A stretch of DNA of 64,000 nucleotides from the NCBI GenBank assembly GCA_964016885.1, contig OZ024743.1:145452001-145516000 (forward strand), read 5' to 3'. Source of the stretch: Eledone cirrhosa. Its lineage: Eukaryota. Each line of letters begins with the position of its first letter. Within the stretch, counting starts at the first letter, position 1. The notes under the pieces are model-generated. The model made no database searches and had not been told where the DNA came from. It saw nothing but the letters and a program-made list of their open reading frames with translations. The position numbers and the translations under genes are program-made. This document shows, one piece after another, positions 1-64,000 of this stretch.

Positions 1-236
1 CTATGAAATCCCACAATGAATTTTATACTTGAATTTTCAAGTCTCAAATTTTAACTCTTCGTATTATTAATTTTTCTTAATATTAATCAACATTTGAAAA
101 GATGGCTTTTGCAGACCCATCGAAACCGGTCATTTTTTATACCCTTTATTATTTCCTTACCTTATAAAATTATGTTTTTTCACAAAAAAGTATTCTGTCT
201 CTTATATATTCCATGTGCCATTACCAACCTCAATTT

Positions 237-1017
<781 letters not shown>

Positions 1018-1029
1018 GTTATATATATA

Positions 1030-1107
<78 letters not shown>

Positions 1108-1108
<1 letters not shown>

Positions 1109-1321
1109 GCGTGTGGCTGAGTGGTTAGAGAATTGGATTCGCAATCGCAAGGTTGTGAGTTCGATTTCTGCACCAGGCGATGCGTTATGTCCTTGAGCAA
1201 GACACTTTATTTCACGTTGCTCCTTCTACCTGGAGTTGCGACTGATAGATAGTATTAGCAATTGGAAAGACCAACGGAAACATTGTTCCCTCGGTCCGAT
1301 TTGACGAAAGTCGATCGTTCC
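1108..1321 (+). mobile_element. tRNA-derived SINE family A (other copies 4265-4480, 33740-33953)
   Basis: A-box TGGCTGAGTGG and B-box GAGTTCGAT, followed by GTCCTTGAGCAAGACACTTT (CORE/V-like central motif). Three near-identical copies, followed by TA tracts. Confidence 0.85.
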
Positions 1322-1559
1322 TTTATATATATATATATATATATATTTCGTTTCTGAATTTGTTTAGCAAGATTCTTAATCTGAAAACGTGTGTTGAAAC
1401 CGATATTGTTATGCTTTGGGAGGGTCATGTTGCCAATAAGAAACACACGCACCAGTTGCTTTCACTCCAATTTATTATAAATTAAATTTATAAATTTAAG
1501 AATTTATAAATTTCCGGTTGGGTTGGTTGGTTCCATAACCGGACGGTTGTTCATATATT

Positions 1560-1592
1560 GTCAAAGTTCTTTCGTCACACCTCTTCAGTGAC
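1560..1592 (-). ncRNA. Minimal hammerhead-like motif
   Basis: Minus strand GTCA-CTGAAGA-GGTGTGAC-GAAA-GAAC-TT-TGAC. Stems II and III are very short. Confidence 0.4.
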
Positions 1593-2650
1593 TGGGGATT
1601 CTTTTCTTTGTTTTGTGCCTCTCTTTTGTTCTGTCCTACGCCATCTTGTTTTTGTATATATATATATATACATACCATATATATATATATATAAATAGAT
1701 TGATAGATAGATAGATATATTTCTTTATTTATTTTTTTTTTATTTATTTTATATATTTCTTTATATAGATAGATAGATACAATGTTTGACCTTTTTGGTG
1801 TGTCCTATTTGTTTTCACTGTTTTTTTAGCTGATGAGTTTTGTCGAATAATTGTTTCAAGGGAAATTGTAACGGAGAAATAACTACACCTACAACTATTT
1901 CAGTTTAGTTCTAATTATACAGCAATCTATTATTTGATCTTTTTTTCGGTCTTTTAGATAGTTTTCTCCACAAAGACAATGGCATAGCATCATTATAAGT
2001 GCTGTAATTTATATGATGAGCAATGACGTTTAATTGTATTTAACTATTCATGTGTTCTGTGAACATAATTCTTAAAAAGAATTCTTCAGCCATAAACAAT
2101 ATTTCGTAAATGTTAAATACCAGGAAAACATTTAACCTAACCTTTTACAATACAGGTTATTATATATATTTTTTACAAGAAATGATTGCTTCTATGAACT
2201 TAAAGAACGATTTCATTATTACTAATTGATAATTTGTCTTGCGAGCAGATTTCAAGTGTTTTGATTTTGTTCAACGAACTTCTCCGATCATAACAGAATT
2301 CTCAAAAGTTCGTATAGCATCCTCTCATAGGTGCTGAAATATTTAACTGTATAAAGATTCAAAGCGCAGCACACTGCCACTCTCATAACACTTAACTGTT
2401 TAAAAGAAATAGTAATAACACCTTATATAATAAGTCGTAAGCACTCCTGAAAATATATGGTGGTCTCCTAAATCAAGAGTGACTTAATGCTAAATGATGA
2501 ATAAAAACATTGGGCCGGCCGAACGCCTGGTGTTATTTCTTTGACTGCCGGCCCTTGTATCAAGAAAAGAAAATCTTTTTCGGGAAAATTATTGGATTTT
2601 TCCACATATAAATGTTTATTAGGAACTTTCAAAGTTTATTTTAGGTTTTG

Positions 2651-2708
2651 CCGCCTGAAGAGGTAAGGCTATCATAATTGATAGTCCTCAGTGAAATATG
2701 TATAACGG
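2651..2708 (+). ncRNA. Minimal type-I hammerhead ribozyme (partly decayed)
   Basis: CCGC-CTGAAGA-...GGCTATCA taat TGATAGTC...-GAAA-TATGTA-TA-ACGG. Confidence 0.55.
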
Positions 2709-2881
2709 AGTTTTAAATAAACCTGAATCAACTGAATATGGCCTCCGATCTTTTATTAATATATAATGTTCCGTCTTATACCGTTTATGCAGGTCGTTGA
2801 GCGCTTCTTTTTATCTGCTTCACAACCGACAGACCATGGTGTAATCTGCACATCCCTGTTCTGTTAACCCCATACTCTAAA

Positions 2882-3012
<131 letters not shown>

Positions 3013-3897
3013 GAAATAATGCAAACATTATAAAGGACTGGAATAAATAATAATACATTTTTAAAAAACATCGATGGATAAGTAGTAAATAAGAGAAAGG
3101 AGGATAAAGAGGTAAAGAAGAAGGAAAAGAAAAGTACAGTCACAAGACTAGAGGACCTAATATTCCGCGGGCAGTGACCACTGCAAATTCTATGAGGCGG
3201 AAGCCATGGAGATTGTGAAATTAAAGCAAAACTTAGTGAACGTCAAGTCTGAGATTATCAGGGCTTGTAGTCACCACCGGAAATGCACCTTTTCCGCGCT
3301 TAACTTTCCCAACTAGGAGCTAGACGAGTGCATACGTACGTGCAGGCAACAGGAGTCTAGTCTGCCAGTGCAATGGTGTAGCCCAATGTTTTGTTGAGCA
3401 CACGAACCGGCCTTGGGCCCACTGTGCAAGTATAACTTTAGCACGTATAAGAACGAACACAAACATACATAAGAACATACCCATACACGCACACGCATAC
3501 ACACACACGCATACACACACATAACATCGTACACAATCAAAAGCTTATGCGTATCAGCACACGCACATACACTTACACGTATGTACACAAACACACCATA
3601 TAGGCATATACCCAGCTTGATCATACATCCTTGTTTTCGAAAAATTCTTTTTTCCATATTAAGACATTTGTGCTCTCTACATCGAACATAAGAGCAGTTT
3701 GATGGATTGTACATGAAATCTTTCTAGAGGTTCACTATTCCTTGTACTTTTCCTTTCCTTCTGCTTTACCTCCTTATCTTCCTTTCTCCTAGTTCCTATT
3801 TATCCATCTATTTTTTTTCAAATTGTGTTATTATTTTATTCTAGTCCTTTATTATCTTTGTATTATTTCTTTTACATATATATATGTATATATATAT

Positions 3898-3949
<52 letters not shown>

Positions 3950-4003
3950 CGGATCTAGCTATCGAAACGGCCGGAGCTCATCCATCGGGGTCCTGAATCT
4001 GTT

Positions 4004-4156
<153 letters not shown>

Positions 4157-4264
4157 GTGTGAAATAAAACCAATCTGATTTATGGCGATACAAAGATAAA
4201 GAATACAACGATACAGCAATGAAGCGAAAATGAAATAAATAATACGGACAGAAAATATAGTGAA

Positions 4265-4480
4265 GGCGTGTGGCTGAGTGGTTAGAGAATTGGATTAGCA
4301 ATCGTGAGGTTGTGAGTTCGATTCCTAGACCGGACGATGCGTTATGTCCTTGAGCAAGACACTTTATTTCACGTTGCTCCTTCTACCTGGAGTTGCGACC
4401 AATAGATTATTAGCAATTGGAAAGACCAACGGAAACATTGTTTCCTCCGTCCGATTTGACGAAAGTCAATCGACTGTCCA
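4265..4480 (+). mobile_element. SINE family A copy
   Basis: Near-identical to 1108-1321. Confidence 0.85.
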
Positions 4481-4629
4481 TAGATATATATATATTATTT
4501 GTTATTCTACATTTTTATTCTTTATTTTTTATGGTTTTATTCTTTGTTTTTTTGTCTTTTTTTTCATTTCATCATTTTTATCTCACTGTCGTATTTTTCT
4601 GTCCGTATTATTTATAGTTCAAATTTGTG

Positions 4630-4940
4630 GGCGGTAGATTGGCAGTATCGGTAGAGGGTCGGACGCCATGCTTTCCAGCATAGTTACGTCCCTTTACGAT
4701 CTGAGTTCAAATCCCGCCGAGGTTGACTTTGCCTTTCATCCTTACGGGGTCGATAAAATAAAGTACCAGTAATGCACTGGGTGATTGCTGGCCTTGTGCC
4801 TAAAGTAGAAACAATTATTTATAGTTCAAATCCCGCCGAGGTTGACTTTGCCTTTCATCCGTACGGGGTCGATAAAATAAAGTACCAGTAATGCACTGGG
4901 TAATTTCTGGCCTTGTGCCTAAAGTAGAAATAATTATTTA
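4630..4940 (+). mobile_element. tRNA-derived SINE family B, full copy plus tandem 5'-truncated copy
   Basis: A-box TGGCAGTATCGG, B-box GAGTTCAAATC, central GCCTTTCATCCTTACGGGGTCGATAAAATAAAGTACC, 3' end GGCCTTGTGCCTAAAGTAGAAACAATTATT. Confidence 0.88.
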
Positions 4941-5481
4941 TTTCATTTTCGCTTCATTGTATCGTTGTATTCTTTATGTTTGTAACGCCATATATCAGAT
5001 TGGTTTTATTTCTTTATTTACTTATTTCAAAAGACTATAACCACAGACTTCCTGCAGACCGGCAATTATGCATGAATGGCTATGAGGCCAGCGTAAAATG
5101 CCTTCTTGACCAAACAATGACAGTAATAGCTGCTGAGTTCTAGGTCGCCTCCCTAGCTTGGGTTTGACCGAATACAATTTAACAGGATGAATACGACGAT
5201 AACGCTTCTCCATTCTGTCCGCCGGGACTGTGGGGCAGCCATCACGTGGGACTCCATTTGCTCACAATACAGAGAGATGGGGAGGGCGAGAGAGATGGAG
5301 ACGATGACAGTGGGAGTTCGGCTTTTCCGCGTTCGGACATATTGCACCTGTCATGTGGATCATGTGATATTTTTCCATATATATATTGTGTAGTAAATTT
5401 GATATATAATAAACGCATTCCTTTAACAGAGTGTGTGGCAGCCTAAATTAACGAATCGGAATAACTGACGCGAACATGAAC

Positions 5482-5573
5482 ACATATATTAGGAGCTTCC
5501 GATTTCAGAGTCAGGATTGAACATTAACCGATCGTTCCTCGAGCTGATCGGCAGTGAAACATATGTAATATGT
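5482..5573 (+). ncRNA. Decayed hammerhead motif
   Basis: ACATAT-attagga-GCTTCCGATT...GATCGGCAGT-GAAA-CATATG-TA-ATATGT. All three stems pair, but the 5' core has two mismatches to CUGANGA. Confidence 0.45.
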
Positions 5574-5707
5574 AATTAAATATGTATATGATGCAACACT
5601 GATTCTTTGTTCCCTTATATATTATTATTGATAGTCTGTTCCCCATGAGCATCGAGTGCACATGTTGGCATACTGCCTACGGACGCAATTACTTTGCACC
5701 TCTAATA

Positions 5708-5756
<49 letters not shown>

Positions 5757-5758
<2 letters not shown>

Positions 5759-5946
5759 CAAAGGAATTGTGGTAAGGAACCAGATGGACCATAACGCACC
5801 AGAGTACTCAATAGTTAGGGTAGTAGAGTGGGAAATAGGAAAAAGTATGACCCCGACAGCAGAGCTCAAGCCATTTCGACAGCTATTTCTGGACTAAATT
5901 AGAATTTTTAGCTTGGTGAATAAATAGCCGAACTAGTCAAGGGGGT
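5757..5946 (-). mobile_element. Inverted pseudo-LTR-like segment with decayed HHR (family R2), directly 5' of a Penelope-like RT
   Basis: Minus strand ACCCC-cttgacta-..CGGCTATTT...AAATAGCTG..-GAAA-TGGCTTGAGCTCTGCTG-TC-GGGGT. Related copies at 3955, 24337, 34991 and 63293. Confidence 0.6.
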
Positions 5947-6084
5947 ACTTCCTTATATGGGAAGATTGTAGTTGTCAAGAGGATTAGTTAAAATTTGTTG
6001 TAAACACAAATAAGTCTATCATGGCATTTGGTGGGAAGTAGGGGTGGCTGAACTTGCCTGTCCTACTTTTCGACAACTCCAAGT

Positions 6085-6860
6085 GGATAAAAACTCACCC
6101 TTCGACGTCAGTATGGGCGCGACGGATTCGGCCGAGGTCACAGATCTTATAGGATTATTCCTACTATTTAAACTCACCGAAATGTTTCCTGCATTCGGCG
6201 GTGGATTGTACCGGGATGATGGGGTCGTCACCCTCAAAGGGTACAACCCCAGTAGTATAGACCGAGTCCGTAAACAACTAATCAACTTCTTCCGGGACTG
6301 GGTATTTAAAATCACCCTACAAACGTCCCTAACCCGGGTCAATTTCCTGGACGTTACCCTTAACCTCTAAAATGATCTGTACTACCCATACAGGAAACCA
6401 AACGACAACCTGCACTACATTCACCGCCACCCTAACCATCCTAGAAACATCACCAATAACCTGGTTAAAAACATCTCCTTCCACATATCTCGTTTGTCCG
6501 CTAATGAGCAGATATTCGACGAACACGCGCCACATTACAACCAGGCCCTCAAACGGAGTGGCTTCCGGGAGGAAATATCCTTTTATCCAGCTGCCCTTAG
6601 CGGAACCAGCAGGCGACACCGCCGCTCACGCAACGTAACGTGGTTCAATCCTCCCCATAATGCCGAGGTGGCAACACCTATCGGGAAAATCTTCTTTAGA
6701 CTCCTCGAAAAACACTTCCCACTACAACACCGCTACCACAACATAATCAACAAAAACACCACCAAACTCTCCTACAGCACCACACCTAACTTCGCACAAA
6801 ACATCGTCTCCTCAAACAACAAAAAACTCAACCCCTATGGAAGAGCACAACTTAAAATAC
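6085..6860 (+). pseudogene. Penelope-like (Naiad-type) reverse transcriptase fragment, frameshifted
   Basis: FDVSMGATDSAEVTDLIGLFLL, GLYRDDG, NFLDVTLNL, then after a frameshift RNVTWFNPP...IGKIFFRLLEKHFP...KLSYSTTPN. These are typical PLE RT core, thumb and linker motifs. Confidence 0.88.
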
Positions 6861-7302
6861 CCACAGCGAATCTTATGTATGCCTAAACCTATTGTATATA
6901 CTTTCATATTCACATCTATTCTAAACCATACTCTGATAGTGCAACTGATAATTAATAACAAATTATCGTATCAGGGGTATAAAATACATTGGCGAACTCA
7001 AATTCAATAACATTGGCACAAGGAGACATTTTGGAGGTAGGGTATAGTCAATTTAGTTGACTCAAGTATATGATTGATACTCGTATCTAACCTGGAAGAT
7101 GAAAAGCAAGTTTGATGCGAGTGAAATTATGAAACGTAAAACGTCACAAGTAGACGCTGTCGTGTGTTTTGTCTGTTGCTGTACTAATTCACTGACATAA
7201 TAATCATATCTACCATATGTACGAAGACTCATTCTTTTTATGATGGAGGAATCAATGAAATGGACCTATTACTTCACTGGTTTTTATATTAATGAACCCA
7301 AA

Positions 7303-7691
7303 ATAATTGTTTCTACTTTTTGGCACAATGCCAGCAATTATTCCAGTGCATTACTGGTACTTTATTTTATCGACCCTGTAAGAATGAAAGGCAAAGTTAA
7401 CCTCGGCGAGATTCGAACTCAGAATGGCAAGGGCCGTAACTCTATGCGTCAAAGTATAGCGTCCGACCCTCTACCGATACTGCCAATCCACCGCACAAAA
7501 TAATTGTTTCTACTTTTGGCACAAGGCCAGCAATTACCCAGTGCATTACTGGTATTTTATTTTATCGACCCCGTAAGGATGAAAGGCAAAGTAAACCTCG
7601 GCAGGATTTGAACTCAGAATGGCAAGGACCGTAACTCTATGCGTCAAAGCATGGCGTCCGACCCTCTATCGATACTGCCAATCCACCGCCC
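7303..7691 (-). mobile_element. Two tandem SINE family B copies
   Basis: Reverse complement of the SINE B consensus twice, head-to-tail. Confidence 0.88.
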
Positions 7692-7773
7692 AAAATAATG
7701 ACAGGTAAAGGTCTATCCCGGCGGCATCAGAACATACATACATACATACATACGTACGTACGTATGTACGTAC

Positions 7774-7831
<58 letters not shown>

Positions 7832-8740
7832 ATGTGTGTGTGTGTATATAATGTTAACTACTTAACACATACACTCAGTCCATAAAATATTAATCAACAA
7901 CAGATATTCTAATTCGTTATTAGACCAAGCCACAGAACAATACTATCATGAATACAACAGAATAAATACATCACACACAACACCTCATAAAAGTATACAA
8001 ACCACACCTAAAGTGTATTGCATGAATGAAATGCATGTGATATATGAACACAATATCAAAAACCTCATAAAGCAGAACACAATGCTTTGATTCAATCCAT
8101 AAACTACAAACACATTGAAATCTAAACTCTTCTTATCAATAACAAATCACAAGCAAGAAAACCCGTGAACAAGCTGCTTCGACTTTTATATTAACCATAA
8201 AATTATGGTACTCTCTCACAAGCTCACCAGTGCACTTACATGAAACGCTTGTAAATGCACAACAAACAACACAAAACAAAACTTCATAGGAAAACATTAG
8301 TAAACAACACATCTATACTATATAGAATTCCCCACAAAAAGAGGTTGATGATGATGGAATCAAGATTCTGAAATAAACACATGATTAGTATACATTAATC
8401 AGAAAAAGAAACTCGCACCCAACTGACGATGTCTACATCTGTTAGTCACAAATCCCTAGTTTAATTCAGCATAAATCACATTGGCCTTGCCTACTTTTAT
8501 AGTCTCATCCAGATGATGAGACTATGAAAGTCTAGAAATATTGTTGATAGATTTAGAAACTAACTAACAACACATACTGAAAGGGACTCATACGACAACA
8601 TAAAAAACAATCTTAAGAAAACGATAAAACCAGAAAATATTTTGATATTATTAAACATGTGTAAAAGAACTCTTCCTCGTGTGTGTGTGTGTGTGTGGGT
8701 GTGTGGGTGTGGGTGTGTGGGTGGGTGTGTGTGTGTGTGT

Positions 8741-8826
<86 letters not shown>

Positions 8827-8948
8827 AGCTTGTTGACTAATGAAGTATAGGAAAAAATTTTAATTTTAAATATAGTTGTTCCAACGCAAATGGCTGTAAT
8901 AAAGGAACTTTCAGTCTCTGGAGCTAATTTATACGATTTTATCAACTA

Positions 8949-9540
8949 CTAGCAGTGGTCCCCGGCGTTGCATGGGATAAGGTATTTTGGAACGCGGACC
9001 GCCAACAGACTTAATCGTGGAAAAACTGCATGCCTGGACAATATGTAAAGAATACAACCGAATACTCTGATGGTTGGATATTTTTAAAGATTTTCCTCGA
9101 TGAAGCAGGAAAAATGCAGGTTTTCACCTAATGCGGGGATCCAGAAAATGAATATTTTTTATGTGCATAATATGCCTTGAAATTTCGGGAAAATCGGCTA
9201 CATGTAACGCCTCAAAAAAGCCCTCAAAAGCTGAAAAAATGAAGTTTTTCACCTAATGCGGGCCTTAGGCCATAAAAAGTTGGATTTTCTTTGCTCACGG
9301 TATGAAGAAGAGATTGACTAATACATAGTTACAATTTCAAGGAAAAGGGTCTGACGTAACGCCTCAGAAAAACCCTAAAAACCTGAAAAATCGCAGTTTT
9401 TCACCCAATGAGGGCCCTAGGGGATGAAAAAATTGAACTTTTTTATGTGCATAACACTCCCTGAAACATAAGTAATACACATGTAAAGTCTGAAAAAAGT
9501 CGGTTGGGTACTTCTCGAGTTTTAGGGATTCAAACTCACA

Positions 9541-9614
<74 letters not shown>

Positions 9615-9915
9615 CTCAGGGAAGTGACGTAATGCAGACAGCCAGACATACAGACAGATATCATAAGGGCGGGATTTTATATCTATGTATCTATCTAAAA
9701 AGAGAAAGACTAAGAATTATAGAGAGAGATTGCAAAATTGCCTAATGCGGTCCCTAGGGCATTGAAAATTTGAATTTTTCTTTGCTCAGAACACTCCCTG
9801 AAACATAAGTATTACATGTGTAACGTTTGAAAACAGTCGGTTGGGTGGTTCTCGAGTTTTAGGGATTCAAACTCAGACACACACAGACAGACATCCTCAT
9901 TTTTATATATATAGA
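8949..9915 (-). mobile_element. Non-autonomous Helitron
   Basis: Minus strand starts TCTATATATATAAAAATGAGG at 9915 and ends with a GC-rich subterminal hairpin CCCATGCAACGCCGGG...CTAG|T at 8949. Internal subrepeats present. Confidence 0.7.
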
Positions 9916-10835
9916 CTAGCAGAAAACCACCCGGTGGGCGGTTTTCTGCTAGCAAATCTAGTGTATATACTGATATTGTTGAGATTTGGATGAGAAATGT
10001 TTTCGGCACCACATGTTCACCGTCTCTCGGTGTGTCTTTTATGCATGTATAAATATATATGTTATCTATACGGTGAAATCTTTGAAATAAATATATGTTA
10101 AAACGAAAAAGGAGAAAATAAATAACTGGCGGTTAGAAAAAAATATTCCTATGAAATTTTAATCATACCATTAGGTGTGAATAAGGAAATATTTTTTTAT
10201 TGTCAAAACAAATTTTCAAAAGTTAAACTTCAATTTTTTGAATTATTTCCAACTTTTTTCATGAAATTGAAAACTGCTGGAAATGGAAATTAAACCGTAT
10301 TTAATTGTATTTAAATTTCTAACCTTATTTTATTATTTATATTTTTTCACTAAGAAATAAAAAAAAACAACAAAAATTGAAGAAAAAAATTGAACAAATC
10401 AAACGTAGGTTATGGAACTGCGCAATCTGATTAATAGATTACCTCATCAGCAGCAACCTTCTTCAAATGGTCCTTATTATCAGCAGCAACAACCACAAAT
10501 TCAATGGCAACCTTCTTCAAACCACAAATTCAATGGCAACCTTCTTCGTATGGTGTCAAGTCAGAACCGCCTCGAACTGGTTACTTCTGGCTTGTGCAAG
10601 ATGTCTCTATAGCAACCAGCGATTCCCTCGGCCTCAGTGACCAAAGTCAGTGGAGAGGGGAAGGTAATATTTCTGTAGCACGTGTTTTAGCGTCTATTCA
10701 CTCTCTCTCTCTCTCCCTCCCGCTATCCCCCTCTCGTAGTCTGTCTCTTTCTTTCACTCTCACTCTCTCTCTACGCACGTGTTTCCACTGTCGGACAGAC
10801 AGACAGAGAAATTTCTGGTTATATATATAAGTAGA
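9916..10835 (-). mobile_element. Second non-autonomous Helitron, head-to-tail with the first
   Basis: A|TCTACTTATATATATAACC at 10835. CTAG end at 9916 abuts the TC of the neighbour. Confidence 0.65.
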
Positions 10836-10838
10836 TTA

Positions 10839-11028
10839 TCGGTGGATTGGCAGTATCGGTAGAGGGTCGGACGCCATGCTTTGACGCATAGAGTTACGGT
10901 CCTTGCCATTCTGAGTTCAAATCCCGCCGAGGTTAACTTTGCCTTTCATCCTTACGGGGTCGATAAAATAAAGTACCAGTAATGCACTGGGTAATTGCTG
11001 GCCTTGTGCCAAAAGTAGAACCAATTAT
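10839..11028 (+). mobile_element. SINE family B copy (partial copy follows at ~11060-11190)
   Basis: Matches the family B consensus. Confidence 0.87.
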
Positions 11029-11213
11029 CTATAGTGATCGTCTAATTAACTATTATTATTGTTCTGAGTTCAAATCCCAACGAGGTTAACATTCTCTTTC
11101 ATCCTCACGGGGTCGATAAAATAAAGCACTGGGTTTGATTTAATCGACTTTCCCTTCCCCAAAAATTGCTGGCCATATCAGAAACCATTATTCTCATTTG
11201 CGTTGGTACAATA

Positions 11214-11521
11214 TCTTCTTCTTCTTCTTCTTCTTCTTCTTCTTCTTCTTCTTCTTCTTCTTCTTCTTCTTCTTCTTCTTCTTCTTCTTCTTCTTCTTCT
11301 TCTTCTTCTTCTCCTCCTCCTCCTCCTCCTCCTCCTTATTCTTCTTCTTCTTCTCCACCTCCTTCTTCTCCTTCTCCTTCTCCTTCTTCTTCTCCTTCTC
11401 CTTCTCCTTCTCCTTCTTCTTCTCCTTCTCCTTCTCCTTCTTCTTCTTCTTCTTCTCCTTCTCCTTCTTCTTCTTCTTCTTCTTCTTCTCCTTCTCCTTC
11501 TCCTTCTTCTTCTTCTTCTTC
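11214..11521. repeat. (TTC)n/(TCC)n trinucleotide repeat
   Basis: Explains the poly-S/F/L/R/E ORFs. Confidence 0.97.
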
Positions 11522-11910
11522 TGTTGCTGTCAGATTCAACTCTCTCCAATTAATCAGGTTGAATCCCCAAGCGAGACCAGCCGAGTTCATGGATGTTATT
11601 CAACCATCTTGCTCGGGGTATTATATATATATATATTAAATTCTATTTGAAAACATATTATCTATATTCCTAAATATGTGAGTGAGAGAATCAGGTCCTC
11701 AAAATATATGACTGGTGACTACACCAAGAACATGTATGCTCTCAGACCAAACTGAGGCGTCTGGCTTTTGAAGCAATCACTTTTCATAACATTTGCAGTG
11801 GGGTCGCACTTCCTTCTCATCTAGTTAAAGTGGTATTTGAAGATGATAATGAGATTTGGACCGGGATATGAAGATCTTTATCACCATTTCAAGTTAATGT
11901 AGTCTCAGAT

Positions 11911-12101
11911 AATAATTGTTTCTACTTTAGGCACAAGGCCAGCAATTATCCAGTGCATTACTGGTACTTTATTTTATCTACCCCGTAAGGATGAAAGGCA
12001 AAGTCAACCTCGGCGGGATTTGAACTCATATCGTAAGGGGACATAACTATGCTGGAAAGCATGGCGTCCGACCCTCTACCGATACTGCCAATCCACCGCC
12101 C
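11911..12101 (-). mobile_element. SINE family B copy with target-site duplication
   Basis: TAGTCTCAGATAATAAT on both sides (~11900 and ~12102). Older copies at ~12770-13155, 18050-18180, 18800-19130, 19940-20130, 24780-24900 and 28580-28720. Confidence 0.88.
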
Positions 12102-13421
12102 ATAGTCTCAGATAATAATATTTGAAAATAAGCTATGGTGGTCACGGGTGGAATTCGTTGAATCATAAATCTGTTAAGTCAGAGGTTATCTGGAACTAAA
12201 AATAAGAAGTGAGGTTTCTGTCTAATTCCACTGGTTAGGAATATGTGTGTACTCAACGAATTTGTTGTGAACGGTTTACTTTCTCGCCGCATCTTGAACA
12301 AGTTCAGCTGGCGGCACAACTATACATATAAATCTGATACTGAACCAGTAATGCCTTTGTAAAACTTTCAGAAATAAATTCGTCTCACTCGGTGTCGAGG
12401 AACTTGCTCATTGACTGCTCCTGTTACCAGCTCGTGTTACTGGAACTCATTTCAAATTTCGAGAGGTCCGACACAATGATACAGTTCATGAATTCAATCG
12501 AAATGTCCTTCACTACATATAATTTCAACAGTAAGAACGTAAATGCCAAAACGTTCAATGGTGGTAAATGAAGAAACCCTAGTCAGACCGAGCGTGTAAT
12601 GCTAAACGTCATCGATTCGTGGTCATTTACCCAGACAACCAACTAGATTTCGCTGTATGCTAGAACGATCCAATTTCTGAAGATACTGTTTAGTTTTGAC
12701 CTTAGTTCTAAGATTAAATCATGCCGAGATCAGTTTTCGTTTTCCTTACTCCGATATTAGTATTAATAATTATTTCTACATTTGACACAAGGCCAGCAAT
12801 TTTGAAAGGAAAGGAAAAGTCGATTAAATCGACCCCAGTACATTACTGGTACTTTATTTTATCGACCTCGTAAGGATGAAAAGCAAAGGTAACCTCGGTG
12901 GGATTTGAACTCTGAACATAAACAGCCATAACTATATACTGTAAAGCATGTTGTCTGACGTTCTACTGATATTCCCAATCCACTGCCCGTACTGGTAATG
13001 ATTTCTGATTTAGGTACAAGTTCACGTTGACACCGTAAAGATCAAAGGCAAAGCTAACCTAGGCAGAATTTGAAATCAAACCCTAATGGAACGTAACTAT
13101 ATGCCACAAAGCTTGTTTCTGATGCTCTAACGATTCTGCCAATCCACCGCCCGAACTACTAATGAGTTCAATTTGCCGAATATTCTCCATTCCTATAAAC
13201 ACTGATTAGGTGTCGGTACAGTAAATCGATTTTCGGGGTACAATTATCCAGGAATCCTTATTTCGTTTGTGTGTGAGCCAAAATGGAAATGCATAGATGT
13301 TCATGGAATTCTCTCAAAATCATTGGTGGTGCGAGTTAAGTCAAATGGCTCTCGGACTATGATCAAAGGCATTCCATATATATATATATTCATTTTATTA
13401 CAAAGTAATCAGACAAGAACA

Positions 13422-13469
13422 CTTTTCTGATGACCCTGTGATAACTAAGCGAGACTCCAGAGTAACAAG
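13422..13469 (+). ncRNA. Decayed hammerhead motif (GAAA>GAGA)
   Basis: CTTTT-CTGATGA-...-GAGA-CTCCAGAG-TA-ACAAG, in a ~170-nt unit between TA tracts. Confidence 0.4.
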
Positions 13470-13697
13470 ACTCACTATTTAGCCTTAATAAAATGAATAT
13501 TTAAACTCTACTTCGGTATTGAGTACTCTTTTCTTTCAGCCGTCAAACCACATACGGATATATATATATATATATAGTATTAGGGATACTATTTATGGTT
13601 ATGTATGTAATAAAACCTTTATGGTTATATATTTTTTTATACAAACCCTAAATAGTGAAAGATAGTCATTAATTACTATCTTATTATCACTAAATAG

Positions 13698-13746
13698 TTG
13701 CTCCGAAGAATTCAAACCTCGGTTTGGAGGAAACAATTGTAAGCAA
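13698..13746 (+). ncRNA. Minimal type-I hammerhead, core variant CCGAAGA
   Basis: TTGCT-CCGAAGA-aTTCAAAC ctcg GTTTGGAg-GAAA-CAATTG-TA-AGCAA. Unit is flanked by TA tracts. Confidence 0.65.
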
Positions 13747-16666
13747 ATAAATGATTTAAACTGAACTTTGATTATTGTAATCTCTCTCTATATATATATA
13801 TATATACTGCGTCGAACACAATTTCAAAGTGAAAACTTTATCAGTTTGATACTTCTATCAGTGTTGCCGTTAACTATATTTCTAATACGAAAGTGAAAAC
13901 TACCTTTTATATCAATTTGGTATTTGCAATATTTTCTTCTAATCTTCTTTATTTTCTTTCACATTAACACCTGGATATTTCGTTACAATCTATAATCAAT
14001 GATGTTCAGTAATTGTTTTATAATAGGTAAGCATGATCCTTTTACATAGAATATAATTTATTTCTATAGGATCATTTCAATGCAGCTTACGTCGATAATG
14101 TATCACTTTCTTCTTTTCTTTGGTGCTAACGACATTAAATTTTGTGGCAAGATAGATGGCGTTTTCTACACTCTCTGGAACATTAATTGTAGGTATGATT
14201 ATTGTCAATAATTTTATCTTTATAATCAGAAAATGTCATTATTACTTTATTCTCTTTTTTCATCTCTTCTATTTTGCACGTTGTTTTTTTCGCTAATGGA
14301 AAAGCCGCCATTTTGTTTAGGCAATACATACCACATTAGACATCAAAGTTGCTAACCTTTCTAAATACATAACAACACAATTTCCTTCTATAAAATCATG
14401 ATTGTGACGAGCATTGTACCGTAGGGGATAATCTCTTCGCAAGCCAAGTTCGTGTTCCGTTGTAAATTCTCACTCAAAATGTTTTACTTCACTTACGTTT
14501 CCAATGTGCAAGAAACGGCCATGAATACCACGATATATCTTCTTTTCACCTTGTCCTAAGAAATTGGCTCTCACACCCCTATTGGGTTTCACACCCGAAA
14601 CCCCAAAATAAATACTTTTATGCAAACCTTTGTTTTCAAAATCATATTTCTCTAAAACTTTTTCTCGATTCATATTTTCCTTATAAGTATTTCTTACATA
14701 GGTCAAGCTGATAATCAACCTCTTCAATATCACCTGAAGGTCTGAAAAGGCTACGAGTGCTGCTTCTATTATTGAACCAAACTGTAAGGACGAGACTTTA
14801 TTTGCGCCATAGAATAATAGTGTTCTCCTAGAAAACGATGTTTACAGTACGATTTTGATTTCGAAGTAAGACACTTCACTTAACTCGCTTCACATTACCA
14901 AGGGAGTAAGTTCACGTGACTTTCTCTCCAATTGAAATGTTTGGCAACCTCCTTTACTTCCAAATTCTACTTTGCGTTACTTTTTAGGCAGTACAAATAC
15001 AACTGCACATCTGGTTTTATTCAATGTAACAGTGGCCTATTTTGCATGGCATTACTCCGCATACAAATTACCTATGACACCTCACTTGTTAACAAAACTG
15101 GCTGAAAAGTTGGTGGCTCGTACTTTACTCAGTAATTTGTGCAACGATTTTCCTGTAGCGAAGAAACTTCGATCTAACTGTACAATCCATTGCTGTAACT
15201 TCTATAGCACTGTACGATAAATAAGAATTTCGTTATCATGTAATGGTGTTTTCAAACACTCCTATGAAGCATAGGGTTGACTACGAGTAATTATTTCAGT
15301 GTATTCTCTCCGAAGTGATCATGAAATTTTTTCGTTTGCAAAGAGTTTAGTTTCTCCACGTCGCATTACTTTCGGCGGTATATAGGGATAGAAAATAATA
15401 AAACATGGGGATCTAATATTTTGAAACATCAAATTATTGATTTATGGGTGAAGCAAAATGAGATTGCGTGATGTTCATGTTTTGGTGTTGTTGTTGTTGG
15501 TGGTGGTGGTGGTGGTGGTGGTGTGCCCCTTGTCAGTTCTGATTGATCTTATCTATAATCACATCCGCTGAAGCCAAGATCAATCCGTTTTGGTTTGGGT
15601 TTTTTTCGGGTATGTCTCATCTCTGTGACACATGTCGCCTTCTTTTAAGACGGTGCGGTATAATTTAAAGAACATTCTGCTGCTATTTTAACAATTTATG
15701 TGACAACGAAGAGGATCTCTCTTTGGCTCATAAAGATTCCCTCTGTGTTCGTGTAGTCATTGTTTAGTCCTAGGTCTAGCATGATTCATTGAAACTAAAT
15801 TCAAAGACGTTCCAACAGGGGCCATTGTATCTTTTTGTATATCGAGAGCTACATTATTAAATGTGCTTTTTAGAATAGTATAATAGTATGATTTAAAGGA
15901 GATTTAGCTAATTCTAGTAGATAGAGCGACTGCATAGATGCTCCTTCGTTAACTCTTCTGAAGTTCATATTTTATTCAAAGTTATTGGTGGTTTAACCGA
16001 GCTAAAATAATTATCAATGGGAATTATCACTGATTTGGCATTTTTTAACAGAAAATATTGTTTTGTTGTTTTTGTTTTCGATTATCTTCTATGTCTTTGA
16101 AGTAATATGGTTGATGACTGTGAAGTGTTATAGTGCTGGGAGTGTCTTATCTTCATAATGCAATCCTAATTCTACATGTAGAGTTCTACTGGTGTAGGTG
16201 CAGTAGTTGTGTGGTATTTGTGCGTATAACCTAATGTGTATATTAGTCCATGGGAGATATGTTGGCCTTGCGTACACAAGGTTGTTTGTGTTTTTGCGTG
16301 TTTGTGTGTGTATGTGTGTATGTGTGTTTGTGTGTTTGTGTGTTTGCGTGTGTGTACGTATGTGTGTGTAACCTTCTATCTACGCAGTTGAGGTAATTCG
16401 GTGCGTGACTTTGAAGTGTTATAGTGTAGATGACGTCAGTACACCTATTGTAGTTGAAGCCTAATTCTACATGGAGGGTTTTAGCAGTGTGGCTGCAGTA
16501 GTTGTGTGGTACTTCTGCATATGACCTAATGTTTATTTTAGTCGATATTTTGGGTTGTCAATCAAACTTTAACCACGCCCTCCGAAAGATACTTTTGAAA
16601 CAAGCCGAATCAAATTAGATTCAGTTCATCTGCTATCGAAACTGTAACCGTAGGGCAGAAAATCCT

Positions 16667-16712
<46 letters not shown>

Positions 16713-16728
16713 TATATATGTGTGTGTG

Positions 16729-16840
<112 letters not shown>

Positions 16841-16977
16841 TTATCTCTCCCATAGATTTACTTCTTTAAGAAAAAGATTTTGTAAAACTAGTTGAAATAC
16901 GAAATACACAAAGTTGTTAGTATCAACAGCAATCCCAGTATATGTTTGGATCAGCAGCAACTTTCCCAAGCTGGCCT

Positions 16978-17092
<115 letters not shown>

Positions 17093-17100
17093 ATATATAG

Positions 17101-17159
<59 letters not shown>

Positions 17160-19265
17160 GATCAAGTCAATTACCCCTCTAGGTAGACGGAAAATATCTG
17201 ATTGGTTTTGATAATATGTTAATTAAAAAATACAAATCTAATTTGAATTTTTGATTAAGACAAAAATGTTTCATGAGTGTTTTGAATTTATAGAAGGAAA
17301 AAAAAAAGAGAATTCAAATCATGCGTATTTGTAAGAAACTTATAATAATGAGTGACACTAAAACAAAAATTTCTTTTGAGACAAGATTAGATTTGTTTTA
17401 AAGAAAGCTTGAGGGTAGGGTATATCAATCGCAAATATCACCCTTAAAGGTATTTGGACAGAATGCATATTAATAGCAGTTCGCTGTTTAAGTAATAAAT
17501 GCATGGCTTTTCTAGTATTGTGTAATATTTTGAAAATTTATATAGAGATGGGAGAAAAAAAGCTACAGCAGAAGAAAGGCATAACAGAGAACGAGAAATA
17601 GATAGTACTTGACTTGATAATTAGAGAAGAGGGGGGTGAAAATAGAGGGGGAATAATAGCAAAGTTTCTAGAGAAAGGTGAGAGTGAGAGAAAACACTGG
17701 ATTAAGATGAAGTAGAGTAGAGAAAAAACTGAAAAGATAAAATAGGAGGAATGCAAGATGCAAAAATACAGAATGACAGAGAGAAGTTTAGAGAAAGATG
17801 TAAACACTTGTATATCAAAATATAACTTTTCTCTCAACCAACTTCGAAATTGTAACCAGTAGAAATATTGTGCGAGTTCAACAATAGAAATATTCGAAGC
17901 CATGAACAGCTCCCACAGAAGCATTTTGTGTCACCCCCACTCATCCAAAACACCACGAGAAACATTTTCCCAAACCTTTCTCGTCAGAACTGCAACCCCC
18001 TAAAACCGCCATATGTTAGTGTTTCAAAAGCTGGTCTTCGCTATAATAGTTTCTGATTTAGGCACAAGACCAGCACATTTGGGGGAGGGGAAAGTCGATT
18101 AAATCGACCCCAGTGCATTGCTGGTACTTTATTTTATCAACCACCGTAAGGATGAAAGGCAAATTTAACCTCGGCGGTCTTCGATATAATGAGGGAGAGT
18201 TACGCCAGTCAAGCAGCCTTACTCTCTTGTCCTTGACTTTTTAGACCAATGGTAAAGCGAGACAACTGGAAGTATACAGCAGAAAAATTGGAATTACCAA
18301 GGTGATTTACGTGACCCACCGTGCTTTGGGTTATGCGCCCCTCATCAATATTGCATAATTCACTGGAAATTCAGTTCTTATATGTGTGTGCTGAAAAGCT
18401 CTTAAAGAATTTCACAAAGAGTTTATGACGCGACGGTTACTCTTAACCTGGTTTGGCTGATCTGGGAATTTCTTTGCCCGTGCTGTAGTGCACTCTCACA
18501 CGCAGACAGTTCACATGTGAGAGCTGGATTCCATATTTGAGCCAGTGGTAGATGAACTGTCCTGGGAAGGAAATGGCAAGTGGCATGGCCCCTACTAACT
18601 GTACTCTCCCACCCTGACATCCTACACTTCCTTGTTAACTATACTACATTATCCTTAAAGGTTTATGACCTTTTCCTATAATTAGGATTCGAGAAGAATC
18701 GATAGAATTCAAGAGAAAATGTACCTGTCAAGCACTGAGATCGATTTAATCGACTTTACTCTCACTCATCAAAATTGCGAGCCTTGTACCTATGCTAGAA
18801 ATCATTCCCGCCGAGGTTAACTTTGCCTTTCATCCTTATGGGGTCGATAAAATAAAGTACCAGTAATACACTGGGTAATTGCTGGCCAAAAGTAGAAACA
18901 ATTATTATAATTAGAAGCATTCTGGAAGAATTGATAGAGCGCCGGACAAAATGATTTGCGTTATTTATGTCTTTACTTTCTGATTTCAAATCTTGCCGAG
19001 GTCAACTTTGCCTTTCATCCTTCCATGATTGATAAAATAAAGTAGCTGACAAATATTAGAGACGATTTAATAGAATAAACCCTCCATCTACAAATCTGTG
19101 ACATTGTGTCTGTGACAGAAACAGTCATCGTTATAATTAGAGAAAGAATAGATGGCAGAATATGTAGACCATAGTCTTGTGATATTTAGTTACATGCCTT
19201 TACTTTTTTAGTTTAAATTCTGCCAGGATCGATAAAATAATAACATCCATGTGACCTGTGTACAG

Positions 19266-19432
19266 CAAGGTTTCCCAAACTTTTTCAAACGCGGGATCCT
19301 GTTTGGTTCAGAAACTATTAGGGGAACCCCAAAGTCTAATGTTGTTATATTGTCGTAATATAAATATACTCCTCTACCTTTTTTCACGGAACCCCAGACA
19401 TTCCTTTGCCGAACCCACTTTGGGAACCACTG
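19266..19432. mobile_element. hAT (Charlie-like) MITE
   Basis: Imperfect TIRs CAAGGTTTCCCAAA / TTTGGGAACCACTG. Degenerate 8-bp TSD GTGTACAG / ATCTACAG. Confidence 0.7.
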
Positions 19433-19595
19433 ATCTACAGCAACTGACCTGATCAGTTTACGTCGTTTCACCTAATTTTTGTCTATTATCTGTATTAGTT
19501 CCAGAGCTATTGTTTAAACTAATATGTATTAATGTATCGATTCCCCTTACGATTTACCTACATTTATGTGTTGCATTATTAATGCGTTTGATTAA

Positions 19596-19785
19596 GGCGG
19601 TGGATTGGCAGTATCGGTAGAGGGTCGGACGCCATGCTTTCCAGCATAGTTACGTCCCTTTACGATCTGAGTTCAAATCCCGCCGAGGTTGACTTTGCCT
19701 TTCATCCTTACGGGGTCGATAAAATAAAGTACCAGTAATGCACTGGGTAATTGCTGGCCTTGTGCCTAAAGTAGAAACAATTATT
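19596..19785 (+). mobile_element. Young full-length SINE family B copy with 19-bp TSD
   Basis: ATTATTAATGCGTTTGATT at 19575-19593 and 19780-19798. Confidence 0.92.
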
Positions 19786-20502
19786 AATGCGTTTGATTGA
19801 AGCCATTTTCCTGTCCCGTATCGGTATGTAGATATTTTGTCTTATTTCCTTGTCCAATGAGTCGAAAAGACGCATATATATATATATATATATATAGGGA
19901 GAGAGAAAGAAAGAGATGCGTGTGTGACCATGTAGAACGAATAATTGTTTCTGATTTAGGCACAAGAGCAAAAATTTTGGGAGAGGGGAATCGAATAAAT
20001 CGACCCCAGTGCGTAACTGGTGCTTTATTTTATCGACCCCGTAAGGATAAAAGGCAAAATTAACCTCAGCGGGATTTGAACTCAGAACGTAAAGGGCTGT
20101 AACTCTATGCCATAAAGCATGTTGTCCGACTAATTCTGTGTAGTCAAATACGGCGTAAGCACATGTTACTACCTAATTTTCAAATTCGCTAGCCGTTTGT
20201 GAACAAAGCCTATTTTGTGTCTCCCTATTTATATACATATATATACCTGCTATGAGTATATAGCTTCTAATTGAATGGAAGGAAGCATGGGTGGCATGTT
20301 GGTGTAATGGTAACACATTGGTCCGGCAAACCAAAGATGTCCCATGTACGTCAATACTCATCCTTTTTCCATTCAGAGGGGTTTTTTTAAATCCCAACTA
20401 ACAGACTAATTCTATGTAGTCAAATACGGCGTAAGCACATGTTACTACCTAATTTTCAAATTCGCTATCCTTTTTTAAACAAAGCCTGCTTTGTGTCTCC
20501 TC

Positions 20503-20553
<51 letters not shown>

Positions 20554-20687
20554 GATACAGAAACGGAGCCATAGACTCTCGCCGTTCCCTGTAAATAATG
20601 TGCTCAAAGGAGAGGAAATCCTGAGCTCTTTAAAATACAATTATATATACAGTTCACTGTTCACCTGACAGTTGGCAGGTGAACAGT

Positions 20688-20737
20688 GAACTGTACTGAT
20701 GAAGGGTGATACCCAGAAACATTAGTGACTGCAGTTC
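20688..20737 (+). ncRNA. Minimal hammerhead with mutated cleavage triplet
   Basis: GAACTGTA-CTGATGA-aGGGTgatACCCa-GAAA-CATTAGTG-AC-TGCAGTTC. Overlaps the right arm of a 20-bp inverted repeat (20648-20695). Confidence 0.65.
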
Positions 20738-21355
20738 TGTTTACATGCCAACACAAGAGCAAGAATCAGGAGCTCATTCTATTGACATGGCTTTAAAAAT
20801 TAAGCTTGTTTGCATAATTGCAAACGAATCGAATATTATTATTAATATTCGAAAAACTCAGATTACATTTATTGTATTCAGCCATGTAGAGCGAACATTT
20901 TTTTTAAATTATATATATATATATATACACGTGTGTGTGTTGGCATGGATGTATATATATGTTTAAATATATATAGAGAGAGGGGGGACAACGAGAGAGG
21001 AATAATCCACAATCATTTTAGTAAAGTGCGTCAAGCTTGATACGTTATTCTTGTCGACAGCTTGCAGGAATGCAAGTCAAAGGTGTACTCCAGTAGATTA
21101 CCATACTGGTAGACAATGAAAGCTGCAGAGCATAAATAATTAAAACAAAAGGAAAACCAAGGTTGTTATTCAAATTCCATTGTTTTTGTATTAATTCAAA
21201 TAAGATTGGAAAAAATAACGCACACTATATAATCTTGATTGTCTCGGGGTTTGTTTATAATATATATATATATATATATCGTCTGCTTTGGAGAGAGGAA
21301 AGTTGAAGAATGCCGACAGACAAACAGGCAAACAGACAGGCAGACACACACACAT

Positions 21356-21496
<141 letters not shown>

Positions 21497-21829
21497 TGTG
21501 TGTGTGTGCCTAATTTAAGAACGCCGACACACACAAACGCGCGTGCACACATACACATACACACACGCGCGCACACATACACACACACTGCCCTATTACC
21601 ACTTTTGTGAAAGAGAGATAGAAAGAGAAAAAAAAGAGAAAGAGAGAGTGAGAGGAAGAGAGACAGAGCGGAAGAGAGAAAGAGAAGTAACCTTAGGCAA
21701 AGAAAAAGGGGAAAGTTAAAATGTGAGTAAAGAAAAAATTATAAAAATTATACCTTTACTTTCCTATCCTCAATTTATCAAGCGCTACTATCATTTTTCG
21801 TTTTTCTTTCTTTCTCTATACATCCCCCT

Positions 21830-22003
<174 letters not shown>

Positions 22004-22015
22004 TCCTCAGCTATC

Positions 22016-22321
22016 TCGAAGCTAAGTTCTAATTCTATTTAAGTTCAGCCAACTTATACAGCTTCGTATGCAAATGAGGCTAATCAGCCCATTTACACAG
22101 ACGAAAAAACTATATATTTTAGTCAAGCAGTAGGAAGAGGGAAGCATTGTCCTGGTGAGAACCATTAGAATTCGAAATGCATAGATAATTATCCCCCTAG
22201 CTTCTGATGGACTCCACTCGAGGCTTTCAAAATGCTTATTTATTAAACATATCGTATATCTTTAGATATCGAAATTCGCCTACATATTCGTATACAGCAA
22301 TGTCGAAGCTAAATTCTAATT
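22016..22321 (+). mobile_element. 287-nt HHR-containing monomer with 19-nt terminal direct repeat
   Basis: TCGAAGCTAARTTCTAATT at 22016 and 22303. Short TA tract follows. Confidence 0.65.
22146..22189 (+). ncRNA. Minimal type-I hammerhead, core variant CUGGUGA
   Basis: ATTGTC-CTGGTGA-GAA...TTC-GAAA-TGCA-TA-GATAAT. Confidence 0.68.
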
Positions 22322-23573
22322 AAATATATATATATAAATATTAAATATATGTTTGTATGTATAGATATATGTTTTACTATTTTACTCAATTACCTGTTTC
22401 ACTCAACAGACTGCGACAAAAATGGGGCTCCACCATGACGAGATTCAGTTGATCATATTGACTAGTAGTTATGTTATCTTCTTGTTGAACCGCTAAGTTA
22501 TGGGTCATAAACAAACAGTAAACGTAAATACGCATACACATAAACACACTCACACACACATGCACAAATATATATATATATATGTGTGTGTGTGTGTTTG
22601 TATGTATATATACACATTTCCCTCCATTTCTGTATATGTGTTTGTGTGTGTGTATGGGTTGAAGTCGCCTCTTGTGCGCTCCTAGTAACATGAAATCCAG
22701 AACAGTTTGTTGCATAGTATTAGACTGATGCCCCCACCAGCCTAACCTGGTTGGATAGAAGGCTACAAATCCACCAGAACAATAATACCGACAAAATAAC
22801 AGCTATCAAGTAATAGCGCAGGCATTTAGAAATTCCAGGTTTGTGTTCGGCATCCTGCAAAACACCTAGGAATGAGTCTTTTTTGTTTGGTTTGTTATTG
22901 TTGCTGTTCATTTTTGCATTTTTCTTTGTTTTTCTGGTTTTGTTTTTAACATGTTTATAAGAAAGTCACTTCGATATCAAACTTGCTTTATAGGGAATGA
23001 TCTAGGTCGTTTAGAGGTCTTTAACCTGCGCTAAACACCACAACGCTCCAACCCTACTATATTTTCTTGGTGTTAGATATTTGGTCTTGGCTTGTCATGA
23101 GACCATACCTATACAGCGATGAGATGTTATGGAAATCTTATTAAACCTAAAATTTCTGCACGAGTATTACTTACCTTATTTTCCTGACTTTTCTTTTATC
23201 TTTATTCAAGCTCCTGCGGTGATGGAAAGACGACGACGTGTGCAAGACTTGACCGACTGGAAACAAGTAGTTAATGACTTCATTGGGTGTCCTATGTCAA
23301 ACACAATCTGTTCTAGAGGTATTCCTCGGGTAAAAGTAGACCATCATCATATGTATGTGTATATATATAAGTTTATCCCAGGTTTAATCGGGGGTAACCA
23401 CAGTAAGTAAGGAGTCAGAGTGGTTTCTTTTCTGCCTTTGTTACTCTAAATATAGTTTTTAAAGAATGACCTTTTCTTTAAATCCATTAACCAATGACCT
23501 CCACCCATCCTAATCACCACCCTCTCCTACCACCAGAAAATGTATAAATACCATCATATTACTTGGACAGTCT

Positions 23574-23622
23574 GCTTTCTGATGATTTCTCCCGAATTAA
23601 ACAGTTCTAGTCCTGTAGAAGC
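23574..23622 (+). ncRNA. Decayed hammerhead motif (GAAA>TAAA)
   Basis: GCTTT-CTGATGA-tTTCtcccGAAt-TAAA-CAGttctagtcCTG-TA-GAAGC, directly before a TA tract. Confidence 0.5.
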
Positions 23623-23623
23623 C

Positions 23624-23898
<275 letters not shown>

Positions 23899-23928
23899 AG
23901 ATCAAAAGATAGTTAAAGGAGTTCCATG

Positions 23929-23999
23929 TATTTTATTATGCGCATTTCAAAAACAAACATCATCATGCAATAATATTTGTGTTTTCATCAGATAAAACA
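23929..23999 (-). ncRNA. Type-I hammerhead ribozyme, intact core
   Basis: Reverse complement of 24116-24186. Confidence 0.8.
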
Positions 24000-24115
24000 G
24001 GAGAACATGATATGAAGGCTAAAAAACACTTGTGGATAGTGCAGTTTTAAAAGATAGTGTTGATTTAAAACTGCACTATCCACAAGTGTTTTTTAGCCTT
24101 CATATCATGTTCTCC

Positions 24116-24186
24116 TGTTTTATCTGATGAAAACACAAATATTATTGCATGATGATGTTTGTTTTTGAAATGCGCATAATAAAATA
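24116..24186 (+). ncRNA. Type-I hammerhead ribozyme, intact core
   Basis: TGTTTTAT-CTGATGA-long AU/GU stem II-GAAA-TGCGCA-TA-ATAAAATA. Confidence 0.8.
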
Positions 24187-24336
24187 CATGGAACTCCTTT
24201 AACCATCTTTTGATCTTATATTATGTATACTCCAGTCCTACAAACTGTAGAGTGCTTCTTATCCGATATCTGCATTGCTTTATTGTACTACAATAAAACT
24301 CACCTCCTACATTATAAATATATATATATATATATA

Positions 24337-24512
24337 ACGAAGGAAATGTGGTAAGGAACCAGGTGGACCATAACGCACCAAAGTAGTCAATACTTTGGGT
24401 AGTAGAGTGGGTAATAGGAACGAGTAGGACCCCGACGGCTGAGCTCAAGCCGTTTCAGTCCAGAATTAGCCGTCGAAACGGCTTGAGCTCAGCCGTCGGG
24501 GTCCTACTCGTT

Positions 24513-24517
<5 letters not shown>
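24337..24517. mobile_element. Head-to-head pair of family R2 3' fragments (HHR 3' half) in a TA tract
   Basis: Inverted repeat 24414-24517 containing GAAA-CGGCTTGAGCTCAGCCG-TC-GGGGTC. Same arrangement at 34991-35161. Confidence 0.75.
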
Positions 24518-24601
<84 letters not shown>

Positions 24602-24982
24602 GCATGCGGGCATGCGTGGTCCCGAATCCTGCTGAGTTGGAGGGGTCGTATTGATATATGGCGTTTCTGGTGCATTTTTAAACCTGGCTGAGCCCATCCC
24701 TCTCCAGGTCTGAAAGCAACAGATTTCTTCCAAAGAAGGATAAAAAGTTGGAGAAAGGAAGTGTGAAAGAGATATAGAGGAAGAGTCAAACCCAGTACTA
24801 GACTGGTATTATCTTTATCCACCTCAAAAGCTTGACAGGCAAAGTTGACCTCGGCGGTATTTGAACTCAGCGAGCAGAGAGTCGGAACGAATAGTGCAAT
24901 TCATTCTAACGACTCTACAAATTATGATTTGGGGGATATAAGCTAGACCGACTAAGTTATGTCAGTTTTAATCATAATTCGA

Positions 24983-25079
24983 TCCCCTACCATGGTTTCC
25001 GGATTTAAGAAAATATATTAATTATTTCAATACTTTGAAACAAGCAATATTGGAAGAGGTTTTTCTGTCTTCAGGTGGA
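24983..25079 (-). ncRNA. Hammerhead with extended stem II, intact core, decayed stems
   Basis: Minus strand TCCAC-CTGAAGA-CAGA...TCCG-GAAA-CCATGG-TA-GGGGA. Confidence 0.55.
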
Positions 25080-25253
25080 AAATTCTCTAGAACTTGACGA
25101 AATATTGAATATATAGTATATATAGTATATAGACCATGTCATTGCCGAGACCACATGGTGTCCAATAAGTTGCGTCATTGAATTACTATGTCTCATTATT
25201 GGATTATTGGAGAGAAATAACATTTCAATTGATATATATATGTGTGTGTGTGT

Positions 25254-25370
<117 letters not shown>

Positions 25371-26054
25371 ATCTCTTCGGTGGCTTGTTCTACGCCTTCG
25401 TGCAGCCTTGGATCAATATGAAATACCACCCTTATACACGAAATTACATAGAGAATGAAACAAAACATGGATAATAAACATTTTATTTCTATTCTCTGCA
25501 AGTAAAACCTAGACAATCTAACCAACCTTTTCCTACATTCATAAACCGGGTACAATGTTAAATGACTAACACAGTCAGCGTTGCAACAGTTGTGAAGAGC
25601 TGACATATTAAGTCTATTCACTAACTGAAATTAATGAAGTTACGTGTCTTCAATTGAACAACTTTGAAAATTAAGTGGCAATCAACGACTCACTTCTCAC
25701 TTTCATTTTCTTACCGGCTTTCTCCCAGACAAATATATATATATATAGATTTTGTGTGGTTAATTATGCTGATTGGGAGTAGAGATGATGTATATATATT
25801 ATCAAATAATTCTATGGACATGCTTTACTGTATAGAATTTTGCTCTGATTATTTAATTTATTAATTCTTCATTGAGCCACATCGTGAATAGTTGCCAAAA
25901 CAAAACCTACTACAGTCAGTAGGCATCTCTAACAAAATACACCCCCGTCCCACCACCCCACCCCATCCACACCGCCCCTTTCAATGTAAAGTTATGTTGG
26001 GGCCACAAAATCCTGGCCGAAATAAATGAGATCGTGTAGGTGTCACGACAAAAA

Positions 26055-26398
26055 AAACACACAGTCCACGCTGTAATGTGACCGTGTAGGCAACACGGTA
26101 AAAACGTCCCAGTCCCACACTGTAAATGTGGTTGGTGTTAGGAAGGGCATCCAGCTGTAGAAAACCTGCCAGACAGTCCACGCTGTAATGTGGCCGTGTA
26201 GGCAACACGGTAAAAACCTCCCAGCCCCACACTGTAAATGTGTTTGGTGTTAGGAAGGGCATCCAACTGTAGAAAACTCGCCAGACAGTCCTATGCGAGC
26301 AAGACAACCACTCTTGCCTCAAGTGGGAAAACTCCCGTCCAAACCCATGCAAGCATGGAACACGGACGTTAAACGATGATGATGATGATGATGATGAT
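26055..26398 (+). mobile_element. SINE/non-autonomous element with RTE-type motifs and (GAT)n tail
   Basis: GGTGTTAGGAAGGGCATCCAGC motif in a ~113-bp internal tandem duplication. Ends CGGACGTTAAAC(GAT)n. Confidence 0.6.
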
Positions 26399-26420
26399 AT
26401 ATATATATATATATATATAT

Positions 26421-27596
<1,176 letters not shown>

Positions 27597-27635
27597 TTCA
27601 AAATATTAATAAATATAGACATTCAACGTAATCAA

Positions 27636-27714
27636 AATATATTTTATTATATATATTTCGGAGATACTGCGCTGTTGCTGTTTTTTCAGTACGTCCTCAT
27701 CAGATAAAATATAT
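27636..27714 (-). ncRNA. Minimal type-I hammerhead ribozyme, intact core
   Basis: Minus strand TATATTTTAT-CTGATGA-GGACGTACTG...CAGTATCTCC-GAAA-TATATA-TA-ATAAAATATA. Homologous to 59964-60026. Confidence 0.85.
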
Positions 27715-28870
27715 AAATTGATGTATGACATACCTCAACTGTGCTGATGGTTCAATTCCAGTCTTGGCAGTCAATTGATTAATCAATGAACCTTTGTTTA
27801 ACTTTTGGTTATGTATGTATGTATGTATGTATGTATGTATGTATGTATGTATGTATGTATGTATGTATGTATGTATGTATGTATGTATGTATATGTCAGG
27901 TCACCAGTTGGTGTTAGTGGTAACATGTATACCAGTACAACCTGTCTCATGGTCGGGTCGTTGGCGACTAAACTGGCAACCCCACCAAGGTTTCTTGGTG
28001 AGGAGGGTGACTTTGGACATCCTGCAGGACTAAAAACAAAACCTGTCAAAGGGCAAAGGAGCTCTTAAGAGTCAATGGCCATCCAAAATCACCGGGAGAG
28101 ATGACTCCTTAGCCTTTGTCAAGGCAGAATTCTAGGAGAAGGAAAACTCTGATATAACACCTGCAACCCTGATGGTATCCAATGATGTTGACTTGTTCTT
28201 CTTTTTGGTAAATATCATCTTGGTTAAGAGAGTGGGACTGGCTTTGTGCAGTGCCTTTGCTCACTATAAAAGCTTCACGGCACAGGCATTGCTTTGTATC
28301 TGGAGATCTCTCTGCACTTGTCGTCACATGGTACCATGGGCCCAGCACTATGTGTCAATAATTGTCACAAGTGTAGTGTTTGTACCAGAGTTTTCAAGTC
28401 GCTGGCTGGACTAAAAAGTCACACTCGTTCAGCGCATCGGTAGGGGTTCTCCTACATGGATATAAAGTAGTGGCCGTACTCGAAAACGAGTTGGCAGCCA
28501 CCATGTATGTATGTATATATATGTAAGTGTGTATATATATATGTATGTATATATATATGTGTAAGTGTGTATGTGTATGTATGGTGGCAAATTGGCAGAG
28601 TCGCTAGAACGTCCGATAGAATGAGGTTTGCCATATTTTTTGCTGAGTTCAAATCGCGTCGAGGTCAATACTTTCATGGTCAATGAAAGATGTATCAGTC
28701 CAGTACTGGAGTCGATTCTCGCTCTCTCTCTCTGGAAGAAATCGGCTGTGTTTAGAGCTGCATAGGGGATAGCCTCCTCCAATTTTAAAGTTAGCATCCA
28801 TAAACACACACACACGCACACACACTCACACACAGACTCGCTCACACACTCATATAATATATTTGTGTGT

Positions 28871-28938
<68 letters not shown>

Positions 28939-30389
28939 TGAGTGGGTGTGTACATACATATATACATAATCTTATGCACTTAAAAATCTGTATATATTGT
29001 CATTTATACATTGGATACACTTATACATAAAGAGAGCACGAAAATGTGAATCAATCGTATATGTAGGTATGTACGTATGAAAATGTACACACGCCCACAG
29101 ATTCACCTATTAGCGTAAAATATTTCCAGAAGGAATAACCTCGCTGAACGCAGTAACAATAAACGTGTAGAAGTTGGGTTTAAACAGAGATTACTAAAAG
29201 GTGCGTTAATTAGGTTTGATATTGAAAGCATGAAAATTTAATTTCAATTGAATTAGTTGTGGTTAGTACATTTGGAATTAGTTTGCCATAAATAATCCAT
29301 TTTTACTTAGTTCTACTCTATTCTGGGTTATTGTCAGGGAATAAAACGTTCGTTGTAATGGAATTGCATGAGCTGTGCCAAAATTCTAGTTGGTTCAACA
29401 AGCGCAGACTGCCATGGATATAAATTGTTTGTTCACTTCAATGAGAAATACCTTGTAATAGATGGACTCATGTGGAAATCTTAAATAAACTTTAAAAGCT
29501 AAATGAGTTGAGCAGTATAATAAGAAACACTCTATAATTGAATGTTAAGTAACAAAAATACTAAAAAAAGATTGTTCAAGTGAGTAAAGAAACTGTAATG
29601 AATAAAGATTTTACGAAGCATTATGGAAAGCTTTTCCCGTTCTTCCATATTATCCTTAAAACAATGCAATAAGATTTTGATTAAAAATAAGTCCATTAGC
29701 AGATTCATATAACTGTTCATTTTGTTGTTCTTTTATTATTATATTTCGTCATGGAAATGTTATTTATTCAATGAAGTATAAACTCAATTTATCGTCTTCG
29801 ATGACGTCATTTCGAAGTAACGATGATAGATGGATAAAAGTTAGCCTATCGAATATTTTTTTTTAGAATTTGTGTAAAGCCATTAGCATAGCAGTTGCTT
29901 CGTGTAAAGAACATTAACAACATATGAAAGTTAAATAGAAAATAAAAACAAAAACAGCTGGGTAATATGGTATAAAACTAACCGGAGACTAGTTTCCTTA
30001 TTTCTTTTTTTAAATTATCGCACCACTTAGAATTTATTTACAAAAACTTTATACATAAATACATACATAAATGGCTACATCTCAGGTTCGAGAATTGGCA
30101 TCACGACCTTTATTTCATACATGGGCGGCCCGAATATGACTTTTAAGCATTTAGATTCCTTTCTGTATATGCTGCAGTGAAAGAAAAACGGAAAAGGCCA
30201 TACCCACGCAGCACACGTGAGGGTCGTTTAGATCAAGTAATGCTTGTGCTTGAAGCTTTATTAAGTGAAGAAAGACCTTGCTGAATAACGTCCACTCCGC
30301 GTCAAGTAAAGTATATGCTAAGTGACTGGTAAAGAGATGTAGAGAGGTGAACAATGTAGTTTCCGCCCCGGATGCACAGCCGACCAAAT

Positions 30390-31380
30390 ATTTAAACTAC
30401 GGTAGGTCTTTAAGAAATCGTGTGAGTACTGCCAAGAGATGTATTCTTGCTTTATAAACCTCGAAAAGGCATATGACCGCGTTCCACGGGATCTACTGTG
30501 GAAGGCTCTGTCGGGGTATGGGATCAGTGTCAGCTTCTTTTTGCCCTGATGTCTGATAAATCGTGCTAAATTGAAGCCATTCAATGTGGGTGTCGGACTT
30601 CGCCAAGGGTGCGTACTGTTACGTCTCCTGTACTGTTACGTCTCCTGTTCATTATTTTCATGAACAGGATTTACATACGCAGCCGGGTCGGAAATGGTAT
30701 CACGGCAGGAATTTGCAGACGACATAGTATTACTTAACTCGTCAGGTGATCTCTGATAGGTTTGATGCCGAGTGCTGTATGCTGGAATGAAAACTAGTGT
30801 TGCGAAATATGAGACACCCATCCTCTCAAGAATCCTGCACAATGCACTCTACATGTAAATGGAGTTCGACTGAAGCAGATAGAGAAGGCAGGAGGCTGAA
30901 TTAAGTGCAAGAATTGCAGGAGCTGGTGCAGTAATGCGCCATCTTCAGCATTCTGTAATCCGAAGAAGGGGGTAGGTGTAAAAGCCGAACTCGCTATCTT
31001 CAATTCAACATTCGTGCCAAACCTTACCTATGGTCGTAAATACAAACGGCCGACATCGATTTCTTCCGAAGGTACTATGGAGTAATATAACTCGATAGAG
31101 TGCGTAGCTCGGAGATCAGAGAGTCACTCACGGTAGAGCCGCTACTTCTCCGAAATGAGAGATCACAGCTCCGATATCACGGATATGTGGTTAGAATCTT
31201 TAACAGGCTCTCACTCACATATTTAAGAAATATTTAAGAATACAGATAATATATTCTTAAATAAAATTTAATATATATATATAATACCCCGAGCAAGATG
31301 GTTGGATAACATCCAGGAACTCGGCTGGTTTTGCTTGGAGATCCAACTGGATTAATTGAAGACAGTTTTGTCTCTGACAG
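30390..31380 (+). pseudogene. RTE-clade LINE RT remnant
   Basis: Translates across frameshifts to CFINLEKAYDRVPRDLLWKAL, FNVGVGLRQGCVL, FADDIVLL, FVPNLTYG and C-terminal PRARWLDNIQELGW. Confidence 0.8.
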
Positions 31381-31594
31381 AGAAGAAGAAGAAGAAGAAG
31401 AAGAAGAAGAAGAAGAAGAAGAAGAAGAAGAAGAAGAAGAAGAAGAAGAAAGAAGAAGAAGAAGAAGAAGAAGAAGAAGAAGAAGAAGAAGAGAAGAAGA
31501 AGAAGAAGAAGAAGAAGAAGAAGAAGAAGAAGAAGAAGAAGAAGAAGAAGAAGAAGAAGAAGAAGAGAAGAAGAAGAAGAAGAAGAAGAAGAAG
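31381..31594. repeat. (GAA)n trinucleotide repeat
   Basis: Explains the poly-E/K/R ORFs. Confidence 0.97.
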
Positions 31595-32345
31595 ACAGAC
31601 AGAGCTACTTACGTGTATACTAAAGAAGAAGAAGAAGAAACATCTTGTACTGGACCAATCCCATTCTCTGAACAACATTATTGGCTACCATCGAGTCGTA
31701 GGTTTTATATGAGGGTTTTCTTTCTCCGAGAATGATGTCCGAACAAGAATTAAGAGTCTCTCACTCCTGGTGAGCTAACTGCACGCCCGGGCACCAAACT
31801 GAATATGCCCATGTCCCCTACACATACATACATACATACATACATACATACATACATACATACATACATACATACATCATTATTGGAGCTACGGGTTATA
31901 TACCAACCCGTTTGGACCAAAGTATGACTGAACTTGGATTTGCGGACAAGAGCGCAGCTCCCTAATTCATAGTCTACAAATGGCTGCGATAGCTGGCACC
32001 TTCAAAATTTGCAAAACATTCTTGCGATTCAAGGATGACAATTTCTTTTCTTTACAACCTTGCCACCAGGAAGGTGGCCGGTCAAAAAAATATACTCGAA
32101 ATTAAGAGAAAGAGATAACATGCATGCATACAAAGCGGATGCACATGCACACATGCAACTCAAAACATACACATCCACACATACAATAACATCCATACCT
32201 GCACACACATGCATGTATGCAGACATGCATACATATCTACCTAGTTGGTGTTGAGTAAATTCCAATGAGAGAGTCTTGTGTCTATTAGAAACCGACCTCT
32301 CTCTCTATTGGCAAAAATTTGTGAATTCTAAAACAAGAAGAACAT

Positions 32346-32389
<44 letters not shown>

Positions 32390-32601
32390 GATAATTTAAT
32401 ATATCAACTAACATAGGCGCACAGATGCACGTCCATGTCAGCAAATACACAGGTTATGTCATAGTACCTAGGTGGTTCAATGCAGGAGGGTGCAGAACAA
32501 TAATATAAAAGACGTAAAATAAGAAAATATTTTTTAAAAAATTTTTTTTTAATTTTTTTTTATTTATTTTTTTTTTTTTTTTCTTACTTACTTAAATTTT
32601 C

Positions 32602-32683
32602 ACTCCAACTAATTAGTTTCTGCAATGGGATAAAGACAGTTACATAATCCAACTGTCGAGAATTCATTGCGTCATCAGGGAGT
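32602..32683 (-). ncRNA. Type-I hammerhead ribozyme, intact core
   Basis: Reverse complement of 33431-33512. Confidence 0.85.
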
Positions 32684-33430
32684 CTATTCTCAGCTGAGCC
32701 TCCAGGCAATGCGCGGACACTGGCGGCTCATTAAAAAACAATAATTCGGTAGAAAGAACAGCTAGCGAGGACTGGATTCTATGTACTGAAATTCTCACTG
32801 CTTCCAGTCAAATGGCCGATTCTAAAGAATCAATCACGTGACATAGAGGCTAGTTAGAAGGAATGGGATGGTAAGATGACTGACGCCTACTAACACCCCC
32901 AAAAAAATTTTGAAGTGGTTTTGGCAGGTTTGCTCGACAAATCAGTGATTTGGAGATAAATATAGATAATTTAATATATCAACTAACATAGGCGCACAGA
33001 TGCACGTCCATGTCAGCAAATACACAGGTTATGTCATAGTACCTAGGTGGTTCAATGCAGGAGGGTGCAGAACAATAATATAAAAGACGTAAAATAAGAA
33101 AATATTTTTAAAAAAAATTTTTTTTTTTTTTTTTTTTTAATTTTAAAATTTTAAATTTTTAAATTTTAAATTTTAAATTTTAAATTTTAAATTTTAAATT
33201 TTAAATTTTAAATTTTAAATTTTTAAATTTTTAATCTTTAAATTTTAAATTTTAAAATTTTAAATTTAAAAAAAATTTTTTTTTTTTTTCAAATCGGCCA
33301 TTTGACTGGAAGCAGTGAGAATTTCAGTACATAGAATCCAGTCCTCGCCTAGCTGTTCTTTCTACCGAATTATTGTTTTTATATGAGCCGCCAGTGTCCG
33401 CGCATTGCCTGGAGGCTCAGCTGAGAATAG

Positions 33431-33512
33431 ACTCCCTGATGACGCAATGAATTCTCGACAGTTGGATTATGTAACTGTCTTTATCCCATTGCAGAAACTA
33501 ATTAGTTGGAGT
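33431..33512 (+). ncRNA. Type-I hammerhead ribozyme with extended stem II, intact core
   Basis: ACTCC-CTGATGA-cGCAATG aattctc GACAGTT..AACTGTC..CATTGCa-GAAA-CTAATTAG-TT-GGAGT. Confidence 0.85.
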
Positions 33513-33531
33513 GAAAATTTAAGTAAGTAAG

Positions 33532-33563
<32 letters not shown>

Positions 33564-33600
33564 TTTTAAATTTTTTTAAAAAATATTTTCTTATTTTACG

Positions 33601-33663
<63 letters not shown>

Positions 33664-33739
33664 CATGCGGTGCCCCAGCATGGCCTCAGCCGGATGGCTG
33701 AAACAGGTAAAAGAGTAAAAGAGTATATATATATATATA

Positions 33740-33953
33740 GGCGTGTGGCTGAGTGGTTAGAGAATTGGATTCGCAATCGTAAGGTTGTGAGTTCGATTCC
33801 TGGACCAGGCGATGCGTTATGTCCTTGAGCAAGGCACTTTACTTCACGTTGCTCCTTCTACCTGGAGTTGCGACCGATAGATAGTATTAGCAATTGGAAA
33901 GACCAACGGAAACATTGTTCCCTCGGTCCGATTTGACGAAAGTCGATCGTTCC
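33740..33953 (+). mobile_element. SINE family A copy in a TA tract
   Basis: Near-identical to 1108-1321. Confidence 0.85.
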
Positions 33954-34742
33954 TTATATATATATATATATATATAAATGCGCGCGTGTATAGGGAGGGG
34001 GAGAGAAAGAGAGAGTGACAGAAAGAGGTTTTGATTAATTAAAATTGTCTCCCTTGCCTTTCTTAACCAAAATTGTCCATTCAGCTAATAATTTTTTCTC
34101 TTACGGCGAGTGTAATTTTGATTAGATAAAATTACTTGGCTCCATCCGTTAATTAAGTTAGCACCAACCGTTCTATTTGTTTAATGGTTTTATTTTGAAA
34201 GCTGCAACCAATTGTAAAGAAGAGTACAAAGTAGATATCAAAATGTGGAATAAAAAGATAAAACGACATACACGTATGTATATGTCGTTGTTTACTTCAA
34301 GGCCAGCTCGATTAAAGCAGTCTCATGATCAACAGTATTTCATCCTTTTCTATTCTTTTTGCCTCTTACTGAGAACGCAAATTAATTAATATTGTAAGCA
34401 GTGTTCTAACCAAAAAGGATAGAATACCTGACTTTATGGCATGTAGTTATATCACTTTTGAGTTCTAATTCTGCAGTAGTTCATTTTGTTTCTCTTCTCT
34501 TGAGTAATATACTGTGGTAGATTCATTCGGCTATACTCATTTCCTCTTCCTTTATATGCTAACGGTGATGACATTCATAGACAACAGGTACATTTCTGAC
34601 AAGACAGAAACTTCGTTACTTGGTTGTGAAAGACTGTATACCCATGTGTACAACTGGCTGTAAGAAAGAGAAGAATACAAAGACAGATAAACTGAGTGCA
34701 TGTGTACGGGCATATGTGTGGGGATGTTTCTATACGCATGTA

Positions 34743-34994
<252 letters not shown>

Positions 34995-35182
34995 AAAAAG
35001 TATGACCCCGACGGCAGAGCTCATTTCCAGAAATAGCCGTCGAAACGGCTTGAGCTCTGCCGTCAGGGTCATACTTTTTCCTATTTCCCACTCAACTACC
35101 CTAAGCATTGAGTACTCTGGTGCGTTATGGTCCATCTGGTTCCTTACCACAATTCCTTCGTTATATATATATATATAATTTT

Positions 35183-36233
35183 TATTAATACAATAACAGA
35201 GAAAGCTTTACGCTAAACTCCGACTGGTAACCATCTCACTCAACAAACATTAGGTTATACGTTAGTATAAACCCAATTTAGTGTCTGGGGTGCCAACTAT
35301 ATGTATTTTGTGGAAAGCCAGTTGTATTATTTTATATGAGATATAATTAAAATTAAAATATATCTCTCTTTCCAAATAATTGTTTCATTATAAGTATTCT
35401 ACAAGTTGGGAGAATATTTCCAGTTTATGTAGAAGCCTAATATATTTTCATGTAAGAATACAATTAGGTGGGCACTTATAAATCGTTAGTGGAAGCCCAT
35501 TAAACTTTGATATAAGAAAAATTTCTTACCGCAGTTAATTTTCGTGTCTGCTAATTTGTCCCTTCACGCATCGAATGACCGCCAAATTTGAAATTCCAGC
35601 AGTCCTTTGACTGAGGAAGTATCATAGCGTCATGAAGCGGGAAAGGGAGACAATCACGAGTCACGAGAAAAGAAAAATAATATACACGTGGGTTAATTAG
35701 TTTTTTCAAAAACATTATCAATCCTTCGTGTTAAGAACTCAATTAATTTTTTAAAAATAAATGTATGCGTGTATTAATTACACACGCATATAGATATTTT
35801 CTTAGGCTAAAAACAGAGAAGTGATACCTGAATAACGAACAATATCTCACAACTGTAACAAATACGGAAAGTTACGCCTTAAAAGACATTTGGGAATGTA
35901 AATCTCTGGCCAAATTAAGAGTAAAATATTTAATAAACGCGGGTTAATTAGTTATTTCAAAACCAACATCAATTCCGCGTGTTAAGGACTCAATTTTAAA
36001 AAATAAATGTATGCATGTAATTATTTACACACGCATATAGATATTTTCTTAGGCTAAAAACAGAGAAGTGATAACCAAAAAACGAACAATATCTCATAAC
36101 AGTAAGAAATACGGAAGGTCATGTGTATAAGGTACCTGGAAATAAAAATCTCTGGCCAAATCAAGAGTAAAATATTAATACAATAACAGAGAAAGCTTTA
36201 CGCTAAATTCCAACTGGTAACCATCTCACTCAA

Positions 36234-36237
<4 letters not shown>
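35183..36237. repeat. ~990-bp unit with ~65-bp terminal direct repeat and ~251-bp internal duplication, between TA tracts
   Basis: TATTAATACAATAACAGAGAAAGC...CAACAAA at 35183 and 36173. GGGTTAATTAG at 35690 and 35941. Confidence 0.8.
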
Positions 36238-36305
<68 letters not shown>

Positions 36306-36558
36306 CGATAAATTAACGGAGGCACAGGCTCTCGCTATTCCCTGTAAATAATGTGCTCAAAGGAGAAGAAATCCTGAGCTCTTTAAAATACAATAGGTTG
36401 AAAAGGTAACACACCAGAGAGAGATATATAGTGCGCTATCAATAAAACAGGGGAAAAACCACCAGTGTATGGAATCTATAACCTATGAAAGGCAGACTAT
36501 AGACACAATAATTAAAAATATAAATTAAAGCGTAAATAAATACCTCTATAACTATATA

Positions 36559-36652
36559 ACACACGTACAAATCCAAAGATACTAATCCAAAGATATGCTT
36601 CACCAGTAATTTGTTGAAAGAAATGGGTTAGCGTCGGTTCATCAGCGTGTGT
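36559..36652 (-). ncRNA. Hammerhead, R4 minus-arm copy (GAAA>GAAG)
   Basis: Reverse complement of the R4 HHR with one core substitution. Confidence 0.7.
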
Positions 36653-37525
36653 AAGGCTATACATTTCAGACAACACTAAGAGAATTTTAAAAGTGACTGT
36701 CCCGCTACACGTGGGAGAGAGAAGTCACAGCGTGTTTAAGGACAGTGAACCAGTGGCCTCTGAGGGATGAACTGCTAGAAAAAGCAGCCCAAAGCCACTC
36801 AGAGAAGTGTGCTCAACCAAACAGAGTTAGGAAAGACTGTTATTAGGAGCGAAATATCACGATAAATTAACGGAGGCATAGGCCCTCGCTATTCTCTGTA
36901 AATAATGTGCTCAAAGGAGAAAAAATCCTGAGCTCTTTAAAATACAATAGGTTGAAAAGGTAACACACCAGAGAGAGATATACAGTGCGCTATCAATAAA
37001 ACAGGGGAGAAAAACACCAGTGTATGGAATCTATAACCTATGAAAGGCAGACTATAGACACGATAATTAAAATTATTACGATAATTTATTTACGCTTTAA
37101 TTTATATTTTTAATTATCGTGTCTATAGTCTGCCTTTCATAGGTTATAGATTCCATACACTGGTGGTTTTTTCCCTGTTTTATTGATAGCGCACTGTATA
37201 TCTCTCTCTGGTGTGTTACCTTTTCAACCTATTGTATTTTAAAGAGCTCAGGATCTCTTCTCCTTTGAGCACATTATTTACAGGGAATAGCGAGGGCCTA
37301 TGCCTCCGTTAATTTATCGTGATATTTCACTCCTAATAACAGTCTTTCCTATCTCTGTTTGGTTGAGCACACTTCTCTGAGTGGCTTTGGGCTGCCCTTT
37401 CTAGCAGTTCGTCCCTCAGAGGCCATGGTTCATTGCCCTTAAACACGCTGTGACTTCTCTCTCCCACGTGTAGCGGGACAGTCACTTTTAAAATTCTCTT
37501 AGTGTTGTCTGAAATGTATAGCCTT

Positions 37526-37619
37526 ACACACGCTGATGAACCGAAGCTAACCCATTTCTTTCAACAAATTACTTGTGAAACATATCTTTGGTTTAGTATT
37601 TTTGGATTTGTACGTGTGT
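37526..37619 (+). ncRNA. Type-I hammerhead ribozyme, R4 unit 1
   Basis: ACACACG-CTGATGA-ACC...TGT-GAAA-CATATC...GATTTG-TA-CGTGTGT. Predicted cleavage after 37612. Confidence 0.8.
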
Positions 37620-38078
37620 TATATAGTTATAGAGGTATTTATTTACGCTTTAATTTATATTTTTAATTATCGTGTCTACAGTCTGCCTTTCATGAGTTAT
37701 AGATTCCATACACTGGTGGTTTTTTCCCTGTTTTATTGATAGCGCACTGTATATCTCTCTCTGGTGTGTTACCTTTTCAACCTATTGTATTTTAAAGAGC
37801 TCAGGATTTCTTCTCCTTTGAGCACATTATTTACAGAGAATAGCGAGGGCCTATGGCTCCGTTAATTTATCGTGATATTTCGCTCCTAATAACAGTCTTT
37901 CCTATCTCTGTTTGGTTGAGCACACTTCTCTGAGTGGCTTTGGGCTGCCCTTTCTAGCAGTTCGTCCCTCAGAGGCCATGGTTCACTGCCCTTAAACACG
38001 CTGTAACTTCTCTCTCCTATGTGTAGCTGGACAGTCACTTTTAAAATTCTCTTAGTGTTGTCTGAAATGTATAGCCTT

Positions 38079-38172
38079 ACACACGCTGATGAACCGACGC
38101 TAACCCATTTCTTTCAACAAATTACTGGTGAAACATATCTTTGGTTTAGTATCTTTGGATTTGTACGTGTGT
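38079..38172 (+). ncRNA. Type-I hammerhead ribozyme, R4 unit 2 (best paired)
   Basis: 7-bp stem I ACACACG/CGTGTGT, CTGATGA, stem II ACCG/TGGT, GAAA, stem III, GUA triplet. Predicted cleavage after 38165. Confidence 0.85.
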
Positions 38173-38630
38173 TATATAGTTATAGAGGTATTTATTTACG
38201 CTTTAATTTATATTTTTAATTATCGTGTCTACAGTCTGTCTTTCATGGGTTATAGATTCCATACACTGGTGGATATTTCCCTGTTTTATTGATAGCGCAC
38301 TGTATATCTCACTGGTGTGTTACCTTTTCAACATATTGTATTTTAAAGAGCTCAGGATTTCTTCTCCTTTGAGCACATTATTTACAGAGAATAGCGAAGG
38401 CCTATGCCTCCGTTAATTTATCGTGATATTTCGCTCCTAATAACAGTCTTTCCTAACTCTGTTTGGTTGAGCACACTTCTCTGAGTGGCTTTGGGCTGCC
38501 CTTTCTAGCAGTTTGACCCTCAGAGGCCACTGGTTCACTGCCCTTAAACACGCTGTGACTTCTCTCTCCCACGTGTAGCGGGACAGTCACTTTTAAAATT
38601 CTCTTAGTGTTGTCTGAAATGTATAGCCTT

Positions 38631-38723
38631 ACACACGCTGATGAACCGAAGCTAACCCATTTCTTCAACAAATTACTTGTGAAACATATCTTTGGTTTAG
38701 TATCTTTGGATTTGTACGTGTGT
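38631..38723 (+). ncRNA. Type-I hammerhead ribozyme, R4 unit 3
   Basis: Same layout as unit 1. Predicted cleavage after 38716. Confidence 0.8.
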
Positions 38724-38888
38724 TATATAGTTATAGAGGTATTTATTTATGCTTTAATTTATATTTTTAATTATCGTGTCTACAGTCTGCCTTTCATGGG
38801 TTATAGATTCCATACACTGGTGGGTTTTTCCCCTGTTTTATTGATAGCGCACTGTATATCTCTCTCTGGTGTGTTACCTTTTCAACAT

Positions 38889-38974
<86 letters not shown>

Positions 38975-39199
38975 TATATAAAATTGAAAAAATGGAGAAT
39001 TACATGGTCAACAGTACAAACAAGGAGGTTTATTTACAGTCTAACAATTGTTTCACTGACGTAAACCTCTTGTTGAGTCATACAACGTGGTACGCTAAAA
39101 TTATCCATGATAAGAAGTATTCACAACCTCTATTTGGATTACCTATAACGTAATTATCCTCTTTATAAATATATATATATATAACGTAATTATCCTCTT

Positions 39200-39247
<48 letters not shown>

Positions 39248-39248
<1 letters not shown>

Positions 39249-39700
39249 TAGCAGAGGTACCCGGCGTTACTCAGATATTAAATAGCAGTTGTGTATACCA
39301 TGTATGTCAATACTTCAGTGCTGCTTCGAAAACTATACTTTTACAAAATCATCGGCTTTTTCCAAAAGGGGGTTCCTGCCCCCAGGGCTCCCCTACCCAA
39401 TATGTGCCAATTCTGAGAGTTCACATTCATCTGTAGGACAAACGTAGCCCATGTGTCAAGTTTTGTGAAAATCGGTTGCGAACTCCAGAAGTTATGACGT
39501 TTTGTTGCATTGCACTGCAGTGCTTCAGTCAACTCCAAGGAAGTGGTTGGTTAAAGGGCTTATCTGCGGGGGGGGGGGGGGGCTATAATCAATATCTGGA
39601 AAAATGACAGTGCCCATGACCATCTGGAGTACATAAGTAACCAATGTCTTAAGGTGGGTGAAAATACTGTAGAAATGCATAAGGTTTATACATACGCGCG
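39248..39700 (-). mobile_element. Helitron 3' portion (other boundary uncertain)
   Basis: A|CTAGCAGAGGTACCCGGCGTTACTC resembles the terminus at 8949. Confidence 0.5.
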
Positions 39701-40903
39701 TGCGTTCGTGTGGGGGGGGGGGTATGTATTTGTGTGTGCGTATGTATGTGTATGTCCGTCGGGGCATACGTATGTACTGGCCTAAATCTTCACTATTTAC
39801 TTTTACTATTTTAATAACCTCTGTCATTTTCGTTTTCAATTTTATTTGCATCATTCTTAAACTCCGGGGCTGGAAATCATTCTGTTATTTTAAATAGAAT
39901 ATTAGTCTAACGACTCCATTTATACCATAAACTTGGTCTTATCTTTGCATGAAATTGTTCTTCACGCTCCACATAACGACGTATTATCCTCGCTTTTTTC
40001 CCGTTCATTGCCAGGGAACGTCTTCACGAACCAAAATATCGTCTTCCTGTTTTCGTTCGGTTGCAACGTTTCTCGAATATTTACTTCTGCGTTCACAGAT
40101 TACTCTCAGTTCAATTTGAATGGGAAATTCCTGTTTCATCGATTTTCTCCGTAACCATGGAAGCTTGTAGCTTGAAAGTCGACCCAACGCCTCCTCGGGT
40201 CTTTCTGCATAACTGTGTAAATTTTCGCTGCATTCCACCAAGCCGTTTCGACGTTTATCCGACTACACCTACATATACAACGTCCGACCACTTCCAATTT
40301 ATATTGTAGATTTGTTTATATATGAATGACAAAAAGAAAAGTACAAAACTATACATGAATTGTTTCTACTAAACCTTCAATTTAAGACACAACCTACATA
40401 TTTGATAGGACCCCAGCTCACACCTTCTTCTTCTTCTTCTTCTTCTTCTTCTTCTTCTTCTTCTTCTTCTTCTTTTGCTCCCCCCTGGAACATTGGGCTG
40501 CGAGTCACCCCCGCACAACGCCATGTCTGCTTTTCAACTTTTCAACTCCAACGTGATGCACGGTGCGTCATGGTGTATCTAACCATTTTTTAGGTCTACT
40601 ACGGCTGATTTCTTCCAGAGAGAAAGAGAGAGATGGAAAAAGGCAGAGAAGATTCATTCCCGGAGGAATAATAAAAAATGTTTACACTGCACATTTCATT
40701 TTTTCAAAGCTAAAGCTACCGATCCAAAATCAGTAATTCAACTCCCTGAAAACTTTCAAATATATGCTGTTCTAGCATGAATATTATGCTCAGGCGCAGC
40801 TGTCCACAAAGTAAGATTTACTTGCATATCCCCGCTCATATAAACACATAAATACATGCATACATACATTACAGTTGATATTTTTTTTTATTAAAGCGTT
40901 TTC

Positions 40904-40940
<37 letters not shown>

Positions 40941-42313
40941 AAAATATATATATATATATATATATTGACGAAACAAGTCAATTGCATGAACTCATAATCC
41001 TTTATTTACCGCTTTATTTGTATGAAATTGTAAATAAGACAATGAATATTGAAAGCGACTACGGAAAAAGGGGGAAATAACTCACCGAAGCCGATAGTAA
41101 ATAGACCGTTTTGGGGCCCCAGGGACCACATTTTTTAAGTTAGAGATCTGAAACCTCGTCTATTTGCTTCCTTGGCACTTTTTACATAGGTGTGTAAATT
41201 TTCATGTCAGTCCGACCACGTCTACTACCATTTAACAGTGCACAACTGAATTTCAACCACCACCCATTTCACAAATATATATTGACGATTTATATTGTGT
41301 ATTCATTTTTATTTGTTCATCTCGCAGTACATGCTTGCGTTACGCATGGTATTTGACGAACATGGAAAGTTTCCTGGCTCTTTGGGTAGTGCATTTGTTG
41401 GCTGGCACTGAGATCATTATTACTATTATAACAGTATAGTTATGGTCATTGCTGTTGTTGATTGAGGTGATATTGTTATGGTTGCAGCTGTAAGAGGTGT
41501 ACGAGAATTTTCTCAACTGTTCTTGAGGCGTGAGTCGTGTTGGGGGTGGTGGCCGGGAGATTAATTCTGGGGGTGGGGTGCTGGGAGTGGTAGTGGGTAG
41601 GGTGACATTGTAGCTTAGAGGAGTTGCTTCTCCGATGTTATTTTCTGTCTATTTTGAGTTTGAGGTGTAAATGGGATGCTAGTATTCTTTTCTTTTTCCT
41701 CTTTGTGGGCTCCATACACATACATAAATATATTCACACGTGCATATTTATACACACGCATGTATATACACACAGATATATATATACCCACACATTAGAC
41801 ACTGAGAAGGGAGGTAGGTAGCAGTCAGTGACAGTATTCTAAAAATAGATTGGGGATTTACTGGTGTGAATGTGTGGGGAAGTGGTTGTGAATGTGATGG
41901 TGGGAGAGAGAAGTGATCTTTCAACTGTCCATTTTCCTTTCAAAATCTGAAATTTAGCCACAATCGACCAAAATGTAAAAAAAGAAAATTGTATTGGGGA
42001 AATATTTAAAAATATATATGCACCTTTCACATCTTCAACCACAGAGATGATTGCATAATAATTAGACGGATTTTTGATTAAACAGAACTTATCCCCCGAA
42101 ATAAACAGTGTGTTTTCCGATCTATGTCTGTTTCTCTTCTTCAAATAATATGTAAACAGCGATTGTAATGGGTAAATATATTTTAAAAAACTTTGAAAAA
42201 AATCGCTCCCCCGCCCCAAGGAAAATTTCGACCTTGAAACGGTAAACAACGTTCAGGTCAAAAGTTCAAAAGCAGCCACTGTAGATCTCACCACAACTAC
42301 GACTACTACAGAC

Positions 42314-44200
42314 ATGTCTGTCGACCATTCCACTGAATGTGATGGCAAAACACAAAAGTTACTATCACAACCACTCCCTTCAGTGTTAGTAGCAGTATCA
42401 TCTCAAAACGACATCACTACCACTACCAACGCCACCACCACCCCCACCACAACAACTCAGAACAACAACGACAATAACACCGACAGCTTCAATGTAAACA
42501 CGGATGGCGGTGGCAACAGCAACAACAAACAAAACAACAACAACACCAACAACAACAGGAAGAATGACAACACCAACAAGAGCAACAGAGGCACCACCTT
42601 TTCTGCAGCAGCAGCAAAAACAAAGCACTTATTGAATATTGATATTAGCGATAAAGACGAACAGTTGGCCCAGGCGTGAAGGTTAATTAAACGGGAGAAG
42701 TCCTGGGCAAACCTGACCATCCTGGACGGGGCAATAGCGGCCATGCAAAGGAGGACGATGTACTTTCGATGCATTTCAGTGCACACACGCAAAGTGGAAC
42801 TTGCCAGTCAAGCAGAGGTCGAGGCTGCTTTGGAGTGCATCGGATGTGACATAGAGTATAAAGCAAGGCCCAAACAATTCGGTACCATTTCGGTACTGTT
42901 CAAAACCGAGGCCCTTGCTATTAAGCACTCGGTGACCCCCTGCAAAACGGAACACATTATCATTCACCCGTCCTACATGGGAAAAAGGACAGTAAATGTC
43001 TGCATTTCCAAGTTCCCACCAGGAATGAACATATGGTGGCTCCTGGGATGCGCAATCGAGGAGGGGACAGACACTACCCCCCCTGGATATCAAAAGGACA
43101 GAGAGAGAAGACTGGTCCGGAATGGATTTGGAGATTCTTCTCCAAATGAAACCGCAGGACATGAACAACATCCCGGATTTTGCCCGCCTGCAGGACGGGA
43201 CAACAATCCAACTAATCACTGGGGCAAGAAGGCCGCATTGCTTCGTCTGCGGGGAATCAACGCATCTGCAAGCCTTCTGCTCTCGGCGCAAAAATGCAGG
43301 GGGTCGCAAACCTTCTTTGTTGCCAACGCCAGTGTCAGCACGGAAAGCTGCACCACCCCCACCAAAAACAACACCAACAAAGACACGGACACCAACATCA
43401 AAAATAGCCGGACCACCACCAACACAGAAACCAATCCAAGGGGAAAACGAGGAAAGTTCTCCCACTCCCCCTACCCCCCAATTATACACATAGACAAAAC
43501 AATAAACGCACACACAGACACAGAGACACTCACAGCCACAGACCCTTTGTCTTCCAACAGCGAATATGAAGGAAAACCCAAAAGTGCAAAAAAAAACAGA
43601 GAAAACTCATCCCCAAAAAAGCCCCAACAAAACACAAAAACATACACAACAAAAAATACAGACACCACTAACGCAAACATTTCCCCAATAACATCAGCAC
43701 TAACAGCAACATCGACACCACCCCCACAATCCCCGAAACGCAAACAACCTAAACAAACACAAGTACAAATAAACACATAAATACCTGAAATTGCAGACAC
43801 CACACCTACAACAAACACAGACATATCCGAAACAACACCACCAAAACCATCACCACCAGTCACCAAAACGAAAACAAATAAAACCACACCAACAAAATGT
43901 TAAAAACTTCGTGCTTGTCAGAAGGGCCAACGATAAACTGATGGCCCTCTTAGCACGAAGCGAGGACATTCAAACAGAGGGGGAGATCTTTGAAATGAGC
44001 ACATTTTGCGTGCCAGAAGATTTGCTTCTGGTCCGAATGTCATTCGATTCCTTCAAAGAAATTCGGGAGAGCTTTCCTCAAGACGTGGGAACCCCGAATA
44101 TGAAACCCACATCGAGACTTTTAAAGGGGTTCCAAAAGAAACCCCACCAACCATAGAGGTCGAACCACCCGGCCTTCACAAGACCCCGGGAGGTAAGTAA
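42314..44200 (+). pseudogene. Tx1 element A ORF1 (RRM-like region, CCHC zinc knuckle, Pro/Thr-rich tail), disrupted
   Basis: FGTISVLFKTE and RPHCFVCGESTHLQAFC. Collinear with element B ORF1. Stops and frameshifts present. Confidence 0.8.
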
Positions 44201-44229
44201 ACCTTCCCTCTCTCTTTTAGCTTGACAGC

Positions 44230-47200
44230 ATGGCCATATTAAGAGTAGGAAGTTTAAATGTTCGCGGCCTGGGGTGACCCTGGAGCAGGGTCGCCTACTC
44301 AACGACCTCAGGTCGCTGGAAGTGGATGTGATTGCCGTCAGCGAGACCAGAATTTTCCGACAAGCGCGCACTAGCCTCCATTTTCGACGACTATCAGATC
44401 TTCGCATCTGTTAGCAGGCCGGGAATGGGAGGTGGGGTGGAAGTGCTGTTTAGGAAAGGACTGGATCTCGAGGTAAGGTCGATCTTCCGGGACCCGGACG
44501 GTAAGTTGGTGGTCTTGGATGTGAGCAGTAGCGAATGTGGTGCCTTTAGACTGCTGGCCGTCTACACCCCTACAGGGACCGGGCGACCGAACTTCTTTAT
44601 GCGCCTGGAGACCTTTCTGGGTACGTCTCGCCCTTTACTGTTAGCGGGGGACTGGAATGGCATCTTAGACGCACGCTGGGATTGTGTGGGAGTAGCCGAT
44701 AGGAGCCGGGGGTGTAAAAGCCTCAGGCACCTACTCAGCCAGTTCCAACTGTCTGACAGGTATCGACTAGATTTACCCAATATGCCAGTATGGACATGGA
44801 CCAACCGCATGGGGTCATCTAGATCGTATATAGACAGAATCTTCATTAGGAAAATAGATAGAAAGAGTGTAGGCTGCCCACTTTTTAAAACGGTCGCCTA
44901 TTCAGATCACAAATTTGTGATCTTTATGGTCAACCTAGATAAAACGCGTAGCTAGGGACCGAGTTACTGGAAGCTGAACATGTCATTTCCGGCACGTAAG
45001 GCTTACAGGGACCGAGTCAACAATTTAGTTAAGCAAAATTGACAGGGGGGATCATCAACAACAGATGGGGGGGGGGGGGCCTCCGAAAAGAGAGATTAGA
45101 AAATCTTCGATGGAGTTCAGCAAAGAACTAGCGTTAGAGAAAAATAGAAAGGAGGAAGAGCTGGTAGATAAGTTAGACGAGGCTATTTGTAGTGGCATTG
45201 CAACTGACGTGCTAGCGGCGAGAATGGCATTAGACCATTTCTTCAATGCGAAACACGAAGGCTGCATTGTCAGAGCTAAGGCGCGTGCGTTGAGAAACGA
45301 GGGAACCAAAGCTGTTCGATGGGCCCGCGTGGCGGAGGCGCAGCGTGGTAATAAAACCACAATTCGGTCCTTTGCGGACCGAGACGGACACGAGATAAGC
45401 GATTCCAAGCGGATTTGCTCGGTTGTTTGGGGAGAGTGGCGAGTCAGAGAGAGTAACGGATTTCAGTCCCTACATTGACAGCTTGCCAGCGCATCTCGAC
45501 AGCCGACGCTGAGCGCTGCGAAAGGCCGATTACTTCAGCCGAAATTTAGGACGCCCTTGTCGGCTGCATGAGGCGCAAGTCACCCGGTTTGGATGGTCTG
45601 CCCTACGAGCTTTACGTAAATATGCCAGACTTGTTCTCCGATCTCCTCGAAGCACTCTACTGCAACTGGCAGCAGAATGGGAGTATTCCCAGTTCTGTGA
45701 GCAGGGGAGTGGTGACGCTGATAAGGAAAGACGAGAACAAGAGGGATACATTAGATAACTTCAGGCCCATAACTCTGCTGAACACAGAGTTTAAGATTTT
45801 GGCCAGGGTGTTAGCGAAGAGGTTGGCGCTTGTCGTCGGGGATTTGGTTGAGGAGGCGCAAACTTGCGCAATCCCAACCAGGTCCATACACGACAACCTC
45901 CACCTAATAGAGAGGGTAGGGTGTAAACCTGGCTTCGGTGGGGCTCTGATCAATTTAGATCAATCGAAAGCATTCGATAGGGTCGACCATCGGTACCTGG
46001 AGGCTGTCCTCAAGGCGGCTGGCTTCGGCCCCGTCTTCAGAAGCTGGATCGCTGCAATGCACAGCGGCACCTGCTCGGTGGTCAAAATTAATGGCCACTT
46101 CTCGGAACCGTTTCAGGTCTCCCGATCGGTCCGTCAAGGGTGCCCTCTCTCCTCCCTTCTGTACGTATTGACTCTCGAGCCTTTACTGCGGAAGCTGGAG
46201 CTGTTGCAGGGCATCCCGCTCGAACCGGGACGCGGAAAAGCCGTGTCGACTTATGCGGACGACATCACCGTGATGGTGTCGGACACCTCAGAAATCGAGG
46301 TGGTCGGTACCTTATTGGAGGAATATGAAAGGTTGACGGGAGCAAAACTTAACCCGGAAAAGTCAGTAGGCTTGCAACTCGGCACCTGGAGAGGCAAGTC
46401 CATGCCGTCCAACAGCGTCGTTAGGCGCTGGACAGACCGGTAAAGTTGCTAGGGGTTTGGTTCGGGCCAGACCTCCAGGTGAATAAGTATTGGGACGAGG
46501 TGACGGGCAGGGTAGTCAGTTTCACCCAGAAATGCGCTGGGATGAAGCTATCACTGAAAGGTCGGGCGGAGGTGGCGAACGCGTACATCGCGTGCGTCTT
46601 CTACTACCGTCTAACTGTCGTCCCTTGCCCCCGTTCTCGCCTCGCCATCTTGGAGCGGCTCCTCTTCAAATTCTTGTGGAGGGGTCAGGTTCCGCTGGTG
46701 AGGCGGTCCATCTGCTGCCAGCACCCTCTACGTGGAGGGCTGGGCATGCCGTGGCTAATGATGCGCAGGCACGCGCTGAGGCTGCGGCATCTCCAGATAT
46801 TCTGCCTAAACGGTGAACAGGTGTGGTCGCCGTTTGTCAGACGGGCCTTTCCGCAGCTCGTTTCTTTGACTGAGTTGCAGTTCTGGGTCAAGAAGAGACC
46901 GAGACTGGGTGACTGGCATCTGGAATGTTGCCAGGCACTCACTGCCCTCTACCAGGCGGGAAATGCGGTCAGTGGAACTTCCACTCTCGAGTTCTATAGA
47001 GGATTAGTGGTGGGCAAGTGCGACGACGCACTCGGAGAGGCTCTGGGAATCAACGAAGTCGAACTAACCAGTCTGTACCGGAGGACTTTCGAGTCGGGGA
47101 CGATGGATAATTTCCAAAAATCCCTCGCTTGGCAGTGCTACCGGGGGGCACTGCCGGTATGAGATAAACTCTACAGGCACGGAAGTGCTGTCAGCCGGGA

Positions 47201-47618
47201 CCTGCTCGTGATGCGCGCAGAGCGACGAAACCGTTCTGCACGCACTCGTCCAGTGTCCGTGCATTACTGACTTGTGGAGTTATGTTGAACAGCTGTTGTC
47301 GCGTGTAGAACGGATCTGGCTATCGGCCGAGTCCATAGTGAAGATCGACCCGCCGCCTTCTTTTGGCCAGGAAGGGCAGGCAATTTTCCTCTGTCTGGTG
47401 GCAGTAGCGAAAGAGGTTGTATGGTGGACGAGGTTGAAAGGACTGAAGACAGACACTTTTCTCTTCGGCCAATCCCTCATCAACTTTTTCAAGTTTCACT
47501 TGGAGGGAAGGTTAGGATGGAGAGAGAAGGGCTGCCCCCCAGTACATTTGCTGAAAGGTGGGTGAATGTGGCGAGAATGGCCCGTGTGAGTAGGCCTACT
47601 CTGGTCATGCGGCTGTAG
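44230..47618 (+). pseudogene. Tx1 element A ORF2 (APE endonuclease, RT, zinc finger), disrupted
   Basis: MAILRVGSLNVRGL, SET, GDWN, SDH; KSPGLDG, FRPITLLN, LDQSKAFD, RQGCPLS, YADD, GGLGMP. Confidence 0.93.
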
Positions 47619-48127
47619 GTAAATTTGAAGGTAAATTTGAAGAGGAGAGGGGTGCCCTTCCAGGGTGCTCTCGAAGCGTCGGGTCGTTCAGGACTGGTGG
47701 GGTACCTGAGCGAACCCTAGGTGGTCATCCCCCCTATTGGGAAATTTTTTCTTGTTGTAATTTTATTGTTACTTTGTTATTGTTACTTTGTTTATTCATA
47801 TTGTTTACTCGATTTTTTTGTAAAACCCCACTGTCCCAGTCTTTTGTTTTGTCCCCTATATGTTGGCCCTTGTGGCCAATAAATGAAATCATTATTATTA
47901 TTATTATTATTATTATTGGCGACCTACGTAGTAAATCGTATCATCGTGAGCTCCGCAAAGGTTTGTTATTTCCGTTTGTTAAAAATTGCCATTTATGGAA
48001 AATTTTTATTGTTAACTATATATAAGCGCACATACATTGTTTTCCGAAAAGGACACCCAAAAAGATTGAGGCCTTGTGCCCAAAATTTAAACTTTTATGA
48101 TTATCAAAAAATTTCTTTGAAAAAGAA

Positions 48128-50134
48128 ATGGCTAATTCACCACTGCACCAAGCAGCTGAAAGCCTTTCTCACAAATTAACACCTCACACCGACACCACCA
48201 TTGTAAATGTTACTACGTCTGCCAACACACACAATTTAAGCACTAGCAATATTTTAAATTTGTCTCAGGCAGACATTCATTTCCCGCCATTACCAATGAC
48301 TGCAGGTGTTAAAGCCGCCACCACCACTACCGCCACCGCGACAACCACCACCCCCACTACCACCGCGACAACAGAAACAAAAGGAAAAAATAAATCAACT
48401 CGTGATGTCGAAATATTTTCAACCAAAATGGACTCTCCCAAACCGAACTTCACTGACGTCACCACCACCACAACTGAAACTAAAATTAATAATAACAAAA
48501 ATAACGATAGCAACAACAACAACAATGACATTAAAAAAAACCCCCTGAGTTTTGCCAGAGTAGCAAAACAGTGCGAAGCATTTACGGTAACTGAGGAGGA
48601 ATTAGAAAATGCCAAACAAATGGTAAAGAAAGATGGGTACAGGGTCAGCCTCACCCCCCACCCCCACCCACCCACCCCACCCCACCACCCACCTAATAAA
48701 ATGGAGCATCGGCGCCTATGCACCGTGTCGTATCGAACAATAAATGTAAAATCGCGCCGAGTGGAACGGGCATCCGAGTCCCAAATCCAAAAAGCTTTGG
48801 GACATGTGTGGGCAAGAAAAACCCACATCAGACGTGGGCAGAAGTATGGAACCGTGGATGTGTTCTTTGAAACACCAGAGGAGGCTAGAGAACACTCCAT
48901 GGCCCCATTAAGAAGTGACGACTTCACACTCGTCCCAAGCTATTGTGGTCAGAGACTCGTAAAGATCAGGGTGACCCACGTTCCACCGGCCATCGAAATT
49001 CCCTTGCTAATAGCGGCCGTCCTCGCCGGCATCGAAGCCAACACAAAGATAATAGCAATAGCAAAAGAAAAGCAGGAGAACTGGTCCGGATCTGGGATGG
49101 AGCTCCTGATCCAAGCGGACCAAAAAAGCATTGAGGAGATCCCAGAAGTAATAGACCTCACTGATGGCAGCCACCTCACCGTAATTGTCGAGAGCAGAAG
49201 GCCTAGGTGTGTCGTTTGTGGTGAAGGAACCCACCTAAGGGCTTTCTGCCCTTAGGCTAAAAGGTTGAGGCCACCTCTCCTACCCACCCCAGTGACACAA
49301 CCATCAACACCCTCAGTAGCAGAGATGGCAGCAACAACTGTAGCAGCAACAACAGAAGCAACTAAAACAGCAACAACCCCAGCAACAGTAGCAAAACCAA
49401 CACCACCACCACCAGCAAAACCAACACCACTACCACCCAACGCTTCAGAACTAGCACCAACGCCTACACCATCCACCACGCCACAACCAAAACTAACGCC
49501 TGTGGAGGATTTTCCATTCCCCGGCCTATCACAACTGGAGACAGATTGTGACGACGAGGAGTGGGAAACGATATCCGGAAAAAAAAAAGAAACCAAAAAA
49601 GAAAAAATTCTCTTCCTTCCCCCTCCAAAAACAAAATACAGAGGGAAACAAATAAATTAACAAACAAAAAAGTTAGGACAGATATGCCACCATCCACACC
49701 AGCATCACCAACCCCATCAACCCAAACACCAACAACATCACCATCATTAACCCCAACACCACCATCACCTACACCACAAAAGTCACCAAAATGCGAAACA
49801 GAAACGAACCCAAACAAAACAAAACAACCAAAACGATACACACTACACAGCATTAAATTTGAACAACAAGCAATTATTACACTACATCCAGCACAACACC
49901 AGCATCACAGAAAAAGACTACACAACAACCCAAAAATTCACACCACCTCCACACATACAAATCGCTCGCATCACACAGAAAACGTACATGACACTAAAAC
50001 AAAAATTCCCCAAAGACATCGGAGACTTCCGACAAGCACTCTCCAGGAGGATTTATAAGGACATCCTTCCTGAGGAGGCCACAAGCAGTGAAAAGGATGG
50101 AAAAACCGTCCTTCCCCTACGAGAAGTAAGGTAA
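48128..50134 (+). pseudogene. Tx1 element B ORF1, disrupted
   Basis: YGTVDVFFETPEEA and RPRCVVCGEGTHLRAFC. Internal stop at ~49255; Pro/Thr-rich C-terminus. Confidence 0.82.
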
Positions 50135-50168
50135 GTGGACTTTCCCATCTTTTCCACTCCTTTTCAAC

Positions 50169-53100
50169 ATGACCTAACTCAGAATAGGCAGCATAAATGC
50201 GCGTGGCTTGGGGTCGTCATGGAAGCAGGGTCACCTGCTCAACGACCTCAGGTCACTAAACATAGATGTAGTGGCCATAAGCGAGACCAGAATCTCCGAA
50301 GCACGGGCCTTCGCACCGATATTCGGCGGCTACGATGTGTACGCATCTACCAGTCGTCCGGGATCGAGGGGAGGAGTTGCTGTGCTTTTTCGGAGAGGTT
50401 TGGATCTTGCCATACGGGCCATCTTCCTGGACCCAGAAGGTAAGTTGGTGGTGCTGGACGTGACCAGCAGAGACGGGCAAGCTTTCAGGTTAGTGGCCGT
50501 CTATGCCCCGACAGGAGCAGGGCGGCCTGATTTCTTCCGGCGTCTGGAGACCTTTCTTGGAACGTCCCGCTCTTTAGTGTTAGTGGGCGACTGGAACGGG
50601 ATCTTAGATGCACGCTGGGATTGTGTGGGATTAGTGGATAGGGAAGGAGGGTGCAAGAGTCTCACCAACCTGCTCAGGCGTTTTGAACTGTCTGACAGGT
50701 ACCGAATTGATTTCTCGAATGTACCAATGTGGACTTGGACAAAGCGCATAGGGTCATCCGATCATATTTAGATAGAGTATTTTGTAGGGAAATAGATAGG
50801 TCTAGCATAGGCTGTCCACAATTCAAGATAGTCAGCTACACGGACCACAAATTCGTGATCTGTGTGCTTGACTTAGATAGGCTTCATAGACGAGGACCCG
50901 GCTACTGGAAGCTAAACGCGTCCTTACCAGCGCGCAAGGCCTACAAAGACCGGATTAGCGAACTAGTTAAACTGGCGTTGACGGGGGCCATCGTCAACAA
51001 CAAGTGGTGGTTTGCTCTGAAAAGAGCAATTAGAATAGAGTCAATTAGGTTTAGTAAGGCTTTAGCATTAGAGAAAAATAGAGCAGAGGGAGAATTAGTT
51101 AGAAAATTAGACGAGGCGCTTAGCAAAGGCATCGCGACCGACGTACTTGCGGCGAAATTGGCCCTTGACCAATTCTTCAATGCAAAGCACGAAGGCTGCG
51201 TTGTCAGAGCTAGGGGAGGGGACGAAAGCCGTTCAATGGGCCCGAGTGGCGGAGGCTCGTCGGGGCAACAAAGCCACGATCCGGTCTTTGGTAGACCACG
51301 ACGGGCGCATGCTACTCGATCCCGGGCAAATGTGTGAAGCTTTTCAGCGACACTTCGCTCAACTGTTCGGGGGCAGTGGCGGGCCGGATCGATGGATGGA
51401 CTTTAGTGTCTACCTCGACGGACTGCCGCGGCTTTCGGCCACTGAGGCGGAGTGTTGCGAAAAGCCGATAACAACCGCTGAAGTACGGGAGGCAATGACT
51501 GGCTGCACAAGGGGTAAATCGCCTGGTTTGGATGGTCTGCCCTATGAACTTTATGTACAAATGCCAGACTTGTTCGGAGCCCTCTTGGCGGACGTCTACT
51601 GCAACTGGCAACAGAACGGGAGAATTCCCAGCTATGTGAGCCGAGGAGCAGTGGCGCTGCTGAGAAAGGATCCGAACAAGGGGGATAACATAGATAATTT
51701 TAGGCCCATAACTCTGCTAAACACAGAGTTCAAGATTTTGGCCAAGGTGCTAGCAAAGAGGTTGGCGCTTGTCGTTAGTGGTCTGGTGGGAGAGGCACAG
51801 ACATGTGCTATTCCCGACAGATCCATCCACGACAACCTCCACCTCATGCGAAACATCGTAGAGAGGGTAGCTAGGGAACCTGGCACGGGTGGGTCTTTGA
51901 TCAATTTAGATCAGTCGAAAGCCTTCGATAGGGTCGACCATCGTTACCTAGCGGCAGTCCAGAGGGCGGCTGGCTTTGGGCCCGTCTTCAGAGGCTGGAT
52001 CGCTGCCATGCACAGCGACATCTGCTCTGTAGTGAGAGTGAACGATCACCTTTCGGAACCGTTCAACATCATGCGCTCGGTCCGCCAAGGATGTCCCCTC
52101 TCGTCCCTATTGTACGTATTGACTCTCGTGCCATTACTGCACAAACTGGAGACGTTGAGGGGGGTCCCGTACGAACTAGGATGCGTAAGATCCGTGTCAG
52201 CATATGCGGACGATGTCACCGTAGTGGTGTCGAACGCCAAACACATCGAGGCGATCGGCACTACACTAAGAGAATACGAAGCGGTGACAGGAGCAATGAT
52301 CAACTAGGAAAAGTCAGTGGGCCTGCAGCTCGGCACCTGGAGAGGGAGGTCCATGCCGTCCAACAGCGTCGTCGGGCGCTGGACGGACGGACCGGTTATA
52401 TTGCTAGGGGTCTGGTTCGGTCCAGACCTCCAGACGGACAAAAGCTGGGACGAGGTGACGAGCAGGGTGGCTTCTCTCACCCAGAAATGGGCCGAGAGGA
52501 AGCTATCCCTGAAAGGTCGAGCGGAGGTGGCTAACGCGTACATCGCGTCGTACCTTGTCCTAAGCCCCGCCTGACTGCGCTGGAGCGTTTGCTCTTTCGC
52601 TTCTTGTGGAAGGGACGCGCTCCGATGGTCAGGCGGTCCATCTGCTGTCAACACCCGCTACGTGGAGGGCTGGGCATGCCGTTGCTGATGATGCGCAGAC
52701 ACGCGCTCAGGCTACGACATCTCCACCTCTTCCTCGACGGTGATCAGGTGTGGTCGCCGTTTGCTAGACAGGTTTTTCCCCAGCTCGTCTCCTTGACGGA
52801 GCTGCAGTCCTGGGTCAAGCAAAGACCGAGAGGGAGCGCTTGGAGACTGGAATGTCTTCAGGCGCTCACAGCCCTCGACCAATCGGGCAATGTGATCGGT
52901 GGAAACTCCACCTTGGCGTTCTATAGGGGATTAGTGGAGGGGAAGAGCGACGACGTACTTGGAGAAACTCTAGGCGTCGACGAAAATCAACTAGCCAATC
53001 TCTTCGGAAGGACTTTCGGGCCGGGGCCTATGGATAACTTCCAGAAATCCCTGGCCTTGCAGTGCTACCGGGGAGCTTTGCCAGTTCGGGATAAACTCTA

Positions 53101-53545
53101 CAGGCATGGAGGTGCCGTCAGCCGGGCATGTCCGAGATGCGCACAGGGCGACGAAACCGTCCTGCATGCACTCGTCCAGTGTCCGAGCATTGTTGACTTG
53201 TGGGTTTATGTCGAACACCTGCTGTCACGTGTAGGACGGATCCAGCTATCAGCTGAGTCCATCGTGAGGATTGCCCCGCCCTCTTCCTTTAGCCGGGAAG
53301 GGCAGGCAGTTTTTATCTGTCTGGTGGCCATGGCGAAAGAGATAGTGTGGTGGACACGTTTGAAAGGGCTGAAGACGAGCACTTACCTCTTCGGTGATGC
53401 CCTGATTAACTTTTTCAAATTTCATTTGAAAAGGAAAATCGGGGTAGAGAGGGAAGTGCTCTCTTCCCACCATTTTGTTGAAAGATGGGTGAGAGAAGCA
53501 AGTATGGCCCGAATGAATGGGCCTTCTCTGAGTATGTGTCTGTAA
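50169..53545 (+). pseudogene. Tx1 element B ORF2 (APE, RT, CCHC), disrupted
   Basis: VVAISETR, GDWN, TDH; PGLDG, LDQSKAFD, RQGCPLS, YADD; CPRC...ETVLHALVQC. Confidence 0.93.
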
Positions 53546-53787
53546 ATTAAAGGTGGAAAACTGGGAGAGGGCATTTGCCCTGGTGGTCAGGGTCACTGTG
53601 GTCTTTTAATGGGCTTTCTCCACAAATGTCCCTCGGAAGTCTCCCCCCTATTGGGGAATTTTTCTTTGTTATTTTATTACATCCTCTGTTTTTTTACACG
53701 CAGAAATGCCCATTTGTACCGTCCTGTATTGTCCTGTACTGTCCTTAATGTCTACTTTATGTAAACCTTTGTGGTTAATAAAGAAAA

Positions 53788-53836
<49 letters not shown>

Positions 53837-53839
<3 letters not shown>

Positions 53840-55351
53840 AATAATAATGATTTCTTTATTGGCCACAAGGGCTGACATCAAGAAAAACATTACAGACGGC
53901 ACAGGACGATACGATGTAGGTTTTGTTCGTGTAAAGATTTTTATTATTTATATAAGAAAAGAAAAAGAAAATTACATAGAAATATATATATATAAACAAT
54001 AAAAATGAAAATTGGAACAATGAAAATTTCCCCAATAGGGGGAAACCTCCGAAGATTACTCGTGGCGAAAACCACACAAAAGACCACGGCTACCCTGACC
54101 ACCAGAGCAAGCGCCCTCTCTCAATTTTTCCATTTCTCAAACTACAGGCGTGTATTCAGAGCGGTCCCGTTCACTCGGACCATTCTCGCTACATTCACCC
54201 ACCTTTAACAAACTTGCTAGAAGGCAGCACTTGCCTCTCCACCCTGATTTTCCTCTTCAAGTGAAACTTGAAAAAGTTAATTAGGGATTCGCCGAAGAGG
54301 AAAGTGTCTGTCTTTAACCCTTTCAACCTTGTCCACCACACAATCTCTTTCGCCATGGCCACCAGGCAGATGAAAACCGAAAGCCCTTCCTCCTCAAAGG
54401 AAGACGGCGAGACCATCTGCACAATAGACTCAGTCGATAACCGGATCCTACACGCGACAGCAACTGTTCGACATAGCTCAGCAATGCTCGGGCACTGAAC
54501 GAGTGCGCGCATCTCGGACAGGCTCGGCTGACGGCACTTCCGTGTCTGTAGAGCTTATCTCGAACCGGCAACGCTCCTCGGTAGCACTGCCAGGCCAGGG
54601 ATTTTTGGAAGTTATCCATAGGCGCTGGGCTGAAAGTTCTCCGGAAGCGAGCAAACAGCTGATCTTCTTCGACGCCCAGGATCTCTCCGAGAACGTCGTC
54701 GTTCTCCCCCTCCACTAGTCCTCTATAGAACGCCGAGGTGGATGTTCTACCAATACTGGTGCCCAGCTGGTGAGCGCCTGGAGACATTCCACTTTCCAAG
54801 CGCTATCCCTCGGTCTTTTCCTGACCCAGGACTGCAGCTCAGTCAAGGAGACGAGCTGTGGGAAAACGTGCCTGGCGAACGGCGACCACACCTGTTCACC
54901 GTCAAGGAAGCACCAGAGATGTCGCAGCCTCAGCGCATGTTTGCGCATCATCAGCCATGGCATGCCCAGCCCTCCACGCAACGGGTGTTGACAGCAGATG
55001 GATCGTCTGACCATGGGAGCACGTCCTTTCCACAAAAAGCGGAAGAGGAGGCGCTCCATTTTGGTGAGAGTTGGGCCGGGGCAAGGGACGACGGTGAGGC
55101 GGTAGCAGATGACGGATGCGATGTACTCATTCGCCACCTCCGCCCGGCCTTTCAGGGACAGCTTCCTCTCGGCCCGTTTCTGGGTGAGGGAGGCCACCTT
55201 GCTCGTCACCTCACTCCAGTTTTTCTCCATCTGGAGGTCCGGTCCGAACCAGACCCCGAGCAATTTAACCGGTCCGTCCATCCAACGTCCCACGACGCTG
55301 TCGGACGGCATGGACTTTCCTCTCCAGGTGCCGAGCTGCAAGCCCACCGAC
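53837..55351 (-). mobile_element. Tx1-clade LINE, element C, 5'-truncated, tail-to-tail with B
   Basis: Minus-strand ORFs SVGLQLGTWRGKSMPS...FKFHLKRKIR. 3' UTR and (ATT)n tail at 53837-53848. Confidence 0.92.
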
Positions 55352-56160
55352 ATTCTATGCATGTATGCTGCAATGTACCAGGCCTCTTCTTCCGAGCGTT
55401 GGTCGAGTGCTTCCCGCGCTCGAGCAGATACCACAAGATTTTCAACCCCCAGACGGAGAGGTTCTCCTTCTCCACCGCACCTAACATGGCAGACTACATG
55501 GCCAAAACCAACGCGGCGAAAATGGGGAACCTCGACCGTCAATCGTAGGCGGGAGGGCTCCTTGCAGACAACAACCCGGCCCATGCGGCGGCCGCTACGC
55601 CCGCGGAAGACGATACAATCCAACGCCGGGCGGAAATGAGTGGCGGAGGGGACCACCGTCTCGGCAGAACAACACCCAGAGAATCGGGAGAGGGCCGTGG
55701 CAGATCAAGGGCCAGGCGTCCGAAATGAACAATATAACGACAGAACGTGCAACTGCAGAGCGGGCACACAGTGCCCTCTGCAGGAAAGATGCCTAACGAA
55801 TGGCCTGGTATATAAATGTGTGGTTAGCACGCACAATATACATTGGCGTACATCGGCGCAACATCCACGACCTTTAAATCGCGGATGTATAACCACACAA
55901 ACTCTTTCAAGGACCAGAGCAAGAGGCACTCTACCAGGCTGGCGGACCTGGTGTGGGACTTGAAAGACAAAGGGTACCCCGTATGCCCTCAACTGGAGTA
56001 TTGTTCGGCACGGGAATGCATATTCGGCTGGAAATAGAAAGTGTAGGCTATGCCTATCCGAGGCCATGGAGATTGTCAAACTGAAGGATGATGCGGTCAA
56101 CCTGAAATCAGAAATAATCATGACGTGCAGACATCAGAGAAGGTGTACACTCTCCGCATG
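55352..56160 (+). pseudogene. Naiad-type Penelope-like element 3' coding fragment (linker + GIY-YIG endonuclease), frameshifted; 3' UTR may extend to ~56730
   Basis: FFRALVECFP..YHKIFN..FSFSTAPNM; CNCR..CPL..CL..LVYKC; YIGATSTTFKSRMYNHTNSF..HSTRLADLVWDLK; CRLCLSE..KSEIIMTCRH. Confidence 0.88.
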
Positions 56161-56756
56161 GAATCCATCGGGCAGCCCAAGCTAAAGGCATGCAGCGCAA
56201 CGCACGCCGACCAGAGCGGCGAAACGGTTTCAAGGGATCAGACACCATACCCTGTCAGCCGAAATAACCCAGGATGCCTACCCGACTCTGCACGTCACCC
56301 TAGGCAAAAACATCGCCTGAGCCGGAGCAGGCTAACCCGGATTCCATTGATATTCAGTCAACTGCCTTACACCAATAAGACACTATACCTCAACCACAGT
56401 CTACGCACCCTCCTGCATGTGTATCTTTTCAGTAGAGAGTGCATACTCTCCACGCATTCCATTTTGTAAACCTAATGTATTTTCCATACACAGACTCACG
56501 TGTGTATCTCATACTTCTCTTGTGTACTATCTCATATGCATACACGTTCTTTCTTCTTTTTTTTATATATTCTGCACGCATTTTCGGCCTGCGCATACTA
56601 TTTACTGTAATATCATGAACGCACTTTATGTGGCTTTGCGTGAAGATTCCATACGTGGATTGATCCATGTTCGCAACGTAATAACATCTCTGTAGGCACA
56701 TATAACAAGGTGCACCCTTTCATGTATAGCCCACTATGTATCTTTATGTATATTAA

Positions 56757-56945
56757 GGTGGTGAATTGGCAGTATCGGTAGAGGGTCGGACGCCATGCTT
56801 TGCAGCATAGTTACGTCCCTTTACGGACTGAGTTCAAATCCTGCCGAGGTCAACTTTACTTTTCATCCTTACGGGGGTTGATAAAATAAAGTACCAGTAA
56901 AATGCACTGGGTAATTGGTGGCCTTGTGCCATAAGTAGAAACAGT
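56757..56945 (+). mobile_element. SINE family B copy
   Basis: Matches the family B consensus. Confidence 0.87.
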
Positions 56946-56971
56946 TATATGTATATTTTTATATATATATA

Positions 56972-57013
<42 letters not shown>

Positions 57014-57300
57014 GAGCGAGTGTGTATCCGTGTGTGTATATATGTATATGGGTACGTGTATATATGTGTGTGCGTGGATGGGGGGGGGGGGTCTATCTAT
57101 ATGTCTGTACGTGTTTGTGTGTACGGGTATATATACGCGTATGCATATGTATGCACATGTGTGTGTGTATGTTGATGTATATAGGCATGTGTCTGTGTAT
57201 GTATGTGTCTCTCTGGATGCATGTATGTGTATGTTTATATGTTTATATGTTCTCCTTAAATGTGTGTGTTTAGCGGGCATATATGCGTACGACTGTCGTT

Positions 57301-57370
<70 letters not shown>

Positions 57371-57826
57371 GTGTGCGTGCGCGCGCGCGCGTGGATGTGT
57401 AAACTACCAAACACAGCAGTAATTTATTGAAGTGTAGCAGACATGGAACAGCTAATGCCCTGATGGTCAGCGGACTGGTACATGTGGTCAGAATTATGAT
57501 GAGGTAGACTACCAGCGGCCAATCACAGGACACGCCAAGAAGATGAAGTTTTTGACGGTATGGCCCAGAGGGTCAGATACCCCAGTGAGAGAATATGCTC
57601 CGAAATCATTAGACGTGTCCGTCGAACCTGCGGGTCCAGAATCAGACAGATCCACACAATGATCGCGTCTCGAGCTGTCGGCCGGCGAAACAATTTGTAA
57701 CACACAATAAATTGAGTTCAGATGCATCACTGATTTTTCGTTTTCTATCCTAACATACTCTGCTCTGTAAGAGCATAGAGTGCTCAACCAGCATACCGCC
57801 TATGGAAGCATCTTAGCTACCATCAG

Positions 57827-57894
<68 letters not shown>

Positions 57895-57900
<6 letters not shown>

Positions 57901-60060
57901 GTGTTAAGCAATATTCAATGATTATGTCAAAGAATGAGTTTTAAAACTGATCAAAAAACATACAATTACATTGCATCAACCTCGTCCACATTCAAAGCCC
58001 GTTTTGCGAACCATAAATGCTCATTCTCGAACTCTAAGAGGAAATCATCCACGTCTTTATCACAGCTCATATGGTCTTTAAAAGAGAAGAATTTAAAATA
58101 CTCCACTCTTTTGACAAAACTTCGGAACTGTGGAATTTACCGCAACTCTAGTATATCAAATAACTGCCCGCTCTGTACAATGGAGACCCTGTTGATTATT
58201 AATAATTATGAGATTAACAAAGAAAGTGAATTAACAAAGAAAGTGAATTATTCTCTAGTTGCCTCCATAAAGCTACGTCCACTTTTTTAGCCTCACATAA
58301 ATCGAGAAAGAAAGAAACAATTACACCAAACCAATAACAACTCGGTTACCAGGAATATATAATCTAAAGTGAAAAACTTTAATGGCCTTTAATATTGCTT
58401 TATTTTATAACTATCTAGAGAAGAAACAACGCTAGAATGAATGACAATTTTTCAATTAACATGCCTAAACATTGATACACACAACATTATTTGTTAACTT
58501 TAATCAATACCATCATTTCTTTATTTCCTTATTTCTCTATCTTCCTATCTATGATTATAATTTAGTATAATACCTAATCCTTACATATTTACGGAATTTA
58601 TTTAACTGTGAATTTTTAATACATTTGTGATCTCTTTTAAATTTTAAATTTTAGTTTAATACCCAATCCATAAATTTTTATGAAACTTATCTATAACTCT
58701 AAATTTTTAATGAGTTTTTTATCTATTATTTATAGTATAATATAGCATATATTTCTTTTAAATATATTTACTGCACTATAAAATCTAAAATTTGAGACGG
58801 ATTCAAGCTTATATATAAATGTGAATTTTTTATTTTTTTTTTTGCTGCGCTTTCGATCTCTTATTTATTTATAATATAATGTATTATAATATGTATGTAG
58901 TTATATATTATATTTTATATATTTTTGAATATTTTTAAATATACCTACCACATTTCTATATATATGATTCAAATATAGAGAAAATATCCAAACTAAAATT
59001 TATTATAGATATTATTTTGAACTCTGTACTATCCATGCACTCATTGTTGTTTTTCTTATATATATATATATGTGTGTGTGTGTATTTGAATGTGATACGT
59101 TGATAAAATTATAACTGTTATCATTTACCTAAAGTATACTACACTAATAATACCTAATATATATCTATATATATACATCCCTATATCTAATAATATGTTG
59201 ATATCTTGGTTGAAGAATAATTAGTACATTTACACCCAGTTATACATATGTATATATTTATCCTTAACATCCTTCAATATATTATCTTATTTTATTTTTA
59301 TCTTCGTCGTTATTATTTACCTTAAACATACCGGCTCATTAATATATACCTATATACATAATAGTTATTTAAATATTTATAACAATAAGTACTTCAAAGG
59401 CATTACATACCTAATATGTTGGTATATTTGTTAAAGTTTGAATTTAGGTAAATAATCAACAGTATAATATTTCATTATTTATGTGCCAGCTAAATCCTTT
59501 AAATGCTACCCTCATAAAATTCAGAAGTTTATAAATGATAACACACTTATCGAATTTATAAAAATAATATATAAATAACCAGCAAATAATCCTGAAATCT
59601 GGAGTCTTCACCCTAATATTATAAATTAAATATTTTCAAATTTAACCGTCTAACTTTCGAACACCCCCCCCCCCCCACACACACACACTTTATTTTTCCC
59701 TCTTTATAAATCCTTTTCCAGTGGCTATCACTGGCTGTTATGATTCATGAGACGTTTTCCTAGATATATCGTAGTATCATACACTTTAAAACTTTTAGAA
59801 CAGTTACAGTAAGCAACGTTTTTTATTACTCATACATTCTCTAATGAATTTATTACGTTTTCGCATTTTCTCATAAATAGGATATAAGTAAAATTTTCGC
59901 TCGGGTTAATCACTACATTAATTAAATCTTAACCATTTAACATCTCAGGGTATGTCAGGTATCATTATATTTTGTCTGATGAGGAGGTACTGTTGTACAT
60001 CCGAAATATGTATAATAAAATGTAATTGATCAAAAGAACATCTATTTTATTAATACTTTT
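57895..60060 (+). mobile_element. 5'-truncated Naiad-type PLE: GIY-YIG C-terminus, long AT-rich 3' region, terminal HHR; TA tracts on both sides
   Basis: ORF 57934-58290 has YIASTSSTFKARFANHKCSF..STSLSQLIWSLK..CPLCTME. HHR at 59964-60026. Continuity across the AT-rich region is inferred. Confidence 0.72.
59964..60026 (+). ncRNA. Minimal type-I hammerhead ribozyme, intact core
   Basis: 12-bp stem I (ATTATATTTTGT/ATAAAATGTAAT), CTGATGA, GGAGGTAC tgtt GTACATCC, GAAA, TATGTA, TA. Predicted cleavage after 60014. Confidence 0.88.
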
Positions 60061-60234
60061 ATACATCTATTTTATTAATATTTTTTTATATATATATATA
60101 TATATATATATTCCCACTGTCCCGATAACTTAATTGAGTTATCGCTCGCACTGATTTTAGGTATCTAGTCTTTAATGCGTCGAAATACCAACGATAATCA
60201 GCAGACTACTGAAGAGGACATTTTACCCCATGTC

Positions 60235-60326
<92 letters not shown>

Positions 60327-63239
60327 CTGTTGTCACCCACATGAACAATCACGCCAACTTCTTTTTACGCATGAACAACATGTCTGCCCACCACCCTTTT
60401 CCACACGCCTCTACTCAGAAATCACATACCTACCTCCCCACTTTCTTCGTCTATTATTATCCTGACTACTAGATAAAAACATACGGGCATTTCTTTTCTT
60501 GTTATCTCTCTTCACTATTTTGATAAAGGGTTTGTGTTCAAAACGTTGATTCTCCACTTATTCATGGCAAAATATATTGGCTTTACATTTATCTTTTCTT
60601 ACTTGTCTCCATCCTTTCTTTGCGGGAACATATATGTCTGGTGTAGACAGTGCACAGCTGGTAGTCTGAAAGAACCACATTAGGAATATCACCAATATCA
60701 AATTATATGAGATTGTTCTAAAAAGTCTAATATGCTGATTGCCACATTAATGAAGATCTTAAAAAAATAAAATGGCGGCAACAATTACAACAGCATCCTT
60801 TTCTTCTCGGATATAGTTCTGTAAAATCTATGAATAGAAAATATAACGTTTGTAACGGACTAGAGGTTATATCAAAGCACGTTATAACACGCATTGACTA
60901 ATCGATTTCTCATTATATATGCAACAGCTATTATTCTGAAATAACCGCTAGGTGATACACATAATATATATGGTAATGAAATTACACAATGCAAGTAAGC
61001 CACTCAACTTAATACTAAATTTATAACAAAAAGGTTATTTTGTGCCGGACACTTAAATCTTGGCCTGAAATATACGGTGAACGATAATCATCGAACATCA
61101 TATTTACATTGTATAAATGTACAGCCCAAAATGGACTGGGATTCTTAAGTTCAGATTAATGAAAAGAGAAGTGTTGCCCTAAGGAAAATATCATCGTTTC
61201 GAACATAAGCCCTATATAAAGATAGAGAGAGGATGGTTTAATAAGAAAGAAACATATCCGTATTGTCCTATCTAAGGGATTGTTTGGCTTTCTTTGATGG
61301 ATTTTTTGTGTCTCCTTGTATGTTGTGAATGTTGTGGATATGCTCTGTACAAATCTTAGTATTTGTATTTTCTGTTTGTGCGATATGATTAATATTGTTA
61401 ATGTCCTAAGCTATACATATTTCTTTCCATAGATACTCGAAACAAAACTCTCTACCCTACCATCTATTATAACGTATATGTGTGTGCGTATATATGTGAA
61501 TGCGTACGGGTGTATAAGTTAACAGTTTAAAGATAACGTACCTTCCTAGTTGCACATGAACATATAAGGAATTTTGGTTTTTCAGTTTTTGCATTAATTA
61601 TATTCATCAAGGTTACTTTCTATTTAAATAAGAGATGCTTTTAAAGCAATGATATATGACTAGGTAAATGACCTGACCTGAATACATTTATTAGCTGGTT
61701 TAGTGTGTATAAAAGAGCTCTCATTACCGAATAACATTACAGCAATCGATCATTACGTTATCTTTTTCTAAGTTTCCTATATATTATTCATTTTAGCCAA
61801 ACCTATAAAAAATACCAGCCTCCAATAATAGTCGTTGTCAAAGATTTGATCCCAAAACTGCAGTTGCTTCACCGTTAATTCAAGCACATAGTTATTTGAA
61901 ACCATTTCTTGGCCTTATACTGGTATTCAGTATCTCAAGGTTATGGGATAGAGAGAGAAATAGAGTAAACAGCGTAATTAAGAGGGATGGAATAATTGGG
62001 TATATTGAATGCATTAAATATGATACGCAGAACCGATTCATGTTCGTTACTTATAAGCGTTAATTATATTGATTTTACCTTTGTGTCAACTTTACTACCT
62101 ACTCAAATATCTAAATAGAAACAAAAACAAGTGGCCTCAATGTTACGTGATATTTAATTAAAATATACAACGTCAGTGGTTTGCTTTGTGAAATAAGATA
62201 GTTGAATATCTTGTGATGACAAAACTAGAAAAAGATAGCAAAAACCTCCATAGAGATTTAATATAGATGTCATTGTTATTTAACAAATATTTGGAAATCT
62301 ATATAAACAATAAATGTTCTATAATTAATGAAATGTTGGTAAAATAATATCAATATTGCTCAACTAAAGTATTATGAAAGACAAATATTGTATTCAGAAA
62401 TAATAATTCTTTTTGTTTTACTATTTTTTTATATTTTTAGTAAACATCATTTCCTTTCTTTAAGCTTTACTCATTAATTCACACAATTGATTTTTCACGG
62501 TTCAATAGTTTTAATATAGTAGACTGACACAGACAGTGTTCATTACTTGTTCACAAACGTTTAAATGGCATAACCGTATTCATATCGAAGCAGTTTACAC
62601 ATTTTGTTACTACATTAATTATATAGTGTAGAACTTTGTAACTTTGAAGCATTTTATCAAAACGATTCACACGTTTTTTTTTTATATTATATCGATTTAT
62701 TGATATAAAAACTTTAATATACTTGCTTTACACATTTATTAAAATACACGTCTTCACTAATACTGTTCAAGAGAATACGAGAATGTATCGAACCGCTATC
62801 AAAAATCTGTCAAAGGCGTAAATGCAATCTCTGATGTTTTTCTGTGCACATAGGAAATAACAGAAAATGTGTTTACACTTGTTCGTTTTCACAGGGAGGT
62901 TTGAAATCTACAAACTAGTTGTATCTACATTAAATTTAACTTATACACATATATACATATGTGTGTTTGTATATGCGTGTGCGCGCGCGCATGCACGTAC
63001 GTGTTTTAGAGAGAGGAGAATGAGAAAGGTTGAAAGTCAGTTTGTGTGTATATAAAGTTGAACGTATCTATAAATATGTACTGTTGCTTTATTTATTGAC
63101 GGGCAAAGCCAGCGCAAATACCACAAGGCATTTAATTAATGCTTCTCACACACACACACACACATACACACACAGAAATGAACCTAAACATCGAGTGTTC
63201 ACCCGGGTGAACCTACATTAACTCCACGTTACACTCCCT

Positions 63240-63285
<46 letters not shown>

Positions 63286-63340
63286 CTATCATTTAGCTGT
63301 CGAAACGGCCGAAGCTCAGCCGTCGGGGTCCTGACTCTTT

Positions 63341-63407
<67 letters not shown>

Positions 63408-63455
63408 AGAAGTGCAAGTCAACAGGGTAAAATTAACTTCGTTTATTTATATTCT

Positions 63456-63512
63456 CCATTATGTATATTTCGGTGATAAATATTATTCAACTGTTATGAC
63501 CTCATCAGACAG
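63456..63512 (-). ncRNA. Minimal type-I hammerhead ribozyme, intact core
   Basis: Minus strand CTGT-CTGATGA-GGTCATAA...TTATCACC-GAAA-TATACA-TA-ATGG, near a TA tract. Confidence 0.72.
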
Positions 63513-64000
63513 CTAGAACTTGAACAGAAAAAACAGAAAAACATAATGATGGAACAAAGTTTGCCTCTGTTATTTCGATCTTTTGATATGCCCAGTCCTG
63601 AAGTATGGTGTTGTTTTCTATCAAAGAACTGATGAAAACAACAATATATATATCCTCAAATGTATTCTAAGCAGTTCCGGTGGGTAGCAGCTACGAGGAT
63701 ACACAATCACGATAAGGGACAATAAGTCCGAAACAATTGTCGACTGTTTTTTTCTCTGCTACCGCTGGAACAAAAGTATGACGTTGTCATCTAGAAAACA
63801 CACATGGTGTCATGAGGCTGTTTGCTTGCAAACAAACCGAATATTAATAATATTATTATTATATATTATTAATTATTATTATTCACTCACGAATACGTTT
63901 AGGTATCCACCATGTCAGAACGAAAATTTCGTTTTTAATTTTCGGCAAAGCCGTAAAATCGGTCCGTATGTTTTATAGGTTTGTGCAACAGCCCTTCATC

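Follow-up and report, generated by a model that had tools for sequence, protein, structure and literature searches.

In a window of 64,000 nucleotides from Eledone cirrhosa (assembly GCA_964016885.1, contig OZ024743.1, positions 145,452,001 to 145,516,000 of the forward strand; all coordinates below are those of the window) we find two families of hammerhead motifs, R1 and F2, which are likely carried by non-autonomous Penelope-like derivatives, braced by a pseudoknot and cleaved as swapped dimers driven by a palindrome in stem III. We give this reading a probability of roughly 0.55; it includes that the copies at 936 and 27141 are likely dead. Judged by their sequence, the motifs of R1, F2 and a third family, R4, are type I hammerheads at the ends of non-coding repeat units of 510-660 nt. 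The combination seen in R1 and F2, that is, a long loop II bearing a hairpin, a pseudoknot, a palindrome and a mismatch at 10.1-11.1, appears undescribed in the literature that was searched.

Hammerhead motifs in the window

The window is AT-rich and dense in microsatellites, SINE-like repeats and LINE remnants. A relaxed descriptor of the type I hammerhead gave 22 matches, 13 of which score at least 13, compared with none in 10 shuffles. The F2 motif, which this descriptor missed because its stem I is broken, was added to the family count, which then stands at eight:

R1: 936, 33436, 32678 (minus strand)
F2: 27141
F3: 27703 (minus strand), 59976
F4: 24124, 23991 (minus strand)
R4: 37533, 38086, 38638 and one inverted copy
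F6: 13703
F7: 20696
F8: 22152

Stem III is palindromic in six of the eight families. We were not able to find a hammerhead family among the 117 Rfam matches to the window (E <= 1), nor among the four matches to positions 33380-33530 (E <= 10). Since the more ordinary motif at 59976 is missed by Rfam as well, this silence on R1 and F2 weighs little.

The R1 copies

The R1 motif occurs in two versions, R1a and R1b. The features of R1a are as follows:

33384..33419, plus strand: 5' hairpin (P0), separated by 3 nt from the pseudoknot strand; present in the minimum free energy (MFE) fold with pair probabilities near 1
33423..33428, plus strand: 5' strand of the putative pseudoknot, 6 Watson-Crick pairs with 33451-33456, unpaired in the nested ensemble
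33431..33512, plus strand: type I hammerhead motif
33431-35/33508-12, plus strand: stem I
33436-42, plus strand: core, CUGAUGA
33443/33493, plus strand: C.A mismatch (10.1-11.1)
33444-49/33487-92, plus strand: stem II
33451..33486, plus strand: extended loop II, with the 3' pseudoknot strand (33451-56), a hairpin (33457-79) and a 7-nt linker (33480-86)
33494-97, plus strand: GAAA
33497-33506, plus strand: palindromic stem III
after 33507 (GUU), plus strand: predicted cut
32595..32730, minus strand: second R1a copy, identical to the first over the ribozyme and inverted relative to 33384-33520
32380..33610: R1a insertion, found by self-BLAST and nhmmer, with about 1.3 units of a repeat of about 575 nt on the minus strand (33144-32380) and an inverted 5'-truncated copy (33284-33610)

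The features of R1b, all on the plus strand, are:

884..1008: R1b copy
884-919: P0
923-929/950-956: putative pseudoknot
931-35/1004-08: stem I
936-42: core, CUGGUGA (A6G)
943/989: A.A mismatch (10.1-11.1)
944-49/983-88: stem II
431..1018: R1b insertion, an inverted 5' piece (431-486) followed by one unit of about 515 nt

The P0 hairpin is absent from the preliminary description of this DNA. In R1, stem I has 5 bp, stem II 6 bp and stem III 3 bp (10 bp as a dimer); both R1 and F2 have the C-G-S order with an open stem I. The consensus core of type I is found in both copies of R1a and in F2, while R1b departs from it by A6G, and R1a is the only one of the three in which the core and the stems are intact. 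Furthermore, folding predicts an alternative helix over the core of R1b, and the copy at 936 with its A6G change is likely a dead relic. R1b has the same palindrome as R1a; its loop II hairpin is degenerate (two of the seven pairs are broken and one is gapped).

The unit of R1b is 69% identical to that of R1a. It starts 2 nt before the equivalent of the cleavage site (487) and ends about 15 nt past the ribozyme cut, in (TA)n; both outer ends of the R1a insertion also run into (TA)n. A search of the window for further relatives with nhmmer and a covariance model yielded only the three full R1 copies and their fragments. Outside the window, the exact R1 pattern gave no match in the GTDB genomes and the R1a ribozyme no blastn match in phages. 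A generic type I pattern gave 120 loci in one of the 64 parts of GTDB, of which a single one passed a minimal stem filter, and that one has no pseudoknot; little can be read from this outcome.

F2 and the layout shared with R1

The F2 family has the following features, all on the plus strand except for the last line, which gives the whole insertion:

27101..27210: hammerhead motif
27101-08/27122-29: 5' hairpin
27131-36/27153-58: putative pseudoknot
27137-40/27207-10: stem I, weak, with a G.G mismatch
27141-47: core
27148/27194: A.A mismatch (10.1-11.1)
27149-52/27190-93: stem II
27159-83: loop II hairpin, followed by a linker (27184-89)
27198-27205: palindromic stem III, with a predicted cut after 27206
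26414..27502: F2 insertion, a partial tandem of a unit of about 660 nt (26572-26839 = 27233-27502) with an inverted piece (26414-26580) and (TA)n on the flanks

Only 2 bp of stem I lie proximal to the G.G mismatch, and a predicted 8-bp helix (27137-44/27156-63, with a probability of about 0.98 for most pairs) hides the core. With its broken stem I, the copy at 27141 is likely a dead relic.

The layout of R1 and F2 is the same. It begins with a hairpin, 1-3 nt, the first pseudoknot strand, 0-2 nt, stem I and CUGAUGA (in R1b with the change given above), continues with one unpaired base, stem II, the second pseudoknot strand, a hairpin, a linker of 6-7 nt and the other side of stem II, and ends with A, GAAA, the palindrome, UH and stem I. 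We built a covariance model from R1 only, leaving out the pseudoknot, which gave 31 matches in the window at E up to 5. With the R1 copies themselves (three) and a (TA)n artefact set aside, F2 ranks highest, in register, with 20.2 bits and a rough E of 0.003; F6 (13.9 bits) and R4 (7.9 bits) score below it. That the model ranks F2 first outside R1 and the microsatellites supports the shared architecture proposed in the preliminary description. The same description had called the motif at 27131 unrelated to R1, and indeed no homology between the units is detectable (local similarity does not rise above shuffles, with z of 0.0 and -0.3). The extra hairpin that it saw in loop II is predicted to be stable, at 33457-33479 and at 27159-27183; the positions given for it, 33431 and 27137, are in fact the starts of stem I.

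Pairing between the 5' flank and loop II

A segment just 5' of stem I had been reported to be complementary to the bases that follow the 5' strand of stem II in the motifs at 33423, 923 and 27131. We can confirm this complementarity, for which we also estimated the chance empirically:

33423-33428/33451-33456 (R1a): GAGAAT/ATTCTC, 6 Watson-Crick pairs plus a G.U, p = 0.0034
923-929/950-956 (R1b): GAGAATT/AATTCTC, 7 Watson-Crick pairs, chance 0.0009
27131-27136/27153-27158 (F2): TGAGTT/AACTCA, 6 Watson-Crick pairs (9 pairs with G.U), chance 0.0016

As a free duplex, the pseudoknot has an energy of -6.1 to -6.8 kcal/mol. A potential helix of at least 4 bp between the peripheries of stem I and stem II is present in R1a, R1b and F2; the one in R4 is not anchored.

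To quantify the enrichment, we looked in 11 copies, drawn from all eight families, for the longest Watson-Crick helix that lies no more than 2 nt from stem I and no more than 1 nt from stem II. This anchored helix reaches at least 6 bp in three of the 11 copies (two of the eight families), compared with a background of 0.00185, and 0-3 bp in the other eight copies. In a free search of 15x15 nt, 6 bp is reached in five of the 11 copies (three of the eight families), with a background of 0.023. By our own arithmetic, the chance is about 1e-4 for at least two of eight families in the anchored search and 7e-4 for three of eight in the loose one, with both search windows picked after the examples had been seen.

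Conservation and covariation

The pseudoknot had also been described as covarying. In the alignment of R1a and R1b, none of its seven pairs is compensatory: six are invariant and the seventh is A.A in one and U-A in the other. The remaining copies add nothing, as the four copies of R4 are 97% identical and carry no covariation information, and the copy at 32678 on the minus strand is identical to R1a over the ribozyme, so that R1 is represented by two informative sequences in the window. The different pseudoknot sequences of R1 and F2 cannot be counted as covariation either, because the two families have no detectable homology; they would be either independent instances or relatives that can no longer be aligned. 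What we do see is conservation: 13 of the 14 pseudoknot columns are identical between R1a and R1b, compared with 25 of the 39 unpaired columns outside the core. Coding constraint was considered as a cause of this invariance and ruled out, the loop II strand lying in different frames in R1a and R1b.

On the other hand, the covariation claimed for stem II is real, with two of the six pairs changed on both sides between R1a and R1b. In P0 (33384-33419 and 884-919), three of the ten pairs are compensatory and two are changed on one side. The compensatory changes in stem II and P0 suggest that the region is under selection as RNA. For the whole R1 structure, the observed score is reached by 8 of 500 shuffles, and slid controls have 32-48% pairing against 96%; with two sequences and a structure that was derived from one of them, this test is only suggestive. 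Applied to the R1 unit as a whole, RNAalifold found 15 compensatory pairs in sense and 13 in antisense, and so lends no support outside the ribozyme region. While the pseudoknot helix does not covary between the R1 copies, we consider it plausible.

The R4 family

38064..38172, plus strand: R4 hammerhead motif, one of three tandem copies (cores 37533, 38086, 38638)
36300..38895: R4 array, 553-nt tandem units and an inverted 5' part between (TA)n runs

The fourth, inverted copy has GAAG. The weaker TAGC/GCTA pairing reported for R4 is there, inside a possible interrupted helix of 4+6 bp (38064-69 + 38072-75 with 38099-38102 + 38106-11). At -9.0 kcal/mol, this helix competes with the distal extension of stem I (-6.1 kcal/mol), and it is not anchored to stems I and II. 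Beside these stems the anchored search found 1-3 bp only, and the free 15x15 search 6 bp. R4 has a stem I of 7 bp with its distal extension and a paired 10.1-11.1. Of the palindromic stem III that had been included in the shared architecture, R1 (33497-33506) and F2 (27198-27205) do have the palindrome, while the stem III of R4 is long and non-palindromic. We find it doubtful that R4 belongs to the architecture of R1 and F2 and do not count it as a member.

A 13-nt word common to R1a, F2 and R4 (6 matches) was rejected, as it had been built post hoc and the R1a match was reached by 186 of 300 shuffles. A word match of 19/21 nt between F2 and R4 holds up (1 of 100 shuffles).

Folding and a model of dimer cleavage

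The nested ensemble of R1a gives pair probabilities near 1 for each of the four helices and leaves both strands of the pseudoknot unpaired (0.76-1.0), so that the pseudoknot helix would form without a competitor. The MFE fold of the monomer has the core paired to the 3' half of stem III and is 2.9 kcal/mol more stable than the active fold. Two R1a copies cofold at -55.2 kcal/mol, compared with -45.6 kcal/mol for two monomers. The cofold is a double hammerhead with an intermolecular stem III of 10 bp and swapped strands of stem I.

We propose that the helix of 6-7 bp between the 5' flank and loop II holds stems I and II of R1 and F2 side by side, and that, through the palindrome in stem III, two copies could cut as a swapped dimer. 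According to the folding model, a lone R1a copy would be off, with its core sequestered by the 3' half of stem III. Since both pseudoknot segments, in the 5' flank and in loop II, belong to the same molecule, the pseudoknot should survive the swap of strands. It may pre-organise the catalytic half in place of the usual contact of loop II with stem I and thereby might offset the mismatch at 10.1-11.1. In this model, the hairpin in loop II is stacked at the end of the pseudoknot helix and the linker of 6-7 nt bridges that helix. Cleavage would then define an RNA of unit length, which a Penelope-type reverse transcriptase could copy in trans.

Several observations speak against activity or against parts of this model. 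The mismatch at 10.1-11.1 is found in all three copies (C.A in R1a, A.A in R1b and F2). Each of the R1 and F2 insertions carries one complete ribozyme per strand, which leaves no partner for a dimer in cis at these loci. R1b does not preserve the loop II hairpin. Of the two helices, stem II (1+6) exceeds stem I (5) in length; in the type II example that was validated the reverse is true (stem I 7, stem II 1). Slow cleavage or a need for protein is common among Penelope-type hammerheads (PMC4209133, PMC11167929), and in the text of a retrozyme preprint eight of nine Xenopus retrozymes are given as not cleaving in vitro (bioRxiv 10.64898/2026.07.22.740005).

The host elements

The units measure about 515-575 nt in R1, about 660 nt in F2 and 553 nt in R4. 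All three families are arranged head-to-tail or as a partial tandem, with a truncated piece in inverted orientation at the 5' end, within (TA)n; the same arrangement of insertions has been described for Penelope-like elements (PMC8557442). Relative to the equivalent of the cut site, the forward copy starts about 2 nt before it in R1b, 20-25 nt after it in R4 and about 27 nt after it in F2. Templates that start at the cut would fit these positions, in three cases only.

Remnants of Penelope-type coding sequence (RT/GIY-YIG) do occur in the window. A tblastn search with 150 Penelope-type proteins, the best-ranked relatives of the remnant listed below, places them at 3167-3274, 6254-6829, 55387-56161 and 57949-58299. 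The last of these overlaps the following feature:

57922-58287: 122-aa remnant resembling GIY-YIG domains (ESM Atlas 0.95; 1466 relatives at E up to 0.001)

Longer relatives of this remnant have a cysteine-rich linker ahead of the GIY-YIG motif, an arrangement that we take to be Neptune-type. Pfam did not recognise the remnant or eight of its matches, and a word-index protein search with it returned nothing; the relatives came from the full search. With the same 150 proteins, tblastn found no coding remnant inside R1, F2 or R4, and the units are therefore best read as non-coding, retrozyme-type derivatives of pseudo-LTRs. It is likely that R1, F2 and R4 are non-autonomous derivatives of Penelope-like elements; an autonomous partner was not identified in the window. 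Words resembling splice donors, 14-22 nt past the cut sites, score no better than 8-29% of random windows.

Comparison with known hammerheads

The comparisons in this section refer to parts of the text of the cited papers. About 40% of hammerhead representatives, from all three types, are reported to have a pseudoknot that joins stems I and II; a type II pseudoknot of 6 bp, which forms without the substrate strand, was validated by mutation (PMC3088659). A type I example from a mouse gut metagenome has been used in cells (PMC10761166). Compared by eye, the type II example of PMC3088659 has the same order of segments as our motifs: a pseudoknot strand is followed after 2 nt by stem I, the core and stem II, and after 1 nt more by the other pseudoknot strand. 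In the hammerheads of that study, and by prediction in ours, a Watson-Crick helix of at least 4 bp links the strand before stem I and CUGAUGA to the strand after stem II. R1 and F2 differ from them in a loop II of 33-37 nt with its own hairpin, in a stem II at least as long as stem I, in the palindrome of stem III and in the C.A or A.A mismatch at 10.1-11.1, which was a criterion for rejection in that study.

Penelope-type hammerheads as a rule have a palindromic stem III and a short stem I, carry an extra base after A9 and cleave as dimers (PMC4209133, PMC6765202). They are said to be minimal, slow in vitro and of unclear role (PMC7761336, PMC4209133, PMC11167929) and to be without recognisable loop-loop contacts (PMC7761336). 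Minimal and palindromic variants are also attributed to Lunse et al. 2017. R1 and F2 carry the palindromic stem III, the short stem I and the extra nucleotide after A9; R4 is without the palindrome. They are like the hammerheads of PMC4209133 in being type I with a stem I of 4-5 bp, in these marks and the predicted dimer-type cleavage, in the first canonical pair of stem II (G-C, in R1) and in having copies of opposite orientation 100-700 bp apart. Unlike those described in the text of that paper, they have an extra A before GAAA, a long loop II and a pseudoknot. Given that pseudoknots are known in all types and that the palindrome is the norm in Penelope-like elements, to call R1 and F2 a distinct pseudoknotted subtype of type I, as the preliminary description did, is an overstatement. 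In the text of the literature, figures and the type I alignments of PMC3088659 aside, we were not able to find a description of their combination of features.

Metazoan non-LTR retrozymes consist of non-coding units arranged head-to-tail, each of which has a single type I hammerhead, with reported consensus lengths of 51-972 bp; they co-occur with Penelope-like pseudo-LTRs and derive from them (PMC7229834; bioRxiv 10.64898/2026.07.22.740005). Compared with these, R1 and F2 occur only as monomers or partial tandems with inversions (the 'monomer' class), whereas R4 is a true tandem: it has three consecutive units, each with a hammerhead, where the retrozyme criterion is at least two in tandem (bioRxiv 10.64898/2026.07.22.740005). 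The ribozymes of canonical retrozymes differ by their non-Watson-Crick loop contacts (PMC7229834). With the 'PK hammerhead' of type SGC (PMC11300833, PMC10085705) our motifs have in common the core, a 6-bp pseudoknot helix (here predicted) and a similar name; that ribozyme is permuted non-circularly, with the pseudoknot in the place of helix II, while R1, F2 and R4 keep the C-G-S order. In hammerheads of type III from HDV-like RNAs of toad and termite and from Drosophila pseudoobscura (PMC7936874), the extra hairpin caps helix I, and a small loop II makes the contact with an internal loop of helix I.

Alternative explanations

It is possible that the pseudoknot, once formed, has the strength to render the monomer active, the palindrome being an inherited Penelope-type feature and dimerisation optional. 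The R1 palindrome is able to close a stem III of 3 bp with a 4-nt loop, the energy of the pseudoknot as a free duplex (-6.1 to -6.8 kcal/mol) exceeds the gap of 2.9 kcal/mol to the active monomer, most invertebrate type I hammerheads cleave as monomers (PMC7761336), and the loci here carry one complete ribozyme per strand. However, the inactive monomer fold accommodates the pseudoknot just as well, so that the balance need not shift; no stability is predicted for the isolated stem III hairpin, and the full palindrome of 8-10 nt, which recurs in six of the eight families, exceeds the need of a monomer. We consider this explanation unlikely. Somewhat less likely still is that the helix serves as a folding guard or as a docking site for the protein of the element, in motifs that barely cleave alone. 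Such a role would agree with the mismatch in every copy, with the helices predicted to hide the core in R1a, R1b and F2 and with the Anolis Penelope hammerhead, which needs protein to cleave and without which insertion in vitro still takes place (PMC11167929); an invariant pseudoknot sequence that does not covary would likewise suggest sequence-specific recognition. Yet R1 and F2 have the same geometry with different sequences, this geometry matches a contact that raises rates 20- to 100-fold (PMC3088659), and the alternative helices vary from copy to copy instead of being conserved.

Finally, the complementarity could be a coincidence or a short inverted repeat at the DNA level, and there would be no pseudoknot at all. 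The sequence is A/T-rich and full of inverted repeats, the pairs do not covary, and the search window was chosen post hoc, with 2.3% of random pairs reaching 6 bp in the free 15x15 search. That two families without detectable homology have the helix in the same anchored position, next to the same flanking hairpin and linker, and that both strands are conserved at a unit identity of 69%, makes this explanation quite improbable. We prefer a helix that braces stems I and II within each strand of a swapped dimer.

A candidate with the S-G-C order

Positions 60160-60222 contain the one credible candidate in the window for a non-circularly permuted hammerhead in the S-G-C order, in a single copy and without covariation. 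It has 5 bp in stem III, 6 bp in stem I and 3 bp in stem II, with GAAA and CUGAAGA intact, and lies within an insertion of about 130 nt between (TA)n runs. An equal S-G-C match was found in none of 200 shuffles and a looser one in two of 200; a relaxed scan adds two low-complexity matches with mutated cores. According to the text of PMC10085705, type SGC is found in no genome of a known organism, and the candidate could matter more than the finding on R1 and F2.

By eye, the 3' ends of Naiad_Obim, Naiad_Ovul and Naiad_Esco also have the S-G-C order; in these, stems I and III are intact, and stem II is weak or missing. A link between 60160-60222 and the Naiads is unproven. The halves of the Naiad 'HHR_half_core' are 35-50 nt apart (PMC8557442), and those of the R1 and F2 core 47-51 nt. 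As a source of this half-core, the architecture of R1 and F2 could be ruled out for the three cephalopod Naiads, in which the order of blocks is the opposite; these cover two of the eight half-core entries.

Implications

Each ingredient of the R1 and F2 architecture is known, and its effect on the field is therefore modest; what the two families do show is a blind spot of current descriptors. We would go further only tentatively, and with clearly less confidence than in the main reading: R1 and F2 may represent a widespread Penelope-type architecture, marked by the 5' hairpin, the 6-7 bp pseudoknot, a purine mismatch at 10.1-11.1, a loop II of about 35 nt with its hairpin and the palindrome in stem III. 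Its monomer would be silent and its swapped dimer fast at physiological Mg2+ and able to cut another RNA in trans, the pseudoknot pre-folding the catalytic strand. If this were true, standard descriptors, which ask for a short loop II and a paired 10.1-11.1, would miss it, and counts of invertebrate ribozymes would be underestimates. Some Penelope-type hammerheads would then not be slow after all. With its brace inside a single strand, the variant found in R1 and F2 lends itself to testing directly how dimer-dependent cleavage and a tertiary contact can coexist, and also whether cleavage matters for Penelope-like elements.

Structure and ends of the R1, F2 and R4 repeats

In the hammerhead repeat families R1 (copies R1a and R1b) and F2, a hairpin lies immediately 5' of the predicted pseudoknot strand at the following positions:

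33384-33419, R1a
884-919, R1b
27101-27129, F2

This hairpin shows the best covariation of the R1 region, with three compensatory pairs and a G.A/A.G swap between R1a and R1b, and its 5-nt bulge is invariant in R1. Where the core meets stem II, four families (13703, 20696, 936, 27141 and 33436) share a purine-rich mismatch (A.A, C.A or A.G), and two of the four have no pseudoknot.

The forward copies of R1b, F2 and the 553-nt tandem repeat R4 begin directly after an inverted piece (at 487, 26572 and about 37080, respectively), each within about 30 nt of the equivalent of the ribozyme cut; these starts may show where the RNA template has its 5' end. F2 (26981-27001) and R4 (37387-37407, and other R4 copies) have 19 of 21 nt in common about 140-155 nt upstream of their respective cores. 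This match, which was reached in one of 100 shuffles, is a sequence likeness hinting at remote kinship or at a common promoter or protein site. Introns close to the pseudo-LTR are a feature of Penelope elements. In R1, F2 and R4, splice-donor-like words are found 14 to 22 nt past the cut site, but scores of this size are common in random windows (8-29%).

Other repeats and coding remnants

The following dispersed repeats and coding remnants were found:

42700-55400, decayed LINE in two or three copies, tandem and inverted, with about 74% identity between copies; domains: endonuclease, RVT_1, zf-RVT
1092-1345, 4255-4500, 33724-33976, SINE-like family of about 250 nt
4630-4822, 7300-7700, 10840-11030, 11910-12100, 19596-19788, 56757-56949, SINE-like family of about 190 nt
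57897-60088, plus strand, Penelope-type element truncated at its 5' end, with a (TA)n run on either side
57922-58287, plus strand, GIY-YIG C-terminal remnant of this element
3167-3274, 6254-6829, 55387-56161, other Penelope-type RT, linker and GIY-YIG coding remnants (tblastn)

The heads of both SINE-like families look tRNA-derived; ARAGORN calls no tRNA. In the Penelope-type element, the GIY-YIG remnant is followed by about 1.7 kb of AT-rich sequence and then by F3b, a hammerhead at 59976-60014, with a short tail after it. A relative of F3b with 70% identity, F3a, lies at 27703 on the minus strand.

A candidate permuted hammerhead

We found a hammerhead candidate with a complete set of blocks in S-G-C order, a non-circular permutation of the ordinary C-G-S order:

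60160-60222, plus strand, candidate
about 60112-60245, host insertion, (TA)n on both flanks
60160-64/60185-89, stem III
after 60165, predicted cut
60166-71/60203-08, stem I
60179-81/60217-19, stem II
60182-85, GAAA block
60209-15, core CUGAAGA

None of 200 shuffles equalled the candidate, and Rfam gives no hammerhead match for it. A separate motif at 63593-63745 on the plus strand resembles a hammerhead at its ends, with a stem I of 5 bp, GAAA, a palindromic stem III and a cut triplet. It has a degenerate 5' core, then about 120 nt and a small hairpin ahead of GAAA, and is decayed or interrupted.

Naiads are described as lacking canonical hammerheads, and the supplement of PMC8557442 flags two of Naiad_Obim, Naiad_Ovul and Naiad_Esco as "HHR_half_core". 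By eye, the 3' ends of these three consensus sequences, as given there, have the S-G-C block order, with a 6-bp stem I, a 5-7-bp stem III and a weak or absent stem II. Permuted hammerheads may be present in Naiads. PMC10085705 reports no example of the S-G-C type from genomes of known organisms. The novelty of the candidate at 60160-60222 is possibly greater than that of the R1 and F2 hammerheads with their predicted pseudoknot.

Follow-up and report, generated by a model that had tools for sequence, protein, structure and literature searches.

A tandem array in a (TA)n microsatellite of Eledone cirrhosa, at 36304-38893 of the 64,000-nt stretch of contig OZ024743.1 analysed here (the window), raises the question of how it came to be there. 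Its units carry hammerhead ribozyme motifs and had been read, from the letters alone, as an active source of viroid-like circular RNA; alternatively, they could record the insertion of a mobile element, in which case one may ask what set its ends. The account that best fits the data is insertion of a non-coding hammerhead family whose ends were likely set by a borrowed reverse transcriptase (RT)/GIY-YIG endonuclease of a Penelope-like element (PLE). The element is a non-LTR retrozyme behaving as a non-autonomous PLE, a kind already known.

Results

Organisation of the insertion

Units are numbered from the predicted hammerhead cut, u1 being the base after it (e.g. 37613), and 37613-38165 is taken as the reference unit. 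The target microsatellite is split into a left half (36238-36304) and a right half (38893-38980), between which lie two arms of opposite orientation; with (TA)n on both sides, any target-site duplication would be masked. The direct, plus-strand arm (37084-38893; 1.81 kb, 3.3 units) runs from u25 to u176-178; the inverted, minus-strand arm (36304-37076; 777 nt, 1.4 units) runs from u45 to u553 and then from u1 to about u263-266. They meet 5' to 5' at 37077-37083, where around 7 bases match neither arm. The arms are 95.5-97.2% identical to the reference unit and the unit spacings are 553, 553 and 551 nt, which confirms the 3.3 plus and 1.4 minus units first described in this (TA)n tract. The array had also been called non-coding, and this is borne out by the absence of any stop-to-stop frame of 150 aa or more in 36304-38893. 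The GC content of the unit is 0.39, and no Rfam match at the gathering threshold occurs within the window. A diverged direct repeat of ~260 bp lies just to the left of the insertion, at window ~35680-36200.

The 3' end of the minus arm is at the more distal of two sites in the unit, ~u266 (u263-266), and that of the plus arm is at the proximal one, ~u178 (u176-178), 88 nt away. The minus arm therefore carries the 88-nt "tail" that lies between these sites (36304-36387, minus strand), in which two hairpins are predicted, and the plus arm ends without it.

Three type I hammerhead motifs with intact cores are present on the plus strand, at 37526-37619, 38079-38172 and 38631-38723, and they place the predicted GUA cuts after 37612, 38165 and 38716, exactly as had been proposed. 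Stem II of the second has four pairs; in the first and third a C.U mismatch (37574 and 38678) leaves two contiguous pairs at its base. The type I motif of the minus arm (36652-36559) is likely impaired, an A15.1>G change at 36598 giving GAAG instead of GAAA in the core. The claim of a hammerhead with a 7-bp stem I in every unit is confirmed for the three plus motifs and needs correcting for the minus-arm core. Stem III is paired, as claimed, but it consists of only 5 pairs and a U.U mismatch and encloses a loop of 18 nt; this loop contains a 14-nt duplication that is missing from relatives of 539-543 nt.

The array belongs to a dispersed family

DNA searches of the 3.0-Gb genome gave 1,500-3,400 first-look candidates. 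Two family motifs had 2253 and 2094 exact genome matches against 0 and 0 for reversed controls, numbers that count sites rather than insertions and miss mutated copies; the array is therefore not a chance occurrence. The locus is a single member of a dispersed family of some thousands of copies. Three subfamilies, up to ~15% apart, can be distinguished: subfamily A, which includes this locus, has a unit of 553 or 539 nt, subfamily B has a unit of 542 nt (88-93%), and subfamily C is at 83-90%. The hammerhead core is kept in all three. The window itself contains a separate, tail-only insertion of subfamily B (20548-20641, minus strand; u172-u266, 89%) that ends in (TA)n.

Copies are dispersed and short rather than arrayed, most being of less than two units, and the flanks of those examined are TA, unique sequence or other repeats. 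No coding frame adjoins any of the copies examined, and the searches with subfamilies B and C reached no ORF (frames were checked for C, and architecture only for B). At one locus (L275:300-560; L numbers are our own locus designations) an internally deleted 87-nt segment of about u103-199 is present three times in the distal arm, which suggests template re-entry or slippage. That it might be a repeated tail was considered and rejected, as ~u103-199 is a different segment.

Fixed 3' ends and a pairing rule

The ends of family copies were compared in 95 places picked by similarity, this locus included, after two segmental duplicates and repeat fetches had been dropped. In 143 of the 170 arms at these places the 3' end falls at u168-184 or u256-270, and TA lies directly beyond 127 of the 143 canonical ends; the 5' ends, by contrast with these fixed sites, are scattered across the unit. 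The same end sites are used in subfamilies A, B and C. Counted by eye, TA adjoins ~38 of the first 100 genome-wide matches to the proximal site and ~62 of the first 100 to the distal site. Each of the three subfamilies has predicted hairpins located at the two sites as well as in the interval that separates them, the fold of the tail having a z of -1.5. Both sites have 3-5 nt of TA-like sequence.

Head-to-head insertions make up 66 of the 95 places. Both ends are canonical in 50 and at least one is non-canonical in the other 16. It is clear that the two arms of an insertion do not choose their sites independently (p 2e-12): 48 of the 50 canonical pairs combine one distal and one proximal end, with one pair of two proximal and one of two distal ends. 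A second sample, of 41 places (66 arms) taken in order of position on contig 1 and without overlap with the first, contains 29 head-to-head insertions, of which 19 have mixed sites, one has the same site twice and nine have a non-canonical end. Both samples combined, the sites are mixed in 67 of 70 two-armed canonical insertions, a rule that the present locus obeys. Where the two arms meet, an overlap of 1-7 nt is frequent. Twin priming on a single linear RNA predicts that the 5' end of one arm should adjoin the 3' end of its partner, which is not what the arm coordinates show, and it was rejected on that ground.

A probable Penelope-like mechanism

Several properties found here are those by which PLE insertions are recognised: an inverted, 5'-truncated arm, two defined 3' ends with a one-sided tail, and a (TA)n target. 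The inverted arm, the microsatellite target and a tail lying between what would be two internal RT starts are together the basis for regarding the element as a non-autonomous PLE, an assignment that the sequence-only reading had missed along with the fixed, paired 3' ends. It has no RT and GIY-YIG frame of its own. A borrowed Penelope-type RT/GIY-YIG endonuclease would cut both strands of the microsatellite; RT would then start on the element RNA at two internal sites, one per target strand, and the two cDNAs would extend from the nicked strands, stop at variable points and be fused head to head, in many cases through microhomology of 1-7 nt.

The genome has ~10,600 GIY-YIG candidates and RT plus GIY-YIG frames of 938 and 636 aa whose RT scores are slightly below the Pfam cut-off, and it contains coding PLEs that combine (TA)n flanks with inverted arms and a tail on one side. 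When the unit was compared by blastn with 50 GIY-YIG loci out of the ~10,600 candidates, no coding PLE with this unit was found; the only similarity was AT-rich (u22-66), apart from a nested unit fragment at L095 terminated by a TA tract. With the unit shared by none of these 50 loci, the helper is a postulated PLE.

One coding PLE family (L121:2809-5622, minus strand; also L122, L130 and L132) has an open 938-aa RT and GIY-YIG frame with a CxxxxCxxC motif ahead of the nuclease. Its 3' region is long and CA-rich, its tail is one-sided and ~61 nt in length, and it is a candidate source of protein for in vitro studies. In the PLE families of L104, L121, L124 and L132 a (G/A)GCCACTTTT-like motif lies either 5' of the hammerhead or close to the end. 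It is also present in the unit at u420-432 (e.g. window 38032-38044), as GTCACTTTT or GCCACTTTT.

Conservation and predicted folding of the hammerhead

The full core is retained in 99 of the 114 hammerhead copies, and the sole recurrent change in the core region is at position 7, a tolerant position. Between subfamilies A and B there are no fixed changes in the 39 columns of the core and stems, as against 8 of 31 in loop II (p 0.0008) and 16 of 459 in the rest of the unit (p 0.27). The core is thus more conserved than loop II and not detectably more than the remainder of the unit, so that selective conservation, which had been put forward as a check on the ribozyme, is neutral. Within the stems 94% of cells are paired, with five one-sided changes and no compensatory double change in 18 pairs. 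In this alignment four compact copies are misregistered in stem III; with one member of every pair invariant, shuffling provides no informative control.

The hammerhead is not the predicted minimum-energy fold of any copy that was folded. At this locus the cost of adopting it is predicted to be 15.1, 8.3 and 12.8 kcal/mol for hammerheads 1, 2 and 3, compared with medians of 5.1-6.7 kcal/mol for 91 other copies, of which 0, 14 and 2, respectively, are as costly; these values come from nearest-neighbour models, which ignore magnesium and tertiary contacts.

Circle or uncut tandem as template

Of 143 arms, at least 87 cross the cut site and 2 terminate no more than 5 nt away from it, approximately the level expected of scatter. 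In the position-ordered sample 31 of 66 arms cross the site and none stops there. The 5' ends of 11 arms seemed at first to be stacked at u1, but this proved to be a BLAST edge artefact, nearly all of these arms extending upstream. The template is therefore not the linear cut monomer; it should be either a re-ligated circle or an uncut multimer.

Units within a locus diverge by 2.9% in the same arm and 3.0% in opposite arms, as against 4.2% between loci; the within-locus value is about twice the rate of rare changes (1.4%). These values point to one template lineage per insertion. Alleles at a frequency of 10% or more are concordant within loci in 58 cases and mixed in 21, though recurrent alleles as a whole are less cleanly shared, being concordant in 39 and mixed in 43 within one arm, 25 and 31 across arms, and 64 and 74 overall.

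For the family as a whole, a monomer cut by the hammerhead and re-ligated into a circle is given slightly better than an even chance of being the template, and an uncut tandem transcript a little less than one. In favour of the circle are the closeness of units within a locus, the sharing of common markers, and a core that has no fixed change between subfamilies A and B beside a variable loop II. Weighing against it are the lack of significantly greater conservation of core and stems than of the rest of the unit, the absence of double compensatory changes, the non-minimal hammerhead fold and the scarcity of arms that span two cut sites. The stricter form of the second reading, in which the RNA copied in PLE-driven insertion is always linear and uncut, whether tandem or read-through, with the hammerhead active only at a later stage or only with protein and tandems renewed through template jumps or local duplication, is a reasonable possibility that we do not prefer. 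It is consistent with the PLE PAc, which uses unprocessed RNA, has a hammerhead that needs protein and yields RNA-seq without ends at the cut (PMC11167929). It would also accommodate the failure of the hammerhead to be the minimum fold in any folded copy, the local triplication of 87 nt at L275, and the rarity of arms of more than ~715 nt (2 of 66 in the position-ordered sample, in which again only 2 of 66 span two cut sites). Against it, the core has been retained over three subfamilies at up to ~15% divergence, and the common subfamily markers are mostly present in all units of a locus, for which a monomer bottleneck is needed.

This copy as a source of RNA

The plus arm is one of just 3 of 143 arms that exceed two units. 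Its sequence, together with that of the minus arm, forms a mosaic of variants private to the locus: u170C marks four units, both of the minus arm and two of the plus arm; u416G marks three that are not adjacent; and u67C and u82G mark the last three, with no private variant common to all. Elsewhere in the genome the motif containing u170C occurs in only 6 places and that containing u416G in only 1. The simplest reading of this pattern of variants is that mutations arising after insertion have been spread by conversion or unequal exchange; alternatively, the units could have been copied from a mixed pool of templates, which is not favoured as the simplest reading. The locus is an unusually long, decayed copy whose units have probably exchanged sequence since insertion.

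The hammerhead core motif occurs in a single polarity of the unit only. Circular monomers are predicted to fold into branched structures with 55-62% of bases paired and z of -1.5, -2.3 and -3.3 (40 shuffles). Hammerhead viroids and viroid-like satellite RNAs have unit-length spacing of cut sites, as does the array. Unlike hammerhead viroids, the family is genome-encoded, has the motif in one polarity and a weak, branched fold, and spreads via DNA copies, and the description of the locus as viroid-like, for which the one polarity, the branching, the 55-62% pairing and the z of -1.5 and -2.3 are all unfavourable, is not upheld.

That the locus is nonetheless an active source of 553- and 551-nt circular RNAs, its units recording one pass of RT round one circle, is unlikely. 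In its favour the three plus-strand cores are intact, arms of the family pass the cut site, a copy with three cut sites is rare (two are spanned in 2 of 66 arms) and formally able to release monomers, and retrozymes of coral, mussel and axolotl produce circles (PMC7229834). However, the private variants form a non-nested mosaic rather than the identity expected from a single pass round a circle, and the predicted fold costs of its hammerheads (15.1, 8.3 and 12.8 kcal/mol) exceed the medians of 5.1-6.7 kcal/mol. Efficient release of 553/551-nt monomers from this locus is doubtful. Taking the private mosaic, the costly folds and the branched circular monomer together, this locus is by prediction a weak candidate for an active source, and L028, a compact relative with four 540-nt units and a predicted cost of 2.6 kcal/mol, would be a better one. 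The sequence-only reading had judged the present locus the best copy to test, a view that is not supported: in predicted folding its hammerheads rank near the bottom of the 94 scored, and its units are a locus-private mosaic.

It is very improbable that the family is a satellite, or a SINE-like repeat mobilised by LINEs with an L1-type twin-priming inversion and an incidental hammerhead: LINEs with APE and RT do lie within the window and this locus shows signs of local homogenisation, but copies are dispersed, short and not in arrays, they lack poly(A) and a single 3' end, the full core is kept in most of them (99/114), and the pairing of two sites already disfavours such an origin.

Other elements in the window

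Several further hammerheads lie in the window. Another family is represented at 23899-24223 by a palindromic insertion within (TA)n; stem III of its two type I hammerheads (23999-23929, minus; 24116-24186, plus) is the palindrome TGCGCA, and the motif is also in L138. Type I hammerheads with a long AT-rich stem I and a palindromic or near-palindromic stem III are next to (TA)n at 27637-27714 (minus) and 59964-60026 (plus), with a relative in L131. At 20645-20740, abutting the tail-only subfamily B piece, a small hairpin precedes a hammerhead-like motif whose cut triplet is GAC; L101 has an intact version with GUC. At 23570-23625 lies the decayed hammerhead of yet another family, which has a paired stem III and runs into (TA)n; intact relatives are in L130 and L138. 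A short element with a strong internal palindrome occupies (TA)n at 24330-24516; since sequence resembling it borders a number of unrelated loci (L130, L137 and L158), it is probably another TA-targeting non-autonomous element. Finally, window ~42000-56000 is a GC-rich tandem of LINE copies with a period of ~5.9 kb, CAA/CAC-rich sequence before each copy, and APE endonuclease, RT and zf-RVT frames in pieces.

Discussion

The array fits the definition of a non-LTR retrozyme under which it was first placed: it has three consecutive plus-strand cores, it is non-coding with a GC content of 0.39, and it belongs to a dispersed multicopy family. Its likeness to the metazoan non-LTR retrozymes of Cervera and de la Pena (2020, PMC7229834) and Li, Clavereau and Pollet (2026, bioRxiv 10.64898/2026.07.22.740005), extends to non-coding tandem units with a type I hammerhead and 39% GC, thousands of copies, size variants due to small indels, and the presence of PLEs in the genome. 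The unit of 539-553 nt is above the 150-450 bp given in PMC7229834 and within the 51-972 bp given in bioRxiv 10.64898/2026.07.22.740005. It is unlike them in that most copies here have less than two units and in that cleavage and circles are predictions here, and fixed paired ends and inverted arms are not described in the parts considered of either source. According to these two studies, retrozyme circles occur in coral, mussel and axolotl with PLEs as the likely helper (PMC7229834), and animal retrozymes are tied to PLE pLTRs, a PLE origin being argued from co-occurrence and pLTR similarity; cleavage in vitro was seen in only 1 of 9 Xenopus dimers (bioRxiv 10.64898/2026.07.22.740005).

The ends of the insertion resemble those of EN+ PLEs. 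According to Craig et al. (2021, PMC8557442), insertions of PLEs are partial tandems in which one copy is inverted and truncated at its 5' end; they favour (TA)n and carry a tail of 30-40 bp, in many cases at a single end. How inverted arms and one-sided tails form is named there as an open question. Frangieh et al. (2024, PMC11167929) report that the PLE protein cuts and extends both target strands and that the RNA has two internal starts downstream of the hammerhead, the tail being the interval between them. In common with Poseidon PAc of Anolis (PMC11167929) and Neptune/Naiad (PMC8557442), the family has partial tandems, an inverted 5'-truncated arm, a one-end tail, a (TA)n target and two end sites downstream of the hammerhead cut. 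It differs from them in having no RT/GIY-YIG frame, a tail of 88 nt rather than 30-40, a near-strict rule of one site per arm (67/70), short TA-like sequence at the end sites, and a paired stem III in place of the minimal palindromic form. Microhomology may contribute to initiation, given the 3-5 nt of TA-like sequence at the end sites, unlike the non-homologous start of PAc. MRC1 and other Chlamys PLEs of Chlamydomonas are likewise non-autonomous, with multicopy head-to-tail insertions; unlike the present family, they have no canonical hammerheads, and an autonomous relative has been identified for them (PMC8557442).

That the tail is often at only one end is already in print, and the pairing rule is an addition to it. 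No paper stating the rule or describing the family was found among open-licence papers and bioRxiv. PAc in vitro showed no difference between strands in start site and no need for hammerhead cleavage, results which do not predict strict pairing and weaken the case for a circle step (PMC11167929). The same study predicts that the PLE protein acts as a dimer. We tentatively suggest that an asymmetric PLE RT dimer on one hammerhead-made circle might start at two structured internal sites 88 nt apart, one for each target strand, in the manner of telomerase. If this were so, every two-armed insertion would receive exactly one tail, the circle model of retrozymes would be joined to the two-site initiation of PLEs, and both inverted pLTRs and one-sided tails would be explained.

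What the family contributes is evidence from insertion ends: a retrozyme with the two-start signature of PLEs, in which the two arms use different starts (67/70). With the origin of inverted arms and tails named as open (PMC8557442) and no strand preference seen in vitro (PMC11167929), the pairing rule becomes a sharp prediction for the existing in vitro assay, for which an RNA of 540 nt would be a convenient substrate.
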